Source of the DNA: an uncultured Acidobacteriaceae bacterium
Lineage (GTDB): Bacteria; Acidobacteriota; Terriglobia; Terriglobales; Acidobacteriaceae
Assembly (NCBI GenBank): GCA_963843005.1
Contig: CAWJIW010000025.1
Span: 6,157-70,156, forward strand
DNA length: 64,000 nucleotides
Direction of reading: 5' to 3'
Part shown: piece after piece, positions 1 through 64,000 of the stretch
How the letters are laid out: every line of letters begins with the position of its first letter
Position numbering within the stretch: position 1 is the stretch's first letter
Position numbers and translations under genes: made by a program
The notes under the pieces: generated by a model
What the model saw: only the letters and a program-made list of their open reading frames with translations
What the model was told of the DNA's origin: nothing
Databases searched by the model: none

Positions 1-106
1 CACCGAGCAGATGAAGCTGGCCCTGGCCAGCGCCCCGGACATGGGGAAACCCGGCGTTGAGAGTTTGATCAAACGGCTGGAAGCCAAAGACGACATCAAC
101 AAGTGA
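1..106 (+). CDS. 3' end of an unidentified CDS entering from upstream (partial)
   Basis: Open frame from the window edge (codons from nt 2) reads ...TEQMKLALASAPDMGKPGVESLIKRLEAKDDINK, with TGA at 104-106. No family recognised. Confidence 0.3.
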   Translation, partial: TEQMKLALASAPDMGKPGVESLIKRLEAKDDINK

Positions 107-153
107 TCCGCTGGCGGATGCGACTGTTTCAGTTTGTACCTTCGTGTGTGGCG

Positions 154-197
154 TCCCCACCCCGTCGCCAAAAGCCGGCGAAAGGAGTGGGGCACCC
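154..197. repeat. Family B palindromic element (CCCCACCC...GTGGGGCACCC hairpin)
   Basis: tccccaccccgtcgccaaaagccggcgaaaggagtggggcaccc. Same architecture as the copies at 19428, 40819, 47477 and 63928. Confidence 0.6.
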
Positions 198-345
198 ACA
201 CCTCTCCGCAGTGCTCCCCTCCTGCCGTCGAATTGCTTCTGCCCCTGCGGCGGAGGTATAGTTGAGAGTTTGCTTACCCCGTCCGGAGCTCCCTGTGCCG
301 GACGTAATTAAAGCCAACGCACGCGGATCCTCCGCGTCCGGAGTC

Positions 346-2481
346 ATGATGAAAATACGTATTGCTCTTCTGCTGCTGTGCGTTCTTACGCTCGGCTTAG
401 GCAGTTTTGCCTTTGCCGACGAAGGTATGTGGCTGTTTAACGCTTTTCCCAAAGACAAGGTGCAGGCCAAGTACGGCTTCGCTCCCGATCAGGCCTGGCT
501 CGATCACGTTCGCCTTTCCTCTGCCCGTGCGCCCAACGGGTCGTCATCCTTTGTTTCTCCTGACGGATTGATCTTTACCAATCATCATATTGCGCAGGGC
601 TGCGTTCACGATCTTTCCACTAACGGCAAGGACTACATGAAGAACGGCTTCTACGCGCCGACCCAGGCGGAAGAGCCCAAGTGTCCGGGCGTGGAGTTCG
701 TGGTGCTGGAAGGCATTGAGGACGTGACCGAGAAGGTGAATGCTGCGGCCAAGCCCGGCATGTCGGACGCTGACGCCGGCAAGGCGCAGCGCGAGGTGAT
801 GGGAACTCTAGAGAAGGATTGCTCGACCGGCGGCATGCGCTGCGATGTAGTCACGCTCTATTCCGGCGCGATGTACAACCTGTACAAGTACAAGAAGTAT
901 GACGACATCCGCCTGGTTTTTGCGCCCGAGTTCGATATAGCGTTTTTCGGAGGCGATCCCGATAACTTCGAATATCCGCGCTACGATCTCGACATCTCCT
1001 TCTTCCGGGCGTATGAGAACGGGCAGCCCGCCAAGATCAATGACTATCTGAAGTGGTCGCCAACCGGAGTGAAGGAAGGCGATTTGGTCTTCGTCTCCGG
1101 GCATCCCGGTCGCACCGGCCGCTTGCTCACCATGGACCAGCTCGCGTTCCTGCGCGAGGTGCAGTATCCCTGGCAGATCAAGTCGCTGGCCCGCCGCGTT
1201 GATGTATTGCAGAAGTTCAGTGCGGCGTCGGCAGAGAATGCGCGCCAGGCCGAGAGTGATCTGTTCAGTCTCCAGAATGCTTTCAAGGCATACAACGGGT
1301 ACCAGGGCGGTCTGCTCGACAAAGACTTGATGGCCAAGAAAGCTGCCGACGAGAAGGCCCTGCGCGACTTCGTGAACTCCGATGCCAAGCGCAAACAGGA
1401 GTTCGGGGACCCGTGGGCGGAGATCACCAAAGCCACCGCTGCCGAGAGACCGTTCTTCCTGCCGTTCGTTTACCTCGACAACCTGGCCGGCTTCCGCGGA
1501 CAGCTCGCCGCCTATGCCCGTACCATCGTGCGGTCTACGGGAGAAAAGCAGAAGCCCAGCAACCAGCGCATCCGTGGTTTCCAGGATTCGGCGCTACCCA
1601 CGTTGGAGCAGCGGCTGTTCTCCACGGCTCCGGTTTACAAGGGGCTCGACCAGGTGCTGCTGGCGGAGAGCCTCTCTGAAATGCAGGACAATCTTGGCGC
1701 AAACAACGACACCGTCAAGATGGTGCTGGCCGGCAAGTCGCCGGACGAGCGTGCGAAAGAGCTGATTGACGGCACCAAGCTTGACGACGCCGCCTTCCGC
1801 AAACAGCTTTACGAAGGAGGCAAGGCCGCAGTGGATGCCAGCAACGATCCCCTGATCGTGGTGATGCGCGAAGTCGAGCCGCAGGCCCTGGCGCTTCATC
1901 AGCGCAACGAGGATGAAGTCGAGTCGGTCCTGCGCCGCAACGGCACTCAGATCGGCAAGGCCCTCTTCGCCAAGGACGGGCTCAACGTTCCTCCCGACGC
2001 CACGTTCACCCTGCGTTTGAGTTATGGCGCCATCGAAGGCTACAAGCTCAACGGCAAGAAGGTCCCGTGGTTCACCACCATGGGAGGCGCTTACGAGCAT
2101 GCCGCCAAGCACGGCAGCAAACCTCCGTATGAGTTGCCGGAAAGCTGGGTGAAGTACAAATCCGCCATCAACCCCAGCACTCCGTTCGACACCGCCTCCA
2201 CACCCGATATCATCGGGGGCAACTCCGGCAGCCCGATGATCAACAAAAACGCCGAAGTGGTGGGAATCATCTTCGACGGAAACATCGAGTCGCTGCCCTG
2301 GAACTTCGAGTACAGCGACAAGGTTGGGCGCTCGGTGGAAGTGGACTCGCGGGCGATCATCGAGTCGCTGCGCAAGATCTACCACGCCGATGCGCTGGCT
2401 AACGAGCTCACCGCTTCCGAACCGGGAGCGATGAAGCCCAACCCGCAAAACAAAATGACGAAGCCCGCGACCAAGCAGTAA
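346..2481 (+). CDS. S46 family serine dipeptidyl-peptidase (DPP7/DPP11-like), secreted
   Basis: Signal peptide MMKIRIALLLLCVLTLGLGSFAFA followed by DEGMW. Contains TNHHI (His) and GGNSGSP (Ser) contexts typical of S46. Start moved from the track start 262 to ATG 346. Confidence 0.85.
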   Translation: MMKIRIALLLLCVLTLGLGSFAFADEGMWLFNAFPKDKVQAKYGFAPDQAWLDHVRLSSARAPNGSSSFVSPDGLIFTNHHIAQGCVHDLSTNGKDYMKNGFYAPTQAEEPKCPGVEFVVLEGIEDVTEKVNAAAKPGMSDADAGKAQREVMGTLEKDCSTGGMRCDVVTLYSGAMYNLYKYKKYDDIRLVFAPEFDIAFFGGDPDNFEYPRYDLDISFFRAYENGQPAKINDYLKWSPTGVKEGDLVFVSGHPGRTGRLLTMDQLAFLREVQYPWQIKSLARRVDVLQKFSAASAENARQAESDLFSLQNAFKAYNGYQGGLLDKDLMAKKAADEKALRDFVNSDAKRKQEFGDPWAEITKATAAERPFFLPFVYLDNLAGFRGQLAAYARTIVRSTGEKQKPSNQRIRGFQDSALPTLEQRLFSTAPVYKGLDQVLLAESLSEMQDNLGANNDTVKMVLAGKSPDERAKELIDGTKLDDAAFRKQLYEGGKAAVDASNDPLIVVMREVEPQALALHQRNEDEVESVLRRNGTQIGKALFAKDGLNVPPDATFTLRLSYGAIEGYKLNGKKVPWFTTMGGAYEHAAKHGSKPPYELPESWVKYKSAINPSTPFDTASTPDIIGGNSGSPMINKNAEVVGIIFDGNIESLPWNFEYSDKVGRSVEVDSRAIIESLRKIYHADALANELTASEPGAMKPNPQNKMTKPATKQ

Positions 2482-2503
2482 TAGCTCCGGTCGGGTGAAG
2501 CAA

Positions 2504-2540
2504 GCGGTCGCGGCACAGAGTGTCGCGATCGCATTTTCTT
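2504..2540 (+). terminator. Candidate intrinsic terminator after the S46 gene
   Basis: 9-bp stem gcggtcgcg/cgcgatcgc (one G-U pair), 11-nt loop, then attttctt. Confidence 0.45.
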
Positions 2541-2613
2541 GTGCGTTGGTCACCGGAGCGTTTCAAGCCGGCTTTGCGCTCTGCTATTCTTTTCATCTTC
2601 CCGGAGGGTCAGC

Positions 2614-4667
2614 GTGAGATTCAAGACGTTCCTGCTGTTTTCCTTTTTGCTCACCGCCAGCGTGTTCGCTCAGCAAGCAAAACCGCCTGAAATGCGGGTT
2701 GAGCCCGTGCTGCCATACACGCCCGGCCTTGACGTCACGGCCATGGACCGCTCCGTCGATCCCTGCGTGGATTTCTACGCCTACTCTTGCCGCGGCTGGG
2801 AAAAGAAGAACTCCATTCCGCCCGACCAGGTCCGCTGGGGCGTTTACTCCAAGCTATACCAGGACAATCTCAACTTTCTGCGCAGCATTCTCGAGCAGGC
2901 GTCGACGGCCAAAGACCGGGATGCGGTCACGCAGAAGATTGGCGATTACTACGCCGCCTGCATGGATGAGGCCGCCGTCGAGAAGCTTGGCGCCAAACCG
3001 ATGCAGTCTGAACTAAACCAGATCCAGGCGCTCAAAAGCACGCGGGAAATGGCGCCGCTGGTGGCTCGCCTGCATCTGGCCGGAGACTCCATGCTGTTCG
3101 ACAGCGGGTCCATGCAGGACCCCGACAATTCAGACGCGATGATTGTGGCCCTGAATCAAGGCGGTCTCGGCCTTCCCGATCGCGACTACTACACCAAGGA
3201 CGACGATAAATCGAAAGAAATCCGCGCGCGTTACCTGCAGCATGTGCAGAAGATGTTCGAGCTTCTGGGCGACCCGCCGGCCACGGCAAAACAGGAAGCC
3301 GATACCGTGATGCGCATTGAGACTGGATTCGCGAAGGCCTCGCTGACCCAGGTAGAACAGCGCGATCCCTACAAAATTAAGAACAAGATGAAGGTGGCGG
3401 AGCTCAACACTCTCGCGCCCAACTTCGATTGGGGCGCGTACTTCTCCGCCAGCCAGGTCCCTCCGTTCGAAATTCTGAACGTTGACGCACCCGCGTTCTT
3501 CAAGGACGTCAATTCGCAACTGGCGTCGGTTTCACTCTCCGACTGGAAGAGCTACCTGCGTTTTCACGTTGCGAACACGCGCGCGCCATATCTCTCCTCG
3601 GCCTTCGTCAACGAAAACTTCGACTTCTATAGCAAGTACCTGCATGGGGCGAAGGAGTTGCGTCCGCGCTGGAAGCGCTGCGTACAGTACGTGGACAACC
3701 AGTTGGGAGAGGCTTTAGGACAGGAGTATGTCCGCAAGACATTTTCGCCCGAGCTGAAGGCCGCGACGCTCACCATGACCCAGCAAATTGAGGAAGCTAT
3801 GGCCGTGCGCATCCAGCAACTCGACTGGATGAGCCCCGCAACCAAACAGCAGGCGCTCACCAAGCTGCACGCCATCCGCAACAAGATTGGCTATCCCGAT
3901 AAGTGGCGCGACTACAGCTCGGTCACCATCGTCCGCGATGATTTCTACGGCAACGCCATGCGGGCCGAAGAATTCGAGAACCATCGCGAGTTCAACAAGG
4001 TTGGTAAGCCCGTGGACCGCGGTGAGTGGGACATGACACCGCCCACCGTGGACGCCTACTTCAACCCGCAGATGAACGACATCAACTTTCCTGCCGGCGT
4101 TCTGCAGCCGCCGCTGTATGACGCCAAGATGGACGACGCGCCCAACTATGGCAACACCGGCTCGACCATTGGGCATGAACTAACGCATGGCTTCGACGAC
4201 GAAGGCCGGCAGTACGATGCCAAAGGCAATCTGAAAGACTGGTGGACCAAGCAGGACGCCGAGCAGTTCGTGAAGCACGCGGACTGCGTGGTGGACCAAT
4301 ACGCGCAGTACGTCGTGGTGGACGACATCCACATCAACTCAAAGCTGACCGAGGGTGAAGATGTCGCCGATCTGGGCGGCACGATTCTGGCCTACATCGC
4401 GTGGAAGAACGCCGACAAGAACAAGCAACTCATCGACCAGGAGGGGTTGACTCCGGACCAGCGTTTCTTCGTCGGCTTCGCGCAATGGGCCTGCCAGAAC
4501 GACCGTCCTGAGGACCTGCGTGCGCGCGCCATCACCGATCCGCATTCGCCGGCCAAGTACCGCATCAACGGCGTGGTGGTGAACATGCCAGAATTCGGGA
4601 CGGCATTCTCTTGCAAGCGGGGTCGCCCATGCTGAAGCCGGCAGATAAGGTGTGCAAGGTGTGGTGA
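2614..4667 (+). CDS. M13 family zinc metallopeptidase (PepO / endothelin-converting-enzyme-like), one apparent frameshift at the C-terminus
   Basis: HELTHGFDDEG (HExxH) and GEDVADLGG motifs. GTG 2614 follows GGAGGG and opens a signal peptide (VRFKTFLLFSFLLTASVFAQQ). The track ORF stops at 4635, but the next frame reads GSPMLKPADKVCKVW* (TGA 4665-4667), the canonical M13 C-terminal CxVW. Confidence 0.85.
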
Positions 4668-4870
4668 GTGGTTTAGCGCTCAGCAAAGTAGCGGTCGTGC
4701 TCCTCGCTGATGTCGCTGTGACCACTGCCGACCTTTGCAGGAGTAATTCGGAAGGGGCCGCGTGGACGCAGATATCCCCGCTTGGATATCCGTCGCAGCA
4801 CTCTTTCCAGCTTTGACGTCTTGGGAGCGCGTTTCATAGCACGAGAATTATAACTGACGTCAGATCTCGC

Positions 4871-6270
4871 TCACCCGAACAACCGCATCAGTCCCTTCGC
4901 CGGAAGGTCAGGCACCTGGAACTTACGATCGCTCAGCGCCTCCGCGGCGCCGTAACCGCTGCGCACCGCGCCTTCCATGGTGGAGGGCCAGCCTGTGGCC
5001 GTCCAATCGCCCGCGAAGAAGAGGCGCGGCCAGGGGCTGTTGTGTGACGGACGATAGGCATCGCCGCCGGGCACCGGCGAGAACGTCGCATGCACTTCCT
5101 TCACCACAGTGGACTTCGTCAGCTTGGCCTCGCGCGCCGCCGGAAAGAATTCCGCCAAGTTCCCTGACCGCGAGTTCGATGATCTCTCCGCGTGGCTTCT
5201 CGACCAGCGTTTTCGATGAGCTGACCACCAGCTCGAGGTAGCTGCCGTTCTGCGCCGATTCCCTGCGCGTCGCCAGTATCTTCGACTTGTGGAACATCCA
5301 CTGGATGGTCCGCTCCAGCAGCACCGCATGTTCCAGCGGCGTGATTTCGCGGTCAAACCACAAATGAATGCCGGTGATGGGAGAAGTTTCGAAGTTGCGC
5401 AACTGGTGGCGCAAGGTCGCGAGTTCGGGCGCATCGGGCAACAGCTTCTCCACGCCGCTGAAGGGGGTCGCGATGATCGCATAGTCCGCGCGCAGTTCCT
5501 CCCCGCCAACGCACAGCCGCACACCATCGACATCGCAGCGGACGGTGTCGATGGCCGCTCGCAGATGCACCTGGCCGCCGCGGGCTTCGATGTACTGCGC
5601 GGCCGTCCCATAGAGCTGTGACAACGGCACCGCCGGCACGCCCATGCGTCCCGCCTCAGCCGATTTGAGGAACGAATCGCGAAAGACCAGTGCGGCGTAC
5701 CGAACCGAAACGCGATCGAGATCTTCGTTCAGCGCGCTGATCAGCACTGGCGCCCAGAAGCGGTCAATCGCCTTCTGCGTCTGCCCGTGACGTAAGAGCC
5801 ACGACAGGAAATTCTCGCCGCTATCCTTCGGCAACGCCGGCGCCATTGCCAGCATCGCACGCGCGATTGCCAGTTTGTCCTTCAGGTCGAGTACGGTTGA
5901 CCCCAGGAACGCTGGCGCAGCGTGCATCGGCGGCTGGCAACGCGCCCGGCTTCAGCGTGGAGGAGCGCCCGCCGGGAAGAATAAACGTGATCTCGTCGTA
6001 CCAGCGGATTTGCTGCTCGACTCCGAGCCGGCGATAGAACTCGATGAGGTTGGTGCAGCAGCCCAGCAGCACGTGCTGGCAGTTGTCCACGACTTCACCC
6101 GTGCCGGGTAGCTCGTAGGAGGAGGCGCGGCCGCCGAGGTAGGGGCGCCGCTCGAACAGCTCGACGCCATATCCCGCGTCGGCCAATGCGCTTCCGGCGG
6201 AGAGTCCAGCCAGTCCGCCGCCAACGATGGCGACCGTCGCACGCTGCGGATTGGGATCGGCCGAACTCAT
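4871..6270 (-). CDS. hpnE: Squalene-associated FAD-dependent desaturase HpnE (two apparent frameshifts)
   Basis: N-terminus ATVAIVGGGLAGLSAG (FAD Rossmann motif). Track ORFs 5821-6270, 4923-5927 and 4871-5611 are consecutive pieces of one amine-oxidase-fold protein, with breaks near 5930 and 5150. ATGA overlap with hpnD. Sits in hpnC-D-E order. Confidence 0.8.
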
Positions 6271-7214
6271 GTGAAGCGCCGCAGAAATCCCTTCCCCAGC
6301 ACCGCGAGTTTTTCGGCGGTACTCAGCCGCACCTTTTCGGAGAACACGTCATAGTTGCGGGCCGCAATCTTCTCCAGCAACCGGCGGTAGATTTCCACCA
6401 GCGCCCACAACGCGGGCTGGCTCTCCTCGTCTACCAGCGGCAGAAGCTCTTCGGCATCACGGTAGTACTGGCGCGCGCGTTGCGCTTCGAAGACCAATAC
6501 CGGGCGCAGCGATGTGGCCGCCGAGCCGTTGCACAGCGCCTGCGCGCTCAGCCCAAAGCTGGCAAGATCCTCCCGTGGCAGGTAGACGCGCCCCATCTCC
6601 GCGTCCTCTTTCACGTCGCGAATGATGTTGGTGAGCTGGAAGGCCACGCCGGTGTGCTCAGCCAGCTTCTCGGCCCGCGGATCGCGATAGCCGAAGATGC
6701 GAATGCAGATCAGCCCGACCACCGACGCCACGTGGTAGCAATAGTCGTAAAGCTGGTCGAAGGTTTCGTACTGTAGCTGCGGGAGAGCACCCGGCGCTGG
6801 TTTTGCGGCAGCGCCCGGCTCCGGCAAGTCCATCTCGGTCCCGTGCACCAACTTCTCCAGCAGATCGAGTGGGATGTTGTAGCGCTTCTGCGCGTCGGCC
6901 AGGGCAAACAACACGGGATCGTCGGTGCGCTCGCCGGCGGCCACGCGGCGCAATTGGTTGAGCCATTCGTCCAGCTTTTCGCGGCGCTGTTGCGGCGGAA
7001 TCGAGGGATCGTCGGAGATGTCGTCGGCGCGCCGCATGAAGGCATACACGGCCGAGATGGCATTGCGTTTGTGCCTGGGAAGGACCAGAAAGCCGTAGTA
7101 GAAGTTCTTGGCCGCCGAGCGGGCGATGTGCCGGCAGACGGAATACGCAGCCCGCAATTGCAGCGGGTGCTCGCTCACAGCAACTTCCTGACGGCCGCTC
7201 CCGCGACCAGCCAT
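6267..7214 (-). CDS. hpnD: Presqualene diphosphate synthase HpnD (squalene/phytoene synthase family)
   Basis: 315-aa intact ORF of the SQS/PSY family (YAFMRRADDISD, IIRDVKED). Lies between hpnC and hpnE. Confidence 0.85.
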   Translation of the reverse strand: MAGRGSGRQEVAVSEHPLQLRAAYSVCRHIARSAAKNFYYGFLVLPRHKRNAISAVYAFMRRADDISDDPSIPPQQRREKLDEWLNQLRRVAAGERTDDPVLFALADAQKRYNIPLDLLEKLVHGTEMDLPEPGAAAKPAPGALPQLQYETFDQLYDYCYHVASVVGLICIRIFGYRDPRAEKLAEHTGVAFQLTNIIRDVKEDAEMGRVYLPREDLASFGLSAQALCNGSAATSLRPVLVFEAQRARQYYRDAEELLPLVDEESQPALWALVEIYRRLLEKIAARNYDVFSEKVRLSTAEKLAVLGKGFLRRFT

Positions 7215-8224
7215 AGTTTGCGCGGTTTGGAAATCACCGGGCGGCGCTTCAGCACATCGTAGCCTTGCCGTTCAATGGCGTTCAGGATTTCCAGCCCGCC
7301 CCGGCTGAACAACTCAATGTCGAGCGCCAGATGTTTGTCCACCATCCTGGGGAGCGGCAGCCCCTGGGCAAACCAATCGCGCGCACGCGCGACCTCAAAC
7401 TTCATCATCTCCAGAAACGCCGGACTGGCGCGGCGCTCGGCGATGTCGCCTTCGCTGACGCCATACTTCGCCAGGTCTTCCAACGGCAGATAGATTCGTC
7501 CCTTGCCATAGTCCACGGCGACATCCTGCCAGAAGTTCGCCAGTTGCAGCGCCGTGCAGGTGTAGTCGGAAAGCTTCTGCCGCTCCGCATCGCGGTAGCC
7601 GCAGAGGTACAACACGAGGTGGCCGACCGGGTTCGCAGAATAACGGCAATATCCCAGGACATCGTCAAAGGTGGGATAGCGGGTGACCGTCTGGTCCTGC
7701 CGAAAGGCGGTCAGGAGATCCGCAAATGGCTGGCGTGGAATGTCACACTGCCGGATCGTCTCCCGCAACGCGATGAACACCGGGTGGCGCGGACTCACTC
7801 GATTTGGCGCCGGAAAATCAGCCTCCAGCTTTTCCACGTCTTTCGAGATATCTTTTGCCGGTGGCTCGACCAGGCTCAAATACGTGGCATTCAGTTCGGA
7901 TTCCCAAGCGTCCAGCAATGCCAGCGACTGTTGCGGATTGCCGACTTCATCGCCCAGATCATCGGAGATCCGGCAATAGGCATACACGTTGTAGAAATTC
8001 TGGTGCAGGTGTTTGGGCAGAAACCAGGTAACAACGGAAAAATTTTCGTAATGCGAGTGCGCCAGTCGCGCGCAATACTGCTGCGCCTCCGCTAGCGAGG
8101 GGGCGCGCTCCGGAATGGCATACTCCGGCGGCAGAGACCGCCAGCCCGCAGCAGCGCTCGCCGCGGAAGCAGGCACGTCCGGCTGGAAGGTATCAACCCG
8201 ATTGTCAGTCGGAGCGGAGCACAT
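7175..8224 (-). CDS. hpnC: Hydroxysqualene synthase HpnC (squalene synthase family)
   Basis: 349-aa intact ORF of the SQS/PSY family (YAYCRISDDLGD, NFWQDVAVDY). First gene of the hpnCDE trio. Confidence 0.85.
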   Translation of the reverse strand: MCSAPTDNRVDTFQPDVPASAASAAAGWRSLPPEYAIPERAPSLAEAQQYCARLAHSHYENFSVVTWFLPKHLHQNFYNVYAYCRISDDLGDEVGNPQQSLALLDAWESELNATYLSLVEPPAKDISKDVEKLEADFPAPNRVSPRHPVFIALRETIRQCDIPRQPFADLLTAFRQDQTVTRYPTFDDVLGYCRYSANPVGHLVLYLCGYRDAERQKLSDYTCTALQLANFWQDVAVDYGKGRIYLPLEDLAKYGVSEGDIAERRASPAFLEMMKFEVARARDWFAQGLPLPRMVDKHLALDIELFSRGGLEILNAIERQGYDVLKRRPVISKPRKLWLVAGAAVRKLL

Positions 8225-8248
8225 GAGGTGGAGATGGTCCCGGACGGT

Positions 8249-9286
8249 TTATGTTCCCGGGATAATGGCCGTCTTGATCTCGCCGTTACGGTTGAGCATG
8301 TGACGCAACACCTGTTGCAAGCGCGACAGCGGCGCCTCGCCGGTAATGTAGTCGGTCCCCTTGATTTTCTTTTCGCAGATGAGTGAGAACGCCTTGCGCA
8401 CCGTCTCCGGCGTGTGATGGAAGGTGGCCTTCAGCGTCAACTCGTTGTAATGCAGCCGCTGGGTGTCCAGAGCGACCGTAGTTCCGTTGGCGCAACCGCC
8501 GAAGAAGTTGACGGTGCCACCCTTGCGCACCATGTCAATGGACCACTCCCACGCCTGGGGACGCCCCACCGCCTCGATCACCACATCGCAACCGCGGAAA
8601 TCGGGAGTCAGCTTGCGCACCGCCTTCACCGGGTCATCCACCGCCGTAATCTGGACCGTGCTGTCCGCGCCTATGCGGCGGGTGGCCGACACCTGCGAAT
8701 CGCGCTTGACCACTGAGATCACGTTACAGCCGCTCAGCTTGGCCACCTGCACAAACATCAATCCGATGGGGCCGGCGCCGATGACCGCCACCGAGTCACC
8801 GATTTCCATCTTGGTTTCGTGCAGTCCCCGCAGCACGCAGGCCAGCGGTTCAACCATCGCCGCCTCTTCGAAGCTTACGTGTTTCGGGATCGCCAGCATG
8901 TTGGTCTCGACAATGCGACGAGGAATGCGAATGTATTCGGCATAGGCGCCGTTGTTGAACAGCAGGTCCTGACAGAGGTTTTCCTGGTGCTTGGAGCAAT
9001 AGAAACAAAGACCGCAGGGCGCGGAATTCAGCGCCACCACCCGCATGCCCTTCTTGAATCCCTTAACGTTGGGCCCGACTTCTTCGATCACACCGGCCAA
9101 TTCATGGCCAAACAGGGCGGGCGGCACGATCATGCGCGCGTGGTACCCGCGCTGATATACCTTCAGATCGGTACCGCAGGTCAGGGCCACCGAGACCTTG
9201 ACCAGCACTTCCCCTTCCTCCAACGTGGGAATGGGGACGCGCTCGATTTTGACATCCTCTTTGCCATAGAGGACAGCCGCTGTCAT
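8249..9286 (-). CDS. Zn-dependent MDR dehydrogenase (sorbitol/threonine-dehydrogenase-like)
   Basis: Catalytic Zn context CGTDLK...GHE. Structural Zn Cys cluster CGLCFYCSKHQENLC. GAGPIGL Rossmann motif. ATG 9286 (MTAAVLYGK) preferred over GTG 9298. Confidence 0.85.
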   Translation of the reverse strand: MTAAVLYGKEDVKIERVPIPTLEEGEVLVKVSVALTCGTDLKVYQRGYHARMIVPPALFGHELAGVIEEVGPNVKGFKKGMRVVALNSAPCGLCFYCSKHQENLCQDLLFNNGAYAEYIRIPRRIVETNMLAIPKHVSFEEAAMVEPLACVLRGLHETKMEIGDSVAVIGAGPIGLMFVQVAKLSGCNVISVVKRDSQVSATRRIGADSTVQITAVDDPVKAVRKLTPDFRGCDVVIEAVGRPQAWEWSIDMVRKGGTVNFFGGCANGTTVALDTQRLHYNELTLKATFHHTPETVRKAFSLICEKKIKGTDYITGEAPLSRLQQVLRHMLNRNGEIKTAIIPGT

Positions 9287-9299
9287 GTGTCCGTTCACT

Positions 9300-10418
9300 C
9301 TATTGGTCCTTCCATGAGCTGCCCGGTTGAATGACGACTTTCATCGAGTCTGGCTTGGGATGGGCAGCCAAATGCAACGCCTCGACAGATTCCGCCAGCG
9401 GGAAGCGATGGCTGATAAGCCGCTCCAATTCCATTTCCCGGCCAAGTACGAAACGGGCTGACTCTTCCTGCAAATCCACAGAAGCGCTGTATGAACCCAA
9501 GAGACTCTTTTCATCAACGCAAACGGCTGCGGGGTCAATCGTTGCCTCGCCGTGCTGGGTTTGCGCAAACAGCAACACCCGCCCCCCGGGACGCACCGCG
9601 TCCATGGCTGGGCGAATAAGACCATTACCCGCTACTGCCAGTATGACTGCGTCCGCCCCCCGGCCCTCTGTGCAAGCTTTGACCAGTTTCACGGTATCGG
9701 AAGTGGACGCGTCGATGTTTTCGTTCAGATCGAACGCTTGCGCTATTGTATGCCTCTGCGCAAACAAATCGGAAGTTATTACCCGCGCCCCGCAGCGGCG
9801 CGCCAAGACCGCCAGTATGATGCCGATCGGTCCCTGACCGATGACCAGCACCGTCTCGCCCTGCGTAAGTCTAAGCGTTTCAATGCCTTTCATGCAGGTA
9901 TTCACAGGCTCGATAAATGCCGCCTGCTCGAACGAGACTCCATCTGGAATGGCCACCACGCCCTTGCGGACGATCCATTCCATCACCCGGACATACTCGG
10001 AAAACCCGCCGCCGCTAGGCTCATAGCCCGCGGTTGCCCCCACCTTCTTGTACATGGGACACTGGGCGAAAACCTTATGCCGGCAGTAGTAGCATCCGCC
10101 GCAAGGGATGTGATGGAACACCATCACGCGGTCTCCAATACCGTACCCGGAAACCCCCTGGCCGATTGCGGCCACGGTCCCAGTCGTCTCGTGGCCAAAA
10201 ATGCGCGGCGCCGAGTGGGATCCGGTAGCAATCTTCTTGAGGTCGGTGCCGCAGATTCCGCAAGTGTGAACCCGTACCAGGATCTCGCCCGGGCCGATTT
10301 CCGGAACGGGTACCGTCTCCAGGCGAACATCGTTGATCCCGTGGTACACCACCGCCTGCATGGTCGAGGGGATCCTCAGTCGCCCAGTTGTACTGCCAAG
10401 TTGTGTTGCAACCGACAT
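9300..10418 (-). CDS. Zn-dependent MDR dehydrogenase (second, divergent paralogue)
   Basis: CGICGTDLK, GHE, CGGCYYCRHKVFAQC and GQGPIGI motifs. An alternative start at ATG 10361 (MQAVVYHG) is possible. Confidence 0.85.
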   Translation of the reverse strand: MSVATQLGSTTGRLRIPSTMQAVVYHGINDVRLETVPVPEIGPGEILVRVHTCGICGTDLKKIATGSHSAPRIFGHETTGTVAAIGQGVSGYGIGDRVMVFHHIPCGGCYYCRHKVFAQCPMYKKVGATAGYEPSGGGFSEYVRVMEWIVRKGVVAIPDGVSFEQAAFIEPVNTCMKGIETLRLTQGETVLVIGQGPIGIILAVLARRCGARVITSDLFAQRHTIAQAFDLNENIDASTSDTVKLVKACTEGRGADAVILAVAGNGLIRPAMDAVRPGGRVLLFAQTQHGEATIDPAAVCVDEKSLLGSYSASVDLQEESARFVLGREMELERLISHRFPLAESVEALHLAAHPKPDSMKVVIQPGSSWKDQ

Positions 10419-10436
10419 TCGAATTGCCCCGCCCGG

Positions 10437-11141
10437 TCAGGACAGGGGCACTTTCTCCTCTCGACGAATGCTCGAATGATTGTTAATTAGATGTTTCACC
10501 GCGTCGCTCAGGTTCACGGAAGCCACTCTGCTATTGGCCCTTAACTGGTTCACCGCCGGCCACCATTGCGGTCGCACCGCGATGTGTGCGACAAAGCGGA
10601 GCAGGCCAAGTCTTCCACTTTCCTCGATGAAATCCGCCAGCGGCGGCATCACGAATTCAGCTTCGTCGGAGATGGCCTTCACGGCTGCGAAGCCGAAGCC
10701 GTGTTCGCGCGCCACCTGTGCCACAGCCGCTGCTTCCATGTCTACCACGTCCGCGCCGTATTGCTCCCGAAGTTGCCTCTTGGTCTCAGGACTGCTGACT
10801 GCCAGAACCGAGGCGACTACCCACTCCCCGCCTTGCGCCGGATAGCGCTCACCAGTCTCAGCGTCCACAACCTCGCGCGCCCAACCGACATCGCCGACCT
10901 TCAACTGCGGCGACGCGGCGCCGGCGATGCCCGCGGAGACCAGCAGCTCGGGTCGAGCGTAGCGCAGGAGCGCTTCAGCGGCGCGACGCCCCGCCATCCG
11001 CCCGATGCCGCCTAGCGCCACGAGAGCGGAATCCACCTCGAACAGCTCGACTCCTCCGACCCGTTGCGCTCTCCGGCCCCGCAGCAGGGGCGCCAACTCC
11101 GTTCGCAAAGCGGCAACCACACCGATTGGTCTATCCGGCAT
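10437..11141 (-). CDS. hpnG: Hopanoid-associated phosphorylase/nucleosidase HpnG (PNP_UDP_1 family)
   Basis: MTA/SAH-nucleosidase-like sequence (IGVVAALRTE..., VDMEAAAVAQVA, KAISDEA). ATG 11141 overlaps the hpnA stop (ATGCCGGATAG). Operon context. Confidence 0.7.
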   Translation of the reverse strand: MPDRPIGVVAALRTELAPLLRGRRAQRVGGVELFEVDSALVALGGIGRMAGRRAAEALLRYARPELLVSAGIAGAASPQLKVGDVGWAREVVDAETGERYPAQGGEWVVASVLAVSSPETKRQLREQYGADVVDMEAAAVAQVAREHGFGFAAVKAISDEAEFVMPPLADFIEESGRLGLLRFVAHIAVRPQWWPAVNQLRANSRVASVNLSDAVKHLINNHSSIRREEKVPLS

Positions 11142-12119
11142 AGCCGTTCGCCCGAAACCACTCCACCGCCCGTCGCAGGGCCTCATCCACGGGCCCCGGA
11201 TTCCATCCCAGCTCACGCTCTGCCTTGGCGCTGGTGACGTACATCTTCTTGCGTCCGATGCGCACGGCGTCTAGCGTAACCCGCGGTTCGCGCTTCATCA
11301 TCCTGCCGGTCACCAGCGTGTCCACAAAGCCGGTAGCAAACGCGACTGCATACGGCAGCTTGACCTTCGGCGAACCCAGGCCGGTGATCGCGGCCAGCTT
11401 GTCGAGAATCTGCTTGAGGGACAGGTTTTCGCCACCCAGGATGTAACGCTGGCCGGGTACGGCTTTCTCCATGGCCAGCAGATGTCCTTTTGCGCAATCC
11501 ACCACGTCAACCAGGTTCAAGCCTGTATCCACATACGCAGGGAACTTGCGCCGCAGAAAATCCACCACGATCTGTCCGGTCGGCGTGGGCTTGATATCGC
11601 GCTCTCCGATGGGCGTAGTCGGATTCACGATCACCACATTCTGCCCCGCCTGCGCCGCCTCAATCGCCAGTCGCTCCGCCATGAACTTGCTGCGCTTGTA
11701 GTCGCCAATCATGTTGGAGATGGTGACCGGCGTACCCTCGTCGGTAAGCCTGCCGTTGTTGCCGAAGCCCATGGTGGCAACGCTGCTGGTATAGATAACC
11801 CGCCGCACGCCGGTATGTCTCGCCGCTTGCAGGAGGTTGCGAGTACCTTCCACGTTGGAGTCGTAGAGCTCCTGCCCGTTGCGGGCCCAAAGCCGGTAGT
11901 CGGCGGCCACGTGAAAGACAAACTCACATCCCGCCATGCCGTTCTTCAGCGATTCGAGATCGCGCAGATCGCCGATCACGCGCTCGGCGGGAAGGTCCGC
12001 GATGTTGTCGGTGCGACTGGTCGGGCGCACCAGCAGGCGCAATCTGCGCCCCTTGCCAGCAATTGTCGCGCAACGTGGCTGCCCAGAAATCCAGTCGCGC
12101 CTGTGACGAAGCATTTCAT
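11131..12119 (-). CDS. hpnA: Hopanoid-associated NAD-dependent sugar epimerase/dehydratase HpnA (one apparent frameshift near 12050)
   Basis: True N-terminus MKCFVTGATGFLGSHVARQLLARG lies in track ORF 11976-12311. The rest (LRLLVRPTS...HVAADYRLW...) lies in 11131-12114. Confidence 0.75.
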
Positions 12120-12125
12120 ATGTCG

Positions 12126-12235
12126 GTGGTCAGTGGCCGTAGTCCGTTGCCAGTAGTCAGGGAGTTCGCGCTGGATAACCCAGCCGATTGTCGTTCGGGT
12201 CGCTGAAAACTGACAACTGGCTACTGACAACTCGA
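12126..12235. repeat. Heptamer (CAGTTGY / RCAACTG) arrays in inverted orientation between shc and hpnA
   Basis: ggtcagtggccgtagtccgttgccagtagtcag on one side and aactgacaactggctactgacaactcg on the other. Confidence 0.6.
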
Positions 12236-12240
12236 TTTGA

Positions 12241-14232
12241 TCAATCCATGCGACGATTGCCGCGTGCGATCCGCAATTGTTCCTCCTGGTTCGCCGCCGA
12301 CGCCTTGCCATAAGCCGTTAAGGCGAGCAGGGGGAAATACTGCCGGTACATGTAGTACATCAGGTAGAACACGCGAGGAAATCCGGTGCCGGTATAGAGC
12401 GACTCATCCCACGATCCGTCGCGCTGCTGGGTTTTCAACAGGTAGGCGACGCCGCGCTGGAGTGAATCGCTGCGGGTGTCGTTGGCGGCCAGCAGGCCCA
12501 TCACCGCCCAGGCTGTCTGCGAAGCCGTGCTCGGCCCCAGGCCCCTGGTGTTGGGATCGTCATAGGAATCGCACCGCTCACCCCAGCCACCGTCGGGATT
12601 CTGCATCATGCGCAGCCATTCCACCGCCTGCTGCACAAAGGGCTCGTGATAATCGACGCCCACCGCCTCCAGCCCGCGCAGCACCAGCATGGTGCCGTAG
12701 ATGTAGTTGACGCCCCAGCGCCCGAACCACGAACCGTCGGGCTCCTGCTCACGCTTGATGAACTCGATGGCGCGGCGCACCGGCCCGTCCTTCAGCGAAT
12801 ATCCGTAGCTCGCCAGGCACTCCAGCACGCGGCCGGTGATGTCCACCGTCGCGGGATCGAGCATGGCGTTGTGGTCGGCAAACGGAATCTGCTGGAAGAC
12901 CATGCGGTTGTTGTCTTTGTCGAACGAGGCCCAGCCGCCGTTCTTGCACTGCATGGACAGGACCCAATCCAGCGCGCGCTGCACCGACTTGTCGTGATAG
13001 CTCTCGTTGCTGGTCTTGACCCGGCTCAACGCCAGCATTACCTGGGCGCTGTCGTCCACGTCGGGATAAAACTCATTGTTGAACTCGAAGTACCAGCCCG
13101 CCGGGGCGGCCTTGCGGTTCTTCACGCACCAATCGCCACGACGGGTGACCTGCTTCTTCAGCATCCACTCGCACGGCTGCACCAGGCGCGGATCGTTGGC
13201 CGCCACTCCGCTTTCCGCCAGGGCGAAGACGGCATACGCGGTGTCCCAGACCGGTGACATGCAGGGCTGCATCCGGAAGGTACTTTCTTCCTCGATGCCG
13301 AGCCTCTCGAATTCATCCATCGCGCGGATCACCTGCGGATCGTCCAGCGAGTACCCCAGGCAGCGCAACGCGATGATGGAGTTCATGATGCCGGGATAGA
13401 TGGCTCCCAAACCATCGCTCATCTCCAGGCGCTCCAGCATCCACTTCTCCGCCACCTTGATGGCCTGCGACCGCAGCGGCCTCACATGCACGCGCTCCAG
13501 GAAGTGCACCATGCGGTCCAGCACCAGGAAGAAATTGCGCCAGCTGATGAGCTTCTCAGCCCAGTGCAGCCGCAGCCGGCTCTTGCTGCGTCCGCCGACG
13601 AAAAGCTCGTCAATCCCGTGCTCGGGCGGGATCTTCTTGAACGGCTTCTTGGCGTAGGCAATGGAGAGCGGCACCAGGATGGCCCGCGACCAGGACGAAA
13701 TCTCGTAGATGTTGAACCAGAACCATTTGGGAAACAGTACGATCTCGGGAGGAATCGCCGGGACCGCGTCGTAGTCGTATTGCCCCAGGAAGCAGAGGTA
13801 AATCTTGGTGAAGGTGTTGACTTCGGTCACGCCGCCGAGGGCGAGAATGCGCTCACGCGCCTTCTTGAGTTGGGGGTGATCGGGGCTGTAGCCGGCCATC
13901 TTCAGCGCAAAGTAGGCCTTCACCGAGGCGCTGATATTGGAGGGGCCTTCGTTGAAGATCGGCCAGCCGCCATCGGCGTTCTGGCGGTTCAGGATCTCGT
14001 TGGCGCACTTCTGGGTGCGCCCCGCATCCTCAGTCCCCAGAAGCCGGTGCAGCAGGATGTAATCGGAAACCAGGGTCGTGTCCGCGCCTAGTTCGCCGCA
14101 CCAGTAGCCTTCTTCGCGGTCCTGAAGCGAGAACAGGTAGCGCCGCGAGGCGTCGATTGCCGCGGCCACCCGGCTCTTGATGTCGTCAATCTTGCCGAAG
14201 CGCATTTCGGCAGGATTGTGGGGGTCTGCCAT
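12241..14232 (-). CDS. shc: Squalene-hopene cyclase
   Basis: 663-aa intact ORF. DxDD-type catalytic motif in YPDVDDSAQV. Repeated QW-type motifs (e.g. QNADGGWP, QNPDGGWG, QQRDGSW). Confidence 0.95.
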   Translation of the reverse strand: MADPHNPAEMRFGKIDDIKSRVAAAIDASRRYLFSLQDREEGYWCGELGADTTLVSDYILLHRLLGTEDAGRTQKCANEILNRQNADGGWPIFNEGPSNISASVKAYFALKMAGYSPDHPQLKKARERILALGGVTEVNTFTKIYLCFLGQYDYDAVPAIPPEIVLFPKWFWFNIYEISSWSRAILVPLSIAYAKKPFKKIPPEHGIDELFVGGRSKSRLRLHWAEKLISWRNFFLVLDRMVHFLERVHVRPLRSQAIKVAEKWMLERLEMSDGLGAIYPGIMNSIIALRCLGYSLDDPQVIRAMDEFERLGIEEESTFRMQPCMSPVWDTAYAVFALAESGVAANDPRLVQPCEWMLKKQVTRRGDWCVKNRKAAPAGWYFEFNNEFYPDVDDSAQVMLALSRVKTSNESYHDKSVQRALDWVLSMQCKNGGWASFDKDNNRMVFQQIPFADHNAMLDPATVDITGRVLECLASYGYSLKDGPVRRAIEFIKREQEPDGSWFGRWGVNYIYGTMLVLRGLEAVGVDYHEPFVQQAVEWLRMMQNPDGGWGERCDSYDDPNTRGLGPSTASQTAWAVMGLLAANDTRSDSLQRGVAYLLKTQQRDGSWDESLYTGTGFPRVFYLMYYMYRQYFPLLALTAYGKASAANQEEQLRIARGNRRMD

Positions 14233-14249
14233 CTTTCCTTTCTTACCTT

Positions 14250-15221
14250 CTACTCTGCCACGGCGGGCGCAGCGCCAATGGCTTCGACGATCTCGGGTGG
14301 CAATCCGAAGCGCACATTCTCGGGCATCACTTCCACCTCGCGCATGTTGGTAAAGCCCTGCGCTTCCAGGAAATCCACCGCTTCCTGCACCAATATCTCA
14401 GGCGCCGACGCGCCCGCGGTCAAACCGACGGTATTCACGTCCTGCAACCATTCGGGTTGAATCGAGCGATAGTTCTCGATCAAGTGGGCATTCGTCCCCA
14501 GGTTACGCGCGACCTCAACCAACCGGTTGGAGTTCGAGCTGTTGTCCGAGCCTACGACCAGCAGCAGATCACATTCAGCGGCTACGTCTTTCACTGCGGT
14601 CTGGCGATTCTCCGTGGCGTAGCAGATGTCCTGCGCGTGCGGCCCTTGGATGTTGGGAAACCGCTGGCGCAGGGCTTCGATCACATGACGGGTCTCGTCC
14701 AGGCTCAGCGTCGTCTGCGTCAAGTAAGCCACGCGGTCCGGATCGGGCACATGCAGGCTGTCCACCTCGTCCGGCGAGTCCACCACCTGGGTGACGTCTG
14801 GGGCTTCGCCGAGCGTGCCGATGACTTCGTCGTGGTCCCGATGGCCAATGAGAATCAACGAGTACCCCTCGCGGGCGAACTTTACGGCCTCCACGTGGAC
14901 CTTGGTCACCAGCGGGCAGGTCGCATCAATCACCCGCAGCTCGCGGAGTTTGCTGGAGTCCCGCACCTCGGGAGCTACGCCGTGCGCGCTATAAATAACC
15001 CGCTCGCCGGCCGGAACTTCCTGGACGCTGTCCACAAAGATAGCGCCCTTGGCACTCAGTTCGTCCACCACGTAGCGATTGTGGACGATCTCCTTGCGGA
15101 CGTAGATCGGCGCTCCGAAGGTGTCCAGGGCAATGCGGACAATATCAATGGCGCGCACCACGCCCGCGCAGAAGCCCCTGGGCTTCAATAGAAGTAAGGT
15201 CTTGCCAGAACTTTGAGTCAT
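14250..15221 (-). CDS. ispH: 4-hydroxy-3-methylbut-2-enyl diphosphate reductase
   Basis: 323-aa intact ORF with typical LytB/IspH sequence (PRGFCAGVVRAI, IYVRKEIVHN, ATCPLVTKVH). Confidence 0.92.
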   Translation of the reverse strand: MTQSSGKTLLLLKPRGFCAGVVRAIDIVRIALDTFGAPIYVRKEIVHNRYVVDELSAKGAIFVDSVQEVPAGERVIYSAHGVAPEVRDSSKLRELRVIDATCPLVTKVHVEAVKFAREGYSLILIGHRDHDEVIGTLGEAPDVTQVVDSPDEVDSLHVPDPDRVAYLTQTTLSLDETRHVIEALRQRFPNIQGPHAQDICYATENRQTAVKDVAAECDLLLVVGSDNSSNSNRLVEVARNLGTNAHLIENYRSIQPEWLQDVNTVGLTAGASAPEILVQEAVDFLEAQGFTNMREVEVMPENVRFGLPPEIVEAIGAAPAVAE

Positions 15222-15430
15222 TCTCTTGCTGTCCAGTATATGGGCGGAAGCCCGGCTTTCCCCACGATTACTCTATTGTAACAGTGCCGGAATCACCAAT
15301 GTAACGACCTGAAATGGCGCAATTTAGCAGCTTAAACGCGCAAATTTCGCAGCCAACGGCGCAGACGCTAGCGCGGCTGGAAGCCGGCTGCGGGTTACCG
15401 TGAGCACCCCTACAGGTAGCCCTGAAGAAT

Positions 15431-15478
15431 TGTCATCCGGAGCGAGGACTGCAGTCCGAGTTGAGGTATCTGCTTTTC
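15431..15478. repeat. Family C element, half copy (TGTCATCC-GAGCGA head)
   Basis: tgtcatccggagcgaggactgcagtccgagttgaggtatctgc. Close match in reverse orientation at 57789-57831. Confidence 0.6.
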
Positions 15479-15890
15479 TGATTCGTACGATGTGGCAGGA
15501 CACGAAAGATAGGCCCTCGGTTCGGCCGGAGCATGGTTTACGGAACAAGCTCTGGGAACCAGCCTGGATTCGTCCAGCACTTAGTTGCATACGCCCCACC
15601 CTTACTCAAATCCGCAAGAATTATTCAAAAGGATAGTTACTACTATCCGCGTAGATAGCCTCGACCAACCATAAGCCCGCCGGCGACCCATCGCAACTCA
15701 CTCCTAATAGCTGCATATCACTGCAAACATAGGAAACTCACCAAAGTAATGTCATCGTTCCCGGATTGGCACGCGTCGTGCCCTACCAGAATGCATAGCA
15801 GAAGGCCCCTGAAAGCAGAAAAGGCTTAAGGAGCTTGGCTGCAAACCACTTCAATCCGGGTTCCCAGGACAGGAGCCCCAAGGAGGAGTT

Positions 15891-17393
15891 ATGAAGCGCC
15901 ACACTTGCATTTGCAGTTTACTGATTTGCCTTCTGGCTCTGGTCATGGGCGCCAGTGCAGAAACGTTAAGCTTTGCTCAACTGCCGGTCGCGATGAACCC
16001 GACACTGGTCCCGAACGGCTATGCCAACCTCGACTGGTCGGGATTCTCCTACGTGGATCCCATCTGGTCCGGCGCCGGGCCGGGATTCAGACAGGGTCCC
16101 AATGCCCTCAACGTGGGGTTCATGGGCGGGAAGTTGTGTGAGCTTACCGAGATTTCGTGCTCCGCTTCCATCTCCTCAAACACCATCGGCGCAGGCGCGA
16201 CCACGCTCGCAGGCTTTCAGGTCAAGAGTGCGATCGTCGCGGCCGGTTATCACTCCGAGAAGATCAACGTGCTTGCCTACAATCATGGCCAGTATGTGGG
16301 ATCGCAGACCTACACCCTGGGTACTTCGTTGCAAAGCATAAGCTTCCCCTCTAACTGGGGGATGATTACGCAGCTCGTTATCGATACCACCGCTGGAACG
16401 GTGGTGTTATATGACCTGGAGTTGGAGTCTATAGGCTCGAGCGCAAACCTCTCTGTCAGTGAGGATCTCATTGGATCTACGGCGCCTGAGCAGCGTGTGG
16501 GTGCAACTGCCCCCTTTGGCATGGTCGACCCCGCGTCAAGTTCCATAGGTCGGACGGCAATTAGCGTGGGGGCAAGCGCTCGTAAGAAAGTGGGCTCGGT
16601 CACGAACTACGAGGCGCAGTCGGGTTCCGCTCTGGGTAATGGTGACCCCGGTGGGCCGCCGATAAACAAAGTGGGTGCAACTGCCCCCTTTGGCAAGGTC
16701 GACCCCGCGTCAAGTTCCGTAGGTCGGACTGCAATTAGCGTGGGGGCAAGCGCTCGTAAGAAGGTGGGCTCGGTCACGAACTATGAGGCGCAGTCGGGTT
16801 CCGCTCTGGGTAATGGTGACCCTGGTGGCCCGCCGATCAACAAAGTGGGTGCAACTGCCCCCTTTGGCAAGGTCGACCCCGCGTCAAGTTCCGTAGGTCG
16901 GACGGCAATTAGCGTGGGGGCAAGCGCTCGCCAGAAGGTGGGCTCGGTCACGAACACGAGGCGCAGTCGGGTTCCGCTCTGGGTAATGGCACCCGGTGGC
17001 CCGCCGATAAATAAGGTCGGGCCAAATGCCACCTCCGGCCTGGTCGAACCCGGGGCAAGTTCCGTAGGTCGGACGGCAATTAGCGTGGGCGCAAGCGCTC
17101 GCCAGAAGGTGGGCTCGGTCACGAACGCGGCGCAGTCGGGTTTGGGCTCTGGCCCCGACGGCCCGCCGATAAACAAAGTGGGTGCAACTGCCCCCTTTGG
17201 CAAGGTCGACCCGGCGGCAAATTCCGTCAGTCGGACTGCAATTAGCGTGGGACCAAGCGCTCTTAAGAAAGTAGGCTCGGTCACGAACTACGCGGCGCAG
17301 TCGGGTTTGGGCTCTGGCCCTGACGGCCCGCCGATAAACAACGTGGGACCAAATGCCCCCATTGGGATATTGGATCCCCCGCCGCAACATTAA
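15891..17393 (+). CDS. Secreted hypothetical protein: about 190-aa N-terminal domain plus about 5.3 tandem 58-aa repeats
   Basis: AGGAGG RBS and signal peptide (LLICLLALVMGASA). Repeat unit KVGATAPFGKVDPASSSVGRTAISVGASARKKVGSVTNYEAQSGSALGNGDPGGPPIN. Confidence 0.75.
   Translation: MKRHTCICSLLICLLALVMGASAETLSFAQLPVAMNPTLVPNGYANLDWSGFSYVDPIWSGAGPGFRQGPNALNVGFMGGKLCELTEISCSASISSNTIGAGATTLAGFQVKSAIVAAGYHSEKINVLAYNHGQYVGSQTYTLGTSLQSISFPSNWGMITQLVIDTTAGTVVLYDLELESIGSSANLSVSEDLIGSTAPEQRVGATAPFGMVDPASSSIGRTAISVGASARKKVGSVTNYEAQSGSALGNGDPGGPPINKVGATAPFGKVDPASSSVGRTAISVGASARKKVGSVTNYEAQSGSALGNGDPGGPPINKVGATAPFGKVDPASSSVGRTAISVGASARQKVGSVTNTRRSRVPLWVMAPGGPPINKVGPNATSGLVEPGASSVGRTAISVGASARQKVGSVTNAAQSGLGSGPDGPPINKVGATAPFGKVDPAANSVSRTAISVGPSALKKVGSVTNYAAQSGLGSGPDGPPINNVGPNAPIGILDPPPQH
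16497..17390 (+). repeat. Coding tandem repeat, 174-nt unit (later units 171/162/165 nt)
   Basis: Unit starts at 16497, 16671, 16845, 17016, 17178 and 17343. The first three units are near-identical at DNA level. Confidence 0.9.
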
Positions 17394-17433
17394 GGCCACT
17401 TCGTTCGCGCCTTCCCCCGGAGGCCGACGAACC

Positions 17434-17471
17434 AAGCAGGGGCGCAACTGACTCGCCGCCCCTGCTTTTTT
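17434..17471 (+). terminator. Rho-independent terminator
   Basis: Stem gcaggggcg (17436-17444) pairs with cgcccctgc (17457-17465). 12-nt loop, then TTTTTT. Confidence 0.8.
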
Positions 17472-17581
17472 CATGCCATAAAAACAATTCGCGGCGGGGT
17501 TATATTGGCAGCCCGGACAGCAGCGCTCAATATGTGCAGCCCCTGCCTCCCTTGTACAATCCCTCTGGAGGGGACCTCGAC

Positions 17582-18070
17582 ATGACCAGCAGTGACCTGA
17601 TCAACCTGTACGAATTCAGCTATGCAGCCCTCAAACGCAACCTGGACGGCGTCACCCAGGAAGAGAGCATGGTCATGCCCCCGGCGGGCAACTGCCTGAA
17701 CTGGGTTTTGGGCCACCTCGTCTCCGCCCGTGGCCTCGCGCTTAACCTGGCCGGCGGCACTGGGGTCATGCCGGAAGACGCGGCCCAGACTTACCGCCGC
17801 GGATCGGGTCCCCTTGGTCCCAACGACAAGGTCCTTGATATCGGCACGCTGCGGGGCCTCCTGAGTGACTCCCAGCAGCAACTGGTCGCGGCCCTGGCGG
17901 CTATGTCGGATGAGACGCTGGCTCTTCCCGTGCCCGAGCAGTTCCGGCGCCCGCCGCTGACCGGCTCCATCGGGGACGCGCTCGCCCGTCTCTGCTTTCA
18001 CGAGGGTTATCACAACGGACAGATTGGACTGTTGCGCCGAATCGCCGGCAAGCCGGGAGCAATCGCGTAG
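17582..18070 (+). CDS. DinB family protein
   Basis: GGAGGGG RBS before ATG 17582. DinB_2-like four-helix signature including C-terminal HEGYHNGQI. Confidence 0.75.
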   Translation: MTSSDLINLYEFSYAALKRNLDGVTQEESMVMPPAGNCLNWVLGHLVSARGLALNLAGGTGVMPEDAAQTYRRGSGPLGPNDKVLDIGTLRGLLSDSQQQLVAALAAMSDETLALPVPEQFRRPPLTGSIGDALARLCFHEGYHNGQIGLLRRIAGKPGAIA

Positions 18071-18096
18071 GTTCGACGGCGACCGTCACGAGCAAA

Positions 18097-18354
18097 ATGG
18101 GACAAAACTTCTCCAATCGTGGGCAGATCGTACAAATTGTTGTAGCCAGTATCGCTGTTTTCTTTGTGGGGCTGGCGACCTACGCTGCCCATCTTGGAAC
18201 GGTTCCACCGTTTCTTTGGCTCTTGCTTATTTCTGCCGCAATTGCATCGGCGGTAATCGCTATCTTGAATCTGTGGGTCGGGTGGGGTCACAGCTCTTCT
18301 GGTTCCTCCAGAGAAAGCAGTGATTGCTTCACCAGCAACCGAGCAGAGTGCTAA
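18097..18354 (+). CDS. Small hypothetical membrane protein (2 predicted TM segments)
   Basis: 85-aa ORF with two hydrophobic stretches (IVQIVVASIAVFFVGLATYAA; FLWLLLISAAIASAVIAILNLWV). Lies in a patch that looks lower in GC. Confidence 0.4.
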   Translation: MGQNFSNRGQIVQIVVASIAVFFVGLATYAAHLGTVPPFLWLLLISAAIASAVIAILNLWVGWGHSSSGSSRESSDCFTSNRAEC

Positions 18355-18901
18355 AGGGGTGGTATCGGCGCAGCCGGTTCTAACAACTAAGATCGCGTTT
18401 ACATACTTGCCGAGAAGTCCGCTGGAGAATGGCTGGACAATAGCGTACAGGAGCGACGATGCTCACCCTAACTTTTCAACTACTCGGGCTAACTCTGAAA
18501 CCGCTCTATCGATGGTTGTCGGCGAATATTTTGCTATGGAACACGAGATTCCGAGAAACGCTCAATTTTCCAGGAGGCTTCTGTTCTCGGTGATTTACCA
18601 GCCAAATACCATGCTGTTTCTTCAGTTTAACCTGAAAGCCGAGGACGGAAGAACCACATCGGATCTTTGGGTGAAGATTGATCCCGGAACACTACCGCCC
18701 GTGCGGCCGATCAATTACCCCACCGAATATATCTTGCAAGTTCAGGGTTCAGCACAGCCAGACGGCTGGATGCTAATGGACTTATCTCTACCCGAGATTA
18801 TCGAGCGCACATGGTTGCAAGACGGATGGCACTATGAGTCGGTAATAAAGATTCGTCTTCGGGGATCGCTCAGCATCTCACCGATTTCATTGTTTGCTTG
18901 A
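18320..18901 (+). CDS. Hypothetical protein, no recognised family
   Basis: 193-aa ORF in the same patch that looks lower in GC. Start uncertain (GTG 18320 overlaps the previous ORF). Confidence 0.45.
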   Translation: MIASPATEQSAKGVVSAQPVLTTKIAFTYLPRSPLENGWTIAYRSDDAHPNFSTTRANSETALSMVVGEYFAMEHEIPRNAQFSRRLLFSVIYQPNTMLFLQFNLKAEDGRTTSDLWVKIDPGTLPPVRPINYPTEYILQVQGSAQPDGWMLMDLSLPEIIERTWLQDGWHYESVIKIRLRGSLSISPISLFA

Positions 18902-19080
18902 CAATGCGCTTCTCGCAATGCGAGCACGACCAAAATCACGGGCAATGGAGTACTGCGAATTGTTGAACTGGAGTTTTTATTGCGGGCACGATACTTGCAA
19001 GGAAGTTGGCAAACAACTTTTTCCCGTAGCCCCGATCCGGTTCTTCGTGGTGCGCCCTGTAATGCTGATCGGGCGAAACC

Positions 19081-19110
19081 GGCAACTGACAACTGACCAC
19101 TGACAACTGC
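19081..19110. repeat. Heptamer array (CAACTGA)n
   Basis: ggcaactgacaactgaccactgacaactgc, immediately 3' of recN. Confidence 0.7.
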
Positions 19111-19111
19111 T

Positions 19112-20854
19112 CTACCGGTTTGCCTTCAGCATCTGCTCGGCGTGTTTCAGCGAGGTTCGGTGAGCTTGGCGCCGCTCATCATGCGCGCGATCTCGTGGGT
19201 GCGCTCTTCGGGATCGAGCGCCCGCACCGAGGTTTTCGTCCTGCCTCCGGCTTCCCGCTTCTCGATGAGCGTAATGCTGGTCGGCAAATGACGCGATCTG
19301 CGGCAGGTGGGTCACGCACAGCACCTGCTTGGTGCGCGAGAGCTGCTTCAGCTTCTTGCCGACGGCTTCGGCCGCGCGTCCGCCGATGCCGCTGTCGATC
19401 TCGTCGAAGACCAGCGTCCTCTGCTGACCCACCCTCTCGCCAGAACGGCGAGGGGTGGGGCACCCTCGCTAGAGTCCGCCGTTGCGCCTCGCGACTGCCC
19501 TGCCTGTCCCGCTTCGATAGTGGTCTTCAGCGCCAGCATCACCCGCGAGAGTTCGCCGCCGGAGGCGATCTCCTCCACCGGGCCCAGCGGCTCGCCGGGA
19601 TTGGCCGAGATCAGGTACTGCACCTGGTCGAAGCCGCGGGCCGTCCAGTTCCCTTCCTCGTCCGAGCCGCTGACCTCGACCTTGAAGCGCGCCTTCATCG
19701 CCAGCTCGTTGATCTCGCTTTCGACCTGCTTCTCCAGCTTGCGGGCCGCTTCGTAGCGCTGCCGCGAGAGCGCGCGCGCGGCGTCCAGATACGGTCGGCC
19801 GCGGCTTCGCCAGCTCGGTGCGCAGCTCGCGCAGGACTTCGTCCTTGTTCTCCATCTCGTTCAGCTTGCGTTCGAGTTCGTCGCCCAGCGCGATCACGTC
19901 TTCCAGCGTCGGGCCGTACTTGCGCTTCAGCCGGTCGAGCGCGGCCAGCCGGTCTTCCACCTCCGCCAGCCGCTCGGGCGAAGCCTCGATGCCTGCCGCA
20001 TAGTCGCGCAGGGTCTGCCCGATGTCCTCGACCGTGATGCGCGCCGAGTCCAGCTCGGCCAGCGGTTCGCGAAACTGCTCGTCGAAGCGCGACAGTTCTT
20101 CGATCTGCTTCGACGCCGCGCGGATGGAGGCTGCCGCCGACGCGTTGCTCTCGTACAGCGCGTCGTAGGCCGCCATGGCCGCGCCGTAAACCCGCTCGGC
20201 GTTGGCCAGCACGCGCTTTTCGGCTTCCAGCTTCGCGTCTTCCTCCGGCTGCAGGCGCGCGTCGGCGATCTCCTTGCGCTGGAAGCTCCACAGATCGAGC
20301 AGGCGCAGGCGGTCGTGTTCGTCGCGCTCCAGATCGGCGATGCGATGCCGCACCTGGTTCCACTGCGTCGAATGCCTTCGCCGTCGCGGCAGTGTCGACT
20401 CCGGCAAAGCATCCAGCAGCGCCAGGCGCGACGCCGGCATCGAAGGCCAGCACCGCCTCGTTCTGCGCATGGATCACCGCCAGGTGCGGCGGCCAGTTGC
20501 TTCAGCACCAGTCACCGTGGCGGGCTGGTTGTTGACGAACACGCGGCCCTTGCCGCCGGCGGCGATTTCGCGGCGCAGGATGAGCTGCTCGTCTTCGGCG
20601 TCAATGCCGTTGGCTTCCAGCACCGCGCGGATGGCCGTCGAATCGGCGTCGAAGACCGCGGCGACGATGGCTTTGTCGGTGCCGTGGCGGACGGCGTCGC
20701 TGGAGGCCTTGTCGCCCAGCAGCAGCGCGAGCGCGTCAATGAGAATGGATTTGCCGGCGCCGGTTTCGCCGGTCAGCAGGTTGAGACCGGGCGCGAACTC
20801 GACCGCGACGTTGTCGATGACCGCGTAGTTTTCGACCCGCAGTTCCAGCAGCAC
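19112..20854 (-). pseudogene. recN: DNA repair protein RecN, reading frame broken many times (real decay or sequence error unresolved)
   Basis: N-terminus MLLELRVENYAVIDNVAVEFAPGLNLLTGETGAGKSILIDAL (Walker A). Coiled-coil middle part. SGGELSRVMLALK signature, TLVFDEIDSGIGG (Walker B), VLCVTHLPQIA. The pieces are spread over track ORFs 20474-20854, 19927-20508, 19695-20477, 19469-20470, 19348-19698, 19112-19432 and a further frame near 19180-19290. Confidence 0.85.
19428..19470. repeat. Family B palindromic element lying inside the recN coding region
   Basis: cccaccctctcgccagaacggcgaggggtggggcaccctcgc. It lies between the ABC signature and Walker B. The frame changes within it. Confidence 0.6.
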
Positions 20855-20898
20855 GTGAGTTCCTGCTCGCGAAGTTATGCGCAGTGTAGCAGAAGACG

Positions 20899-20946
20899 CC
20901 AGTTGTCAGTTGCCAGTTGCCAGAATGGTCAGTTGCCAGTTACCAG
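20899..20946. repeat. Heptamer array (CAGTTGY)n, inverted relative to 19081-19110
   Basis: ccagttgtcagttgccagttgccagaatggtcagttgccagttaccag, immediately 5' of recN. Confidence 0.7.
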
Positions 20947-21093
20947 CGTTCGGTGCAACCGCACGTACGTTAACTCTCGAAGGCAACACCGCAGTTAGCG
21001 AATCCATGCGGCTGCTCACGTCAAATGCTTATAATGCGGGCTAACTGAATAGAAGCCTGATCAGTCAATCCAAATGACTGTACATTTGTTCCG

Positions 21094-21787
21094 TTGCTCG
21101 CCTCGGCCATCGGCGGTGAAATCTCAGGTCTGATCGAAACCAGCGGTCTCGTCGCCAAAACCGTTCTCCTCATCCTGCTGTTCTTCAGCCTGCTTCCTGG
21201 GCCATCATCTTCTCCAAGTGGGGACTGTTCCGGCGCGCGCGGGTGCAGAGCAATCGCTTCATGCGCGCGTTTCGCAAGTCGGAGCGCCTGCAGGACGTGG
21301 CCGCCGTGGCCGAGCAGTTCAAGCCCAGCCCGTTGGTCGCGGTCTTCGAAGGCGCGTACGACGAATTGCGCAAGCAGGCGGCGTATCCCATCCGCATGAC
21401 CGCCTTGCAGCGCGCCACGCAGATCGCCGCCTCGGAAGAAATGACGCGCCTGGAGAGCCGCCTGCCCTGGCTGGCCACGACCGGCGCGGTCACGCCGTTC
21501 ATCGGACTGTTCGGCACGGTCTGGGGCATCATCGACGCCTTCCACGGCCTGGGCACGGCCGGCGCGGCGACGTTGCGCGCGGTTGCGCCGGGCATCTCGG
21601 AAGCGCTGATCACCACCGCCGCCGGACTGTTCGCCGCCATTCCCGCGGTGATCGCCTACAACATGTTCACCCAGCACATCCGCGAGTTCGGCGCCCGCAT
21701 GGACGACTTCAGCCTGGAGTTGATCAACGAGGTCGAGCGCGCCCAGAGCGGCAGCGCGCGCGCCGTCGAGACCGTGGAGCGGCGGTA

Positions 21788-21788
<1 letters not shown>
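21094..21788 (+). CDS. tolQ: Tol-Pal system protein TolQ (MotA/TolQ/ExbB family), at least one apparent frameshift near 21195
   Basis: Track ORF 21094-21399 gives ISGLIETSGLVAKTVLLILLFFSL. ORF 21243-21788 gives the rest (LATTGAVTPFIGLFGTVWGII, APGISEALITTAAGL). Restoring one T in ctgcttcctgggcc gives LLSWAIIFSKWG. Confidence 0.85.
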
Positions 21789-22212
<424 letters not shown>

Positions 22213-22216
<4 letters not shown>

Positions 22217-23008
22217 CATCTTCCGCATCGGAGGGCAATGTCCGCGCTCCCCTGCTCGGCTCCGTGGCGCTGCATGCGGCGCTGTTCGCGCTGGCGCTGT
22301 TCGGTTACCTGATTCCCAGCGGCCGCGGCGAGAGTTGGGGCGGCACCGGCGGAGGCGGCGGCGCGATGAGCGCGACCCTGGTCAGCAGCATTCCCTTGCC
22401 GGCTCCGCAGACGCAGACGCAGAACGTGCTGGCCAACGAATCGAAGGGACTGGCGCAATCGCCGCCCAAAGAAACTCCGAAGGAAGAGCCGAAGGCAATT
22501 CCCGATTCCCGAGCGCGAGACCAAGCACAAGGGAGCAGCGCGAGTCGGCGCAGAAGAAACCGCCGCCGAAGGAGGTCGCCAAGGTCGAGGAGAACCAGAT
22601 TCCCTTCGGCCAGGGCGGCCCGGTCAGCGGGCCGTATGGTTCCTTCACCGCGGGCGGCACCAAGGGCGGCTTGAGCTTCACCGGCGGCACGGGCGATTTC
22701 GGCAGCCGCTTCGGCTGGTACGTGGACGCGGTGCGCCGCAAAGTTTCGGAGAACTGGCTGAAGTATGAGATCGATCCGCAACATCGATACCGCGCGCCGG
22801 GTTTACATCTACTTCGAAATCACGCGCTCCGGCCAGCCGGACGAATATTCGAGTGGAACAGTCCAGCGGAATTCCGTCGCTCGATCAGTCGGCGATGCGG
22901 GCGCTGCAGCGGATCGATACCTTCGGTCCGCTGCCGCCGGAGTACGCCGGACGATACGTCGCAGTGGAGTTCTGGTTCGATTACCAGCAGGTAGCATTTG
23001 CATCTTAA
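22213..23008 (+). pseudogene. tolA: TolA-like protein with TonB_C-type C-terminal domain; three apparent frameshifts
   Basis: N-terminal TM segment LLGSVALHAALFALALFGYL. Pro/Lys/Glu-rich linker. C-terminus FGWYVDAVRRKVSENW...RVYIYFEITRSGQP...SSGIPSLDQSAMRALQRIDTFGPLP...VAVEFWF. Frame changes near 22505, 22775 and 22845. Confidence 0.7.
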
Positions 23009-23024
23009 TGTGATTGGCTCACGC

Positions 23025-24355
23025 ATGAAACGATACCCGCACTCTTTCTCGGTTGTTGCTCCTCGCCGCCTGCACTCGCTTCTGCCCAGGACTGGATTCG
23101 CACCGGCACCGGCCTCGGCGTCGAGAAGATTCGCCTGGCCGTGCCCGACTTCAAGCTGGTGACCAGCGATCCCCAGACGCAGAGCCTGGCCACCAGCTTC
23201 AACACCACCCTGTGGAACGACCTGCAGTGCCGGAATCTTCGACATGGTTTCGAAAAGCTTCTATCCCGCTGTCGGTCCCGGGCGCTCCGCAGGAAGTGCA
23301 TCTTGGCGATTGGGGCAACCCGCCGCCGAACGCGAACATGCTGGCCTTCGGCAACCTCGGAGTCCAGGGCGGCTCGCTCAGCGTGCAGGGCTGGCTCTAC
23401 GACACCAAGAATCCGCAGTCGCCGCAGGTGCTGGGCAAGCAGTATCGCGAGACAGGCCACCGACGAAAACGCGCGCCTGATCGCGCATCGTTTCGCCGAC
23501 GAGATCATTTTCCGTCTGGGTGGCGGCATGCACGGCATCGCCGAGACCAAGATCTACTTCGTCAGCAGCCGCAGCGGCTCGAAAGAAATCTGGCAGATGG
23601 ATTACGACGGCGCCAACCAGAAGCAACTCACGCACACTCGGCTCGATCCACTATCGCCGCACGTTTCGCCTGACGGCTCGCGCGTGGCCTTCTCCGGCGT
23701 GACCAAAGAAGGCTGGCAGATCCAGATGTACTCGCTGGAACTCGGCCGGCTGGTCAGCTTTCCCGCACTTCGGCGGCGACAACTATTCGCCAGCCTGGTC
23801 GTCGGACGGCAAGACGCTCGCTTTCTCCTCTTCCCGCAGCGGCAACACCGAGATCTACACCGTGGACGCCACCGGCGGCAGCTCCCGGCGCTTGACCGAA
23901 AGCAAAGGCCCCGACATTTCGCCCTGCTGGAATCCGAAGACCAACGCGCAGATCGCGTGGGTCAGCGGACGCACCGGCCTGCCGCAGATCTACACCATGG
24001 CATCGGACGGAACCAACGTCGGTGCGCGTGACCGATCAGGGTTATGCGGTATCGCCGTCATGGTCGCCCAACGGGCAGTTCCTGGCCTTTGCCTGGGTGC
24101 GTCACTATGGGCCGGGCGAGCCCGGGGCCAGCGACATTTACGTGATGGACATTGCCAGCAAGCAGTGGGCGCAACTAACCCACGACGGCGGACGCAACGA
24201 CTTCCCTTCGTGGTCACCGGACGGGCGGCACATCGTGTTTCAGTCTAGCCGCGGCGGACACGTGCAGATTTGCAGCATGCTCGCCGACGGAAGCGAGCTG
24301 CGGCCAGTTGACCGCCGGCGGCGAAAATACGCAGCCCAATTGGAGTTTCAAGTAA
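23025..24355 (+). pseudogene. tolB: Tol-Pal beta-propeller protein TolB; at least seven apparent frameshifts
   Basis: Recognisable pieces in all three frames: LAVPDFKLV, IAHRFADEIIFRLGG, ETKIYFVSSRSGSKEIWQMDYDGANQKQLT, SPHVSPDGSRVAF, WSSDGKTLAFSSSRSGNTEIY, WNPKTNAQIAWVSGRTGLPQIY, SWSPNGQFLAF, SWSPDGRHIVFQS, ENTQPNWSFK*. Confidence 0.85.
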
Positions 24356-24441
24356 TCTTACAGGGCGCCGGAAGGAGCACACTTCGGCCCTCTTGTGAAC
24401 CTGATGCGGGTGCTCTCGCAATGTGAATGGAGGAAGAGTTG

Positions 24442-25176
24442 ATGCCTACAACAAGTCAATGGCGGAAGGTCATCCTCGCGCTCGCCGTAGTTCTGGCCGT
24501 GAGTGCGTGCAGCAAGAAGACGGCTCCGCCGCCCACGCCGGTACCGCCGCCGCCACTGCTGGCGCCGACCGCCTCGTTGACGGCCAGTCCCAACACCATC
24601 AGCGCGGGTCAGGCCACCACCCTGACGTGGAGGACCGACTACGCCACTGAGGTCACCATCGATCAACTGGGCAAGGTCGATCCCAGCGGTTCGCGCTCCG
24701 TGACCCCGACGCAATCAACCACCTATCACCTGGTGGCGAAAAACGAGGCGGGCACGCAGGAAGCGACCGCGCGCGTCACCGTGGTGCCAGCTCCGACGCC
24801 TCCACCACCTGTCTCCAACGAGAGTGATGTGCGGATGTTCGAGCAGAACGTCAAGGACGTGTTCTTCGCCTACGACAGCTACGACATCGAGCCCCAATAT
24901 AAGAACGTGTTGCAGGCGGACGCGCGCTTTCTGCAGCAGCACCCCAACATCAACTTCCTCATCGAGGGCCACTGTGACGAGCGCGGTTCAACCGAGTACA
25001 ACCTGGCGCTGGGTGACAACCGGGCCAACGCCACCAAGCAAGCACTGGTGCAGCTGGGCGTGAACGCCAATCGCATCCACACCATCAGCTTCGGCAAGGA
25101 AAAACCGTTCTGCACCACAAGCGACGAGGCGTGCTGGCAGCAGAACCGTCGCGCCCACTTTGTTTATCAGAAGTAG
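24442..25176 (+). CDS. pal: Peptidoglycan-associated lipoprotein Pal (OmpA_C domain) with an extra N-terminal beta-rich module
   Basis: Lipobox LAVSAC. OmpA-like FAYDSYDI...IEGHCDERGSTEYNLALGDNRA...FGKEKP. GGAGGAAGAG RBS before ATG 24442. Confidence 0.9.
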   Translation: MPTTSQWRKVILALAVVLAVSACSKKTAPPPTPVPPPPLLAPTASLTASPNTISAGQATTLTWRTDYATEVTIDQLGKVDPSGSRSVTPTQSTTYHLVAKNEAGTQEATARVTVVPAPTPPPPVSNESDVRMFEQNVKDVFFAYDSYDIEPQYKNVLQADARFLQQHPNINFLIEGHCDERGSTEYNLALGDNRANATKQALVQLGVNANRIHTISFGKEKPFCTTSDEACWQQNRRAHFVYQK

Positions 25177-25245
25177 TTCTGCTTGGAGGGGGCGCGGATT
25201 CCTCGGGGCAGAAGCCCCTCGGAATGCCAAAATTAGGGGCTTGCG

Positions 25246-25279
25246 ACGGCACGGCTTAAAGCCGTGCCCTTTCAAAGCA
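25246..25279. repeat. Family A hairpin (GGCACGGC-loop-GCCGTGCC)
   Basis: gacggcacggcttaaagccgtgccctttcaaagc. Confidence 0.7.
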
Positions 25280-25328
25280 TAGGTGTACTCCCTTCATCAA
25301 GAGCATCTTCGGAATAGGACACAGGATT

Positions 25329-26198
25329 ATGCGATTTCGAAACACGGTAGCTTGCCTGGCAATCGGGCTAACTCTGACGGCAAGCTCTGCATTCGCCGCC
25401 AGCAAAGAAATGATTCAGCTGCAAACCCAGGTCCAGACCCTGCAGGACCAGGTTTCCCGCCTGCAACAGTCCGTGGACATGCATATGGGCGCCATGCGCA
25501 ACCTCATCGAGCAAAGCGCCGACAGCGTCAATAAAATGAACGCCACGGTCAACGAACTGCAAAACAAGATGCAGGGTCAGATGACCGACAGCAATGGCCG
25601 TCTCGACCAGATCTCCGCCCAGGTCCAGTCGCTGCACGACACCGTGGACGAACTGAAGTCGCGCCTCGCCAAAGTCAGCAAGCAGCTCGACGATATGCAG
25701 GGAGGTGGAACCAACCTGGCGGCCGGGCAACCGGGCAACGCGAGTGCACCCGCTGCCGGCGCGGCCCCGGCCAGCGGCGCTCCGCCCCCGGACGCGCTCT
25801 ACAACAACGCGCTGCGCGACTACAACTCCGGCAAGTACGACCTGGCGTCGCAGGAATTTGGCGACTACATGAAGTACTACTCAACCACCGATCTCGCCGG
25901 CAATGCCCAGTTTTATCTTGCCGACATCGAATACCGCCAGGGCAACTTCGAGGCGGCGGTGAAGGACTATGACAAGGTCCTCGAGCAGTATCCCAGCGGA
26001 AACAAGGCCGCGGCAGCGCAGTTGAAAAAGGGTTATGCCCTGCTCGAATTGGGGCAGCGCGACGCCGGCGTTCGTGAATTGAACAGCCTTATCGCGCGCT
26101 ACCCACGCTCCATCGAAGCGTCGCAGGCGCGCGACCGGCTGCGTCGCCTGGGCGTGACCAGCCCCAGCACCGCGCGCAAACCGCCACCCAGCCAGTAA
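25329..26198 (+). CDS. ybgF: Tol-Pal system protein YbgF/CpoB (coiled coil plus TPR)
   Basis: Signal peptide, Q-rich coiled coil, C-terminal TPR (YNNALRDYNSGKYDLASQEF...YPRSIEASQA). Lies after pal. Confidence 0.85.
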   Translation: MRFRNTVACLAIGLTLTASSAFAASKEMIQLQTQVQTLQDQVSRLQQSVDMHMGAMRNLIEQSADSVNKMNATVNELQNKMQGQMTDSNGRLDQISAQVQSLHDTVDELKSRLAKVSKQLDDMQGGGTNLAAGQPGNASAPAAGAAPASGAPPPDALYNNALRDYNSGKYDLASQEFGDYMKYYSTTDLAGNAQFYLADIEYRQGNFEAAVKDYDKVLEQYPSGNKAAAAQLKKGYALLELGQRDAGVRELNSLIARYPRSIEASQARDRLRRLGVTSPSTARKPPPSQ

Positions 26199-26243
26199 GG
26201 GATATGCATAGGCTCGCGCCATATAGTAACGGTGTGTAGCGTT

Positions 26244-26382
26244 TGTCATCACGAGCGCAGCCGGGGTCCCCAGCGAGGGCCGGTTTTGCCCTTGCTGGGG
26301 TGGAGGAGCGAGGGATCTGCTTTTTGACTTTTCCACCGAAAAACAGATTCCTCGCGCCAAACCCAGGGCGCTCGTAATGACA
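26244..26382. repeat. Family C full-length palindromic (MITE-like) element
   Basis: Termini tgtcatcacgagcgc / gcgctcgtaatgaca are inverted. Nested inner inverted repeat gagggatctgcttttt / aaaaacagattcctc. Confidence 0.7.
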
Positions 26383-26444
26383 ACTCCCAAGCAACGATCG
26401 GCTCATTTCGTTGTCCGGCGTGTCACTATAATTCGCAATTCTCT

Positions 26445-27494
26445 TTAGAAGCCTACAAACACCGGCTCGGGTTGCAATTCGATGCCGAACTCATCCCGCA
26501 CGCGGGCCTGAATCTCGTCCTTGAGAGCTACGATGTCCACCGCGGTCGCGCCGCCGCGATTGATGATGGCCAGCGCATGCTTGCGCGAGATGCCCGCCGC
26601 TCCCCGGCAGTAACCCTTGGCAAACCCCGCATGCTCCACCAGCCAAGCTGCCGGCAATTTTCGCAGCCCGTCGCCGGCGGGATAGCTGGGCAGCTGCAGT
26701 CCTTGCAATCCCAGGCGCGCCGACAGTTCCTCGAAAAACGCTTGCGGCATGATCGGGTTCTTGAAGAATGATCCGGCGCTGCGGGCATCGTCATCGCCAG
26801 GCACGATCAGCATGGCCTTGCGATGACGGATTTCGCGCACCGCCGCCCGGACTTCTGTCAGAGTCGGCTCGCCTGCATGCTCGGCAAAGTGATTCTGCAG
26901 GTCGGCATAGCGAATGCACGCAGCGTCAGCCTCGCGCAGCGCAAACGCAAGCTGCAGAATGATGTAACGCCCGCGCTCCGTGGTGTTGAAGATGCTGGAG
27001 CGGTAGGCAAACCCGCACTCCTGGTTCGACAGTACTCTCATCTCCAGCGATTGCGTATCGAGGACGCGCACCTCGTGAATGGTCTCCGAGGCTTCCTGCC
27101 CGTAAGCGCCGATGTTTTGCACGGGCGCTCCGCCAACCGTGCCGGGAATTCCGCTGAGGCACTCCAACCCAGCGCAGTTCGCCTCCACCGTTTGCGCCAC
27201 CAGGGTGTCCCAATCCACGCCCGCATCGGCACGGAAGGTCACGCTTCCATGCGGCGCAGTGAAGTGCCACACTCCGGAGATGCCGATCTTGAGCATCAGT
27301 CCGGGGAAGCCCGCATCAGCGACTAGTAGATTGCTGCCGCCGCCCAGAACGAACAGCGGCAATTGACGGGAACGCGCGAACTCGACGCCTTCGACCACCT
27401 CGTCTTCGCTTTGCGCTTCGACGAAGTAGCGCGCCGGGCCGCCTACGCCCAGCGTCGTGAGCGGAGCCAAGGGAACATGTTCGCGAATCAGCAT
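26445..27494 (-). CDS. murB: UDP-N-acetylenolpyruvoylglucosamine reductase
   Basis: MurB sequence (LAPLTTLGVGGPARYF, VLGGGSNLL, C-terminal domain). Start taken at MLIREH. Confidence 0.9.
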   Translation of the reverse strand: MLIREHVPLAPLTTLGVGGPARYFVEAQSEDEVVEGVEFARSRQLPLFVLGGGSNLLVADAGFPGLMLKIGISGVWHFTAPHGSVTFRADAGVDWDTLVAQTVEANCAGLECLSGIPGTVGGAPVQNIGAYGQEASETIHEVRVLDTQSLEMRVLSNQECGFAYRSSIFNTTERGRYIILQLAFALREADAACIRYADLQNHFAEHAGEPTLTEVRAAVREIRHRKAMLIVPGDDDARSAGSFFKNPIMPQAFFEELSARLGLQGLQLPSYPAGDGLRKLPAAWLVEHAGFAKGYCRGAAGISRKHALAIINRGGATAVDIVALKDEIQARVRDEFGIELQPEPVFVGF

Positions 27495-27516
27495 GCTTTT
27501 CCAGAGTATGGCTGGG

Positions 27517-27640
27517 CCTTGAAAGGGCACGGCTTCAGAGGCTGCTGAAAAACTCGAATCCCGGGTAGAGATGGCCTTCAGGCCATCGTTAAGAGTAATT
27601 CATGAAAACCGGCTTTAGCCGCTGAGGTACCTCGACTCAA
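27517..27640. repeat. Family A composite element
   Basis: ttgaaagggcacggcttcagaggctgctgaaaaactcg...ggccttcaggcc...ggctttagccgctgagg. Confidence 0.6.
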
Positions 27641-27854
27641 ACGCCCCGAAAACACTCGCGTCCTAGCGACATCGCGGCATGTTCTCCAGGTCTAAAGGCC
27701 GTTTTGTAATTAGCTCATGGACGCGGCGCTGAAGCGCCGCACTACCCGAAACCTCCCTGCAAAGGACTTTTCCCGCAACCCGTTCAGCCGAGCCGCAGAT
27801 CAACAATTATGGAACGGGCTTTAGCCCCCGAGGTACTTCGGTCTTGAAAGATCG

Positions 27855-27935
27855 AGATCCCTCAGTCGCTAAAGCCAGACATGGTGAGCAGCCTTACGGC
27901 ACGGCTGAAGCCATGCCCTTTCAAAGCACTCTAAC
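27855..27935. repeat. Family A composite element (reverse orientation)
   Basis: ccctcagtcgctaaagcc...ttacggcacggctgaagccatgccctttcaaagc. Confidence 0.65.
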
Positions 27936-27944
27936 TCTCCAATT

Positions 27945-29117
27945 TCACCTTGCCACCTGGAACGCCTTGATCACGATGTCGTTGGGCTGATTGCCCACCG
28001 GGATAAGCGTCACCAGCGCGCGCTCGGCGCTCAGCTTCGAATTGTCGCGCGTCTTCACCGTGCGCACCACGGCAACGTCCCCGGAATGCGAATTCACCAC
28101 CAGCAAATGCGCTTCGTCGGGCGTCAGAGCCAGCGCGTCAGGATGGCTGCCCACCTGCACTCCACCAATCACGCGGCCCTCGTCGATGGCATACACGCTA
28201 ACCGTGTCCGATCCAAAGTTGCTCACGTATAGCAGGCTGTTGTCGGAGGTGACGACCCCGCGCGCCGGATGACTGCCGATCAGGTAGCTGCCTGCCACCT
28301 CGTTGGTCCCAGCCTCTACGATGGAGAAGTTGTTGCTCTCGAAGTTGCTGACGAACAGTTCGCCGCCGTCAGGTTTGAGCGCAAGCTGGACAGGCAGCCT
28401 GCCGACATCGAGTAGGGTCAGCAGCCGATCGGTCTTCAGATCAACCGACGCAAGCTGGTTCGATCCGGGACACGCCACGAACGCCTTGCTGGAATCGGGG
28501 AGCAGGACCAGGTCCTGCGGCTGCTGGCACACGGCTACCGTGCTGCGCACCGCCAGCTTGTCGGCATCAATGATGGAGACGGAGTTGTCGGCGCGGTTGC
28601 TGACCACCACGAGCTTCCCATCCGGCGAAACCCTGGCCAGACCCGGCGCGCCGCCCACGCGGATGGTCGCGATCACTGCGCGCTTGCCCAGATCAATGAC
28701 CGAAACATTCGCCGAACCGGAGTTGGCCACGTAGGCGCGCTTGCCGTCCGCTGAAACTGAGACGAAGTACGGCGCGCGATGTACCCCGATGACTCCGACC
28801 ACCTCGTTGCGCTCGGCGTCAATGACGCTGACATTGTTTGACTCGGTATTGGCGACGTAGATCTCGTTGCGCGTTGGGCTGGCGGCCACTCCGGTCGGGT
28901 TCGCGCCCACCGCGATCGTTTTCACGTTCCTGAGCTGGAGCAGATCGAGGACGCTGACGGAGTTGCTCTTGCCGTTGCTGACGTAGGCGTATTCGTGGTA
29001 GCCGGGAGCGACGGTATTACGTTGGCGGCAGGCCATCGCCCCCAAAGTAATCGCGGACAGTAGCAGCGTGCTGAGAAGTTGCCGCGCAGAAAATCGCGAC
29101 CGCCTAACCGTTCGCAT
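27945..29117 (-). CDS. YVTN-family beta-propeller repeat protein, secreted
   Basis: Repeated blades [14 protein letters not shown] / [14 protein letters not shown] / [14 protein letters not shown] / [14 protein letters not shown] / [14 protein letters not shown] / [13 protein letters not shown]. Confidence 0.8.
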
Positions 29118-30211
29118 CAGCGAGCGGTGACCGGTCCCGCGCTCACGCTGACTGGGCGAGCACGGCGGGCACTGGGATCGGTGACACGGTCGGCGATGGA
29201 CCGATGCAGCACTTTCGCAATCTGCCGTACCTCATCCATGAGGTCGTCAAACTGCTCGGGAAAGAGCGACTGGTTGCCATCGCTAAGGGCGTGGTCCGGA
29301 TCAGGGTGGACTTCGACAATGAGACCATCGGCTCCCACTGCCACCGCCGCGCGCGACAGCGGCGTGACCTTGTTGCGCTTGCCGGTGCCGTGGCTGGGAT
29401 CGACGATGATCGGCAGATGGCTGAGCCGCTGCACGGCCGGCACAATGCTGAGGTCGAGCGTGTTGCGAGTGTGGTCGGCGAAGGTCCGCACCCCGCGCTC
29501 GCACAGGATGACGTTGTAGTTGCCTTCGCTCATGATGTACTCGGCGGCCATCAGGAACTCTTCCAGCGTCGCCGACATGCCGCGCTTCAGCAGCACCGGC
29601 TTGCGGGTCCTGCCGGCGTGCTTCAATAGCGAAAAATTCTGCATGTTGCGCGCGCCAATCTGGATGACGTCAGCGTACTTCTCCACCAGCTCGAGCGACT
29701 CGTTATCAATGGCCTCGGTCACGATCAGCAGACCGAAGCGATCGCGTACCTCGGCCAGGATTTTCAGTCCGTCCTCGGCCAGGCCCTGGAAGCTGTATGG
29801 AGAAGTGCGCGGCTTGTAGGCGCCTCCGCGGAAGAAGCGCGCTCCGGCACGGGCCACGCGATCGGCGGCCGCAAACGCCTGCTCGCGGCTTTCGACCGCA
29901 CACGGCCCCGCGATCACGGCAATTTCATCGCCCCCGAAGGTCGCGTCAGAATTGGGGAAGCGCACCACCGTGTCTTCCTCTTTCAAGTCACGGCTGACCA
30001 GCTTGTAAGGCTTGCTGACCCGGATGACCTCCTGCACCCCTTCCATCTCGTCGAAGGTGCCGGTCTCGACCTCCATCTGGTTGCCGGTAATGCCGATGGC
30101 GGTGCGCTGCGCGCCGGGAATGGCGTGCGCGCGTAAACCCAGCGACTCGATCTTCTGACAAACGCGCTGCACCTGCTCTTCAGATGCGTGCGCCTTCATG
30201 ACTATGAGCAT
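29117..30211 (-). CDS. aroF: 3-deoxy-7-phosphoheptulonate (DAHP) synthase, type I-beta, with N-terminal regulatory domain
   Basis: KDO8P/DAHPS-like core ([25 protein letters not shown]) after a ferredoxin-like N-terminal domain. The stop overlaps the downstream start (TGATG). Confidence 0.85.
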
Positions 30212-30319
30212 TGGGGACCCCTTACCAACGGCCTAGTGTATCGCTCCCGCGCGCAAGCGGCAATTGCAGCGCACCTTGCAGGGCAACCGCCGTTTGTCCG
30301 CATGTAGAATCAGGCCTTC

Positions 30320-31276
30320 ATGGCAGGAACTTCGGATAAGCAAGAGAAAGACATCCTGAAGCTGCTTCCTTCACCCAAGCGGCCACCCACACTCACGTCG
30401 CGACGCATCGGTATTCATACCTCAACCGCAGGTGGAGTTGAGCATGCGGCGGAGCGCGCCTATCGGCTGGGTTGCAACACCTTCCAGATATTTTCCTCGA
30501 GCCCGCGGCAATGGAAGCCGTACGAACTCGCTCGCCCGCAATGCGATGAGATGGCTCGCTTGCGCCAGCGCTACGGATTGACGCCACTGGTCATCCACGC
30601 CAACTATCTCATCAACCTCGGCGGCGGCAATCCTGAGTTCCACGCCAAGTCCATCGCGGCGTTTCGCGGTGAGATCGAGCGCGCCCTCGCGCTCTCCGCC
30701 GAGTTTCTGGTGGTGCATCCCGGCTCATTTCGTGGCAGCAGCCGGGAAGAAGGCCTGCAACGGGTCGCGCTGGCCATCGAGCAGGCCGCGGACGGCCTCG
30801 ATTTGGCCGCGGACAAACTGCGCATCCTCATCGAGAACACCGCCGGCTCGGAGTTCTCCCTGGGCGGCAACTTCGAGCAAGTCGCCGAGTTACTTTACCT
30901 GTTAAGCGGCTTCGTGCCCTCAGGCGCGTGCATTGATACCTGCCACACTCACGTCGCTGGATATGACATCGTCAGCAAAGAAGGTTACGCGGACACGCTC
31001 GACCAGCTTGACCGCACGGTGGGGCTGAAGAATGTTTACGTCTGGCACTGCAACGATGCCAAAGCGGCGCGCGGCTCGAAGCTTGATCGGCATCAGCACA
31101 TCGGCAAGGGAAACATCGGGCTGGAGCCGTTCCGGCGCCTGCTGAACGACCCTCGTACTACGCACGCGGCATTCATCGCCGAGACGCCGATTGACGAGCC
31201 GCTGGACGATCTGGCGAACGTGAATGCGCTGAAGAAACTGGTGAGGAATGTATCTTTGCCGAGCCGCCGCCTGTGA
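30320..31276 (+). CDS. nfo: Deoxyribonuclease IV (endonuclease IV)
   Basis: AP_endonuc_2 sequence IGIHTSTAGG...FQIFSSSPRQW...HANYLINL...VVHPG...ENTAG...CIDTCH. Confidence 0.9.
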   Translation: MAGTSDKQEKDILKLLPSPKRPPTLTSRRIGIHTSTAGGVEHAAERAYRLGCNTFQIFSSSPRQWKPYELARPQCDEMARLRQRYGLTPLVIHANYLINLGGGNPEFHAKSIAAFRGEIERALALSAEFLVVHPGSFRGSSREEGLQRVALAIEQAADGLDLAADKLRILIENTAGSEFSLGGNFEQVAELLYLLSGFVPSGACIDTCHTHVAGYDIVSKEGYADTLDQLDRTVGLKNVYVWHCNDAKAARGSKLDRHQHIGKGNIGLEPFRRLLNDPRTTHAAFIAETPIDEPLDDLANVNALKKLVRNVSLPSRRL

Positions 31277-31392
31277 GTGCCGACGATTAAGGCGCGGCTT
31301 GGGTTGCCGCTAGACTCTGGCCGGAGTGGGGTTTGAGCCCCGCATTTGACGGGGCGAAGCTCAGCACAGCGACTCCGCTTGTAGCGGGGCGA

Positions 31393-32042
31393 AATAATCT
31401 AGCCCAGCGTGAAACGCTGGGTAGGCGGCAAACGACCGCACCTGAGTGCCGTAGGCACGGCAGCCTTCTTCAACCAAAGACGAATCGTGGGTCGTATTGC
31501 ACTCCGGAATTCTTAAGCAGGGCCAGGAACTCTTCCTCGAAGCTGCGCTTCTGGTGGTGTTGAGACTGATTTGCGATGTAATCCATGACCGACTGCCTCT
31601 GCGACTGGCTGACGCTGAACGCTCCATAGCCTTCCTGCCACTGAAATTTGGCCGAGGTCTCGCGTAACCAGCGTGAGCTGTTTGCCTTGATCTCCTGCAT
31701 CGCCGTCGCCAGAGTGATCGTCTGCGGCAGGAGAATGAGCACGTGAAGATGGTTTTCGGTGCCTCCTGCGGCGAGGACATGGATGTTCTTTGCATAGGCA
31801 AGTGCGGCCACATAGCGCCAGACTTCCTCCGGATTGCGGATCAGGTTCTGCCGTTGTTTGGTGCTGAACACGCAATGTAAGAGATTATGGGAGTGGGTAT
31901 GCGACATGGATTCGAGAGTAGGCAACGTTGCTGCAAAATGCGGTGACGGCGCGCACCTATCCATGTTCAGAGCTGCCGTGCCTACGGCACTCACGCGCGG
32001 TCTTTATCCCCTACCCAGCGTTTCACGCTGGGCTAGATTATT
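31393..32042 (-). mobile_element. RAYT unit: Y1 transposase bracketed by inverted REP hairpin modules
   Basis: 31393-31425 is the exact reverse complement of 32010-32042 (33/33). 31446-31464 is the exact reverse complement of 31972-31990 (19/19). Weaker inverted similarity extends to about 31345 and 32105. Confidence 0.8.
31470..31907 (-). CDS. REP-associated tyrosine transposase (RAYT; IS200/IS605 Y1_Tnp family)
   Basis: HUH motif in NHLHVLI and catalytic Tyr context WQEGYGAFSV. About 145 aa. Start at MSHTHSHNLLHCVFSTK. Confidence 0.85.
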   Translation of the reverse strand: MSHTHSHNLLHCVFSTKQRQNLIRNPEEVWRYVAALAYAKNIHVLAAGGTENHLHVLILLPQTITLATAMQEIKANSSRWLRETSAKFQWQEGYGAFSVSQSQRQSVMDYIANQSQHHQKRSFEEEFLALLKNSGVQYDPRFVFG

Positions 32043-32137
32043 GCGTCCGCTTCGCGGACTCGGCGTGCTGGCTGACCTTCGCGGACGCAGTGGCATTGTA
32101 AAATCAAGGTTTACCCCAAGTTCATCTAAAGATCTTT

Positions 32138-34730
32138 ATGTCTGAGTCGAAGACACAACCGCCGAACGTTGCACCGCAAACCGATGCTGCCGCCCGTGCC
32201 GAACGCTACGATCCGCTGGCCATCGAGCAGAAGTGGGCCGAGCGCTGGGCGCAGAATCCCGCTCTCTATCGCGCCGAGCCTCCGACGAGCGCGCGCAAGA
32301 AATACTACGTCCTCGAGATGCTGCCCTATCCCTCGGGCGCGCTGCACATGGGGCACGTGCGCAACTACTCCATCGGCGACGCGCTGGCGCGCTACATGTG
32401 GATGCAGGGTTACAACGTGCTTCACCCGATGGGTTGGGATTCGTTCGGGCTTCCTGCTGAGAATGCTGCCATCCAGAACCGGACTCCCCCGCGCGAGTGG
32501 ACGCTGGGCAACATCGCCAAGATGAAGGCGCAGATGACGCGTCTCGGCTTCGCCTACGACTGGTCGAAGGAAGTCACGACGTGCCTGCCTGACTACTACC
32601 GTTGGAACCAGTGGTTCTTCCTCAAGTTCCTGGAGCGCGGGCTGGCCTATCGCAAGAAGAGCAAGGTCAACTGGTGTCCGCAATGCGCCACCGTGCTGGC
32701 CAACGAACAGGTGCTGCCGAACGGCTGCTGCTGGCGGCATGAGACTACGCTGGTCGAGCAGCGCGAACTGGAGCAGTGGTTTCTGCGCATCACCGACTAC
32801 GCTGACGAACTGTTGCAGGGTCTGGATAATCTACAGGGATGGCCAGAAAAAGTGCGCACCATGCAGCGCAACTGGATCGGCCGCAGCGAAGGCACGCTGG
32901 TTGACTTCAAGCTCGACGGCCCGGCCGGTCCCGCGGGCGACATCATCTCCGTCTTCACCACCCGCGTGGACACCATCTACGGCGCAACATCGTTGCAGTT
33001 GGCGCCCGAGCATCCCATGGTGGCGGACCTGACCGCCGGCAACCCGGAGTTGCTGGCCAAGGTGGAAGACTTGATGGCCGAGCAGCGCAAGGCGAAGGAA
33101 GTTGGCGACATCGGCGCCATCGAGAAGCACGGCATCTTCACCGAACGCTACGCCCTGAACCCGTTCAATGGCGAGCGTGTGCCCATCTGGGTGGCCAACT
33201 ACGTCCTGCTCGATTACGGCACGGGCGCCATCATGTCGGTGCCGGCGCACGACGAGCGCGATTACGAATTCGCCAAGAAGTACGACCTCGACATCCGCGT
33301 CGTGATCCTGCCGCGCCGCGAAGGAGATGCGCCCGACGGCGATCCCGCCAGCCCGGTGTTGCCGTTCACCGAGACCAACAGCCTGGTGATTAACTCCGGC
33401 GAGTTCACCGGAATGCCCTGCCAGGAAGCAATCTCGAAGATGTCGAAGTACGCTGAAGAGCATGGCTTTGGCAAGGCAACCATAACCTATCGCTTGAAGG
33501 ATTGGGGGATCAGCCGCCAGCGCTACTGGGGCACGCCGATCCCGGTCATCTACTGCCCGGCGTGCGGCATCGTGCCCGTTCCGGAGAAGGACCTGCCGGT
33601 CTTGCTGCCGGAGAACGTCAACATCACGCTGGCGGGCGGCTCGCCGCTGGGCCAGGTGCCGGAGTTCGTCAACGTGAGCTGTCCGAAGTGCGGCGGGAGC
33701 GCGCGCCGCGAGACCGACACCATGGACACCTTCGTGGATTCGTCCTGGTATTTCTACCGCTACACCAATCCGGCGCTCGACACCAAGCCGCTCGACTCCG
33801 ACACTGTGGGATACTGGTTCCCCATCGACCAGTACATCGGCGGGGTCGAGCACGCCATCCTGCACCTCATCTACTCGCGCTTCTGGACCAAGGTCATGCG
33901 CGACATGGGCATCGTCAGGAACGACGAGCCGGCGGAGCGCCTGTTCACCCAGGGCATGGTGATCAAGGGCGGCGCCAAGATGTCGAAGAGCCTGGGCAAC
34001 GTGGTCTCGCCCGACGACATGGTGGCGCGCTACGGCGCGGACTCGACCCGCATGTACACGCTGTTCGCTTCCCCGCCCGACCGCGATCTCGATTGGCAGG
34101 ACCTGGGCGTGGAAGGCATCAGCCGCTTCCTGTCGCGCGTGTATCGCTTTGTCGCGCGCAATGCGCGACCGGATGACGCAGCGTGGAACAGTCGCGATGG
34201 CGGCAGCCCGCTTTCGCCGGCCGCGCGGCACATGCAGCGCAAGTTGCACCAGACCATCCGGCGCGTGACCGAAGATTTCGGCGGCCGCTGGCACTTCAAC
34301 ACTTCAATCGCGGCCATCATGGAGCTGATGAACGAGCTTTACGCTTACGAAGACAGCGTGCAGCGCGGGCGAGCAGCCGGCGCCGCTGTCGCTCATGGCC
34401 GACGTGCAGCGCGATCTGGTGCTGATGCTGGCGCCGTTCGCGCCCTATCTTGCGCACGAGTTATGGGAGATGCTGGGCGAGACCTCCGACCTGCTGCGCG
34501 CGCCGTGGCCGCAGTACGATGCCGCGCTGGCCAAGGAAGAGGAAGTCGAGATCGCCATCCAGGTCAATGGCAAGATCCGCAGCCGCATCACCATTCCCGC
34601 CGACGCGGAAGAGGCGCACGTGCGCGAACTCGCCCTCGCCGACGAGAAGGTCAAAGCCGCCATCGCAGACAAAGAAGTCGTGAAGGTGCTGGTGGTCAAG
34701 GGCAGGCTGGTGAATATTGCGGTGAAGTAA
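32138..34730 (+). CDS. leuS: Leucine--tRNA ligase (one apparent frameshift near 34365)
   Basis: HMGHVRNY (HIGH) and KMSKSLGN (KMSKS) motifs. The track ORF runs out of frame after ...[12 protein letters not shown]. The authentic C-terminus ([25 protein letters not shown]...RLVNIAVK*) lies in ORF 34395-34730. Confidence 0.93.
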
Positions 34731-35721
34731 GAACGCGGAACAAGCAATCGAGTGAAGTCCAAGGTTTACATCGAAACGACTGATCCCGGGTTGACCTCGC
34801 GGCGCGCCCGAGCCGCTGACCTGTTCCGGTCGAACCGTGCAGCCGTAAATCGAATTGGACGCGTGCCTGGTGCGGAGTCGCGCCGATAAGCATTCGATCT
34901 GTACGTATCTCAGCTCGTGCGTTCAGGAGATACGGGCCGGAGACGCCCTTCTCGCCAACCAGCAGAATGGAGCTCCTTGCAGACGTTACCGAGAAATGCT
35001 GGCATCTCAGTGGTGAGATACTGAACTTGGTAGCCGAAACCTAATAGCTGAAGGGCCGATCCCGCGGAAAGCCGCTGGCGATGCTGCTCAGATTGCGATC
35101 GCGCGACTGGATTTAATAGCTGCAAGGGTACCGATTCTCCTACACTTCGAAGCAGATTGCCAGCTCATCATAACGAACGCGCGAGAAATGAAGTCGAAGC
35201 GCGGATGAGGCCCATCGTTGAACGAGCTGGGTACGAACTACCGTAGCTCTCTGCACGCGCTCGAAGAGCGGACGGAGAGAAGAGCAAGGTGAAGTGGAAA
35301 GACGAAATCATGAAACCAGTGCGCTGGCGAGACGTTACCGCCGCCATCGATTACGACCGAAAACCGGGATGTGCGAGGACTTGAAAGCGAAGGAAGCCAA
35401 GATCCGGCACGCGGGCTCCGGCTGCAAGCCTCTTGCAAAACCGCATGTACAGCGGACTTGTATCCCTTCGTCACGTCCTTTCCGAGCGCTGCACATCGCG
35501 AGTGAGTCCCAGGCATCTCGCATCAATATGTTTATGACTTTGTACCCGAGCTGCCCGCGCTGACGTGCGCCTTGGTGCCCGGAAACCAGCGGCATTTTCC
35601 GAGGTCATCGGCGAGGAATCAAGACGCAAAGGTGACCGACCTCCCTCGACCTCGAAGCAGTATTGTTACGCAGCATCATCAATACCTTAAGAGTGCAAAA
35701 AATTACAACCGCTGATCTTCC

Positions 35722-37172
35722 TCAGTAGGCCACGTAGGGTCCCGGCCCTGCTGGGGTGCTGGCGTTGTCAATCGCCGTGAACACAGTCCTGCCATAGAAA
35801 AAGGGCAAGCCGAAATCGAACGCGCCGGTTTGCGGTCCGCCCAGGGTGCTGAACGCGGCGTTGCCCGTCTTGAGCAGCGTGTCGGCATTCTCAATACTGA
35901 AGTTCACGACCCCCTGATTTCCGTTTGCGCCCTGGTTGGTCGCCGACAGATTGTCCGGCGATGAGACCGGGCAATACCACCGCGAATTTCCGTCGGCACA
36001 GGTTGGTATGCCCGTGGTGACGCTGTCGAGGAAGGACATCCCGGCCGAACCGCTGTCAAAGAAGCCCGGATAGCTGACCCCATTGAAGGTGGTGGTGATA
36101 TCGCCTTTGTTGGGGCCGCTGTCAGGGACGGTATAGACCGTCGCGCTCTGCAAGGAGTTGTTCGATTGCGTGCCAATGCCGAAGATCAGCGAACCGCTGA
36201 CTGTGCTCACGCCTCCATTGCGTACCGCCGGCAGAAAGATCAGCACACCGTTTCTATCCAGCGAGAACATCGTCACCGGGTTCGGCACCTGCTGGGGGAG
36301 AGTAGCCGTGGTGGGAATGCATCCCGAAGAAGGACAATCATAGTATTGGTACGGAGGGCCTGAGTTAGTTACGCAAGCCGGGCCGCAATCCTGTTGGAAC
36401 ACTCCCAGGCCGATGACTCCGTTGGCGCCGAGAGCGCTCACGCTGTCGCCCTGGTTCGCCCCCATGGATTGGCTGGAACAAGTACCCGGGACAGGTGGCG
36501 AAACGCTGCTCGGAATGACCACCTGCACCGGGGCAGACGATGCCTTCTCACCCGTGATCGAGATGTCGGCCAGCGCTACTGGGCCCCAGGTGTAGCCGTC
36601 CAGGAACACCATGCACTCATCCAGAGGATTTCCGCTGGAGTCATTTTGCTGCGGCAACGCAATGGTCAGCACCGACGACAGCAAACGCAGCCCGGAAGAG
36701 CCGGTATCGACCAGCACGTGATCGATGGTCTGGCAGGTAGTGGTATTGGGCACGCAAACCGTCACGCTGGTAAAAGCCTCGTTCACAGCGGTGAACGTTT
36801 GCGGCTGTGGCCCGGCATCCACCGTGATCGGCTGCAGGTTCACGGGATTGACGACCACGACTGCCGATCCTGACTTCGTCGTGTCCTGGGTCGAAGTTGC
36901 GGTTATTGTTACCGCTGTAGGCGCAAGACGACCGGCGCAGTGAAGACCCCGGCGGTATTGACGGAACCTGCCGTTGTGGTCCAATTCACCATGGTACTGA
37001 AGGCGCCGGTCCCGGCGACCGTGGCAAAACAACCCACCTGCTGGCTGGATTGGATGGGGGACGGCAAACAAACCGTGGTTATGCTCGTGATGGTGAATGC
37101 GGCATTGCCGCCACTGCAGGCGGCCAACCACAGCACACTTCCCACTACAAGCAAGAGCATGACTCTGCGCAT
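35722..37172 (-). CDS. DUF3443-family lipoprotein with pepsin-like D-T/S-G-S motifs (one apparent frameshift near 36935)
   Basis: Lipobox VLWLAACSGG (track ORF 36909-37211). Ig-like N-terminal module. Then VTVCVPNTTTCQTIDHVLVDTGSSGLRL and a second FFDSGSAG motif. Confidence 0.65.
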
Positions 37173-37185
37173 TCTGCTGGTCTCC

Positions 37186-37656
37186 CTAACGGATGTCGCT
37201 GGACTGCACACCTTGCGGTATCAATTGCGGAATGTAAGCCTGGCCATGAAAACTTCGAGGATGTCCGGTTTGCTGGACCACCAGGCCGGGCGTGTCGATA
37301 GAAATGGGCGCGCGACCGTGCCGCTCCCCTTGTTGCATCGCCTGCCGGGCCTGCTCGTAATAGGGGCCGAGCAACTGCTGCAAATCAGGCGGGAATTGCC
37401 CCTCCCACGCCACCCCGAAGACCGCGCCCGCAGGCGAGACATATTCACGCACGATGATGCCGCTGGGGCCGGTGATTTCATGCATCACGTAGGTTTTGGC
37501 ATCCACGCTGCGCAAGGTGCCTTTCATGCGTGCCTGGTCGTTCAGCACCGATGCGGCGGTGTCGCCCAGGACGGCTCCAGCCGGCAAAGGCAGCATTGCC
37601 AGCCCGCACAACAGCAGGAGGGGCACGCGAATCAGGAAGTTGACGTGTCGGTTCAT
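37186..37656 (-). CDS. DUF2844-family secreted protein
   Basis: Signal peptide then ...VREYVSPAGAVFGVAWEGQFPPDLQQLLGPYY. Immediately upstream of the DUF3443 gene. Confidence 0.6.
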   Translation of the reverse strand: MNRHVNFLIRVPLLLLCGLAMLPLPAGAVLGDTAASVLNDQARMKGTLRSVDAKTYVMHEITGPSGIIVREYVSPAGAVFGVAWEGQFPPDLQQLLGPYYEQARQAMQQGERHGRAPISIDTPGLVVQQTGHPRSFHGQAYIPQLIPQGVQSSDIR

Positions 37657-37829
37657 CTTGGCCCTTTCACAGCTGCATTTTCTCACGGCGCGGTCAGAAA
37701 CTGCTTGTCACCAAAGGAACAAACTCCATTGCGGCAAAATTGTTTTCAAATCCAGTCGAATTGAAGGCGAGCCGCAAAGCGGGGTATCCAAGAGGTAGCT
37801 GGCTAGCAGCAGAAGAGATTTCACTTCTG

Positions 37830-38051
37830 CTACGGCCTGTCGTTGCGGCCGGCCAGGAAGTCGTCAGGCACATCAATGGTCTTCATCAACTCGAAGAAGT
37901 CCTCCCAGGAGTGTGGCTTCCTAGACAAAATAACGTCGCCTGTAGCGGGATCGCGGCGGACAAAGACCTCGGGGCCGTCGAAGCGGTACTCCGCGGGCAA
38001 GCGGACCGCCTGGCTGCGGCCACTACGGAAAAGTTTGGCGGTATGGGGCAT
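37830..38051 (-). CDS. AbrB/MazE/SpoVT-type (VapB-like) antitoxin, no cognate toxin adjacent
   Basis: [43 protein letters not shown]. No PIN or other toxin ORF lies downstream. Confidence 0.7.
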
Positions 38052-38109
38052 CGATGCTCCTTGCTTGGTACACATCCTGAGATATCACGAGTATAGCTTT
38101 GTATCAGGG

Positions 38110-38315
38110 GCGCGGCTTCGGAGGCTGCTGAAAAAGCCCTCTTCATGGTGTCATCCTGAGCGAAGGCGGCGCTGCCTTTGCGCCGCCGGAGTCGAAGGAC
38201 CCCTATTCGACCCAAGCAGTCAGGGCAGCATAGGGGCCCTTCGACTCGCGGCAAGAGCGGCCGCTCGCTCAGGGTGACACGATTGGAGTTTTTCAGCAGC
38301 CCGCAAAAGTGCCCC
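38110..38315. repeat. Nested palindrome: Family C full element (38148-38280) flanked by inverted Family A ends
   Basis: gtgtcatcctgagcgaaggcggc...gccgctcgctcagggtgacac. Inner pair gagtcgaaggacccctat / ataggggcccttcgactc. Outer pair ctgctgaaaaa / tttttcagcag. Confidence 0.75.
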
Positions 38316-38362
38316 CGATACGAACCGCAAGGGCCTGAGAGACGAGATGCAGTCGGTCTACC

Positions 38363-39793
38363 TTACTCAAACTCCTTCAACTCCCGCGGATGCCGCTTCA
38401 GTTGCCATCTCCAGAAGAAATAGAAGGGCGCGCCGAGGAAGACGATGGCGATTCCAATCAGCGTTTCCTTGGGGCGGGTGACGACGGAGTTCAGCGCCCA
38501 CGCTCCCGCCATCAGCACGTACAGCGCGGGCAGGTACGGATAACCGGTGCAGCGGTAGGGACGCGGAAGATCGGGCCGCGTGCGCCGCAGCACGAACAAT
38601 CCCACCACGGCCGCGACGTAGGACAACACCATCATGAACATCACGTAGGTGTAGAGCTGGTCGAAGCTGCCACTGAGCGCCAGCACCACCGCCCATGAAC
38701 TGAGCGCGATCAGGCTGAATGCCGGTGTGCGATACCGCGGATGCACCCGGCCCATGGCATGGAAGAACGCGCCATCGCGCGCCATGGCAAAGGACACGCG
38801 CGCGCTGCTGAGAATGGCGCAGGACATGGCTCCGAAACAAGAGAGCGCGATGACCCCGCTCAACCAGCGCGCGGCATTCGACGAGAAGAGCGTGACTGCG
38901 GCCGCGTGAGCGATGGTCTCCTCCTGCGCCACGCGCGTGATCGGCAGCGCATAGAGATAAACCGCGTTCACCGCCAGATAAACGACTCCCACCAGCAGCA
39001 CTCCCATCACCATGGCGCGCGGCAGCACACGCTGCGGATTCTTGATTTCACCCGCTACCCAGGTGATGTACACCCAGCCATCGAATGCCCAGAAGACTCC
39101 GATCAGCGCGACCCCGAATGCGGAGATGATATGACTGAACGAGACGGGTTGCTCAGCGGGAATGCTGACCGCGTAGTTCGACCAGTGGCCATGACCAATC
39201 GCCAGGCCGAGCAGCACGAAAATCCCGATGGCGGCAAACTTCGCCCAGGTGGCCACGTTGATCAGCGCCGAGCCGCGCTTCAGGCCGAGCACGTTGATCG
39301 TGGTCAGCAAGACAATCGAGGCGATGGAAACGAGGTGTCCGCGGGTCAGGGGCCATCCCAGAATCACGGCTACCGGCACGTGGGCTGACGCAACGGGCAG
39401 CACCGCGCCGAAGTATTCGGCAAAGCCGACGGCGAGCGCGGCGATGGTCCCGCTCTGGCCGACGGTGAAGATCATCCAGCCGTAGAGGAACGCCGGAAAC
39501 TCGCCGTAGGCTTCGCGCAGGAAAACGTATTGCCCGCCAGCCTCGGGGAACATCGCGCCCATCTCGGCGAAGGCAAAGCACGCCAGCAAGGTGATGGTCC
39601 CGCCGATGAGCCACACGCCGAGAAAGAACCACGGCTTGTGCACAGCGGAGGCGATGGGGGCGGCGGTGAGGAAGATGCCCGAGCCGATGATGCCGCCGAC
39701 CAGCAGCATCACCGAATCCATCAGCGACAGCCCGCGCACCAGCGTGGGGTTCTGCGTCACGGAGGCTGGAGGTGCTGTGGTCGGATGGGCCAT
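38363..39793 (-). CDS. APC-superfamily amino acid permease
   Basis: 476-aa intact ORF, about 12 hydrophobic segments, typical APC N-terminus (GLSLMDSVMLLVGGIIGSGIFL). Confidence 0.85.
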   Translation of the reverse strand: MAHPTTAPPASVTQNPTLVRGLSLMDSVMLLVGGIIGSGIFLTAAPIASAVHKPWFFLGVWLIGGTITLLACFAFAEMGAMFPEAGGQYVFLREAYGEFPAFLYGWMIFTVGQSGTIAALAVGFAEYFGAVLPVASAHVPVAVILGWPLTRGHLVSIASIVLLTTINVLGLKRGSALINVATWAKFAAIGIFVLLGLAIGHGHWSNYAVSIPAEQPVSFSHIISAFGVALIGVFWAFDGWVYITWVAGEIKNPQRVLPRAMVMGVLLVGVVYLAVNAVYLYALPITRVAQEETIAHAAAVTLFSSNAARWLSGVIALSCFGAMSCAILSSARVSFAMARDGAFFHAMGRVHPRYRTPAFSLIALSSWAVVLALSGSFDQLYTYVMFMMVLSYVAAVVGLFVLRRTRPDLPRPYRCTGYPYLPALYVLMAGAWALNSVVTRPKETLIGIAIVFLGAPFYFFWRWQLKRHPRELKEFE

Positions 39794-39796
39794 GAA

Positions 39797-39973
39797 TCAG
39801 CCGATGCCGAGGTCCTCGGGCGTCTCCAGCGGCGTACCGCAGACGCGGCAGATCACCGCCGAACAGTCGCCGCAGGTGAGCGGATCATCCACTTCGTTGG
39901 CGCACTTGGGGCAGTAGAACCCGCCAGGAGAATATCCCGAGCCGTTGCTGGGCGATTCCGGAATTTGAGCCAT
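39797..39973 (-). CDS. Small zinc-ribbon protein (58 aa)
   Basis: CPKC...CGDC...CRVC Cys pairs. Its stop lies 3 nt before the permease start. Confidence 0.55.
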   Translation of the reverse strand: MAQIPESPSNGSGYSPGGFYCPKCANEVDDPLTCGDCSAVICRVCGTPLETPEDLGIG

Positions 39974-40019
39974 CAGTTCGGAGACTGTAGCATAGACCTT
40001 CGAAATCCGCGAGGACTTG

Positions 40020-40769
40020 ATGACTGACCACAGGACCGCTTCCGCCGACGAGCGCTTGCGCCAGGAATTCAACCAGTGGGCCGAGCAGGGCCGCGGCGAG
40101 GAGATGGAGAACCACCACATCAGCATCACCCAGCAGACGCTGGCGCTGATGGGGCTGAAGCCCGGCGAGCGCGTGCTCGACCTCGGCTGCGGCGCGGGAT
40201 GGGCCAGCCGCCTGCTGGCGCGTGCCGTCTCCCACCCGGACAAACCGGGCCAGGTGATCGGGCTCGACGTGTCGGACGAGATGATTCGCCGCGCCCGCGC
40301 CAACTCCAAAGAGCACGACAACATAATGTTTGTGATTGGCTCGGCGCAGCAGATTCCCTGGGAGGAAAACTTCTTCGACAAGGTGCTGTCGGTCGAATCC
40401 TTCTACTATTACGCCGACCAGGAGCGCGCGCTGGCCGAGTTGTTTCGCGTGATGGCGCCGCTGGGCGAGCTGTTCATCCTCATCAATCTCTACAAGGACA
40501 ATCCCTACTCGCTGCGCTGGGCGGATGAGTTGAAGGTCCCGGTGCAGGTGCGCTCCGAGCAGGAGTACCTTGACCTGCTGAAGGCGCACACCTTCGAAGA
40601 CGCGCGGGCGGTGCGCGTACCCGATCTGACGCCCACGCCGGAGGAGTACAGCGGCAAATGGTTCAAGAACGCCGAGGAGCTGCGCGAATTCAAGCGCATC
40701 GGCGCGCTGCTGCTGATCGCCCGCAAACCTGACTTCCTCACGCCACCACCGGCGTACCAGGTGTGGTAG
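40020..40769 (+). CDS. Class I SAM-dependent methyltransferase
   Basis: Motif I VLDLGCGAGW. Methyltransf_11-like core. Confidence 0.85.
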   Translation: MTDHRTASADERLRQEFNQWAEQGRGEEMENHHISITQQTLALMGLKPGERVLDLGCGAGWASRLLARAVSHPDKPGQVIGLDVSDEMIRRARANSKEHDNIMFVIGSAQQIPWEENFFDKVLSVESFYYYADQERALAELFRVMAPLGELFILINLYKDNPYSLRWADELKVPVQVRSEQEYLDLLKAHTFEDARAVRVPDLTPTPEEYSGKWFKNAEELREFKRIGALLLIARKPDFLTPPPAYQVW

Positions 40770-40785
40770 GGCGCAAATAATTTCG

Positions 40786-40854
40786 ATTGTCATCCCGAGC
40801 GAGGACAGCCCAAGAATGCGGGTGCCCCACCCAAGCCTCTTTTGCTTGGGTGGG
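40786..40854. repeat. Family C head fused to Family B hairpin
   Basis: tgtcatcccgagcgaggacagcccaagaatgcgggtgccccacccaagcctcttttgcttgggtggg. Confidence 0.65.
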
Positions 40855-40894
40855 ATTCTCGTTCGCATACCGGGTGTACTGACTTCAGCGACGC

Positions 40895-41674
40895 CTACAT
40901 GCTTCCCCGCCCCGACCCCAGGTGGATGCTGCCGTTCACGTTGCTCAGTTCGATTTGGGTCCCGCCGTTGCCCAGTTTCCCGGAAATGTTGTGCGAGCCA
41001 AACGTGCCTTGCACGGTAAGCGGGAAATCCGACTTGATGCCGCCATTCACGGTCGAGGCCTTGACGTCGGCGTTCGGCGATGCCGGCAGACCCAGCGCGA
41101 TGCTTCCATTGACCGACTTGAGCTTGATCTCGCGCACGTTGTTCAGCGAGGCATAGTTCGCCTCGATGGCGCCATTGACACTGGAAACAGTGGCTTCTCC
41201 GGCGAGATCGCTGATGTGGGCCTTGCCGTTCACCAGGCTGGCCTCAACTTCGCCCGTCACCTTTTGCACGGTGAGCGAGCCGTTGACCAGGCTAATGTGG
41301 TCGAGACTGGCATTCTGCGGAACGTGCACTGTGTAATGCACCGATGCTGGATTGTTGTTGGTGTGGTTGTGGGGAAACTGAGTGCGGATCTTCACGTAGT
41401 CGCTGCCGCTTTCGACCTCGATGTGCGCCTCGTCAAGCTTCTGCTGATCGCGTGCTTTTTTCACCGCGTCAATTTGCACCTCGTTGCGGTCCCAACCGGT
41501 GATTTCCGCGTCGCCGTTGACGTTGTCCAGCGAGACGCGCCCGTTCGCGGAAAGCGCAACGGTGCGATGAAATTCTTCCGAAACCTGAGCGTGGGCCGAA
41601 ACGGCCAAGAGCAGCGCTAACAACGTGCCCAGAACTGCCCCGCCCCAAGTCGCGTATTTACGAGTGTTCGCCAT
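40895..41674 (-). CDS. DUF4097-family beta-strand repeat protein (putative adhesin), secreted
   Basis: Signal peptide. Recurrent VNG(S/A/D)I/L units (NVNGDAEI, LVNGSLTV, SVNGAIEA, SVNGSIAL, TVNGGIKS, NVNGSIHL). Confidence 0.75.
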   Translation of the reverse strand: MANTRKYATWGGAVLGTLLALLLAVSAHAQVSEEFHRTVALSANGRVSLDNVNGDAEITGWDRNEVQIDAVKKARDQQKLDEAHIEVESGSDYVKIRTQFPHNHTNNNPASVHYTVHVPQNASLDHISLVNGSLTVQKVTGEVEASLVNGKAHISDLAGEATVSSVNGAIEANYASLNNVREIKLKSVNGSIALGLPASPNADVKASTVNGGIKSDFPLTVQGTFGSHNISGKLGNGGTQIELSNVNGSIHLGSGRGSM

Positions 41675-41789
41675 ATCGCCTCCTGTCGCCTGTTTGACGG
41701 GAGATACGAGTGAACGTCATGGAATGTTCCTGAGAAGAATCGCAGCTTGGTGCATAAGTCCGCGCCGGCGCCGAGCCAGGCGGGTTTCG

Positions 41790-42027
41790 CGAGTCTGAAC
41801 CTGATTATTCGCCTGTTTCGGAAGCTGAAGAAGGTAGGTTTTGAAAGGGCACGGCTTCAGCCGTGCCGTTACGTGCGTGAAGAGTTGGGCTTCAGCCCCT
41901 GAGGAAACTCGCACTCCCTCTCAAACTGGAAATCCCTCAGTGGCTAAAGCCGAATTCACGACAGGACCTCTACGGCACGGCTGAAGCTGTGCCCCTTCAA
42001 AGCGCGAGATCCTCATGAATAATCCAG
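41790..42027. repeat. Two Family A composite elements back to back in inverted orientation
   Basis: Forward copy ...ctgattattcgcctgtttcgg...ttttgaaagggcacggcttcagccgtgccgttac...gggcttcagcccctgagg. Reverse copy ccctcagtggctaaagcc...tacggcacggctgaagctgtgccccttcaaagc...tgaataatccagg. Confidence 0.75.
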
Positions 42028-42168
42028 GTGAAGGCCCGCGCTTCCACCAAGAACACCGGAGGACCATTTGTGAAAGGAGCTCCACCTCCATCGGGATGGT
42101 TCAGGCCCGTTCCGCGGCCGCCGGAGCGTAACATTTATAATTCAGCAGCTGGAAAACGAGGTATTACC

Positions 42169-42441
42169 ATGCCGAAGTTCGTCATCGAGAGAGACATTCC
42201 GGGAGCTGGCAAGCTGTCATCGGAGCAACTGCAGGCAATAGCGCAGAAGTCGTGTGGCGTTCTTCGAGAGATGGGTCCACAGATTCAGTGGGTTCAGAGC
42301 TACGTCACGGACGACAAAATCTACTGCATATACATCGCCCCCGATGAGGATGCCATACGCAAGCATGCGCAGCAGGGTGGTTTTCCAGCCAACCGGATCT
42401 CGCGAATTCGGTCGGTGATCGATCCGACGACCTCTGAGTAG
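42169..42441 (+). CDS. DUF4242 domain protein
   Basis: MPKFVIERDIPGAGKLSSEQLQAIAQKSCGVL...SYVTDDKIYCIYIAPDE...GGFPANRIS. Confidence 0.7.
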   Translation: MPKFVIERDIPGAGKLSSEQLQAIAQKSCGVLREMGPQIQWVQSYVTDDKIYCIYIAPDEDAIRKHAQQGGFPANRISRIRSVIDPTTSE

Positions 42442-42502
42442 CCGCAGAAGTTATTCGGCTTATAATCGCAACTCGTTCGCTCCAGAAAACGGTTTTCCCG
42501 TC

Positions 42503-43681
42503 GTGGCCCAGAATTCAGCACCGCCCATCAACGGCATGTGGACGCGCAAGGCCCCTGAGAGCCGCGGCGAATCTCCGGACCTTCGCGCCGTCCGCTCTGC
42601 GGTCACGGTCACCGCGACCGTGCTCAACGAAGCGCAGGACATTGACGGGCTCGTCAGCAGCCTCATGGAGCAAAGCCTGCCTCCCGCCGAAGTCATCATC
42701 GTGGATGGCGGTTCCACGGACGGCACATGGGAGCGGCTGCAGGCGGCGCGGTCAAAGTATCCCAGCCTCATCCCCATCCGCGATGAGAGTTGCAACCTGA
42801 GGCGCTCGCCCGGGCCCATCGCTCGCGGACGCAACATTGCCGCCGCCACCGCCACCTCCGACGTGATTGCCTGCGTGGACGCCGGTTGCACCTACGAGCG
42901 CGAATGGCTCGCCAACCTCACCGCGCCCATTCGTCAGCAGCAGGCGGAATATGCGGTTGGGGGATCGTGCATTGACCCAGCAGGTCGGACAACGTGGGAC
43001 ATCGCTTCCGCGCCATTCTTCGGCATCAAGCTGGACGCGGACGAACCCACCAAGTCATGCACGGCGCGCTCCATGGCCTTCCGCAAAGAAATCTGGGAGC
43101 AGGTAGGTGGATTTCCCGAAGATGTTTTTCTGGGAGAAGATACGGTATTCGACGGCCGGGTGCGCAAGCTGGTAACCCCGGCATTTGCGGAAAGCGCCAA
43201 GGCCGTCTACCGGCCACAGCACACGTTCAAGTCTGCGATGACGCAACTCGCCAGCTATGCGGAGACCGATGGCGTGCTGGGCGCGCGGCCGATGCGGCTG
43301 GTCAGAAACCTGGCGCGCTGTGTTGCCGAGGTAGCGGCGGTCGCTGTGGTTCCCTTCACCGCGATTCCGCTGGCCTGCGTGCTCGCACTGGAAACCTACT
43401 TCGCCTTCCGCCTCGACTGGCGGGACTATCCCGGAAAATCCTCGCCGCGATTGCTGGGCGCGACGGCTGCTGTTCTCCCTGCTGGTGCCGTGGGTTGTCT
43501 CGTGGAACCACATCGCGGGCGCGCTGACCAAGACCAACCAGCCCAACCGGCAGAATGTGGGCTAACGTGCGCCTCCTGTCCAAATATCGCATTGTCATCC
43601 CGACTCTTTACCCCTAGAGCTTGTCATCCCGAGGCAAGAGAGCGCAGTGAACGTAGTCGAGGGATCTGCGTTTGCTTCTGA
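42503..43681 (+). CDS. Family 2 glycosyltransferase (C-terminus uncertain)
   Basis: VTATVLNEAQDI...VIIVDGGSTDGT...DAGC. After about 43450 the track frame reads through a Family C repeat. The alternative frame gives LLFSLLVPWVVSWNHIAGALTKTNQPNRQNVG* ending near 43565. Confidence 0.75.
   Translation: MAQNSAPPINGMWTRKAPESRGESPDLRAVRSAVTVTATVLNEAQDIDGLVSSLMEQSLPPAEVIIVDGGSTDGTWERLQAARSKYPSLIPIRDESCNLRRSPGPIARGRNIAAATATSDVIACVDAGCTYEREWLANLTAPIRQQQAEYAVGGSCIDPAGRTTWDIASAPFFGIKLDADEPTKSCTARSMAFRKEIWEQVGGFPEDVFLGEDTVFDGRVRKLVTPAFAESAKAVYRPQHTFKSAMTQLASYAETDGVLGARPMRLVRNLARCVAEVAAVAVVPFTAIPLACVLALETYFAFRLDWRDYPGKSSPRLLGATAAVLPAGAVGCLVEPHRGRADQDQPAQPAECGLTCASCPNIALSSRLFTPRACHPEARERSERSRGICVCF
43593..43678. 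repeat. Family C heads (two tandem TGTCATCCCGA starts)
   Basis: tgtcatcccgactctttacccctagagcttgtcatcccgaggcaagagagcgcagtgaacgtagtcgagggatctgcgtttgc. Confidence 0.6.
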
Positions 43682-43697
43682 AATCGTCGATGTGCCA

Positions 43698-44080
43698 GTC
43701 CCGCCCGGCGGGACGAAACTGATTAGCCCACAGCGGAGCCGAACAAAACACATTGGCCAAGCTGCATCCCCGCGGGTGCTGCGCAGATAAGGAACCGCCA
43801 GCACACGAGTCCCGCCCAGCGGGACGAAACTGATTAGCCCACAGCGGAGCCGAACAAAACACATTGGCCAAGCTGCATCCCCGCGGGAGCTGCGCAGATA
43901 AGGAACCGCCAGCACACGAGTCCCGCCCGGCGGGACGAAACTGACTAGCCCACAGCGGAAGCTGAACAAAACACATTGGCCAAGCTGCATCCCCGCGGGT
44001 GCTGCGCAGATAAGGAATCGCCAGCACACGAGTCCCGCCCGGCGGGACGAAACTGATTAGCCCACAGCGGAAGCTGTGGG
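43698..44080. repeat. Non-coding tandem array, 3.4 copies of a 111-bp unit
   Basis: Unit starts at 43698, 43809, 43920 and 44032. Units 1 and 2 differ at 2 positions. Each unit opens with the 17-nt palindrome GTCCCGCCCGGCGGGAC followed by GAAAC. Confidence 0.9.
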
Positions 44081-44099
44081 TAAACGGTGATTTTGTTTT

Positions 44100-44225
44100 C
44101 CGAACCCCTTCAGCCTGGATTATTCACCTGTTTCGGCACCTGAAGACGGCGGGTTTTGAAAGGGCACGGCTTTTAGCCGTGCCGTTACGCGTGGGTGGAG
44201 TGGTGGGCTTCAGCCCCCGAGATTC
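44100..44225. repeat. Family A composite element (forward)
   Basis: cctggattattcacctgtttcgg...ttttgaaagggcacggcttttagccgtgccgttac...gggcttcagcccccgag. Confidence 0.7.
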
Positions 44226-44285
44226 TCTGTTAAAACGCAAGCTTTTTTCTTCTCTGGAGAGGTGGCGGAGAACCTCTCTTCTTTT

Positions 44286-45284
44286 TCAGCGAACCGCCGC
44301 TCCCCCCGGCGGACACAACCGGGCTCCGTCGTAGGGCTGGTCGTGACGAAACATGCCTACGATGGCGTGCAGCAGCTTGCGCATGACCGCCACCAGGGCC
44401 TGCATTTTCTCCTTCCCGGCAGCCAGCAGGCGCTGGTAAAAGGCCCGCAGATACGGCTCCTGATAGGCCGCCGTCAGCGCCGACATGTACAACGCCTTGC
44501 GCAAGTAAGCGTTGCCGGCATGACTGATATGCGGCTTCTTCTGCACCGAGCTGCCGGAAATAAACTCCACGACATCCAGACCAGCGTGCTTGGTCAACTC
44601 GCGGGCCGAGCGCTCCCCGATCACCACCAGCTCGCCCAGCACCGCCAAAGCCGTAGCTTCCCCTATCCCTTTGGGGCTGTCCAGCAACTGCAGGCGACGC
44701 TGCAGCACAGGATCACGGCTGACCAGCGCCAGGGCGGCCTTGGTCATGCGTGCCAGGCTGCGTTGCAAGTGGGCAATGGTTCGCCCCAACTCCCGCACCA
44801 CACAGGCCGGCGTACTGCTAGAAACCTGAGCGGCGTGCAAGCGACAGCGAAACGTCGCCCGCTCCTGGGTGAGCGACGACCGTTGCCGGGTGATGGCGCG
44901 CAACTGCAGGTCCTGCTCCCGCGGCGGCTGCCACCGCGTAAACGGCATGCGCGCCGCATACTCCAACAACACCGCGCTGTCCACCGGATCGTTCTTGCTG
45001 CGCTGCTCCAGCGCCTGGGCAAAGTGGCGAGCCGCTTTAGGGTTGATCACTTCCAACTCGACTTCCTCCTGCCCCGCCAGCACCAGGGCCACGTCCAAAC
45101 TGTAGTTGCCACTGGCTTCCAGACAGACCCGTATCGCCTCGCCCCGCCGCCCCAGCAAATACCCCACCAGGGCCTTATGCCCCGATGGCGTGTTGGCAAA
45201 GCGACGCACTGCTTCCTCCCGCTCTGGCCCACGAACCTTCACCACTAACTCCTGAGCACTGACATCGATTCCGCAAAAATTCAC
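44286..45284 (-). CDS. IS110-family transposase/recombinase (DEDD RuvC-like N-domain plus Transposase_20 C-domain)
   Basis: MNFCGIDVS..., LEASGNYS, KNDPVDSA. C-terminal GIGEATALAVLGE...FISGSSVQKKPHISHAGNAYLRKALYMSAL. Confidence 0.9.
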   Translation of the reverse strand: MNFCGIDVSAQELVVKVRGPEREEAVRRFANTPSGHKALVGYLLGRRGEAIRVCLEASGNYSLDVALVLAGQEEVELEVINPKAARHFAQALEQRSKNDPVDSAVLLEYAARMPFTRWQPPREQDLQLRAITRQRSSLTQERATFRCRLHAAQVSSSTPACVVRELGRTIAHLQRSLARMTKAALALVSRDPVLQRRLQLLDSPKGIGEATALAVLGELVVIGERSARELTKHAGLDVVEFISGSSVQKKPHISHAGNAYLRKALYMSALTAAYQEPYLRAFYQRLLAAGKEKMQALVAVMRKLLHAIVGMFRHDQPYDGARLCPPGGAAVR

Positions 45285-45560
45285 GCGCGCTCTCCTTGTG
45301 TGCTAGGCTGGCTCCGGCTTCCCGCCCAACGCCAACTCTCCGGCCGACCTTGAATATGCAGGCTTCGCGCCTCGGATTCTCCGCGGTTTCCGGAAAGCAG
45401 GGCGGGAGGCCGATCTCAGGACAGGCTTACGATGCCTCGGGCACCGCGCCTCAGGGAACTACGGCCTTCCCGCCGGAACCCCATACCTGCCATTCCCACT
45501 TAACACCCCATGGCAGCCTTGGGGAGTAGCAAGCAACATACAAGGGAACTCGCACGTCGT
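45285..45560 (-). ncRNA. Candidate structured 5' leader of the IS110 element (possible guide/bridge-type RNA)
   Basis: About 275 nt with no ORF upstream of the recombinase. Long-range stem gggcgggaggccg (45400-45412) / cggccttcccgcc (45462-45474). Hairpin ctgccat (45487-45493) / atggcag (45510-45516). Confidence 0.25.
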
Positions 45561-45668
45561 CTCAAGACCGAAGTCCCTCAGTGGCTAAAGCCAGCATAAT
45601 GACAGCGGCTTTACGGCACGGCTGAAGCCGTGCCCCTTCAAAGCGCGAAATCTCATGAATAATCCAGG
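45560..45668. repeat. Family A composite element (reverse)
   Basis: ccctcagtggctaaagcc...ttacggcacggctgaagccgtgccccttcaaagcgcgaaatctcatgaataatccagg. Confidence 0.7.
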
Positions 45669-46025
45669 CTTCAGGGGTGACACAGGCTGAACATTCGTCT
45701 AAGCAGGATTTCCTCGCGATGTTGCAGGGGCCAATGACCGCTTTCGAGACGGACCGCGTTCTTGCCTGAATTGTGCCGCCCCCTAAAAGGGGGCGCTCGA
45801 GGGTCATCAGGGGCTACTTTCCCAGCGCTTCCGCGCTGCGCTAATCAGTTCCGCCCTCCGGGCTGGCATCTGCGCGAAAGAAGATCGGTAAGCGGCGTAT
45901 GCTAAAACCCGATCCGAAAGGGAGGCGAGTTTCGTGGACCTGAAAGCTTGCCCTGAGCGCAGCCGAAGGGACCCGGCGCTTCCACCAAAAAATGACATCC
46001 GCCAGGAAACGCGGAAAGAGGGTTT

Positions 46026-47421
46026 ATGAAACAAGAACAAGCTCTTCTCAGGCGCGAACGTATAATCGGCCATTACCAAATCTTGCTGCTCGGCAGGCAC
46101 GTGGCGAATCCCGAACATCTCGCGAAGCTTAAGGGAGGGGTCCAGGCGTGGAGTCGGTGGAGGAAGCAGAATCCTCATATCCGGCCAGATCTCATCTCGG
46201 CGAACCTCCCATGGGCGGAGCTCAGCGGGGCGAACCTCGCCGGGGCGGATCTCAGCGAGGCAAACCTCAGCGAGGCGGACCTCAGCGGGGCGAACCTCAG
46301 CGGGGCGAACCTCGCCGGAGCGGATCTCAGCAAGGCAAACCTCGGCGAGGCGGACTTCAGCGGGGCGAACCTCAGCGGGGCGCACCTCAAACGGGCGGTC
46401 CTCAATACGGCGAACCTCCACGAGGCAGACCTTTTCGGGGCGAACCTCAGCGAGGCGAACCTCAGGAAGGCGGACCTCAGCGGGGCGGACCTGAGTGGGG
46501 CAGACCTGAGTGGGGCAGACCTCCGCGAGGCGGACCTCGACGGGGCGAGCCTCGGCGAGGCGAAACTCAGCAAGGCGAACCTCACCGGGGCGAACCTCAG
46601 CAATGCGAAGCTCGGCGGGGCGGACCTCCACGTATGCAAACCTTCGCGGGGCCAGCCTCCGCGCGGCCGACTTCACCAGAGCGGACCTCAGCATAGCAGA
46701 CCTCTGCGGGGCGAGCCTCTGGGGCGCGAACCTCTCCGGGGCGGACCTCAGCGGGGCGATCCTCAGCGAGGCGACCTTGGTCAGCACTAACCTCGAAGGA
46801 GCAAATCTGACGGATTGTCACGTGTATGGAGTCTCCGCTTGGAACGTAAAGCTGGAAGGAGCCATCCAATCGAACCTGGTGATCACGCCTAAGGATGAAT
46901 CGCCGATCCAGGTGGACAATCTCGAAGTGGCCCAATTCATTTACCTGCTTCTCAACAACCAGAAAATCCGCAGCGTCATCGACACCATCACTTCCAAAGT
47001 GGTGTTAATTCTGGGCCGTTTCACACCGGAACGAAAGGTCGTTCTCGACGCGATTCGAGACGAGCTCCGCAAGCGCGATTATTTGCCGGTCTTGTTCGAT
47101 TTCGAGAAGCCTGCCAGCCGCAACTTAACAGAAACGGTTTCCACCCTCGCCCACATGGCGCGGTTCGTGATCGCTGACATTACCGACGCAAAGAGCATTC
47201 CGCAGGAATTGATGGCAATCGTCCCGAATATGCCCTCCGTTCCGGTTCGGCCGCTGCTATTGGCTTCCCAGCAGGAGTACGGCATGTTCGAACATTTCCG
47301 CAACTTCCCGTGGGTGCTGGAAGAAGTCCTGTACAACGACCAGCAAACGCTCTTGGCGGAGTTGAGCGAAAAAGTGATTGCTCCGGCGGAAACGAAGGCG
47401 AAGGAACTCGCACGGAAGTAG
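46026..47421 (+). CDS. Pentapeptide-repeat protein with an uncharacterised C-terminal alpha/beta domain (one apparent frameshift near 46628)
   Basis: About 40 A(D/N)LXX pentapeptides ([13 protein letters not shown]...). C-terminal part [71 protein letters not shown]. Track ORFs 46026-46790 and 46510-47421 join at ...[13 protein letters not shown]. Confidence 0.8.
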
Positions 47422-47476
47422 CGGGCTGCGGAAAGAGTCCGAAAAGCGGATTCCTCAAGGCTGAGGGATTTGCGTT

Positions 47477-47518
47477 TCCCACCCTTTCGCCAAGGGCGGG
47501 CGAAAGGATGGGGCACGC
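47477..47518. repeat. Family B palindromic element
   Basis: tcccaccctttcgccaagggcgggcgaaaggatggggcacgc. Confidence 0.6.
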
Positions 47519-47599
47519 ATTATAAAAGGGCGCCCCTTTCGCAGTAGGTTATGGTTGCTGTGCTGAGCAGTAAACCAAGCCTGACGAAAGGAACACCCG

Positions 47600-48667
47600 A
47601 TGGATAGCATCAAGTATATCGGTCTGGATGTCCACCAGAGCACCATCTCGGTAGCGGTGCTGGATAGCAACGGGAAGCTGGTGATGCAGTCGGTGATCGC
47701 CACTCATGCCGCCACCATTCTGGATTTTGTTCAGGGACTGCGTGGAACATTAAACATCACCTTTGAAGAAGGCACGCACTCGGCCTGGCTGTACGATCTG
47801 CTGGTGCGGCGCGTGGCCAAGCTGGTGGTTTGCAATCCCCGCAAGAACGCCCTGCTGAAGGCAGGCAACAAGAGCGACACCGTGGACGCTCGCAAGCTGG
47901 CCGACTTGCTGCGCGCCGGGCTGTTGTCGCCGGTCTACCATGGCCAGAACAGCACGGCGGCGGTGAAGCATCTGGGACGCAGCTACGCCGCGCTCACCGA
48001 AGACACGACCCGCATCATGGGCCGACTGAAAGCGCTCTACCGCAGCCAGGCCATTGCCTGTGCCGGCAAGAAGCCGTACGGCCAACGTCATCGGGAAGAA
48101 TGGTTAGCGCAGTTAAGCGAGAGCGGGTTGCAGCGCCGCGCCCGGCGACTCTACCAGCAACTCGATCTCGTGCAGCAACTGCGTCGCGAAGCCCGTCACG
48201 ATCTGATTCTGGAATGTCGCCAGCATAGCGAGACCAAGTTGCTACGCACGGTTCCGTGGCTGGGTCCGATACGCACCGCCTTGCTGATCGGGCGGGTGCA
48301 GACGCCACATCGCTTCCGCAGCAAGCGGCAGTTCTGGGCCTACTGCGGTCTGGCTCTGGAGACGCGCAGCAGCGCCGACTATCAGATGGTGAACGGTCAA
48401 CTGGAGCGCCGCAAAAAGCCGGTGTTCATTCGCGGACTGAACCTGAACCACAACCACGATCTGAAGAACCTGTTTAAGAGCGCGGCTACCACCGCCAGTG
48501 GCAGCCACGGGCCGTTTCGTCCGTTCTACGAAAACCTTCTGGGGAAGGGGATGAAGCCCGAGCTGGCCCGGCTAACTTTGGCGCGCAAGATCGCCGCCAT
48601 CACTTTGCATGTTTGGAAAAAAGGAGAACCGTTCGACGCCGAATATCTGAAGCCACAAGCCGCTTGA
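47600..48667 (+). CDS. IS110-family transposase/recombinase (second, unrelated copy)
   Basis: IGLDVHQSTISVAV, EEGTHSAW, KSDTVDARKLA. C-terminal VPWLGPIRTALLIGRVQTPHRFRSKRQFWAYCGLALETRSS. Confidence 0.9.
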   Translation: MDSIKYIGLDVHQSTISVAVLDSNGKLVMQSVIATHAATILDFVQGLRGTLNITFEEGTHSAWLYDLLVRRVAKLVVCNPRKNALLKAGNKSDTVDARKLADLLRAGLLSPVYHGQNSTAAVKHLGRSYAALTEDTTRIMGRLKALYRSQAIACAGKKPYGQRHREEWLAQLSESGLQRRARRLYQQLDLVQQLRREARHDLILECRQHSETKLLRTVPWLGPIRTALLIGRVQTPHRFRSKRQFWAYCGLALETRSSADYQMVNGQLERRKKPVFIRGLNLNHNHDLKNLFKSAATTASGSHGPFRPFYENLLGKGMKPELARLTLARKIAAITLHVWKKGEPFDAEYLKPQAA

Positions 48668-48979
48668 GCGCGCAGGTCCAAAAGACCATTCCGGAGTCAT
48701 GTCCGCGATTGTCCGCAGGTTCTGAGCGCTCGGGTTCGAGGGTAAGTATCCTGGCCGGGTTAGGCTGTGTGCGCCGCCGGCGCCAAGTCTCACGGGGCAC
48801 CATATGCTCCCTCGGACAACCCAACAAAGCCATAGTGCCGCGCTTCGGCGCGAGTCTCAGATAGAACCATGGTTGGCATAATCGCCGCCGCCACGCTTGT
48901 GTAGCTTCAGCCCGAACGACGTTGTAGCGTGGACCTGAAAACGACTAGCGAACTGCGGATCTCCGCCACCAGCAGGAGG

Positions 48980-49053
48980 AAAGGGGCTGGATGTCAGAGA
49001 ACTACCTCTCTTTCCAGCAAAGGGAGAAGTGTTTTCTCTTGACATCCCCTTTT
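48980..49053 (+). other. Long imperfect hairpin in the non-coding tract 3' of the second IS110 gene
   Basis: aaaggggctggatgtcagagaa ... ttctcttgacatcccctttt, with a further inner pairing. Confidence 0.4.
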
Positions 49054-49506
49054 ATAGAACCCGCGAAGGACACCCGCCAAGGGCGAATTTTCTGTCAAGC
49101 AAATAATCATCTTTCTCGTGGTTACTTTCGTAAGTGCGGAGGTCGCATTTCGATTGCGGAACCAAGGCCCGCTGTGCACACTGATTGTGTTGGGACAAGC
49201 CCAAATGGCTGCGCTCATCTTCATCCAGGTAGGGGCGGCGGGGCCGGGTTCTTTGACAAATAGCCGTCAGCCATCGGCTATCAGCCGTCGGTTCCGCTTT
49301 TCGCCTTTCGCTGCCGAGTGCCATTAGCGGTGGAATCCCGCTTGAGGGCAGGTACGTCCCAACCCGTTCTTTGAAGCTAAGTCCATATTCTTGAAGATTT
49401 TAGCTATAACTTACGCTGGCTCAATATTTTGCCGGAAATTTCTTTGTAAACCGTTGATTCCAAAGAATAATGAAAAGGGGGGAGGGGGGTACCGGAGGGC
49501 AGTGGA

Positions 49507-49530
49507 CAGTTATCAGTTGTCAGTTGCCAG
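49507..49530. repeat. Heptamer array (CAGTTRY)n
   Basis: cagttatcagttgtcagttgccag, 12 nt from the GT2 stop. Confidence 0.65.
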
Positions 49531-49541
49531 GTGAGAAGCGC

Positions 49542-50330
<789 letters not shown>

Positions 50331-51618
50331 GGCTTCGGAAACCAAATACACTCCCAGGATCAGCAGCTCCGGATCAATGGGATGCCGGTAGCGCGGTTGC
50401 GGAAAGGTTATATAGTAGACCAGCCGGATAGATGACGACCAGGCTGGCAAACAGGAACACGCCGTGAATCCGGCGCTTGATGGCCAGCAGAGTCCCCCAG
50501 CGCCAGCACCGACGAGGCGAGATAGAGCGGTTCTTGGTCTCCGACAATCCCGCAATTTTGGAAAGTCGCGGCAGTCCCGCCCAGAAAAAAATGAAGCGGT
50601 TGCAAACTCACCGCCAGCGAATCGGCCGGGGTTTTCCGCGATCCATTCTTTCGCCAGGCGTCCCTGCTCGGCGCAGAATGCGGCTTCGCCCATCTGGGTG
50701 TACTTCGCCAATTGCAATGCATTCTGACTGGGATGGTAGGCCAGCACATATTGGCCGTCGGCCAGCGGATTGTTGCCGAGACGGAACTCCATGCCGAAGT
50801 TGTCGCGCACAAACACGGGCTTTCCCATGGCCTCGTAGTTGCGCACCAGCCACGGCATGAGCGTCATCCAGAAGACGATCGCGCTGAGCGCGGCGGGCGC
50901 CAGAAACGCGTTTTCCGCGGCGATGCAACTGATAGGCCAGCCAGCCTCCGGCGAAGGGCAGAAACGACAGCGCCGCTGGATTGCTGAGCGCCTCCACGCC
51001 CCACAGCAGGCCATAGCCGAACCACGACGAGAGCCGCTCGTCGCCTTCCATCTCCACCGTCAGCAGGAACAACAGGCTCAGCAGGAACGCCGACAGGCTG
51101 GTCTCCCAAATCCACTTCACCGACCAGAAGATGGTGTAGGGCAGCAGCGCCCAAATCCATCCCGACCAGACCGCAACCTTTTCGCTGAAGAGGAGCCGCG
51201 CGGTGCGATAGACGGTCCAACTGGTGAGCGCGGCGAACAGGCTGTTGAAGGTCAGCAGCGCAAATGCAGCCGCATGGGTGTAGCTGCCGAAAATGCGGAA
51301 CGCCAGCGCGACCACCCAGGGATAGACCGGCGACGTCCACGCCGAGGGGCCGGTGTCGCCGCCGAAGGGAGAGCCGAATCCGTGGCCGTTGGCCAGCGAG
51401 TAGGCGATGCGGCCAATCTCCCAGCCGAATCCGAAGTTGGCTTCGGTGGTGCGAAAGCGATAGGTGTGCGCCAGCGCGATCCACAAGACGCGCACCGCGA
51501 AGGCGACCAGCACCATCCATGCGGGAGAGTAGGCGATCCTGCTCCAGCGGGACTGCGGCGCAACGGTTGCTGTGCCTGGGATAGGCGCTGCCTGCGCCGG
51601 CTGGGTCTTTACATGCAT
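50331..51618 (-). pseudogene. ArnT/PMT-like (GT39/GT83-type) polytopic membrane glycosyltransferase; about six apparent frameshifts
   Basis: N-terminus in ORF 50608-51618 (many TM segments, ...YPWVVALAFRIFG...). Continuation in all three frames between 50400 and 50950 (FLAPAALSAIVFWMTLMPWLVRNY..., RFIFFWAGLPR, LLAIKRRIHGVFLFASLVVIYP, YYITFPQPRYRHPIDPELLIL). Confidence 0.6.
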
Positions 51619-51761
51619 GGAGCCAGTGGAAATTGTATCGCAGGGCGGTCATGCTGCGCGGAGTCGAAGAACCTGCCCGAGCGAAGCCGAAAGGACCGGC
51701 GTTGGTTTCCGCTGGCGTAACGCTCGGGCGCCTTGTCTTACTTTGTGTTAGTATGTAAGTC

Positions 51762-52007
51762 ATGAAGGAACTGAGTGCTACATTTACATCAAAAGGCCAA
51801 CTTGTGGTGCCAGCCGAACTGCGGCGCAAGCATGGGATTGCGGCCGGCACCCGCGTCAAGTTTCTCGAAGACCAGTTTGGCCGCATCGTCCTTCAGCCCG
51901 TCACCGAGGACTACGTGGACCGCGTCATGGGCTGCCTGGCTGAGGGCGCCGATCTGCTCGCCCACTGGGAAAAGGAACACCGTGAGGAAGGCGAGCGTGA
52001 ACGGTGA
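51762..52007 (+). CDS. vapB: AbrB/MazE/SpoVT-family antitoxin (VapB-type)
   Basis: SKGQLVVPAELRRKHGIAAGTRVKF. GTGA overlap with the downstream PIN gene. Confidence 0.8.
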   Translation: MKELSATFTSKGQLVVPAELRRKHGIAAGTRVKFLEDQFGRIVLQPVTEDYVDRVMGCLAEGADLLAHWEKEHREEGERER

Positions 52008-52414
52008 AAACCTATGTCTTCGATGCCAGCGCGCTGTTTGCCTTTCTGCAGCAGAAGCCCGGGGCGCGCAAGGTGAATGAGCTACTGAAGGAAGCGATCC
52101 GCGGACGCGCGGAAATCCTGATGTCAGCAGTGAACTACGGAGAGGTGTACGGCGGGTTGCTGCGCGAGCATGGGCCCGAGCGTGCGCGTGCGATCATGCA
52201 GGCCGTGCAGCCATTGTCCATCCGCTTGGTGGACGCCACGCCGCCAAGGACATTTCTGGCGGCCGAGGTGAAGTTCAAGTACAAACTCTATTACGTAGAC
52301 AGCTTTGCTGCGGCGCTGGCAATCGAACATAAGGCCACGCTGGTCACCAGCGATTCCGATTTCCGCCGCCTGGGTCACGGCTTCCCGACGCTGTGGTTGA
52401 AAGCCCAGCGGTAA
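52004..52414 (+). CDS. vapC: PIN-domain toxin VapC
   Basis: YVFDASAL..., ...DSFAAALAIEHKATLVTSDSDF. 136 aa. Confidence 0.85.
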   Translation: MKTYVFDASALFAFLQQKPGARKVNELLKEAIRGRAEILMSAVNYGEVYGGLLREHGPERARAIMQAVQPLSIRLVDATPPRTFLAAEVKFKYKLYYVDSFAAALAIEHKATLVTSDSDFRRLGHGFPTLWLKAQR

Positions 52415-52491
52415 GGAGTCGGGAGTTTCATAGCCCAGTATCACGTGGTTCTGACTTGCAAATCGCCAGACACGCGATTACGCTCAGCCGC

Positions 52492-53254
52492 ATGAAACTC
52501 TCCGTCAGACATATCGTGCTGTTCGCACTTTGTACCGTTGCCGCAATTGCGCTGGCACAGACGCCAGCCGCCCAGCAAGCTGCGGCCCCCAAGCTCAGCC
52601 CTCCGGTGGAGATGGCGCAGGAATCGCATCACCACCTCGTGCTTGTCGAACGCGTACGTGCGCGCGTATTACATCGACGTGCCGCCGCAGCAGTCCACGC
52701 TGATGCATCATCACAGCACCGATTACCTCGGCATCGCGCTGGGACACACCGAGATTGACAGCATCACGCCCGACGGCAAGATCAAGCACGTGGTCTTGGA
52801 AGACGGCGATGTCCGTTACACGCCGGCCGGTCTGACCCACGTAGCCACCGATCAGGCGGTGACCCCGTTCCGCAACGCGACCATTGAACTGCTGCAGAAC
52901 CAGGGTCACCCGGTATGCGTCCAGCATTGCGAGAATGATCCGCGGGCCCAAGACTGGCCGCCGCTGCCGGCGGGCATCACCGCCATCGGTTACGGCGACA
53001 CGTTTCGCATTTCCGCAACCACTCTGCCGGCGGGGCAGTCGGCCGCGCAGCTCTCGCCTTATCCCTACCTATTGGTAGCGCTCACGCCTTTGCATGTGAA
53101 GAACCTCCTGCACGCCAAGGGTGAACCGATCGCGGCCCAGAAGATTGGCGGCATGGTCTGGATCGAAGGCGGGCAGGCGCATCAGCCGATCGCGAATCTC
53201 GAAAATGCGGAAGCCCGCTGGGTGAGCATTGAGTTCAAGCCCAGCAAAGAGTGA
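52492..53254 (+). CDS. Secreted cupin-like protein (one apparent frameshift near 52645)
   Basis: Signal peptide MKLSVRHIVLFALCTVAAIALAQ in ORF 52393-52758. Body in ORF 52538-53254 with His-rich motif MHHHSTDYLGIALG and YTPAGLTHVA. Confidence 0.5.
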
Positions 53255-53481
53255 GCGGGCCATGGCTAAAAGGACGGAGCCAGCAGGGCTGGGGCCAGCC
53301 CAACATGAATTGGCCGGGTTTCTGAGGCTGCTCCAGGATTGGTGCATCCGGCTTGTACGGGTAGAGCAGGCCTTCAGGCCTGCGTACAGCGGGCAGAAGA
53401 GAAACTGCTTCAGCCGCTGAGGTCCGAGGGTGGAACTGCTCTCAGGCTCCTCGCGGCAAGGCAGACGCGGATCTCGAACAG

Positions 53482-53730
53482 CTAATCCAGCAGTCCCAGT
53501 AATTTCTTGGTGCGGTGGATGGTGCCGCGACCAACCTTAAGGGCCTTGGTCATCTGGCGTTCGGAGTAGCCCTTTTCGTAAAGGTCCAGGAACTTTTCAT
53601 CGAAGCTGCTGAGCCGCGGCTTGACCGGCTTGTCGCTGTCCCAGCGCGTGATCGGGAAGCCGCGATCCCGGGTGCGCTTCATGCCGCGCCGGATTGCTTC
53701 CGAGAGCGCCGCTTTCTTTTTTGCGCTCAT
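53482..53730 (-). CDS. Small helix-turn-helix protein
   Basis: 82 aa. C-terminal YSERQMTKALKVGRGTIHRTKKLL resembles a resolvase/sigma-70 region-4-type HTH. Confidence 0.5.
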   Translation of the reverse strand: MSAKKKAALSEAIRRGMKRTRDRGFPITRWDSDKPVKPRLSSFDEKFLDLYEKGYSERQMTKALKVGRGTIHRTKKLLGLLD

Positions 53731-54099
53731 TCTTGGTTTGACCCTCCGTGGTGGCGCTGCATCGAACTCGACAATTTTACTCCATCGCTGCGTGCAAGTC
53801 TTAGGGTATTTGTGTGCGGAGTCGGTGCAGTGAAGCGGATAGTAACCGTGAGGGTGGGCCGATGCGAGTCGCTGACTATTCTGGCAACACTGCGGAATGC
53901 GCCTAAAGCGGACCATATAGCATTATTGTGCTACGTCACAGGATGCCTGGTTCGCACCACTTCGGAACCCCTTAAGTGTCGAGTTTTCCTTGACAATTCG
54001 CAGTCTTGTAATTTAAACTTGCGCCGGTTTTTCTACATTTTGTCATGCGATTGGTGAGGATGTAATAGCACTAAGATGGGGTGAAAAGAGAGGTCGGTT

Positions 54100-55903
54100 A
54101 TGAAGGATGCTCCGTTGATTTCGGAGACTATGCCCTCTACCGTGGAGCGTGAGCCCCACACCGCGTCATCACCCGGCCGACGGAAGTTCATGGGTACAAT
54201 CGGCGGCGCAGCCGCTGCCGTAGCCGTGACGGCCGCCATTCCACTGGAACCTCTGTTCGAGGGAAAGCACGCTCAGGCCGAGGCTTCGGTCGTACCCTAC
54301 GGTTCTTCGGGTCGCACGTACGTCGCCTGGAAGTACCGCGATAACACAGCCGATGCCAATAAAATCGACGTTGGCCAGCTGCCGGACAACGGCGATCAGC
54401 AGCGATTCACCGACTTCAGCGGCAGCTGGAGCAAGTGCTCTGAAGCACGACGGCCTGGGCGTGCCCAATGCTGCCTCGTGGCAAAGCCTGGTATATGCCC
54501 TCCAGACCGGCCGGTTCCAGGACTTCGAAAACATCATTATCGGAACGCCGGGTGGGACAGGGCCCAACTCGAAGCTAAATGGCCCGCAGGGTGCCCTTGC
54601 CTTCGACCTGGAAGGGCCCGACTCCCATGCCACTAACTACATCCCACCCGCGCCGAGCGTCGCCAGCGCGCAGACAGCGGCCGAGCAGGTCGAGCACTAC
54701 TGGGGTGCCCTGCTGCGCGACGTGCACTTCACCGACTACCCGACAAGTTCGCTGGCGGCCCAGGCGGCGGCCGACATGAACAACCTGTCATTCGTCCAAA
54801 GCAGTAAGAATAAGGAGATCGCGTACCCGGTCACACCGCAGAATCTGTTCCGCGGGCAGTTCTTCCCGGGCGACGGTAACGTTCAGGGGCCGTACCTCTC
54901 GCAGTTCTTGATCCAGCCGACGTTTTTCGGCTGCCAGCCCCTCACCCAGCAGTACCAAAGGTTCCTCTCCATTAGCGAAGGCGGGGCCGACTACATGACC
55001 GCGGTCAGCGAGTACCAGAACATCCAAAACGGCATTCCCCCGACTGGCCATGTGGCCTTTGACCCAATATTCCGTTTCATCCGGCAGGGTCGAGACCTCG
55101 CCGCGTATACCCGCGTGGACGTGCTCCATCAAGCATACTTTGTCGCCTTCCTCGTGCTCGCAGGGATTGGCACACCGCTGAACCCGGGCAACCCCTACAT
55201 CGGCTCGCAGACGGAACGCGGCTTCGGCACCCTGGGCGGGCCAGACGCTGCAGGGACGATCCCTGAAATGGCTACGCGAGCCCTCAAAGCAGCCTGGTTC
55301 CACAAGTGGATCGTAAACCTGCGGATGCGGCCGGAGGAGTATGGGGCCCTGGTGCAGGCGAACCTCACCCACAGTCATCCATTTCCCCAGGCGGCAGGCG
55401 CGCTGAACCACGACGTTCTGAATTCAGCGGTTCTTCCTATCATCTACTCGCAGTATGGCAGCTACTTGCTGCCACAGGCGTTCCCGGAGGGTGCGCCGAC
55501 GCACCCCTGCTACCCGACGGGACATGGAACGGTCGGTGGTGCGTGCATCACCGCTCTGAAGTTCTTCTTTGACGGAAGCCAGAAGATCCGGCCGCTGCTG
55601 CAAGCCGCCGGATCGGACGTGTATGTGCCAAGCGCGGATGGCCTCTCGCTCGTCCCCTACACGGGCTCCGACCGAGACAATCTGACCATCAACGGAGAAC
55701 TGGCCAAGCTGGGGTTCAACATCTCGTTTGGTCACGGGATTCACGCCGGCATCCATTTCCGCAGTTCAAGCTAGCAGTCGCTGTTGCTGGGCGAGCAGGT
55801 TGCGCTCAGCATTCTGCAAGACCGGGCCAAGGGCTACAACGAGCCGTTCACGGTCAAGATCACGAAATTCGACGGCACCACGGCGACTATCTCCAACCAA
55901 TAA
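54100..55903 (+). pseudogene. Vanadium-haloperoxidase-like / PAP2-superfamily protein, copy 1 (frameshift near 54430 and in-frame TAG at 55772-55774)
   Basis: Tat-like signal RRKFMGTIGGAAAAVAV. EHYWGALLRDV, YPTGHGTVGGA, FGHGIHAGIHFRSS. After the TAG the same frame continues QSLLLGEQVALSILQDRAKGYNEPFTVKITKFDGTTATISNQ*, colinear with copy 2. Confidence 0.7.
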
Positions 55904-56020
55904 CTTCTGCCAGCGGGGCGGTCAGGTCCAGGCCGCCCCATAATGAAAATGGGGCCGGCCTTTCACATCGAAAGGCCGGCCCATCGTCGTGCTGCACGTA
56001 ACTGCGATGGAGGAGTTTTC

Positions 56021-57556
56021 TCAGTTCACCGTGAGCGCGACTTGCACCGAATGCTTGAGTGATCCGGAGCTACCCGTAACCACCAGGTCGGTGGTCCCAT
56101 TGTTTGTCATGTGATTAGTCATGCCTGAGCTGCACCCCGCTGCGATCAGCAGCAGCACGGCCACCAGCAACACCGAGCCAGTGATCGCCGCCCGTTTCAG
56201 CAGCTTCCGCCTGGACTTTGTATCCGCTGCAGGGGTTGCGAACACCAAGCCGAAGAGTCCGATTCCCGAGAACGGTAACCAGACCATCGCCGCGACCGGA
56301 GTATAGCCTTGCGCTACGGACAGAGTCAGGGCCGCCGTGGCCGCGGCGCCTCCCGGCGTAATCGTGTTGGACGAGAACGTGCAACTCACGCCTGACGGCG
56401 CAGAGCACGAGAGCGAGATCGGGCTGTTGAAGCCTCCCATGGGACTGGCACTCACGGTCAGGTTGACCGCGTTTCCGCGTCCTACGGTCACCGAGGTAGT
56501 CGAGACCGACAATGAGAAATCGCCGCTGCTAATAGCCTGTCCCGCTACCAGAGTGGCGAACAGTCCGTGGGTTTGATCGGCGCCTCCGGCGGTGAAGTAC
56601 AGAGTATTCGCGTCGCCCGAAGTCTGGCCAAACAGCAAGTCCCAGAGCCCCGGGTTCAGCAGGACGTGCCCACCGGAATCTTCCAGTTGGCCCAGAGCGT
56701 TGCCGGCCGTGTCGAAAGCGTTGATGGCGCCATCGCCGAAGTTGCCGACCAGGATCGCATTGGAGAACTGGCCGAAACTCGAGGGGGCCGCCGCAACTCC
56801 CCAGGGAGAGTTCAACGTCCCCGCGGACGCGAATCTCTTCACGAAGTTTCCGTTGACATCGAAAATGTCAACCACACCATTTCCGGCGCCGTTCACCGGG
56901 TCATGCTTGGGTCCGTCTTGCATCGCATAGGCCACATAGACCTGGTTGTTGATGACGTGCACTCCATGAGGGGCGAACCCGGCGGGCAGATTCGGGTCCG
57001 TAAAGCTGCCGGCCAGGGAGACGGACTTGAATGAGCGATCGAAAACGTCGATCTTTCCGCTGCGGAAATTCGCTGCCAGCAGAAAGTTGCCGGAGCCGTT
57101 GTTCAATAGGGCAAGACCTTTATACACGGCGCCCGCGGCCGAGTTATCGACCACCGTAGTAGCCGAGGTACCCTGACTCCAGGCGGCCAGGATGCCGTCT
57201 TCGCTATCGAACAGGAAGAGCGCGCCTCCGAAATCGGCGCCCGAGGAACTGGCCACGATCCCGGTTGGGCATCCCGGATTGCACCCATTCACCGAGGCCG
57301 AGGGTATCTGCACTACGAGCGAGTTCTTGTTGCCACTGGCATCGTAGAGCGTGGACGTGCCGCCATTATTGTTGGCAATCCAGAACGGCTGTCCGGGCAA
57401 CAGAGCGATGCCCCAGGGGTTCGTCAGTTGAGCATCTGTGTGAGCGGCGATTCCCGCCGTATTGGCTACGAGGTTGGTTTGTTGATAGCCGGTTTGCTGG
57501 GCTTCGGCGAAGCTGGCAATCAGGCCAAGGATGAGCGTCAGTAGAACCTTTTTCAT
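56021..57556 (-). CDS. Secreted beta-propeller-like protein resembling the TIGR03118 family, with C-terminal Ig-like module and TM segments
   Basis: Signal peptide then YQQTNLVANTAGIAAHTDAQLTNPWGIALLPGQPFWIANNNGGTSTLY. Start taken at MKKVLLTL. Confidence 0.5.
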   Translation of the reverse strand: MKKVLLTLILGLIASFAEAQQTGYQQTNLVANTAGIAAHTDAQLTNPWGIALLPGQPFWIANNNGGTSTLYDASGNKNSLVVQIPSASVNGCNPGCPTGIVASSSGADFGGALFLFDSEDGILAAWSQGTSATTVVDNSAAGAVYKGLALLNNGSGNFLLAANFRSGKIDVFDRSFKSVSLAGSFTDPNLPAGFAPHGVHVINNQVYVAYAMQDGPKHDPVNGAGNGVVDIFDVNGNFVKRFASAGTLNSPWGVAAAPSSFGQFSNAILVGNFGDGAINAFDTAGNALGQLEDSGGHVLLNPGLWDLLFGQTSGDANTLYFTAGGADQTHGLFATLVAGQAISSGDFSLSVSTTSVTVGRGNAVNLTVSASPMGGFNSPISLSCSAPSGVSCTFSSNTITPGGAAATAALTLSVAQGYTPVAAMVWLPFSGIGLFGLVFATPAADTKSRRKLLKRAAITGSVLLVAVLLLIAAGCSSGMTNHMTNNGTTDLVVTGSSGSLKHSVQVALTVN

Positions 57557-57788
57557 TTTGCGCCTCCGATCTTCGGGATCTACTCGAATAGACGCAATTG
57601 CGAGGCTTTCCCGCGTGAACAAGATGTCGATTGTTTGTCACAAGCGAAGACACATGTTCACTTCGACTTTTGCGCCAAGGATGCGGGCTTGAACCCAGCG
57701 GCAATCCGGCCTAGACTCGGCATATTGGCAAACTGTGATGCCCATCACAGCCCGCTGGTATAGCCATCGGTGAAGATAGTGGGGAAAC

Positions 57789-57831
57789 GCAGACCCCTCC
57801 ACTCGGACTACAGTCCTCGGTCGGGATGACA
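57789..57831. repeat. Family C half copy (reverse)
   Basis: Reverse complement tgtcatcccgaccgaggactgtagtccgagtggaggggtctgc matches 15431-15473. Confidence 0.6.
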
Positions 57832-57849
57832 GTAAGAAGAAGGTATTGC

Positions 57850-58458
<609 letters not shown>

Positions 58459-58469
58459 AGGAGTCCTGC

Positions 58470-58955
58470 ATGTCCGAAGTTGCCTACACTTCCAACGTGC
58501 GCATCGAGCGCATTAAGGGCCCGCTGCGCCGGGCGTATCTACCGGGAGAACCACAGCCCGTGATGTTCAGCGTCCACGGCGGTATTGCCAAACATTACGG
58601 CATTGACGAAAGCCGGCTGCCTGAGCCGCACGCGGCCACCATCGACTACGTGATTGCGGCGCTGGGCGGTTGAATGCTCGGCACCTTTGCCGGCGCGCTG
58701 GATGCGCGCAAAATCAACGCCAAAGATGGCCGCCTCAGCTGCGATGTCCGTGGTGAAGTGGAAGACGACGGCGGCGTGCTGGTCATCCGGCGGGTGCATG
58801 TGACCCACCATCTGCAAGCTGAAGATCCGGCCGCGGTGCGCGATACGGTGGAACGCGTACATGGTGTCTACGCGCAACGCTGCCCGGTGTATCGCTCGCT
58901 CAGCCCGGCCTTCCAGATCACCTCCAGTGTGGAGATCGTGAGCGACGCGCAATAA
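58470..58955 (+). CDS. OsmC-family peroxiredoxin-like protein interrupted by in-frame TGA (58671-58673) at the conserved first Cys position
   Basis: Track ORFs 58470-58673 and 58674-58955 are contiguous and in frame: ...DYVIAALGG-TGA-MLGTFAGALDARKI...YAQRCPVYRSL. Confidence 0.75.
58686..58712 (+). promoter_or_regulatory. Candidate bacterial SECIS-like hairpin
   Basis: UUU-(GCCG bulge)-GCGCGC-UGGAU-GCGCGC-AAA. The apical loop, containing GG, starts 28 nt after the U of UGA. Confidence 0.3.
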
Positions 58956-59091
58956 AGCAAAAATAGTTCGCCGGAATCCGTCGATGGGTATATAGTGTGG
59001 GGCTGTTGAGAGCTTAAGACGGCATTCCGGCTGAGTGCTATTGCTTGCGGTAGTGCTTGTCCGGGCAAGACTAGCCTGCAAGGAGGGCTGC

Positions 59092-59235
59092 ATGTTCTTC
59101 CTCGAGCGCCTTCTCCATATCTCGCCAGACAACGGAAACGGGCTCACCGAGATGGCTATCCTGGCAGTGGTTGTTGCGGGATGGCTGCTGTCCCACGCAG
59201 TAGGACGGTTCGCCAGGCGCCGCCTCGCGGGCTAG
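59092..59235 (+). CDS. Small hypothetical membrane protein (47 aa)
   Basis: AAGGAGGG RBS. MFFLERLLHISPDNGNGLTEMAILAVVVAGWLL. Confidence 0.5.
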   Translation: MFFLERLLHISPDNGNGLTEMAILAVVVAGWLLSHAVGRFARRRLAG

Positions 59236-59377
59236 CGCGCCAGTTGCGGGTGCAATGGAACGGGTCAAAGCCGATCGCTTTCCAGGTCGCGTCCGGGATC
59301 GGCATAGCAATCTCAAGGCCCGCTCCGCACCGCCTCGATTTTTCGCCACGCGCGACCAATAAGGAAGGGAGGAACCC

Positions 59378-60214
59378 GTGCCTAAGAAGCAGAAGAGGAT
59401 GATCACGCGACTACCAATGACCGGTGCTAACGTTAGGGCGGCACTCAATCCGATGCGTGTGGGCATGCCCGCCTCTGACTCGATCCTGGACACCGCGCAA
59501 TTCACTCCAAAGCCGGGCGGTCCCAGCTATACGGTAATAAGAACCTCCGAACTGGATTCTTATGAGCCCGTCCCGCGTGCCCTCGCGAAAATAATGGCCT
59601 CCAAACAGGCTGTCGGTCCCCGAGCGGTTGCTACGGCCTTAAAAGCCACAGCTCCCACCAGTGACAATTTTTCCGGATCGGCACGCAAGGCGGCGAAGTT
59701 GTCCATCGCCACAGGAAAGGTCGAGCAGTTTGCCGATTTGAGTGCAATGGTGAACTCATTTGCTCCCGACCAATCCATGATCCACCACACGCCAACCATC
59801 ACCACGGCTCCAACTTCAGGCCGCGTTAAAGAGGAGCAGCGGAACATTCACGTGAAAGCATTTCTCTACGCTTCCAGCCGCGAAGCCGACAATGATTTTC
59901 ACGTGATCATCGGTCGCGACCCAAGCCTCACGCCGGAGTTGTACATGACGATGGAGGTATCAGGGTTGCCGCCGAAGAGCAATCCTGCGTTTGCGGCGCT
60001 CAACACCACTCGAAGCGCCTTCAAGACTTTTTTTGGAACGAACTTGCCCGGACCAACTTATGACTTCTTTCACCCTCCCATTCCTGTCGAGATCGAGGGC
60101 TCTCTTTTCTTCGACATGACGCATGCAACCGGCCAGCGGCCGGGACCGGCCAGCTTGAAGAGCCGTATGCCAACCATATGGGAGGTTCACCCGGCCTCGT
60201 CGCTCAAGTTTTAG
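59378..60214 (+). CDS. Hypothetical protein (Lys-rich N-terminus, shared N-module, unknown C-domain)
   Basis: 278-aa intact ORF with GGGAGG RBS. No family recognised. Confidence 0.6.
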   Translation: MPKKQKRMITRLPMTGANVRAALNPMRVGMPASDSILDTAQFTPKPGGPSYTVIRTSELDSYEPVPRALAKIMASKQAVGPRAVATALKATAPTSDNFSGSARKAAKLSIATGKVEQFADLSAMVNSFAPDQSMIHHTPTITTAPTSGRVKEEQRNIHVKAFLYASSREADNDFHVIIGRDPSLTPELYMTMEVSGLPPKSNPAFAALNTTRSAFKTFFGTNLPGPTYDFFHPPIPVEIEGSLFFDMTHATGQRPGPASLKSRMPTIWEVHPASSLKF

Positions 60215-60259
60215 GATCGCGATTCAAGTGGCCAACATTTTTGGGAGTTGTAGATTCGG

Positions 60260-60487
60260 ATGGCAACTGGGAAAAAGAAAAAGGTGGCTAAGACGGGCGC
60301 TTCCGGAACCACGAAGAGGTATCTCCCCAGCGTGGCGGACCAGCTTCAAACGGGAATGCCGGCGATCGACAGCGTTCAAGATGTGGTGCAAGCCGAGTCT
60401 CCTACGGGCCACAAGTTCGAGATCCTCAAGACCAACGAGCGCGATTCATACGATCCGCCTCCGAAACCCCGGAAGAAGACGAAATAG
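60260..60487 (+). CDS. Small hypothetical protein homologous to the N-module of the preceding gene
   Basis: GMPAIDSVQDVVQ...ILKTNERDSYDPPP compared with GMPASDSILDTAQ...VIRTSELDSYEPVP. Confidence 0.5.
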   Translation: MATGKKKKVAKTGASGTTKRYLPSVADQLQTGMPAIDSVQDVVQAESPTGHKFEILKTNERDSYDPPPKPRKKTK

Positions 60488-60530
60488 CAGACAGAATCAG
60501 ACGCAGACTGGTGGCGCAGCGTAAAGCGCC

Positions 60531-60944
60531 TCACCCGCTCCAGATTTCAAGCTTGAATTTGCAATAGCGATTGATCATCTCGAAATCGGCACCGTTGGAA
60601 GTGATGAGTCGTGCGCCATGAGAGCGGGCTGTGAGCGCGATGAGTACATCGAAATGCAAGTCGCGAAGGTTCTCTGCGGTAAAACCTTTCTCCGCACACA
60701 TCTTCCCCAGCAACTGTCCCGACTCCAGCCAATTCCCTGCGGTAGGCGTGAGAATGGGGTGATTGCGCTGCAGTGCCCGCAGAAATTCCCGCTCCGCCGG
60801 CTTCCTGGCGCTTCGCCACAACTCCGCCAGCACCACGGAAGATGTCCGGACCAGACCGCTGACTGATTGGATTCGCTCACGGTGGCGTCCCGTCCGCAGG
60901 TCGTCAATAAAGATTGACGTGTCAAAGAGGATGAGGTCAATCAT
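60531..60944 (-). CDS. vapC: PIN-domain toxin VapC
   Basis: ILFDTSIFID..., ...DVLIALTARSHGARLITSNGADF. Confidence 0.85.
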   Translation of the reverse strand: MIDLILFDTSIFIDDLRTGRHRERIQSVSGLVRTSSVVLAELWRSARKPAEREFLRALQRNHPILTPTAGNWLESGQLLGKMCAEKGFTAENLRDLHFDVLIALTARSHGARLITSNGADFEMINRYCKFKLEIWSG

Positions 60945-61125
60945 CGTGCCCCGCGAACGAAAGCTTGCCGCGGTGCTTTCGCATCAGGTCCTTGAATCGC
61001 TTCAGGGCCACGATTTCCCGGAGCGCCACATGCACCGCTTCGGTCCGCGATTTCACTCCCAGCGCCTTCGCGGCCTCGTCTGCCAGATTCGTGTCCAGCC
61101 TGATTGACGTCAATGTCACAGTCAT
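60937..61125 (-). CDS. vapB: VapB-type antitoxin
   Basis: MTVTLTSIRLDTNLADEAAKALGVKSRTEAVHVALREIV. 8-nt overlap with vapC. Confidence 0.75.
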   Translation of the reverse strand: MTVTLTSIRLDTNLADEAAKALGVKSRTEAVHVALREIVALKRFKDLMRKHRGKLSFAGHDD

Positions 61126-61254
61126 AAGCTTGCCCTCGCTTGTATATACATTATAACTGAGTCGTATATACGTTTCATCCCCGAAGCACCAAGGCCGCGG
61201 ATTGACCTTCGAATCCGAAGGCGTCCGCAACCCCGCCGTGCAACTGCTGACGCA

Positions 61255-62824
61255 TCACTGATTGGAAATGGTCGCGATGCTGCCGTCCACCTTCTTCAGC
61301 TTGACCGTGAACTTCTCGTTGTAGGTGTGCGCGCGGTCTTGCAGAATACTTAACGCCACCGCCTCACCCAACTGGATCGAGGTGTCGGTGTCGCTGCGCC
61401 AGTGAATACCAGGATGGATGCCGTGACCAAAGCTGATATTGTGCGCCAGCTTGTGCAGTTCGCCGTTGACGGTCAGTTGTCCAGCGCCACTGCCCGTGTA
61501 GTCTTTCAGCATGGTTCCATCGCTCGACGGCACCTGCGGCTTTGGAATGACGAAGTCGCCATCGAAAAAGAACTTCAGCACGGTAATACAGGCGCCCGCC
61601 ACCGTGCCGTGTCCGGTGGGATACGCCGGATGCGTCGGCGACCCTTCCGGAAACGCCTGCGACAAGAAATAGCTGGCGTTGGTGGTGAAAGCAGTCTGCA
61701 CCGCCTGCGAGTTCAACACCGTCGGACTAAGCTGGCCCTGGATCGTGCCGCCTTGTCCGGTTTTGTTCAAGTACACAATCGCGCCACCCGATTCCGGACG
61801 ATGGCGAAGATGCACATACCACTTCTGGTACCACACCGCGTTGATTGCCTCCCTGGCCACCGCGGCAAGGGTGGCGGCGAAGTCCGGCTGACCCATGGTG
61901 CCGAAACCGTTTTGCGTCTTGGACCCGATATAGGGGTTGCCCGGGTTTAAAGGCGGGGGATAACGCCGCAGAGTGTTCAGTACCAGGTACGCAATGAAGT
62001 AAGCCTCGTAGAGCACATCCGCGTGGGTGTAAGCGCCCAGCCCGCGACCGTCGTGCATGAACACGGGCGTGTCCGCCTGTAGCGACAATCCGGTGGAGAT
62101 GCCATTCTGCACCTTCTGGAAGGTAACCGGGTCCAGCATGTAATCGAGGTTCTTTTTCGCCGTGGTGTACTTCTGCACGATCGGCAAAGCGCCGAAGCTG
62201 GTGTTCTGCAGGAGGAACTGCGAGATGTAGGGGCCGATGGTCTCGCCGGGGAACAGCCCGCCCGGCCGCACCGCCGCGAAACAACAGGCCAGGAGTGACC
62301 TTGTGGCTGGCATCGCGCGGCCCTTGGTACTGGGGCATGCCGGACAATTCCTCCGCCGCCTGAATGGCTATAGGGTTCGTGGCGTAGTCGGTAAACGCGA
62401 CATCCCGCAGCAACGAAGCCCAGTAGAGTTCCACCAGTTCGGTGGCGTATTCCTCGCTCGCCAGGGCGGGCGCCGGCGGCGATGTGAACTGGCTGTTGTC
62501 CAGGCATTCCAGATCGAACGCCAGGCCGCCCTGCGGACCGTTCTGGGTACGCGGTCCGCCCAGTACGATGTTTTCGAAATCCGCCGGGTTGCCGCTGTTC
62601 AGCGCCTTCTTGAAACTTTGATAAGCCGCCAGGTCCACCAGGCCGATGCCGGTTTGCAGAATGCCTTTGGTGTAGGTTCCGCTCTTGTCGGCGTAAAGAG
62701 CTTCGTCTCCGTTGTCAATCTGCGCGGGCGCTGGAATGAAGGCGTCGTGCCCAGCGGCCTGAAGACGCAGCGCGAACGACCTGGGGACGCGATGGCTGGT
62801 TGCGGGGGAAGTGATCAGGGTCAT
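61255..62824 (-). CDS. Vanadium-haloperoxidase-like / PAP2-superfamily protein, copy 2 (one apparent frameshift near 62285)
   Basis: ELYWASLLRDV, YPTGHGTVAGA and FGHGIHPGIHWRSD motifs intact. Track ORFs 61727-62824 and 61255-62313 join at ...VTPGLLFRG/RPGGLFPGE. Confidence 0.75.
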
Positions 62825-62875
62825 GGTTCTCTCCTTGAGAAGACACTAAGCGTGGTGGTTGGTCGGGCGCAAGTT

Positions 62876-63672
62876 TCACGGGCCTGAGGGCCCGCGCCTG
62901 TGCGTGAGAGCCCACCTATTCCCCGACTTTTGTCTTCCCACGCTCCCAAGTGGCATCGCCATCAGCTTCCGGTTCAATGCGGCGCTGCGGCACTTGCGCC
63001 GGCGGCTTGCGCAGCCCGAACAGCACCTTCTGCCGCCCCGCCTCCCGCCACAACTGCGGCGGCGGCTGCCGCTGCGGAGCGTCCTTTTCCTCCTTTTTTT
63101 CCACCCAGTAAAGGGCTTGTTGCTTGTGTTCCTCCAGCGTGGCGTCGCCGTCCACCGAAACGTAATAGCCATCTTCCATCTCCATGACCTGGCCTTACTC
63201 TCCCGGCCTACGGGCTCTACTACTGTTTTCTCTTCTTCCTCTTCCGGCTCCGCCGACCTCAACTCGTCGCCTTGCTCAGCGATGCCGAAGTCCTCTTCGA
63301 AGCTCTCATAGCGGCTGCACAGCAAGTCCTCGTTGTCGCTCTGCTCCGGCGTGCCGGCCCGGAAATTCACGCCCAGCTTCAGGTTCGAGCTGGCGATCTG
63401 AAGCGCGTACAGCAGTTGCCCGCTCACCCGCGGGCTGATGCGGCGGCGCAGCACCGCATCCATCACCTGCATCACCGCAATCTGGATGGAGTTGGCGTCT
63501 TCCAGCGGCGGCAGGTCCAGCAGGAGCGGCCCGTCGCTGGTCGCGTCCTGTTGGTCCGCCCGCAGCGCGTCCGCGTAGCACAGATGGAAGTGCAGTAATC
63601 CCGCCCTTTCAACGCGAGCGAGCCACAAAACTGACCATTCGGTTTCACATAGTCACAAGTTCGGGTTTTCAT
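62876..63672 (-). CDS. Hypothetical protein with Cys/His-rich N-terminus (two apparent frameshifts)
   Basis: MKTRTCDYVKPNGQFCGSLALKGRDYC (ORF 63472-63672) continues as HFHLCYADAL... (62876-63628), and the tail lies in ORF 62916-63185. Confidence 0.45.
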
Positions 63673-63927
63673 GGCGTGGTTTCCTTTTCATTCTGGATTC
63701 TTGTGGTATTTCTGGTGGAGCGGCGCTTATTCAACGTAGAGCCGGCTTCAACCGGCGGCACTTCTTTCCAGATGCCGGCTGGAACGAGGGGCGGCCGCTG
63801 GCGTATCCCCCTCCCCCCATGCGTCGGCAAAATATTCAAAACAAGACGCTTATCGCAAAATATTCCATCCAAAGGAGTTAGTCGGAACGGATTGATTCGA
63901 TGAGGGTTAGCGGACAGAACGGGAATC

Positions 63928-63968
63928 TGGGTGCCCCACCCTTCTCGCCGCTTCGGCGGGAGGGTGGG
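63928..63968. repeat. Family B palindromic element
   Basis: tgggtgccccacccttctcgccgcttcggcgggagggtggg. Confidence 0.6.
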
Positions 63969-64000
63969 AGCCGACGCCCATGTCGCCAGATTGAATTTTG

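Follow-up and report, generated by a model that had tools for sequence, protein, structure and literature searches.

A conserved pair of zinc-dependent dehydrogenase genes in the hopanoid operon of Terriglobia, with a possible role in redox modification of the C35 side chain

Results

Gene content of the operon

The window, a 64,000-nucleotide stretch of a contig from an uncultured Acidobacteriaceae bacterium, carries on its minus strand a block of genes in the order ispH, shc, hpnA, a gene for an HpnG-like phosphorylase, two genes for medium-chain dehydrogenases (MDR1 and MDR2), hpnC, hpnD and hpnE (Table 1). The first-pass annotation had listed the same order, and both the open reading frames and the family matches agree with it. 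It had also described tiny gaps around the two dehydrogenase genes. This is correct for the 18 nt between hpnG and MDR1 and for the 24 nt between MDR2 and hpnC; MDR1 and MDR2 abut (1 nt) if MDR2 starts at a GTG, and they lie 13 nt apart if it starts at the ATG at 9286, which matches the length of most MDR2 homologues (345 aa). No intergenic terminator-like sites were found between ispH and hpnE, and the counts of promoter-like and terminator-like sites in the block showed no excess over shuffled sequence. No hpnH was found in the 64-kb window.

Table 1. Genes of the minus-strand hopanoid block, with their positions in the window.
Gene or product	Position	Strand	Remarks
ispH (HMBPP reductase)	14250-15221	minus	NF002189, 453 bits; first gene of co-directional block
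shc, squalene-hopene cyclase (SHC)	12241-14232	minus	TIGR01507, 774 bits
hpnA, hopanoid-associated SDR 'sugar epimerase'	11131-12114	minus	TIGR03466, 449 bits (cut-off 368)
HpnG-like nucleoside phosphorylase/nucleosidase	10437-11216	minus	PF01048 PNP_UDP_1; directly upstream of MDR1
MDR1 (= ug1)	9300-10418	minus	372 aa; Zn-dependent medium-chain dehydrogenase; PF08240 + PF00107
MDR2 (= ug2)	8249-9298 (GTG, 349 aa) or 8249-9286 (ATG, 345 aa)	minus	PF08240 + PF00107
hpnC	7175-8224	minus	TIGR03464, 335 bits (cut-off 250)
hpnD-type presqualene diphosphate synthase	6267-7214	minus	TIGR03465 best family, 269.8 bits, just below cut-off of 278.6
hpnE, hydroxysqualene dehydroxylase	4871-6270	minus	TIGR03467; split over three reading frames in assembly

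The gene upstream of MDR1 had been annotated as hpnG. TIGR03468 (HpnG) is indeed the best family for its product, at 91.6 bits, but this is under the 187.1-bit cut-off for strict membership; the equivalent ORFs of other lineages score 90-168 bits against the same profile. Because HpnG is the best-scoring family and the gene follows hpnH-hpnA in related loci, the protein probably works like HpnG. The hpnE gene does close the operon as first annotated, but in pieces, which match positions 1-103, 104-358 and 332-428 of the TIGR03467 profile. An intact 494-aa HpnE orthologue from another locus (L001) gave tblastn matches in frames -2, -3 and -1. The idea that hpnE is a true pseudogene was rejected pending further evidence.

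Sequence features of the two dehydrogenases

Both proteins match ADH_N (PF08240; 87.6 bits for MDR1 and 88.5 bits for MDR2) and ADH_zinc_N (PF00107; 59.6 and 83.4 bits) above the gathering scores. The zinc ligands and Rossmann motif that the first-pass annotation ascribed to both can be read from the translations. In MDR1, the catalytic zinc ligands are C56, H76, E77 and E170, the four structural zinc cysteines (Cys4) are C106, C109, C112 and C120, and the GxGxxG motif is GQGPIG at residue 194. Their counterparts in MDR2, numbered from the ATG, are C37, H61, E62 and E146; C91, C94, C97 and C105; and GAGPIG at residue 170. The catalytic ligands line up with the Cys/His/Glu motifs of 1e3j and 2d8a and are invariant across the homologues, and the Cys4 lobe has been lost in two distant subfamily representatives (P0247 and P0260). 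By their ADH_N and ADH_zinc_N domains, catalytic ligands and Cys4 lobe, MDR1 and MDR2 are zinc-containing members of the medium-chain dehydrogenases, and their fold is beyond doubt. They are 31% identical to each other. The MDR1 family has the signatures TAG[FY]xPxGGG, DLKK and GSYS, and its invariant polar residues Lys61-Lys62 and His102-His103 point to a ligand that is polar and possibly anionic.

The two proteins differ in their predicted cofactors. MDR1 has an NAD(H)-type fingerprint (..RVITSD216L..), with an acidic residue (Asp or Glu) closing beta-2 in about 170 of 171 MDR1-type homologues. The fingerprint of MDR2 (..ISVV193K194R..) is of the NADP(H) type, and Val or Gly followed by Lys/Arg-Arg occupies this site in about 130 of 139 homologues. 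In an alignment that matched all four structural cysteines and the Cys/His/Glu motifs, V193-K194 stands opposite the 'ar' of the 'ctars' segment of 1e3j, which we take to be Ala199-Arg200. MDR2 and 1e3j, the whitefly NADP(H) ketose reductase, align over 290 residues, and the NAD-specifying Asp is likewise replaced in both.

Relation to characterised enzymes

The best PDB matches of the pair are xylitol dehydrogenase, NADP(H) ketose reductase, sorbitol dehydrogenase and threonine dehydrogenase (Tdh), with E-values of 1e-32 to 1e-40, so that the resemblance to sorbitol and threonine dehydrogenases noted at first reading was well founded. The top match for MDR1 is the xylitol dehydrogenase 7y9p (124 bits). 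With the polyol dehydrogenase branch (sorbitol and xylitol dehydrogenases, 1e3j) both proteins share the fold, the domains, the Cys-His-Glu(+Glu) catalytic zinc site and GxGxxG. However, identity is only about 30%, the window proteins retain the Cys4 structural zinc, the MDR1 subfamily has its own motifs (DLKK, HHxPC and TAGFxPxGGG), and the known members of the branch work at C2 of free polyols or ketoses.

Tdh is also the best NCBIfam match for both proteins, at 151 bits (TIGR00692) and 156 bits (NF003808) for MDR1 and 178 and 163 bits for MDR2, which is far below the respective equivalog cut-offs of 458 and 380. Tdh and the window proteins have every zinc ligand and the structural zinc lobe in common, whereas the latter have no kbl partner gene and lie in a hopanoid context, not one of threonine catabolism. 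Scores for IolM scyllo-inosose 3-dehydrogenase, galactitol-1-phosphate 5-dehydrogenase and L-idonate 5-dehydrogenase were 93-152 bits, against cut-offs of 450-550.

In IolG/IolW (myo- to scyllo-inositol) and in fungal xylose reductase/xylitol dehydrogenase, two enzymes that are encoded together act sequentially on one polyol. Each is a pair of one NAD-preferring and one NADP-preferring enzyme, and the fingerprints predict the same for MDR1/MDR2. However, the enzymes of these known pairs come from different families (GFO/IDH, AKR), and a sequential action of MDR1 and MDR2 would be an analogy.

Conservation of the pair next to hopanoid genes

The first-pass annotation had called for a survey of neighbourhoods to see whether the two genes co-localise with hpn genes. 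In a scan of genome contigs, the best 80 loci were all from Terriglobia; a scan of metagenomes, seeded from a homologue outside hpn clusters, was added. The genome set consists of 82 Terriglobales loci (67-87% identity) and the metagenome set of 80 loci (49-78% identity to MDR1). MDR1 and MDR2 are adjacent in all 82 Terriglobales loci, and in 70 of these an HpnG-like gene lies directly upstream of MDR1 on the same strand; hpnC-D-E lies downstream in nearly all loci with enough sequence. Among the metagenome loci, MDR2 follows MDR1 in 67 of 68, hpnA lies upstream of the pair in 44 of 50, and hpnC or hpnD lies downstream of MDR2 in 42 of 44. Given that this arrangement recurs in 82 genome loci and nearly all 80 metagenome loci, it is not a chance juxtaposition.

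The SHC of the metagenome loci is mostly only about 48-51% identical to that of the window. Since the arrangement is kept even in these divergent loci, the block has survived deep divergence. HpnH proteins of the divergent loci cluster with MAG proteins of Bryobacteraceae/Sulfopaludibacter and of Acidiferrales/Acidoferrales, so that the placement of the pair, after hpnA-hpnG and before hpnC-hpnD, spans three orders of Terriglobia. Around this conserved block, hpnH, ispH and hpnE vary across lineages. Two loci (L089/L090) have the order shc-hpnH-hpnA-hpnG-MDR1(54%)-MDR2 with overlapping genes, a further lineage (L092-type) has hpnA-MDR1-MDR2 together with no hpnG in between, and Bryobacteraceae-type loci have no adjacent hpnE. 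In 10 of the 82 Terriglobales loci the cluster is split, with recN, adk and tonB-like genes between shc-hpnA-hpnG and the pair; here the pair stays with hpnC-D-E, not with hpnG.

Homologues outside hopanoid clusters

Among the homologues sampled, those linked to hpn genes came only from Terriglobia or from contigs without a taxon. Two Chthonomonadaceae-type contigs (L086 and L091) also carry the pair, with no hpn gene within 10 kb of it, and two short marine contigs of 5.9-7.3 kb (L087/L088) carry it with no hpn gene at all. These unlinked copies are 49%/53% and 41%/46% identical to the window pair. The MDR1-like protein of L091 falls into one 90%-identity cluster with a protein that bears the name Chthonomonadaceae, and we assigned the lineage to Armatimonadota; in an unbootstrapped NJ tree the Armatimonadota pair lies beside an hpn-linked lineage. 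Its neighbours in L086 and L091 include rhamnosidases, a heparinase II/III-type lyase, an enolase-superfamily (MR_MLE) protein and Poly_export, and the unlinked pairs have no common flanking neighbour that names another pathway. Cyanobacterial MDR1-like genes (42%) are single and unlinked.

Only four positions in MDR1 and five in MDR2 separate hpn-linked from unlinked homologues, and the changes are mostly conservative, so that there is no sign of a changed pocket; the positions bearing the active site are almost identical in the two groups. No Rosetta-stone fusion of an MDR with HpnG was found among the long homologues. The sole real fusion there joins a 37%-identical subfamily member to a sugar-1-phosphate nucleotidyltransferase (P0268), and the others have MDR domains only, with two ADH_N stretches in one case (P0001).

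Discussion

Identity of the genes with ug1 and ug2

Sinninghe Damsté et al. (2017, Front Microbiol 8:968, PMC5462960) described two 'unknown genes' in acidobacterial hopanoid clusters: ug1, a Zn-dependent alcohol dehydrogenase gene of about 370 aa after hpnA-hpnG, and ug2, one of about 350 aa before hpnC. Size, annotation, position and occurrence in SD1-SD3 Acidobacteria agree with those of the window genes, and the same order is found in the 82 Terriglobales loci. MDR1 is therefore ug1 and MDR2 is ug2, and their association with hpn genes was already published in 2017. That study treated them separately, in two clusters, and proposed no function; it gave their roles as 'not established' and ug2 as 'not essential for squalene biosynthesis'. 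What is new here is that they form one conserved pair, that the pair is split into an NAD and an NADP type, and that it also occurs outside hopanoid clusters.

A possible role in side-chain redox

A conserved, hopanoid-linked redox pair is real. MDR1 and MDR2 are co-inherited, polyol-dehydrogenase-like zinc enzymes whose genes appear to be co-transcribed with the hopanoid genes of Terriglobia, and we propose that they may modify, by redox reactions, the C5 side chain that C35 hopanoids derive from ribose. In the scheme that we infer for substrate, reaction direction and division of labour, the HpnG-like enzyme would supply ribosylhopane, and the NADP(H)-type MDR2 would reduce its open-chain C-35 aldehyde to bacteriohopanetetrol (BHT). 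The NAD(H)-type MDR1 would oxidise the same head group, converting either the furanose hemiacetal into the lactone ribonylhopane, which is among the known hopanoids (PMC4263297), or a secondary hydroxyl into a ketone.

Judging from sequence and context, an action of some kind of the pair on hopanoid side chains is quite possible, if short of probable. That one of the two is the ribosylhopane reductase is a plausible candidate assignment, if a rather unlikely one, and the complete scheme for Terriglobia, a dedicated pair in which MDR2 performs the missing C35 step and MDR1 a coupled oxidation to ribonylhopane or a keto intermediate, likewise falls on the unlikely side. The small gaps around the pair (13-24 nt) and the lack of an intergenic terminator-like site from ispH to hpnE argue for the scheme, as do the conserved cofactor split and the conservation of the pair beside hpn genes in genome and metagenome loci. 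Moreover, what is missing is the reduction of an aldose to a polyol on a head group that resembles a sugar, and this step has no assigned enzyme. The reductase activity is known only from cell-free extracts, and in Methylobacterium, studied by Bodlenner in 2015, the reaction reportedly used NADPH. We know of no genetic work in Rhodopseudomonas, Methylobacterium, Burkholderia or Streptomyces that has found the enzyme. The first-pass annotation knew of no gene for the step, and papers from 2025/2026 still give none (PMC12583986, PMC13459092).

Several observations speak against the scheme. The pair occurs without hpn genes, the cyanobacterial MDR1-like gene is unlinked, and the split clusters keep the pair with hpnC-D-E. 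The four or five positions that set hpn-linked homologues apart, the place of the Armatimonadota pair in the tree and the invariant Lys and His residues of MDR1 count against it as well. Characterised relatives oxidise secondary alcohols or reduce ketoses and ketones, not aldehydes. The pair cannot be a universal ribosylhopane reductase, because Chloracidobacterium thermophilum makes BHT without ug2 and, to our knowledge, the hpn clusters of model BHT producers (proteobacteria, Streptomyces) have no ug1/ug2-type genes. C. thermophilum also makes BHT cyclitol ether without ug2 (PMC5462960). Thus, of the earlier suggestion that the two genes are candidates for ribosylhopane reduction, the linkage to hpn genes has held up, while the unlinked pairs and C. 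thermophilum weigh against it. HpnA is an equally well-placed candidate: like the pair, this NAD(P)-dependent oxidoreductase is conserved beside hpnG, and it has been proposed for the conversion of ribosylhopane to BHT (PMC5462960). It differs in belonging to the extended SDR superfamily and in being much wider among hopanoid producers. Rhodopseudomonas makes BHT without hpnA, and Burkholderia cenocepacia reportedly does not need hpnA for BHT either (PMC5462960).

Alternative explanations

The pair could instead be a soluble oxidoreductase module for a sugar or polyol (or a sugar phosphate or sugar acid), with the same substrate in all lineages and never touching hopanoids, for example an NAD+/NADPH-coupled interconversion of a small carbohydrate that is co-transcribed with hpn genes by co-regulation or historical accident. 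The unlinked pairs, near carbohydrate-type genes in L086/L091 and also in marine contigs, are consistent with this, as are the single cyanobacterial gene, the fusion to a sugar-1-phosphate nucleotidyltransferase, the nearly unchanged active-site positions, the invariant Lys and His residues of MDR1, and the small polyols, threonine or inosose used by the nearest characterised enzymes. We consider such a module somewhat doubtful, since without a functional tie it is hard to see why three orders of Terriglobia would, through other rearrangements, retain the pair between hpnG and hpnC. In addition, the flanks of the unlinked pairs name no other shared pathway, and many producers of C35 hopanoids are found within the cyanobacterial phylum (bioRxiv 10.1101/2025.07.29.667474), so that missing linkage does not equal a missing hopanoid role. 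An action on the finished tetrol rather than on ribosylhopane seems quite improbable. Here the pair would epimerise a secondary hydroxyl (e.g. C-34) by sequential oxidation and reduction to give a BHT stereoisomer, or would, together with HpnA, modify a head group that BHT receives afterwards. Strict NAD/NADP pairing is the pattern of known epimerisations by two enzymes, for example IolG/IolW, PDH-type MDRs work at the C2 hydroxyl beside a primary alcohol, and hpnA-MDR1-MDR2 stand together in the L092-type lineage. SD1/SD3 acidobacteria also have hpnI and hpnJ without hpnK, which bears on their composite BHPs. However, sequential action of the pair is hypothetical, and in the literature we found no BHT stereoisomer or unusual head group tied to Acidobacteria; the 2017 study used Rohmer degradation, which erases such information (PMC5462960).

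Because the pair heads an MDR1-MDR2-hpnC-hpnD-hpnE unit, we also considered a part in squalene synthesis, such as supplying reducing power or replacing HpnE. This fits with hpnC/hpnD following MDR2 in 42 of 44 metagenome loci and nearly all genome loci, with the separate pair-hpnCDE unit in 10 of 82, with the Bryobacteraceae-type loci that have no adjacent hpnE and with the lack of hpnE or hpnC in some acidobacteria (PMC5462960). Nevertheless, we rank it low, as very improbable: the HpnC/D/E route can do without an alcohol dehydrogenase that depends on NAD(P) (Pan et al. 2015, summarised in PMC5462960), the enzymes resemble polyol dehydrogenases with polar pockets more than enzymes for a C30 hydrocarbon, and the authors of PMC5462960 held the same view of ug2.

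Implications

Bacteriohopanepolyols belong to the major membrane lipids of bacteria, and they give rise to the geohopanes that serve as molecular fossils. The conversion of ribosylhopane to BHT is the one step of the core side-chain pathway without a gene, and Acidobacteria are probably a large source of the hopanoids of soil and peat. The conserved NAD/NADP pair between hpnG and hpnC in three acidobacterial orders offers two concrete candidate proteins. If free sugars are the substrate, the pair would be a warning against inferring function from hopanoid-cluster synteny. If it makes another change to the side chain, this would be a lineage-specific hopanoid modification with possible biomarker value. 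If the pair is dedicated to the missing C35 step, a reaction without a gene ever since the side-chain pathway was first sketched would gain one, and an MDR would for the first time be shown to act on a pentose bound to a triterpenoid.

Organization of the hopanoid gene block

Domain and family profiles gave the minus-strand order ispH, shc, hpnA, HpnG-like gene, MDR1, MDR2, hpnC, hpnD-type gene and hpnE, in which MDR1 (ug1) and MDR2 (ug2) are adjacent zinc-dependent medium-chain dehydrogenases (MDR). The spaces measure 18 nt between hpnG and MDR1, 1 or 13 nt (depending on the MDR2 start) between MDR1 and MDR2, and 24 nt between MDR2 and hpnC, and no terminator-like sites were found in the intergenic spaces of the ispH-to-hpnE block. 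Many MDR2 homologues are 345 aa long, with a start matching the ATG in the window. Both proteins contain the zinc-containing medium-chain dehydrogenase domains ADH_N and ADH_zinc_N, and they are 31% identical to each other. MDR1 has catalytic residues C56/H76/E77/E170, structural zinc ligands C106/C109/C112/C120 and the motif GQGPIG; the MDR2 counterparts are C37/H61/E62/E146, C91/C94/C97/C105 and GAGPIG. The first-pass annotation had described tandem zinc dehydrogenases following hpnG in a hopanoid operon, and the ORFs, gene order, small gaps, zinc ligands and Rossmann motif are all present.

Its hpnG call stands in part: HpnG is the best family, but the score lies under the curated threshold. 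In each of the lineages checked, the acidobacterial HpnG-like protein likewise stayed under the TIGR03468 cut-off, at 90-168 bits; these proteins are a divergent branch missed by the curated model. Likewise, hpnE is present as the last gene, but it is split across three reading frames. It is intact (494 aa) in an 86%-identical relative, and the split may reflect either assembly indels or a pseudogene. The break-up of recN is a second sign of assembly frameshifts. Bearing on the indel reading of hpnE, the genomes nearest to this one are ‘MFD’ MAGs whose contigs reach 5 Mb and which are probably long-read. Elsewhere in the window, about 2.3 kb separates two IS110-family transposase genes.

Features of the window, with profile scores where available
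Feature	Position	Strand	Description
hpnE	4871-6270	-	aa 49-122 in frame -2, aa 137-400 in frame -3, aa 399-493 in frame -1
MDR2	8249-9298	-	ORF, 349 aa from GTG; alternative ATG at 9286
MDR1	9300-10418	-	ORF, 372 aa
HpnG-like PNP_UDP_1 protein	10437-11216	-	best family HpnG (TIGR03468), 91.6 bits, cut-off 187
hpnA		-	TIGR03466, exceeds cut-off
hpnD-type gene		-	TIGR03465, 269.8 bits, slightly below 278.6-bit cut-off
recN	19469-20508	-	three overlapping ORFs; 333-aa piece covers profile positions 157-362 of 563
IS110-family transposase 1	44286-45284	-	RNA-guided
IS110-family transposase 2	47600-48667	+	RNA-guided; also weak match to TIGR-Tas endonuclease model

Enzyme family and cofactor type

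MDR1 and MDR2 belong to the polyol/threonine dehydrogenase branch, and neither reached any NCBIfam equivalog. Among solved structures, they match xylitol dehydrogenase, NADP(H) ketose reductase, sorbitol dehydrogenase and archaeal Tdh best (E-values 1e-32 to 1e-40), which bears out the likeness to sorbitol/threonine dehydrogenases proposed at first. The two proteins are new to this well-known family and uncharacterised.

Strand beta-2 ends in Asp/Glu (..TSD..) in about 170 of 171 MDR1-type sequences, while about 130 of 139 MDR2-type sequences have Val/Gly there, followed by Lys/Arg-Arg (..VVKR.., ..GRR..). The MDR2 Val/Gly-Lys/Arg residues align opposite the ‘ar’ of ‘ctars’ in the NADP(H) ketose reductase 1e3j, which we take to be Ala199-Arg200, the source of the NADP preference of that enzyme. 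The pair thus combines an NAD(H)-type with an NADP(H)-type enzyme, and the two are conserved together; this split in cofactor fingerprint is a new point.

Conservation of the linkage to hpn genes

We mapped the Hpn proteins of the window onto 82 Terriglobales loci whose MDR1 was 67-87% identical. MDR1 and MDR2 were adjacent in all 82, an HpnG-like gene lay immediately upstream of MDR1 on the same strand in 70, and hpnC-hpnD(-hpnE) followed MDR2 in nearly all loci with sufficient sequence. In 10 of the 82 (L029, L030, L043, L051, L055, L056, L060, L062, L063 and L069; positions about 500-15500), ispH-shc-hpnA-hpnG is inverted, and recN, adk and tonB-like genes lie between the hpnG block and MDR1. 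There, MDR1-MDR2-hpnC-D-E remains one co-directional unit, so that the pair heads the squalene-synthesis operon.

We also scanned metagenomes with a non-hopanoid homologue as seed and obtained 80 loci with MDR1-like proteins 49-78% identical to MDR1 of the window. Where downstream sequence sufficed, MDR2 followed MDR1 in 67 of 68 loci; hpnA was upstream of MDR1 in 44 of 50, and hpnC or hpnD was downstream of MDR2 in 42 of 44. In most of these loci, SHC is just 48-51% identical to that of the window, hpnH (TIGR03470, 441 bits) lies between shc and hpnA, an HpnG-like ORF lies between hpnA and MDR1, and HpnH falls into 90% clusters with proteins of Bryobacteraceae/Ca. Sulfopaludibacter or Ca. Acidiferrales/Acidoferrales. 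Hence hpnA-(hpnG)-MDR1-MDR2-hpnC-hpnD is retained in three Terriglobia orders, with ispH, hpnH and hpnE variable around it. The neighbourhood survey thus found the linkage conserved, and it is stronger and wider than documented before.

Two further arrangements were seen. L089/L090 and L095 carry shc-hpnH-hpnA-hpnG-MDR1(54%)-MDR2. Loci of the L092 type (L092 1590-9072; L093, L094, L109) carry ispH-hpnA-MDR1-MDR2-hpnD-shc, with hpnG absent between hpnA and MDR1, and neither hpnC nor hpnH was found on the 11-kb L092 contig. If this lineage is wholly without hpnH and hpnG, then the MDR pair cannot depend on ribosylhopane.

Homologues without hpn neighbours

Rhamnosidase, Poly_export and acetyltransferase genes surround the L086 pair, which is 49%/53% identical to MDR1/MDR2. 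In L091, a relative of this pair has a heparinase-type lyase, an enolase-superfamily protein and methyltransferases as neighbours, and its MDR1-like protein shares a cluster with one named Chthonomonadaceae. On marine contigs of only 5.9-7.3 kb, a further pair (41%/46%) had no hpn neighbour, and the single MDR1-like gene of cyanobacteria (42%) occurs in unrelated contexts. An NJ tree without bootstrapping gave the cyanobacterial and marine sequences as its first branches and placed the Armatimonadota pair beside the hopanoid-linked L092-type lineage. In the 602-aa protein P0268, a sugar-1-phosphate nucleotidyltransferase domain is fused to a 37%-identical MDR1-subfamily dehydrogenase that keeps the signature motifs, a hint that phosphates of sugars or polyols are substrates for some of the subfamily. 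Some MDR1 homologues have tandem N-terminal duplications, probably assembly or gene-calling artefacts: L085 (14-1231) repeats about 33 aa in tandem, and P0001 (505 aa) has two ADH_N stretches.

Next, we compared linked with unlinked proteins, 71 against 10 in the MDR1-like group and 51 against 3 in the MDR2-like group. Just 4 and 5 positions, respectively, were conserved in linked and different in unlinked proteins, mostly by conservative changes, whereas 61 and 85 were invariant in both, including the subfamily-specific D59-x-K61-K62, H102-H103, T129-G138 loop, N173 and K177. Given so few differing and so many invariant positions, linked and unlinked proteins share the same chemistry, and probably also the polar portion of their substrate.

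Proposed function

Close homologues carry the names Candidatus Korobacteraceae, Terriglobales or Acidobacteriota. The acidobacterial clusters ‘C’ (hpnA-hpnG-ug1) and ‘A’ (ug2-hpnC-hpnD-hpnE) have been described, with ug1 as ‘Zn-dependent alcohol dehydrogenase (ca. 370 AA)’ and ug2 as ‘Zn-binding alcohol dehydrogenase (ca. 350 AA)’, the role of each being ‘Not established’ (Sinninghe Damsté et al. 2017, PMC5462960, Table S1). The same paper proposed hpnA, not ug1/ug2, for the conversion of ribosylhopane to bacteriohopanetetrol (BHT). Papers from 2025 and 2026 state that the enzyme is still not established or term the step non-enzymatic, and the literature searched contained no gene assignment, in agreement with the first-pass annotation. 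The association with hopanoid genes was therefore already published in 2017; the functional proposal, ribosylhopane reduction, is new.

That the pair has kept its place between hpnG and hpnC through deep divergence speaks for a functional link with hopanoid synthesis, and the enzyme family points to a substrate resembling a sugar. In this pathway, only the ribose-derived side chain answers to that description, and we therefore favour, tentatively, redox tailoring of this side chain. Of the two enzymes, the NADP(H)-type MDR2 would be the stronger candidate for reduction of the open-chain ribosylhopane aldehyde to BHT, and the NAD(H)-type MDR1 may oxidize a secondary hydroxyl, or the hemiacetal to ribonylhopane, a lactone known among hopanoids (PMC4263297). 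The more specific proposal that one of the two is the ribosylhopane reductase is reasonable, but we regard it as unlikely; the unlinked homologues and the usual chemistry of the family weaken it.

The main rival, a small-molecule sugar/polyol module merely co-transcribed with the hopanoid genes, is somewhat doubtful. A two-step epimerase or head-group role seems improbable, and a role in squalene synthesis very improbable. To our knowledge, the hpn clusters of model BHT producers contain no MDR1/MDR2-type genes. The pair is excluded as a universal ribosylhopane reductase, because C. thermophilum is without ug2 and yet makes BHT and BHT cyclitol ether (PMC5462960).
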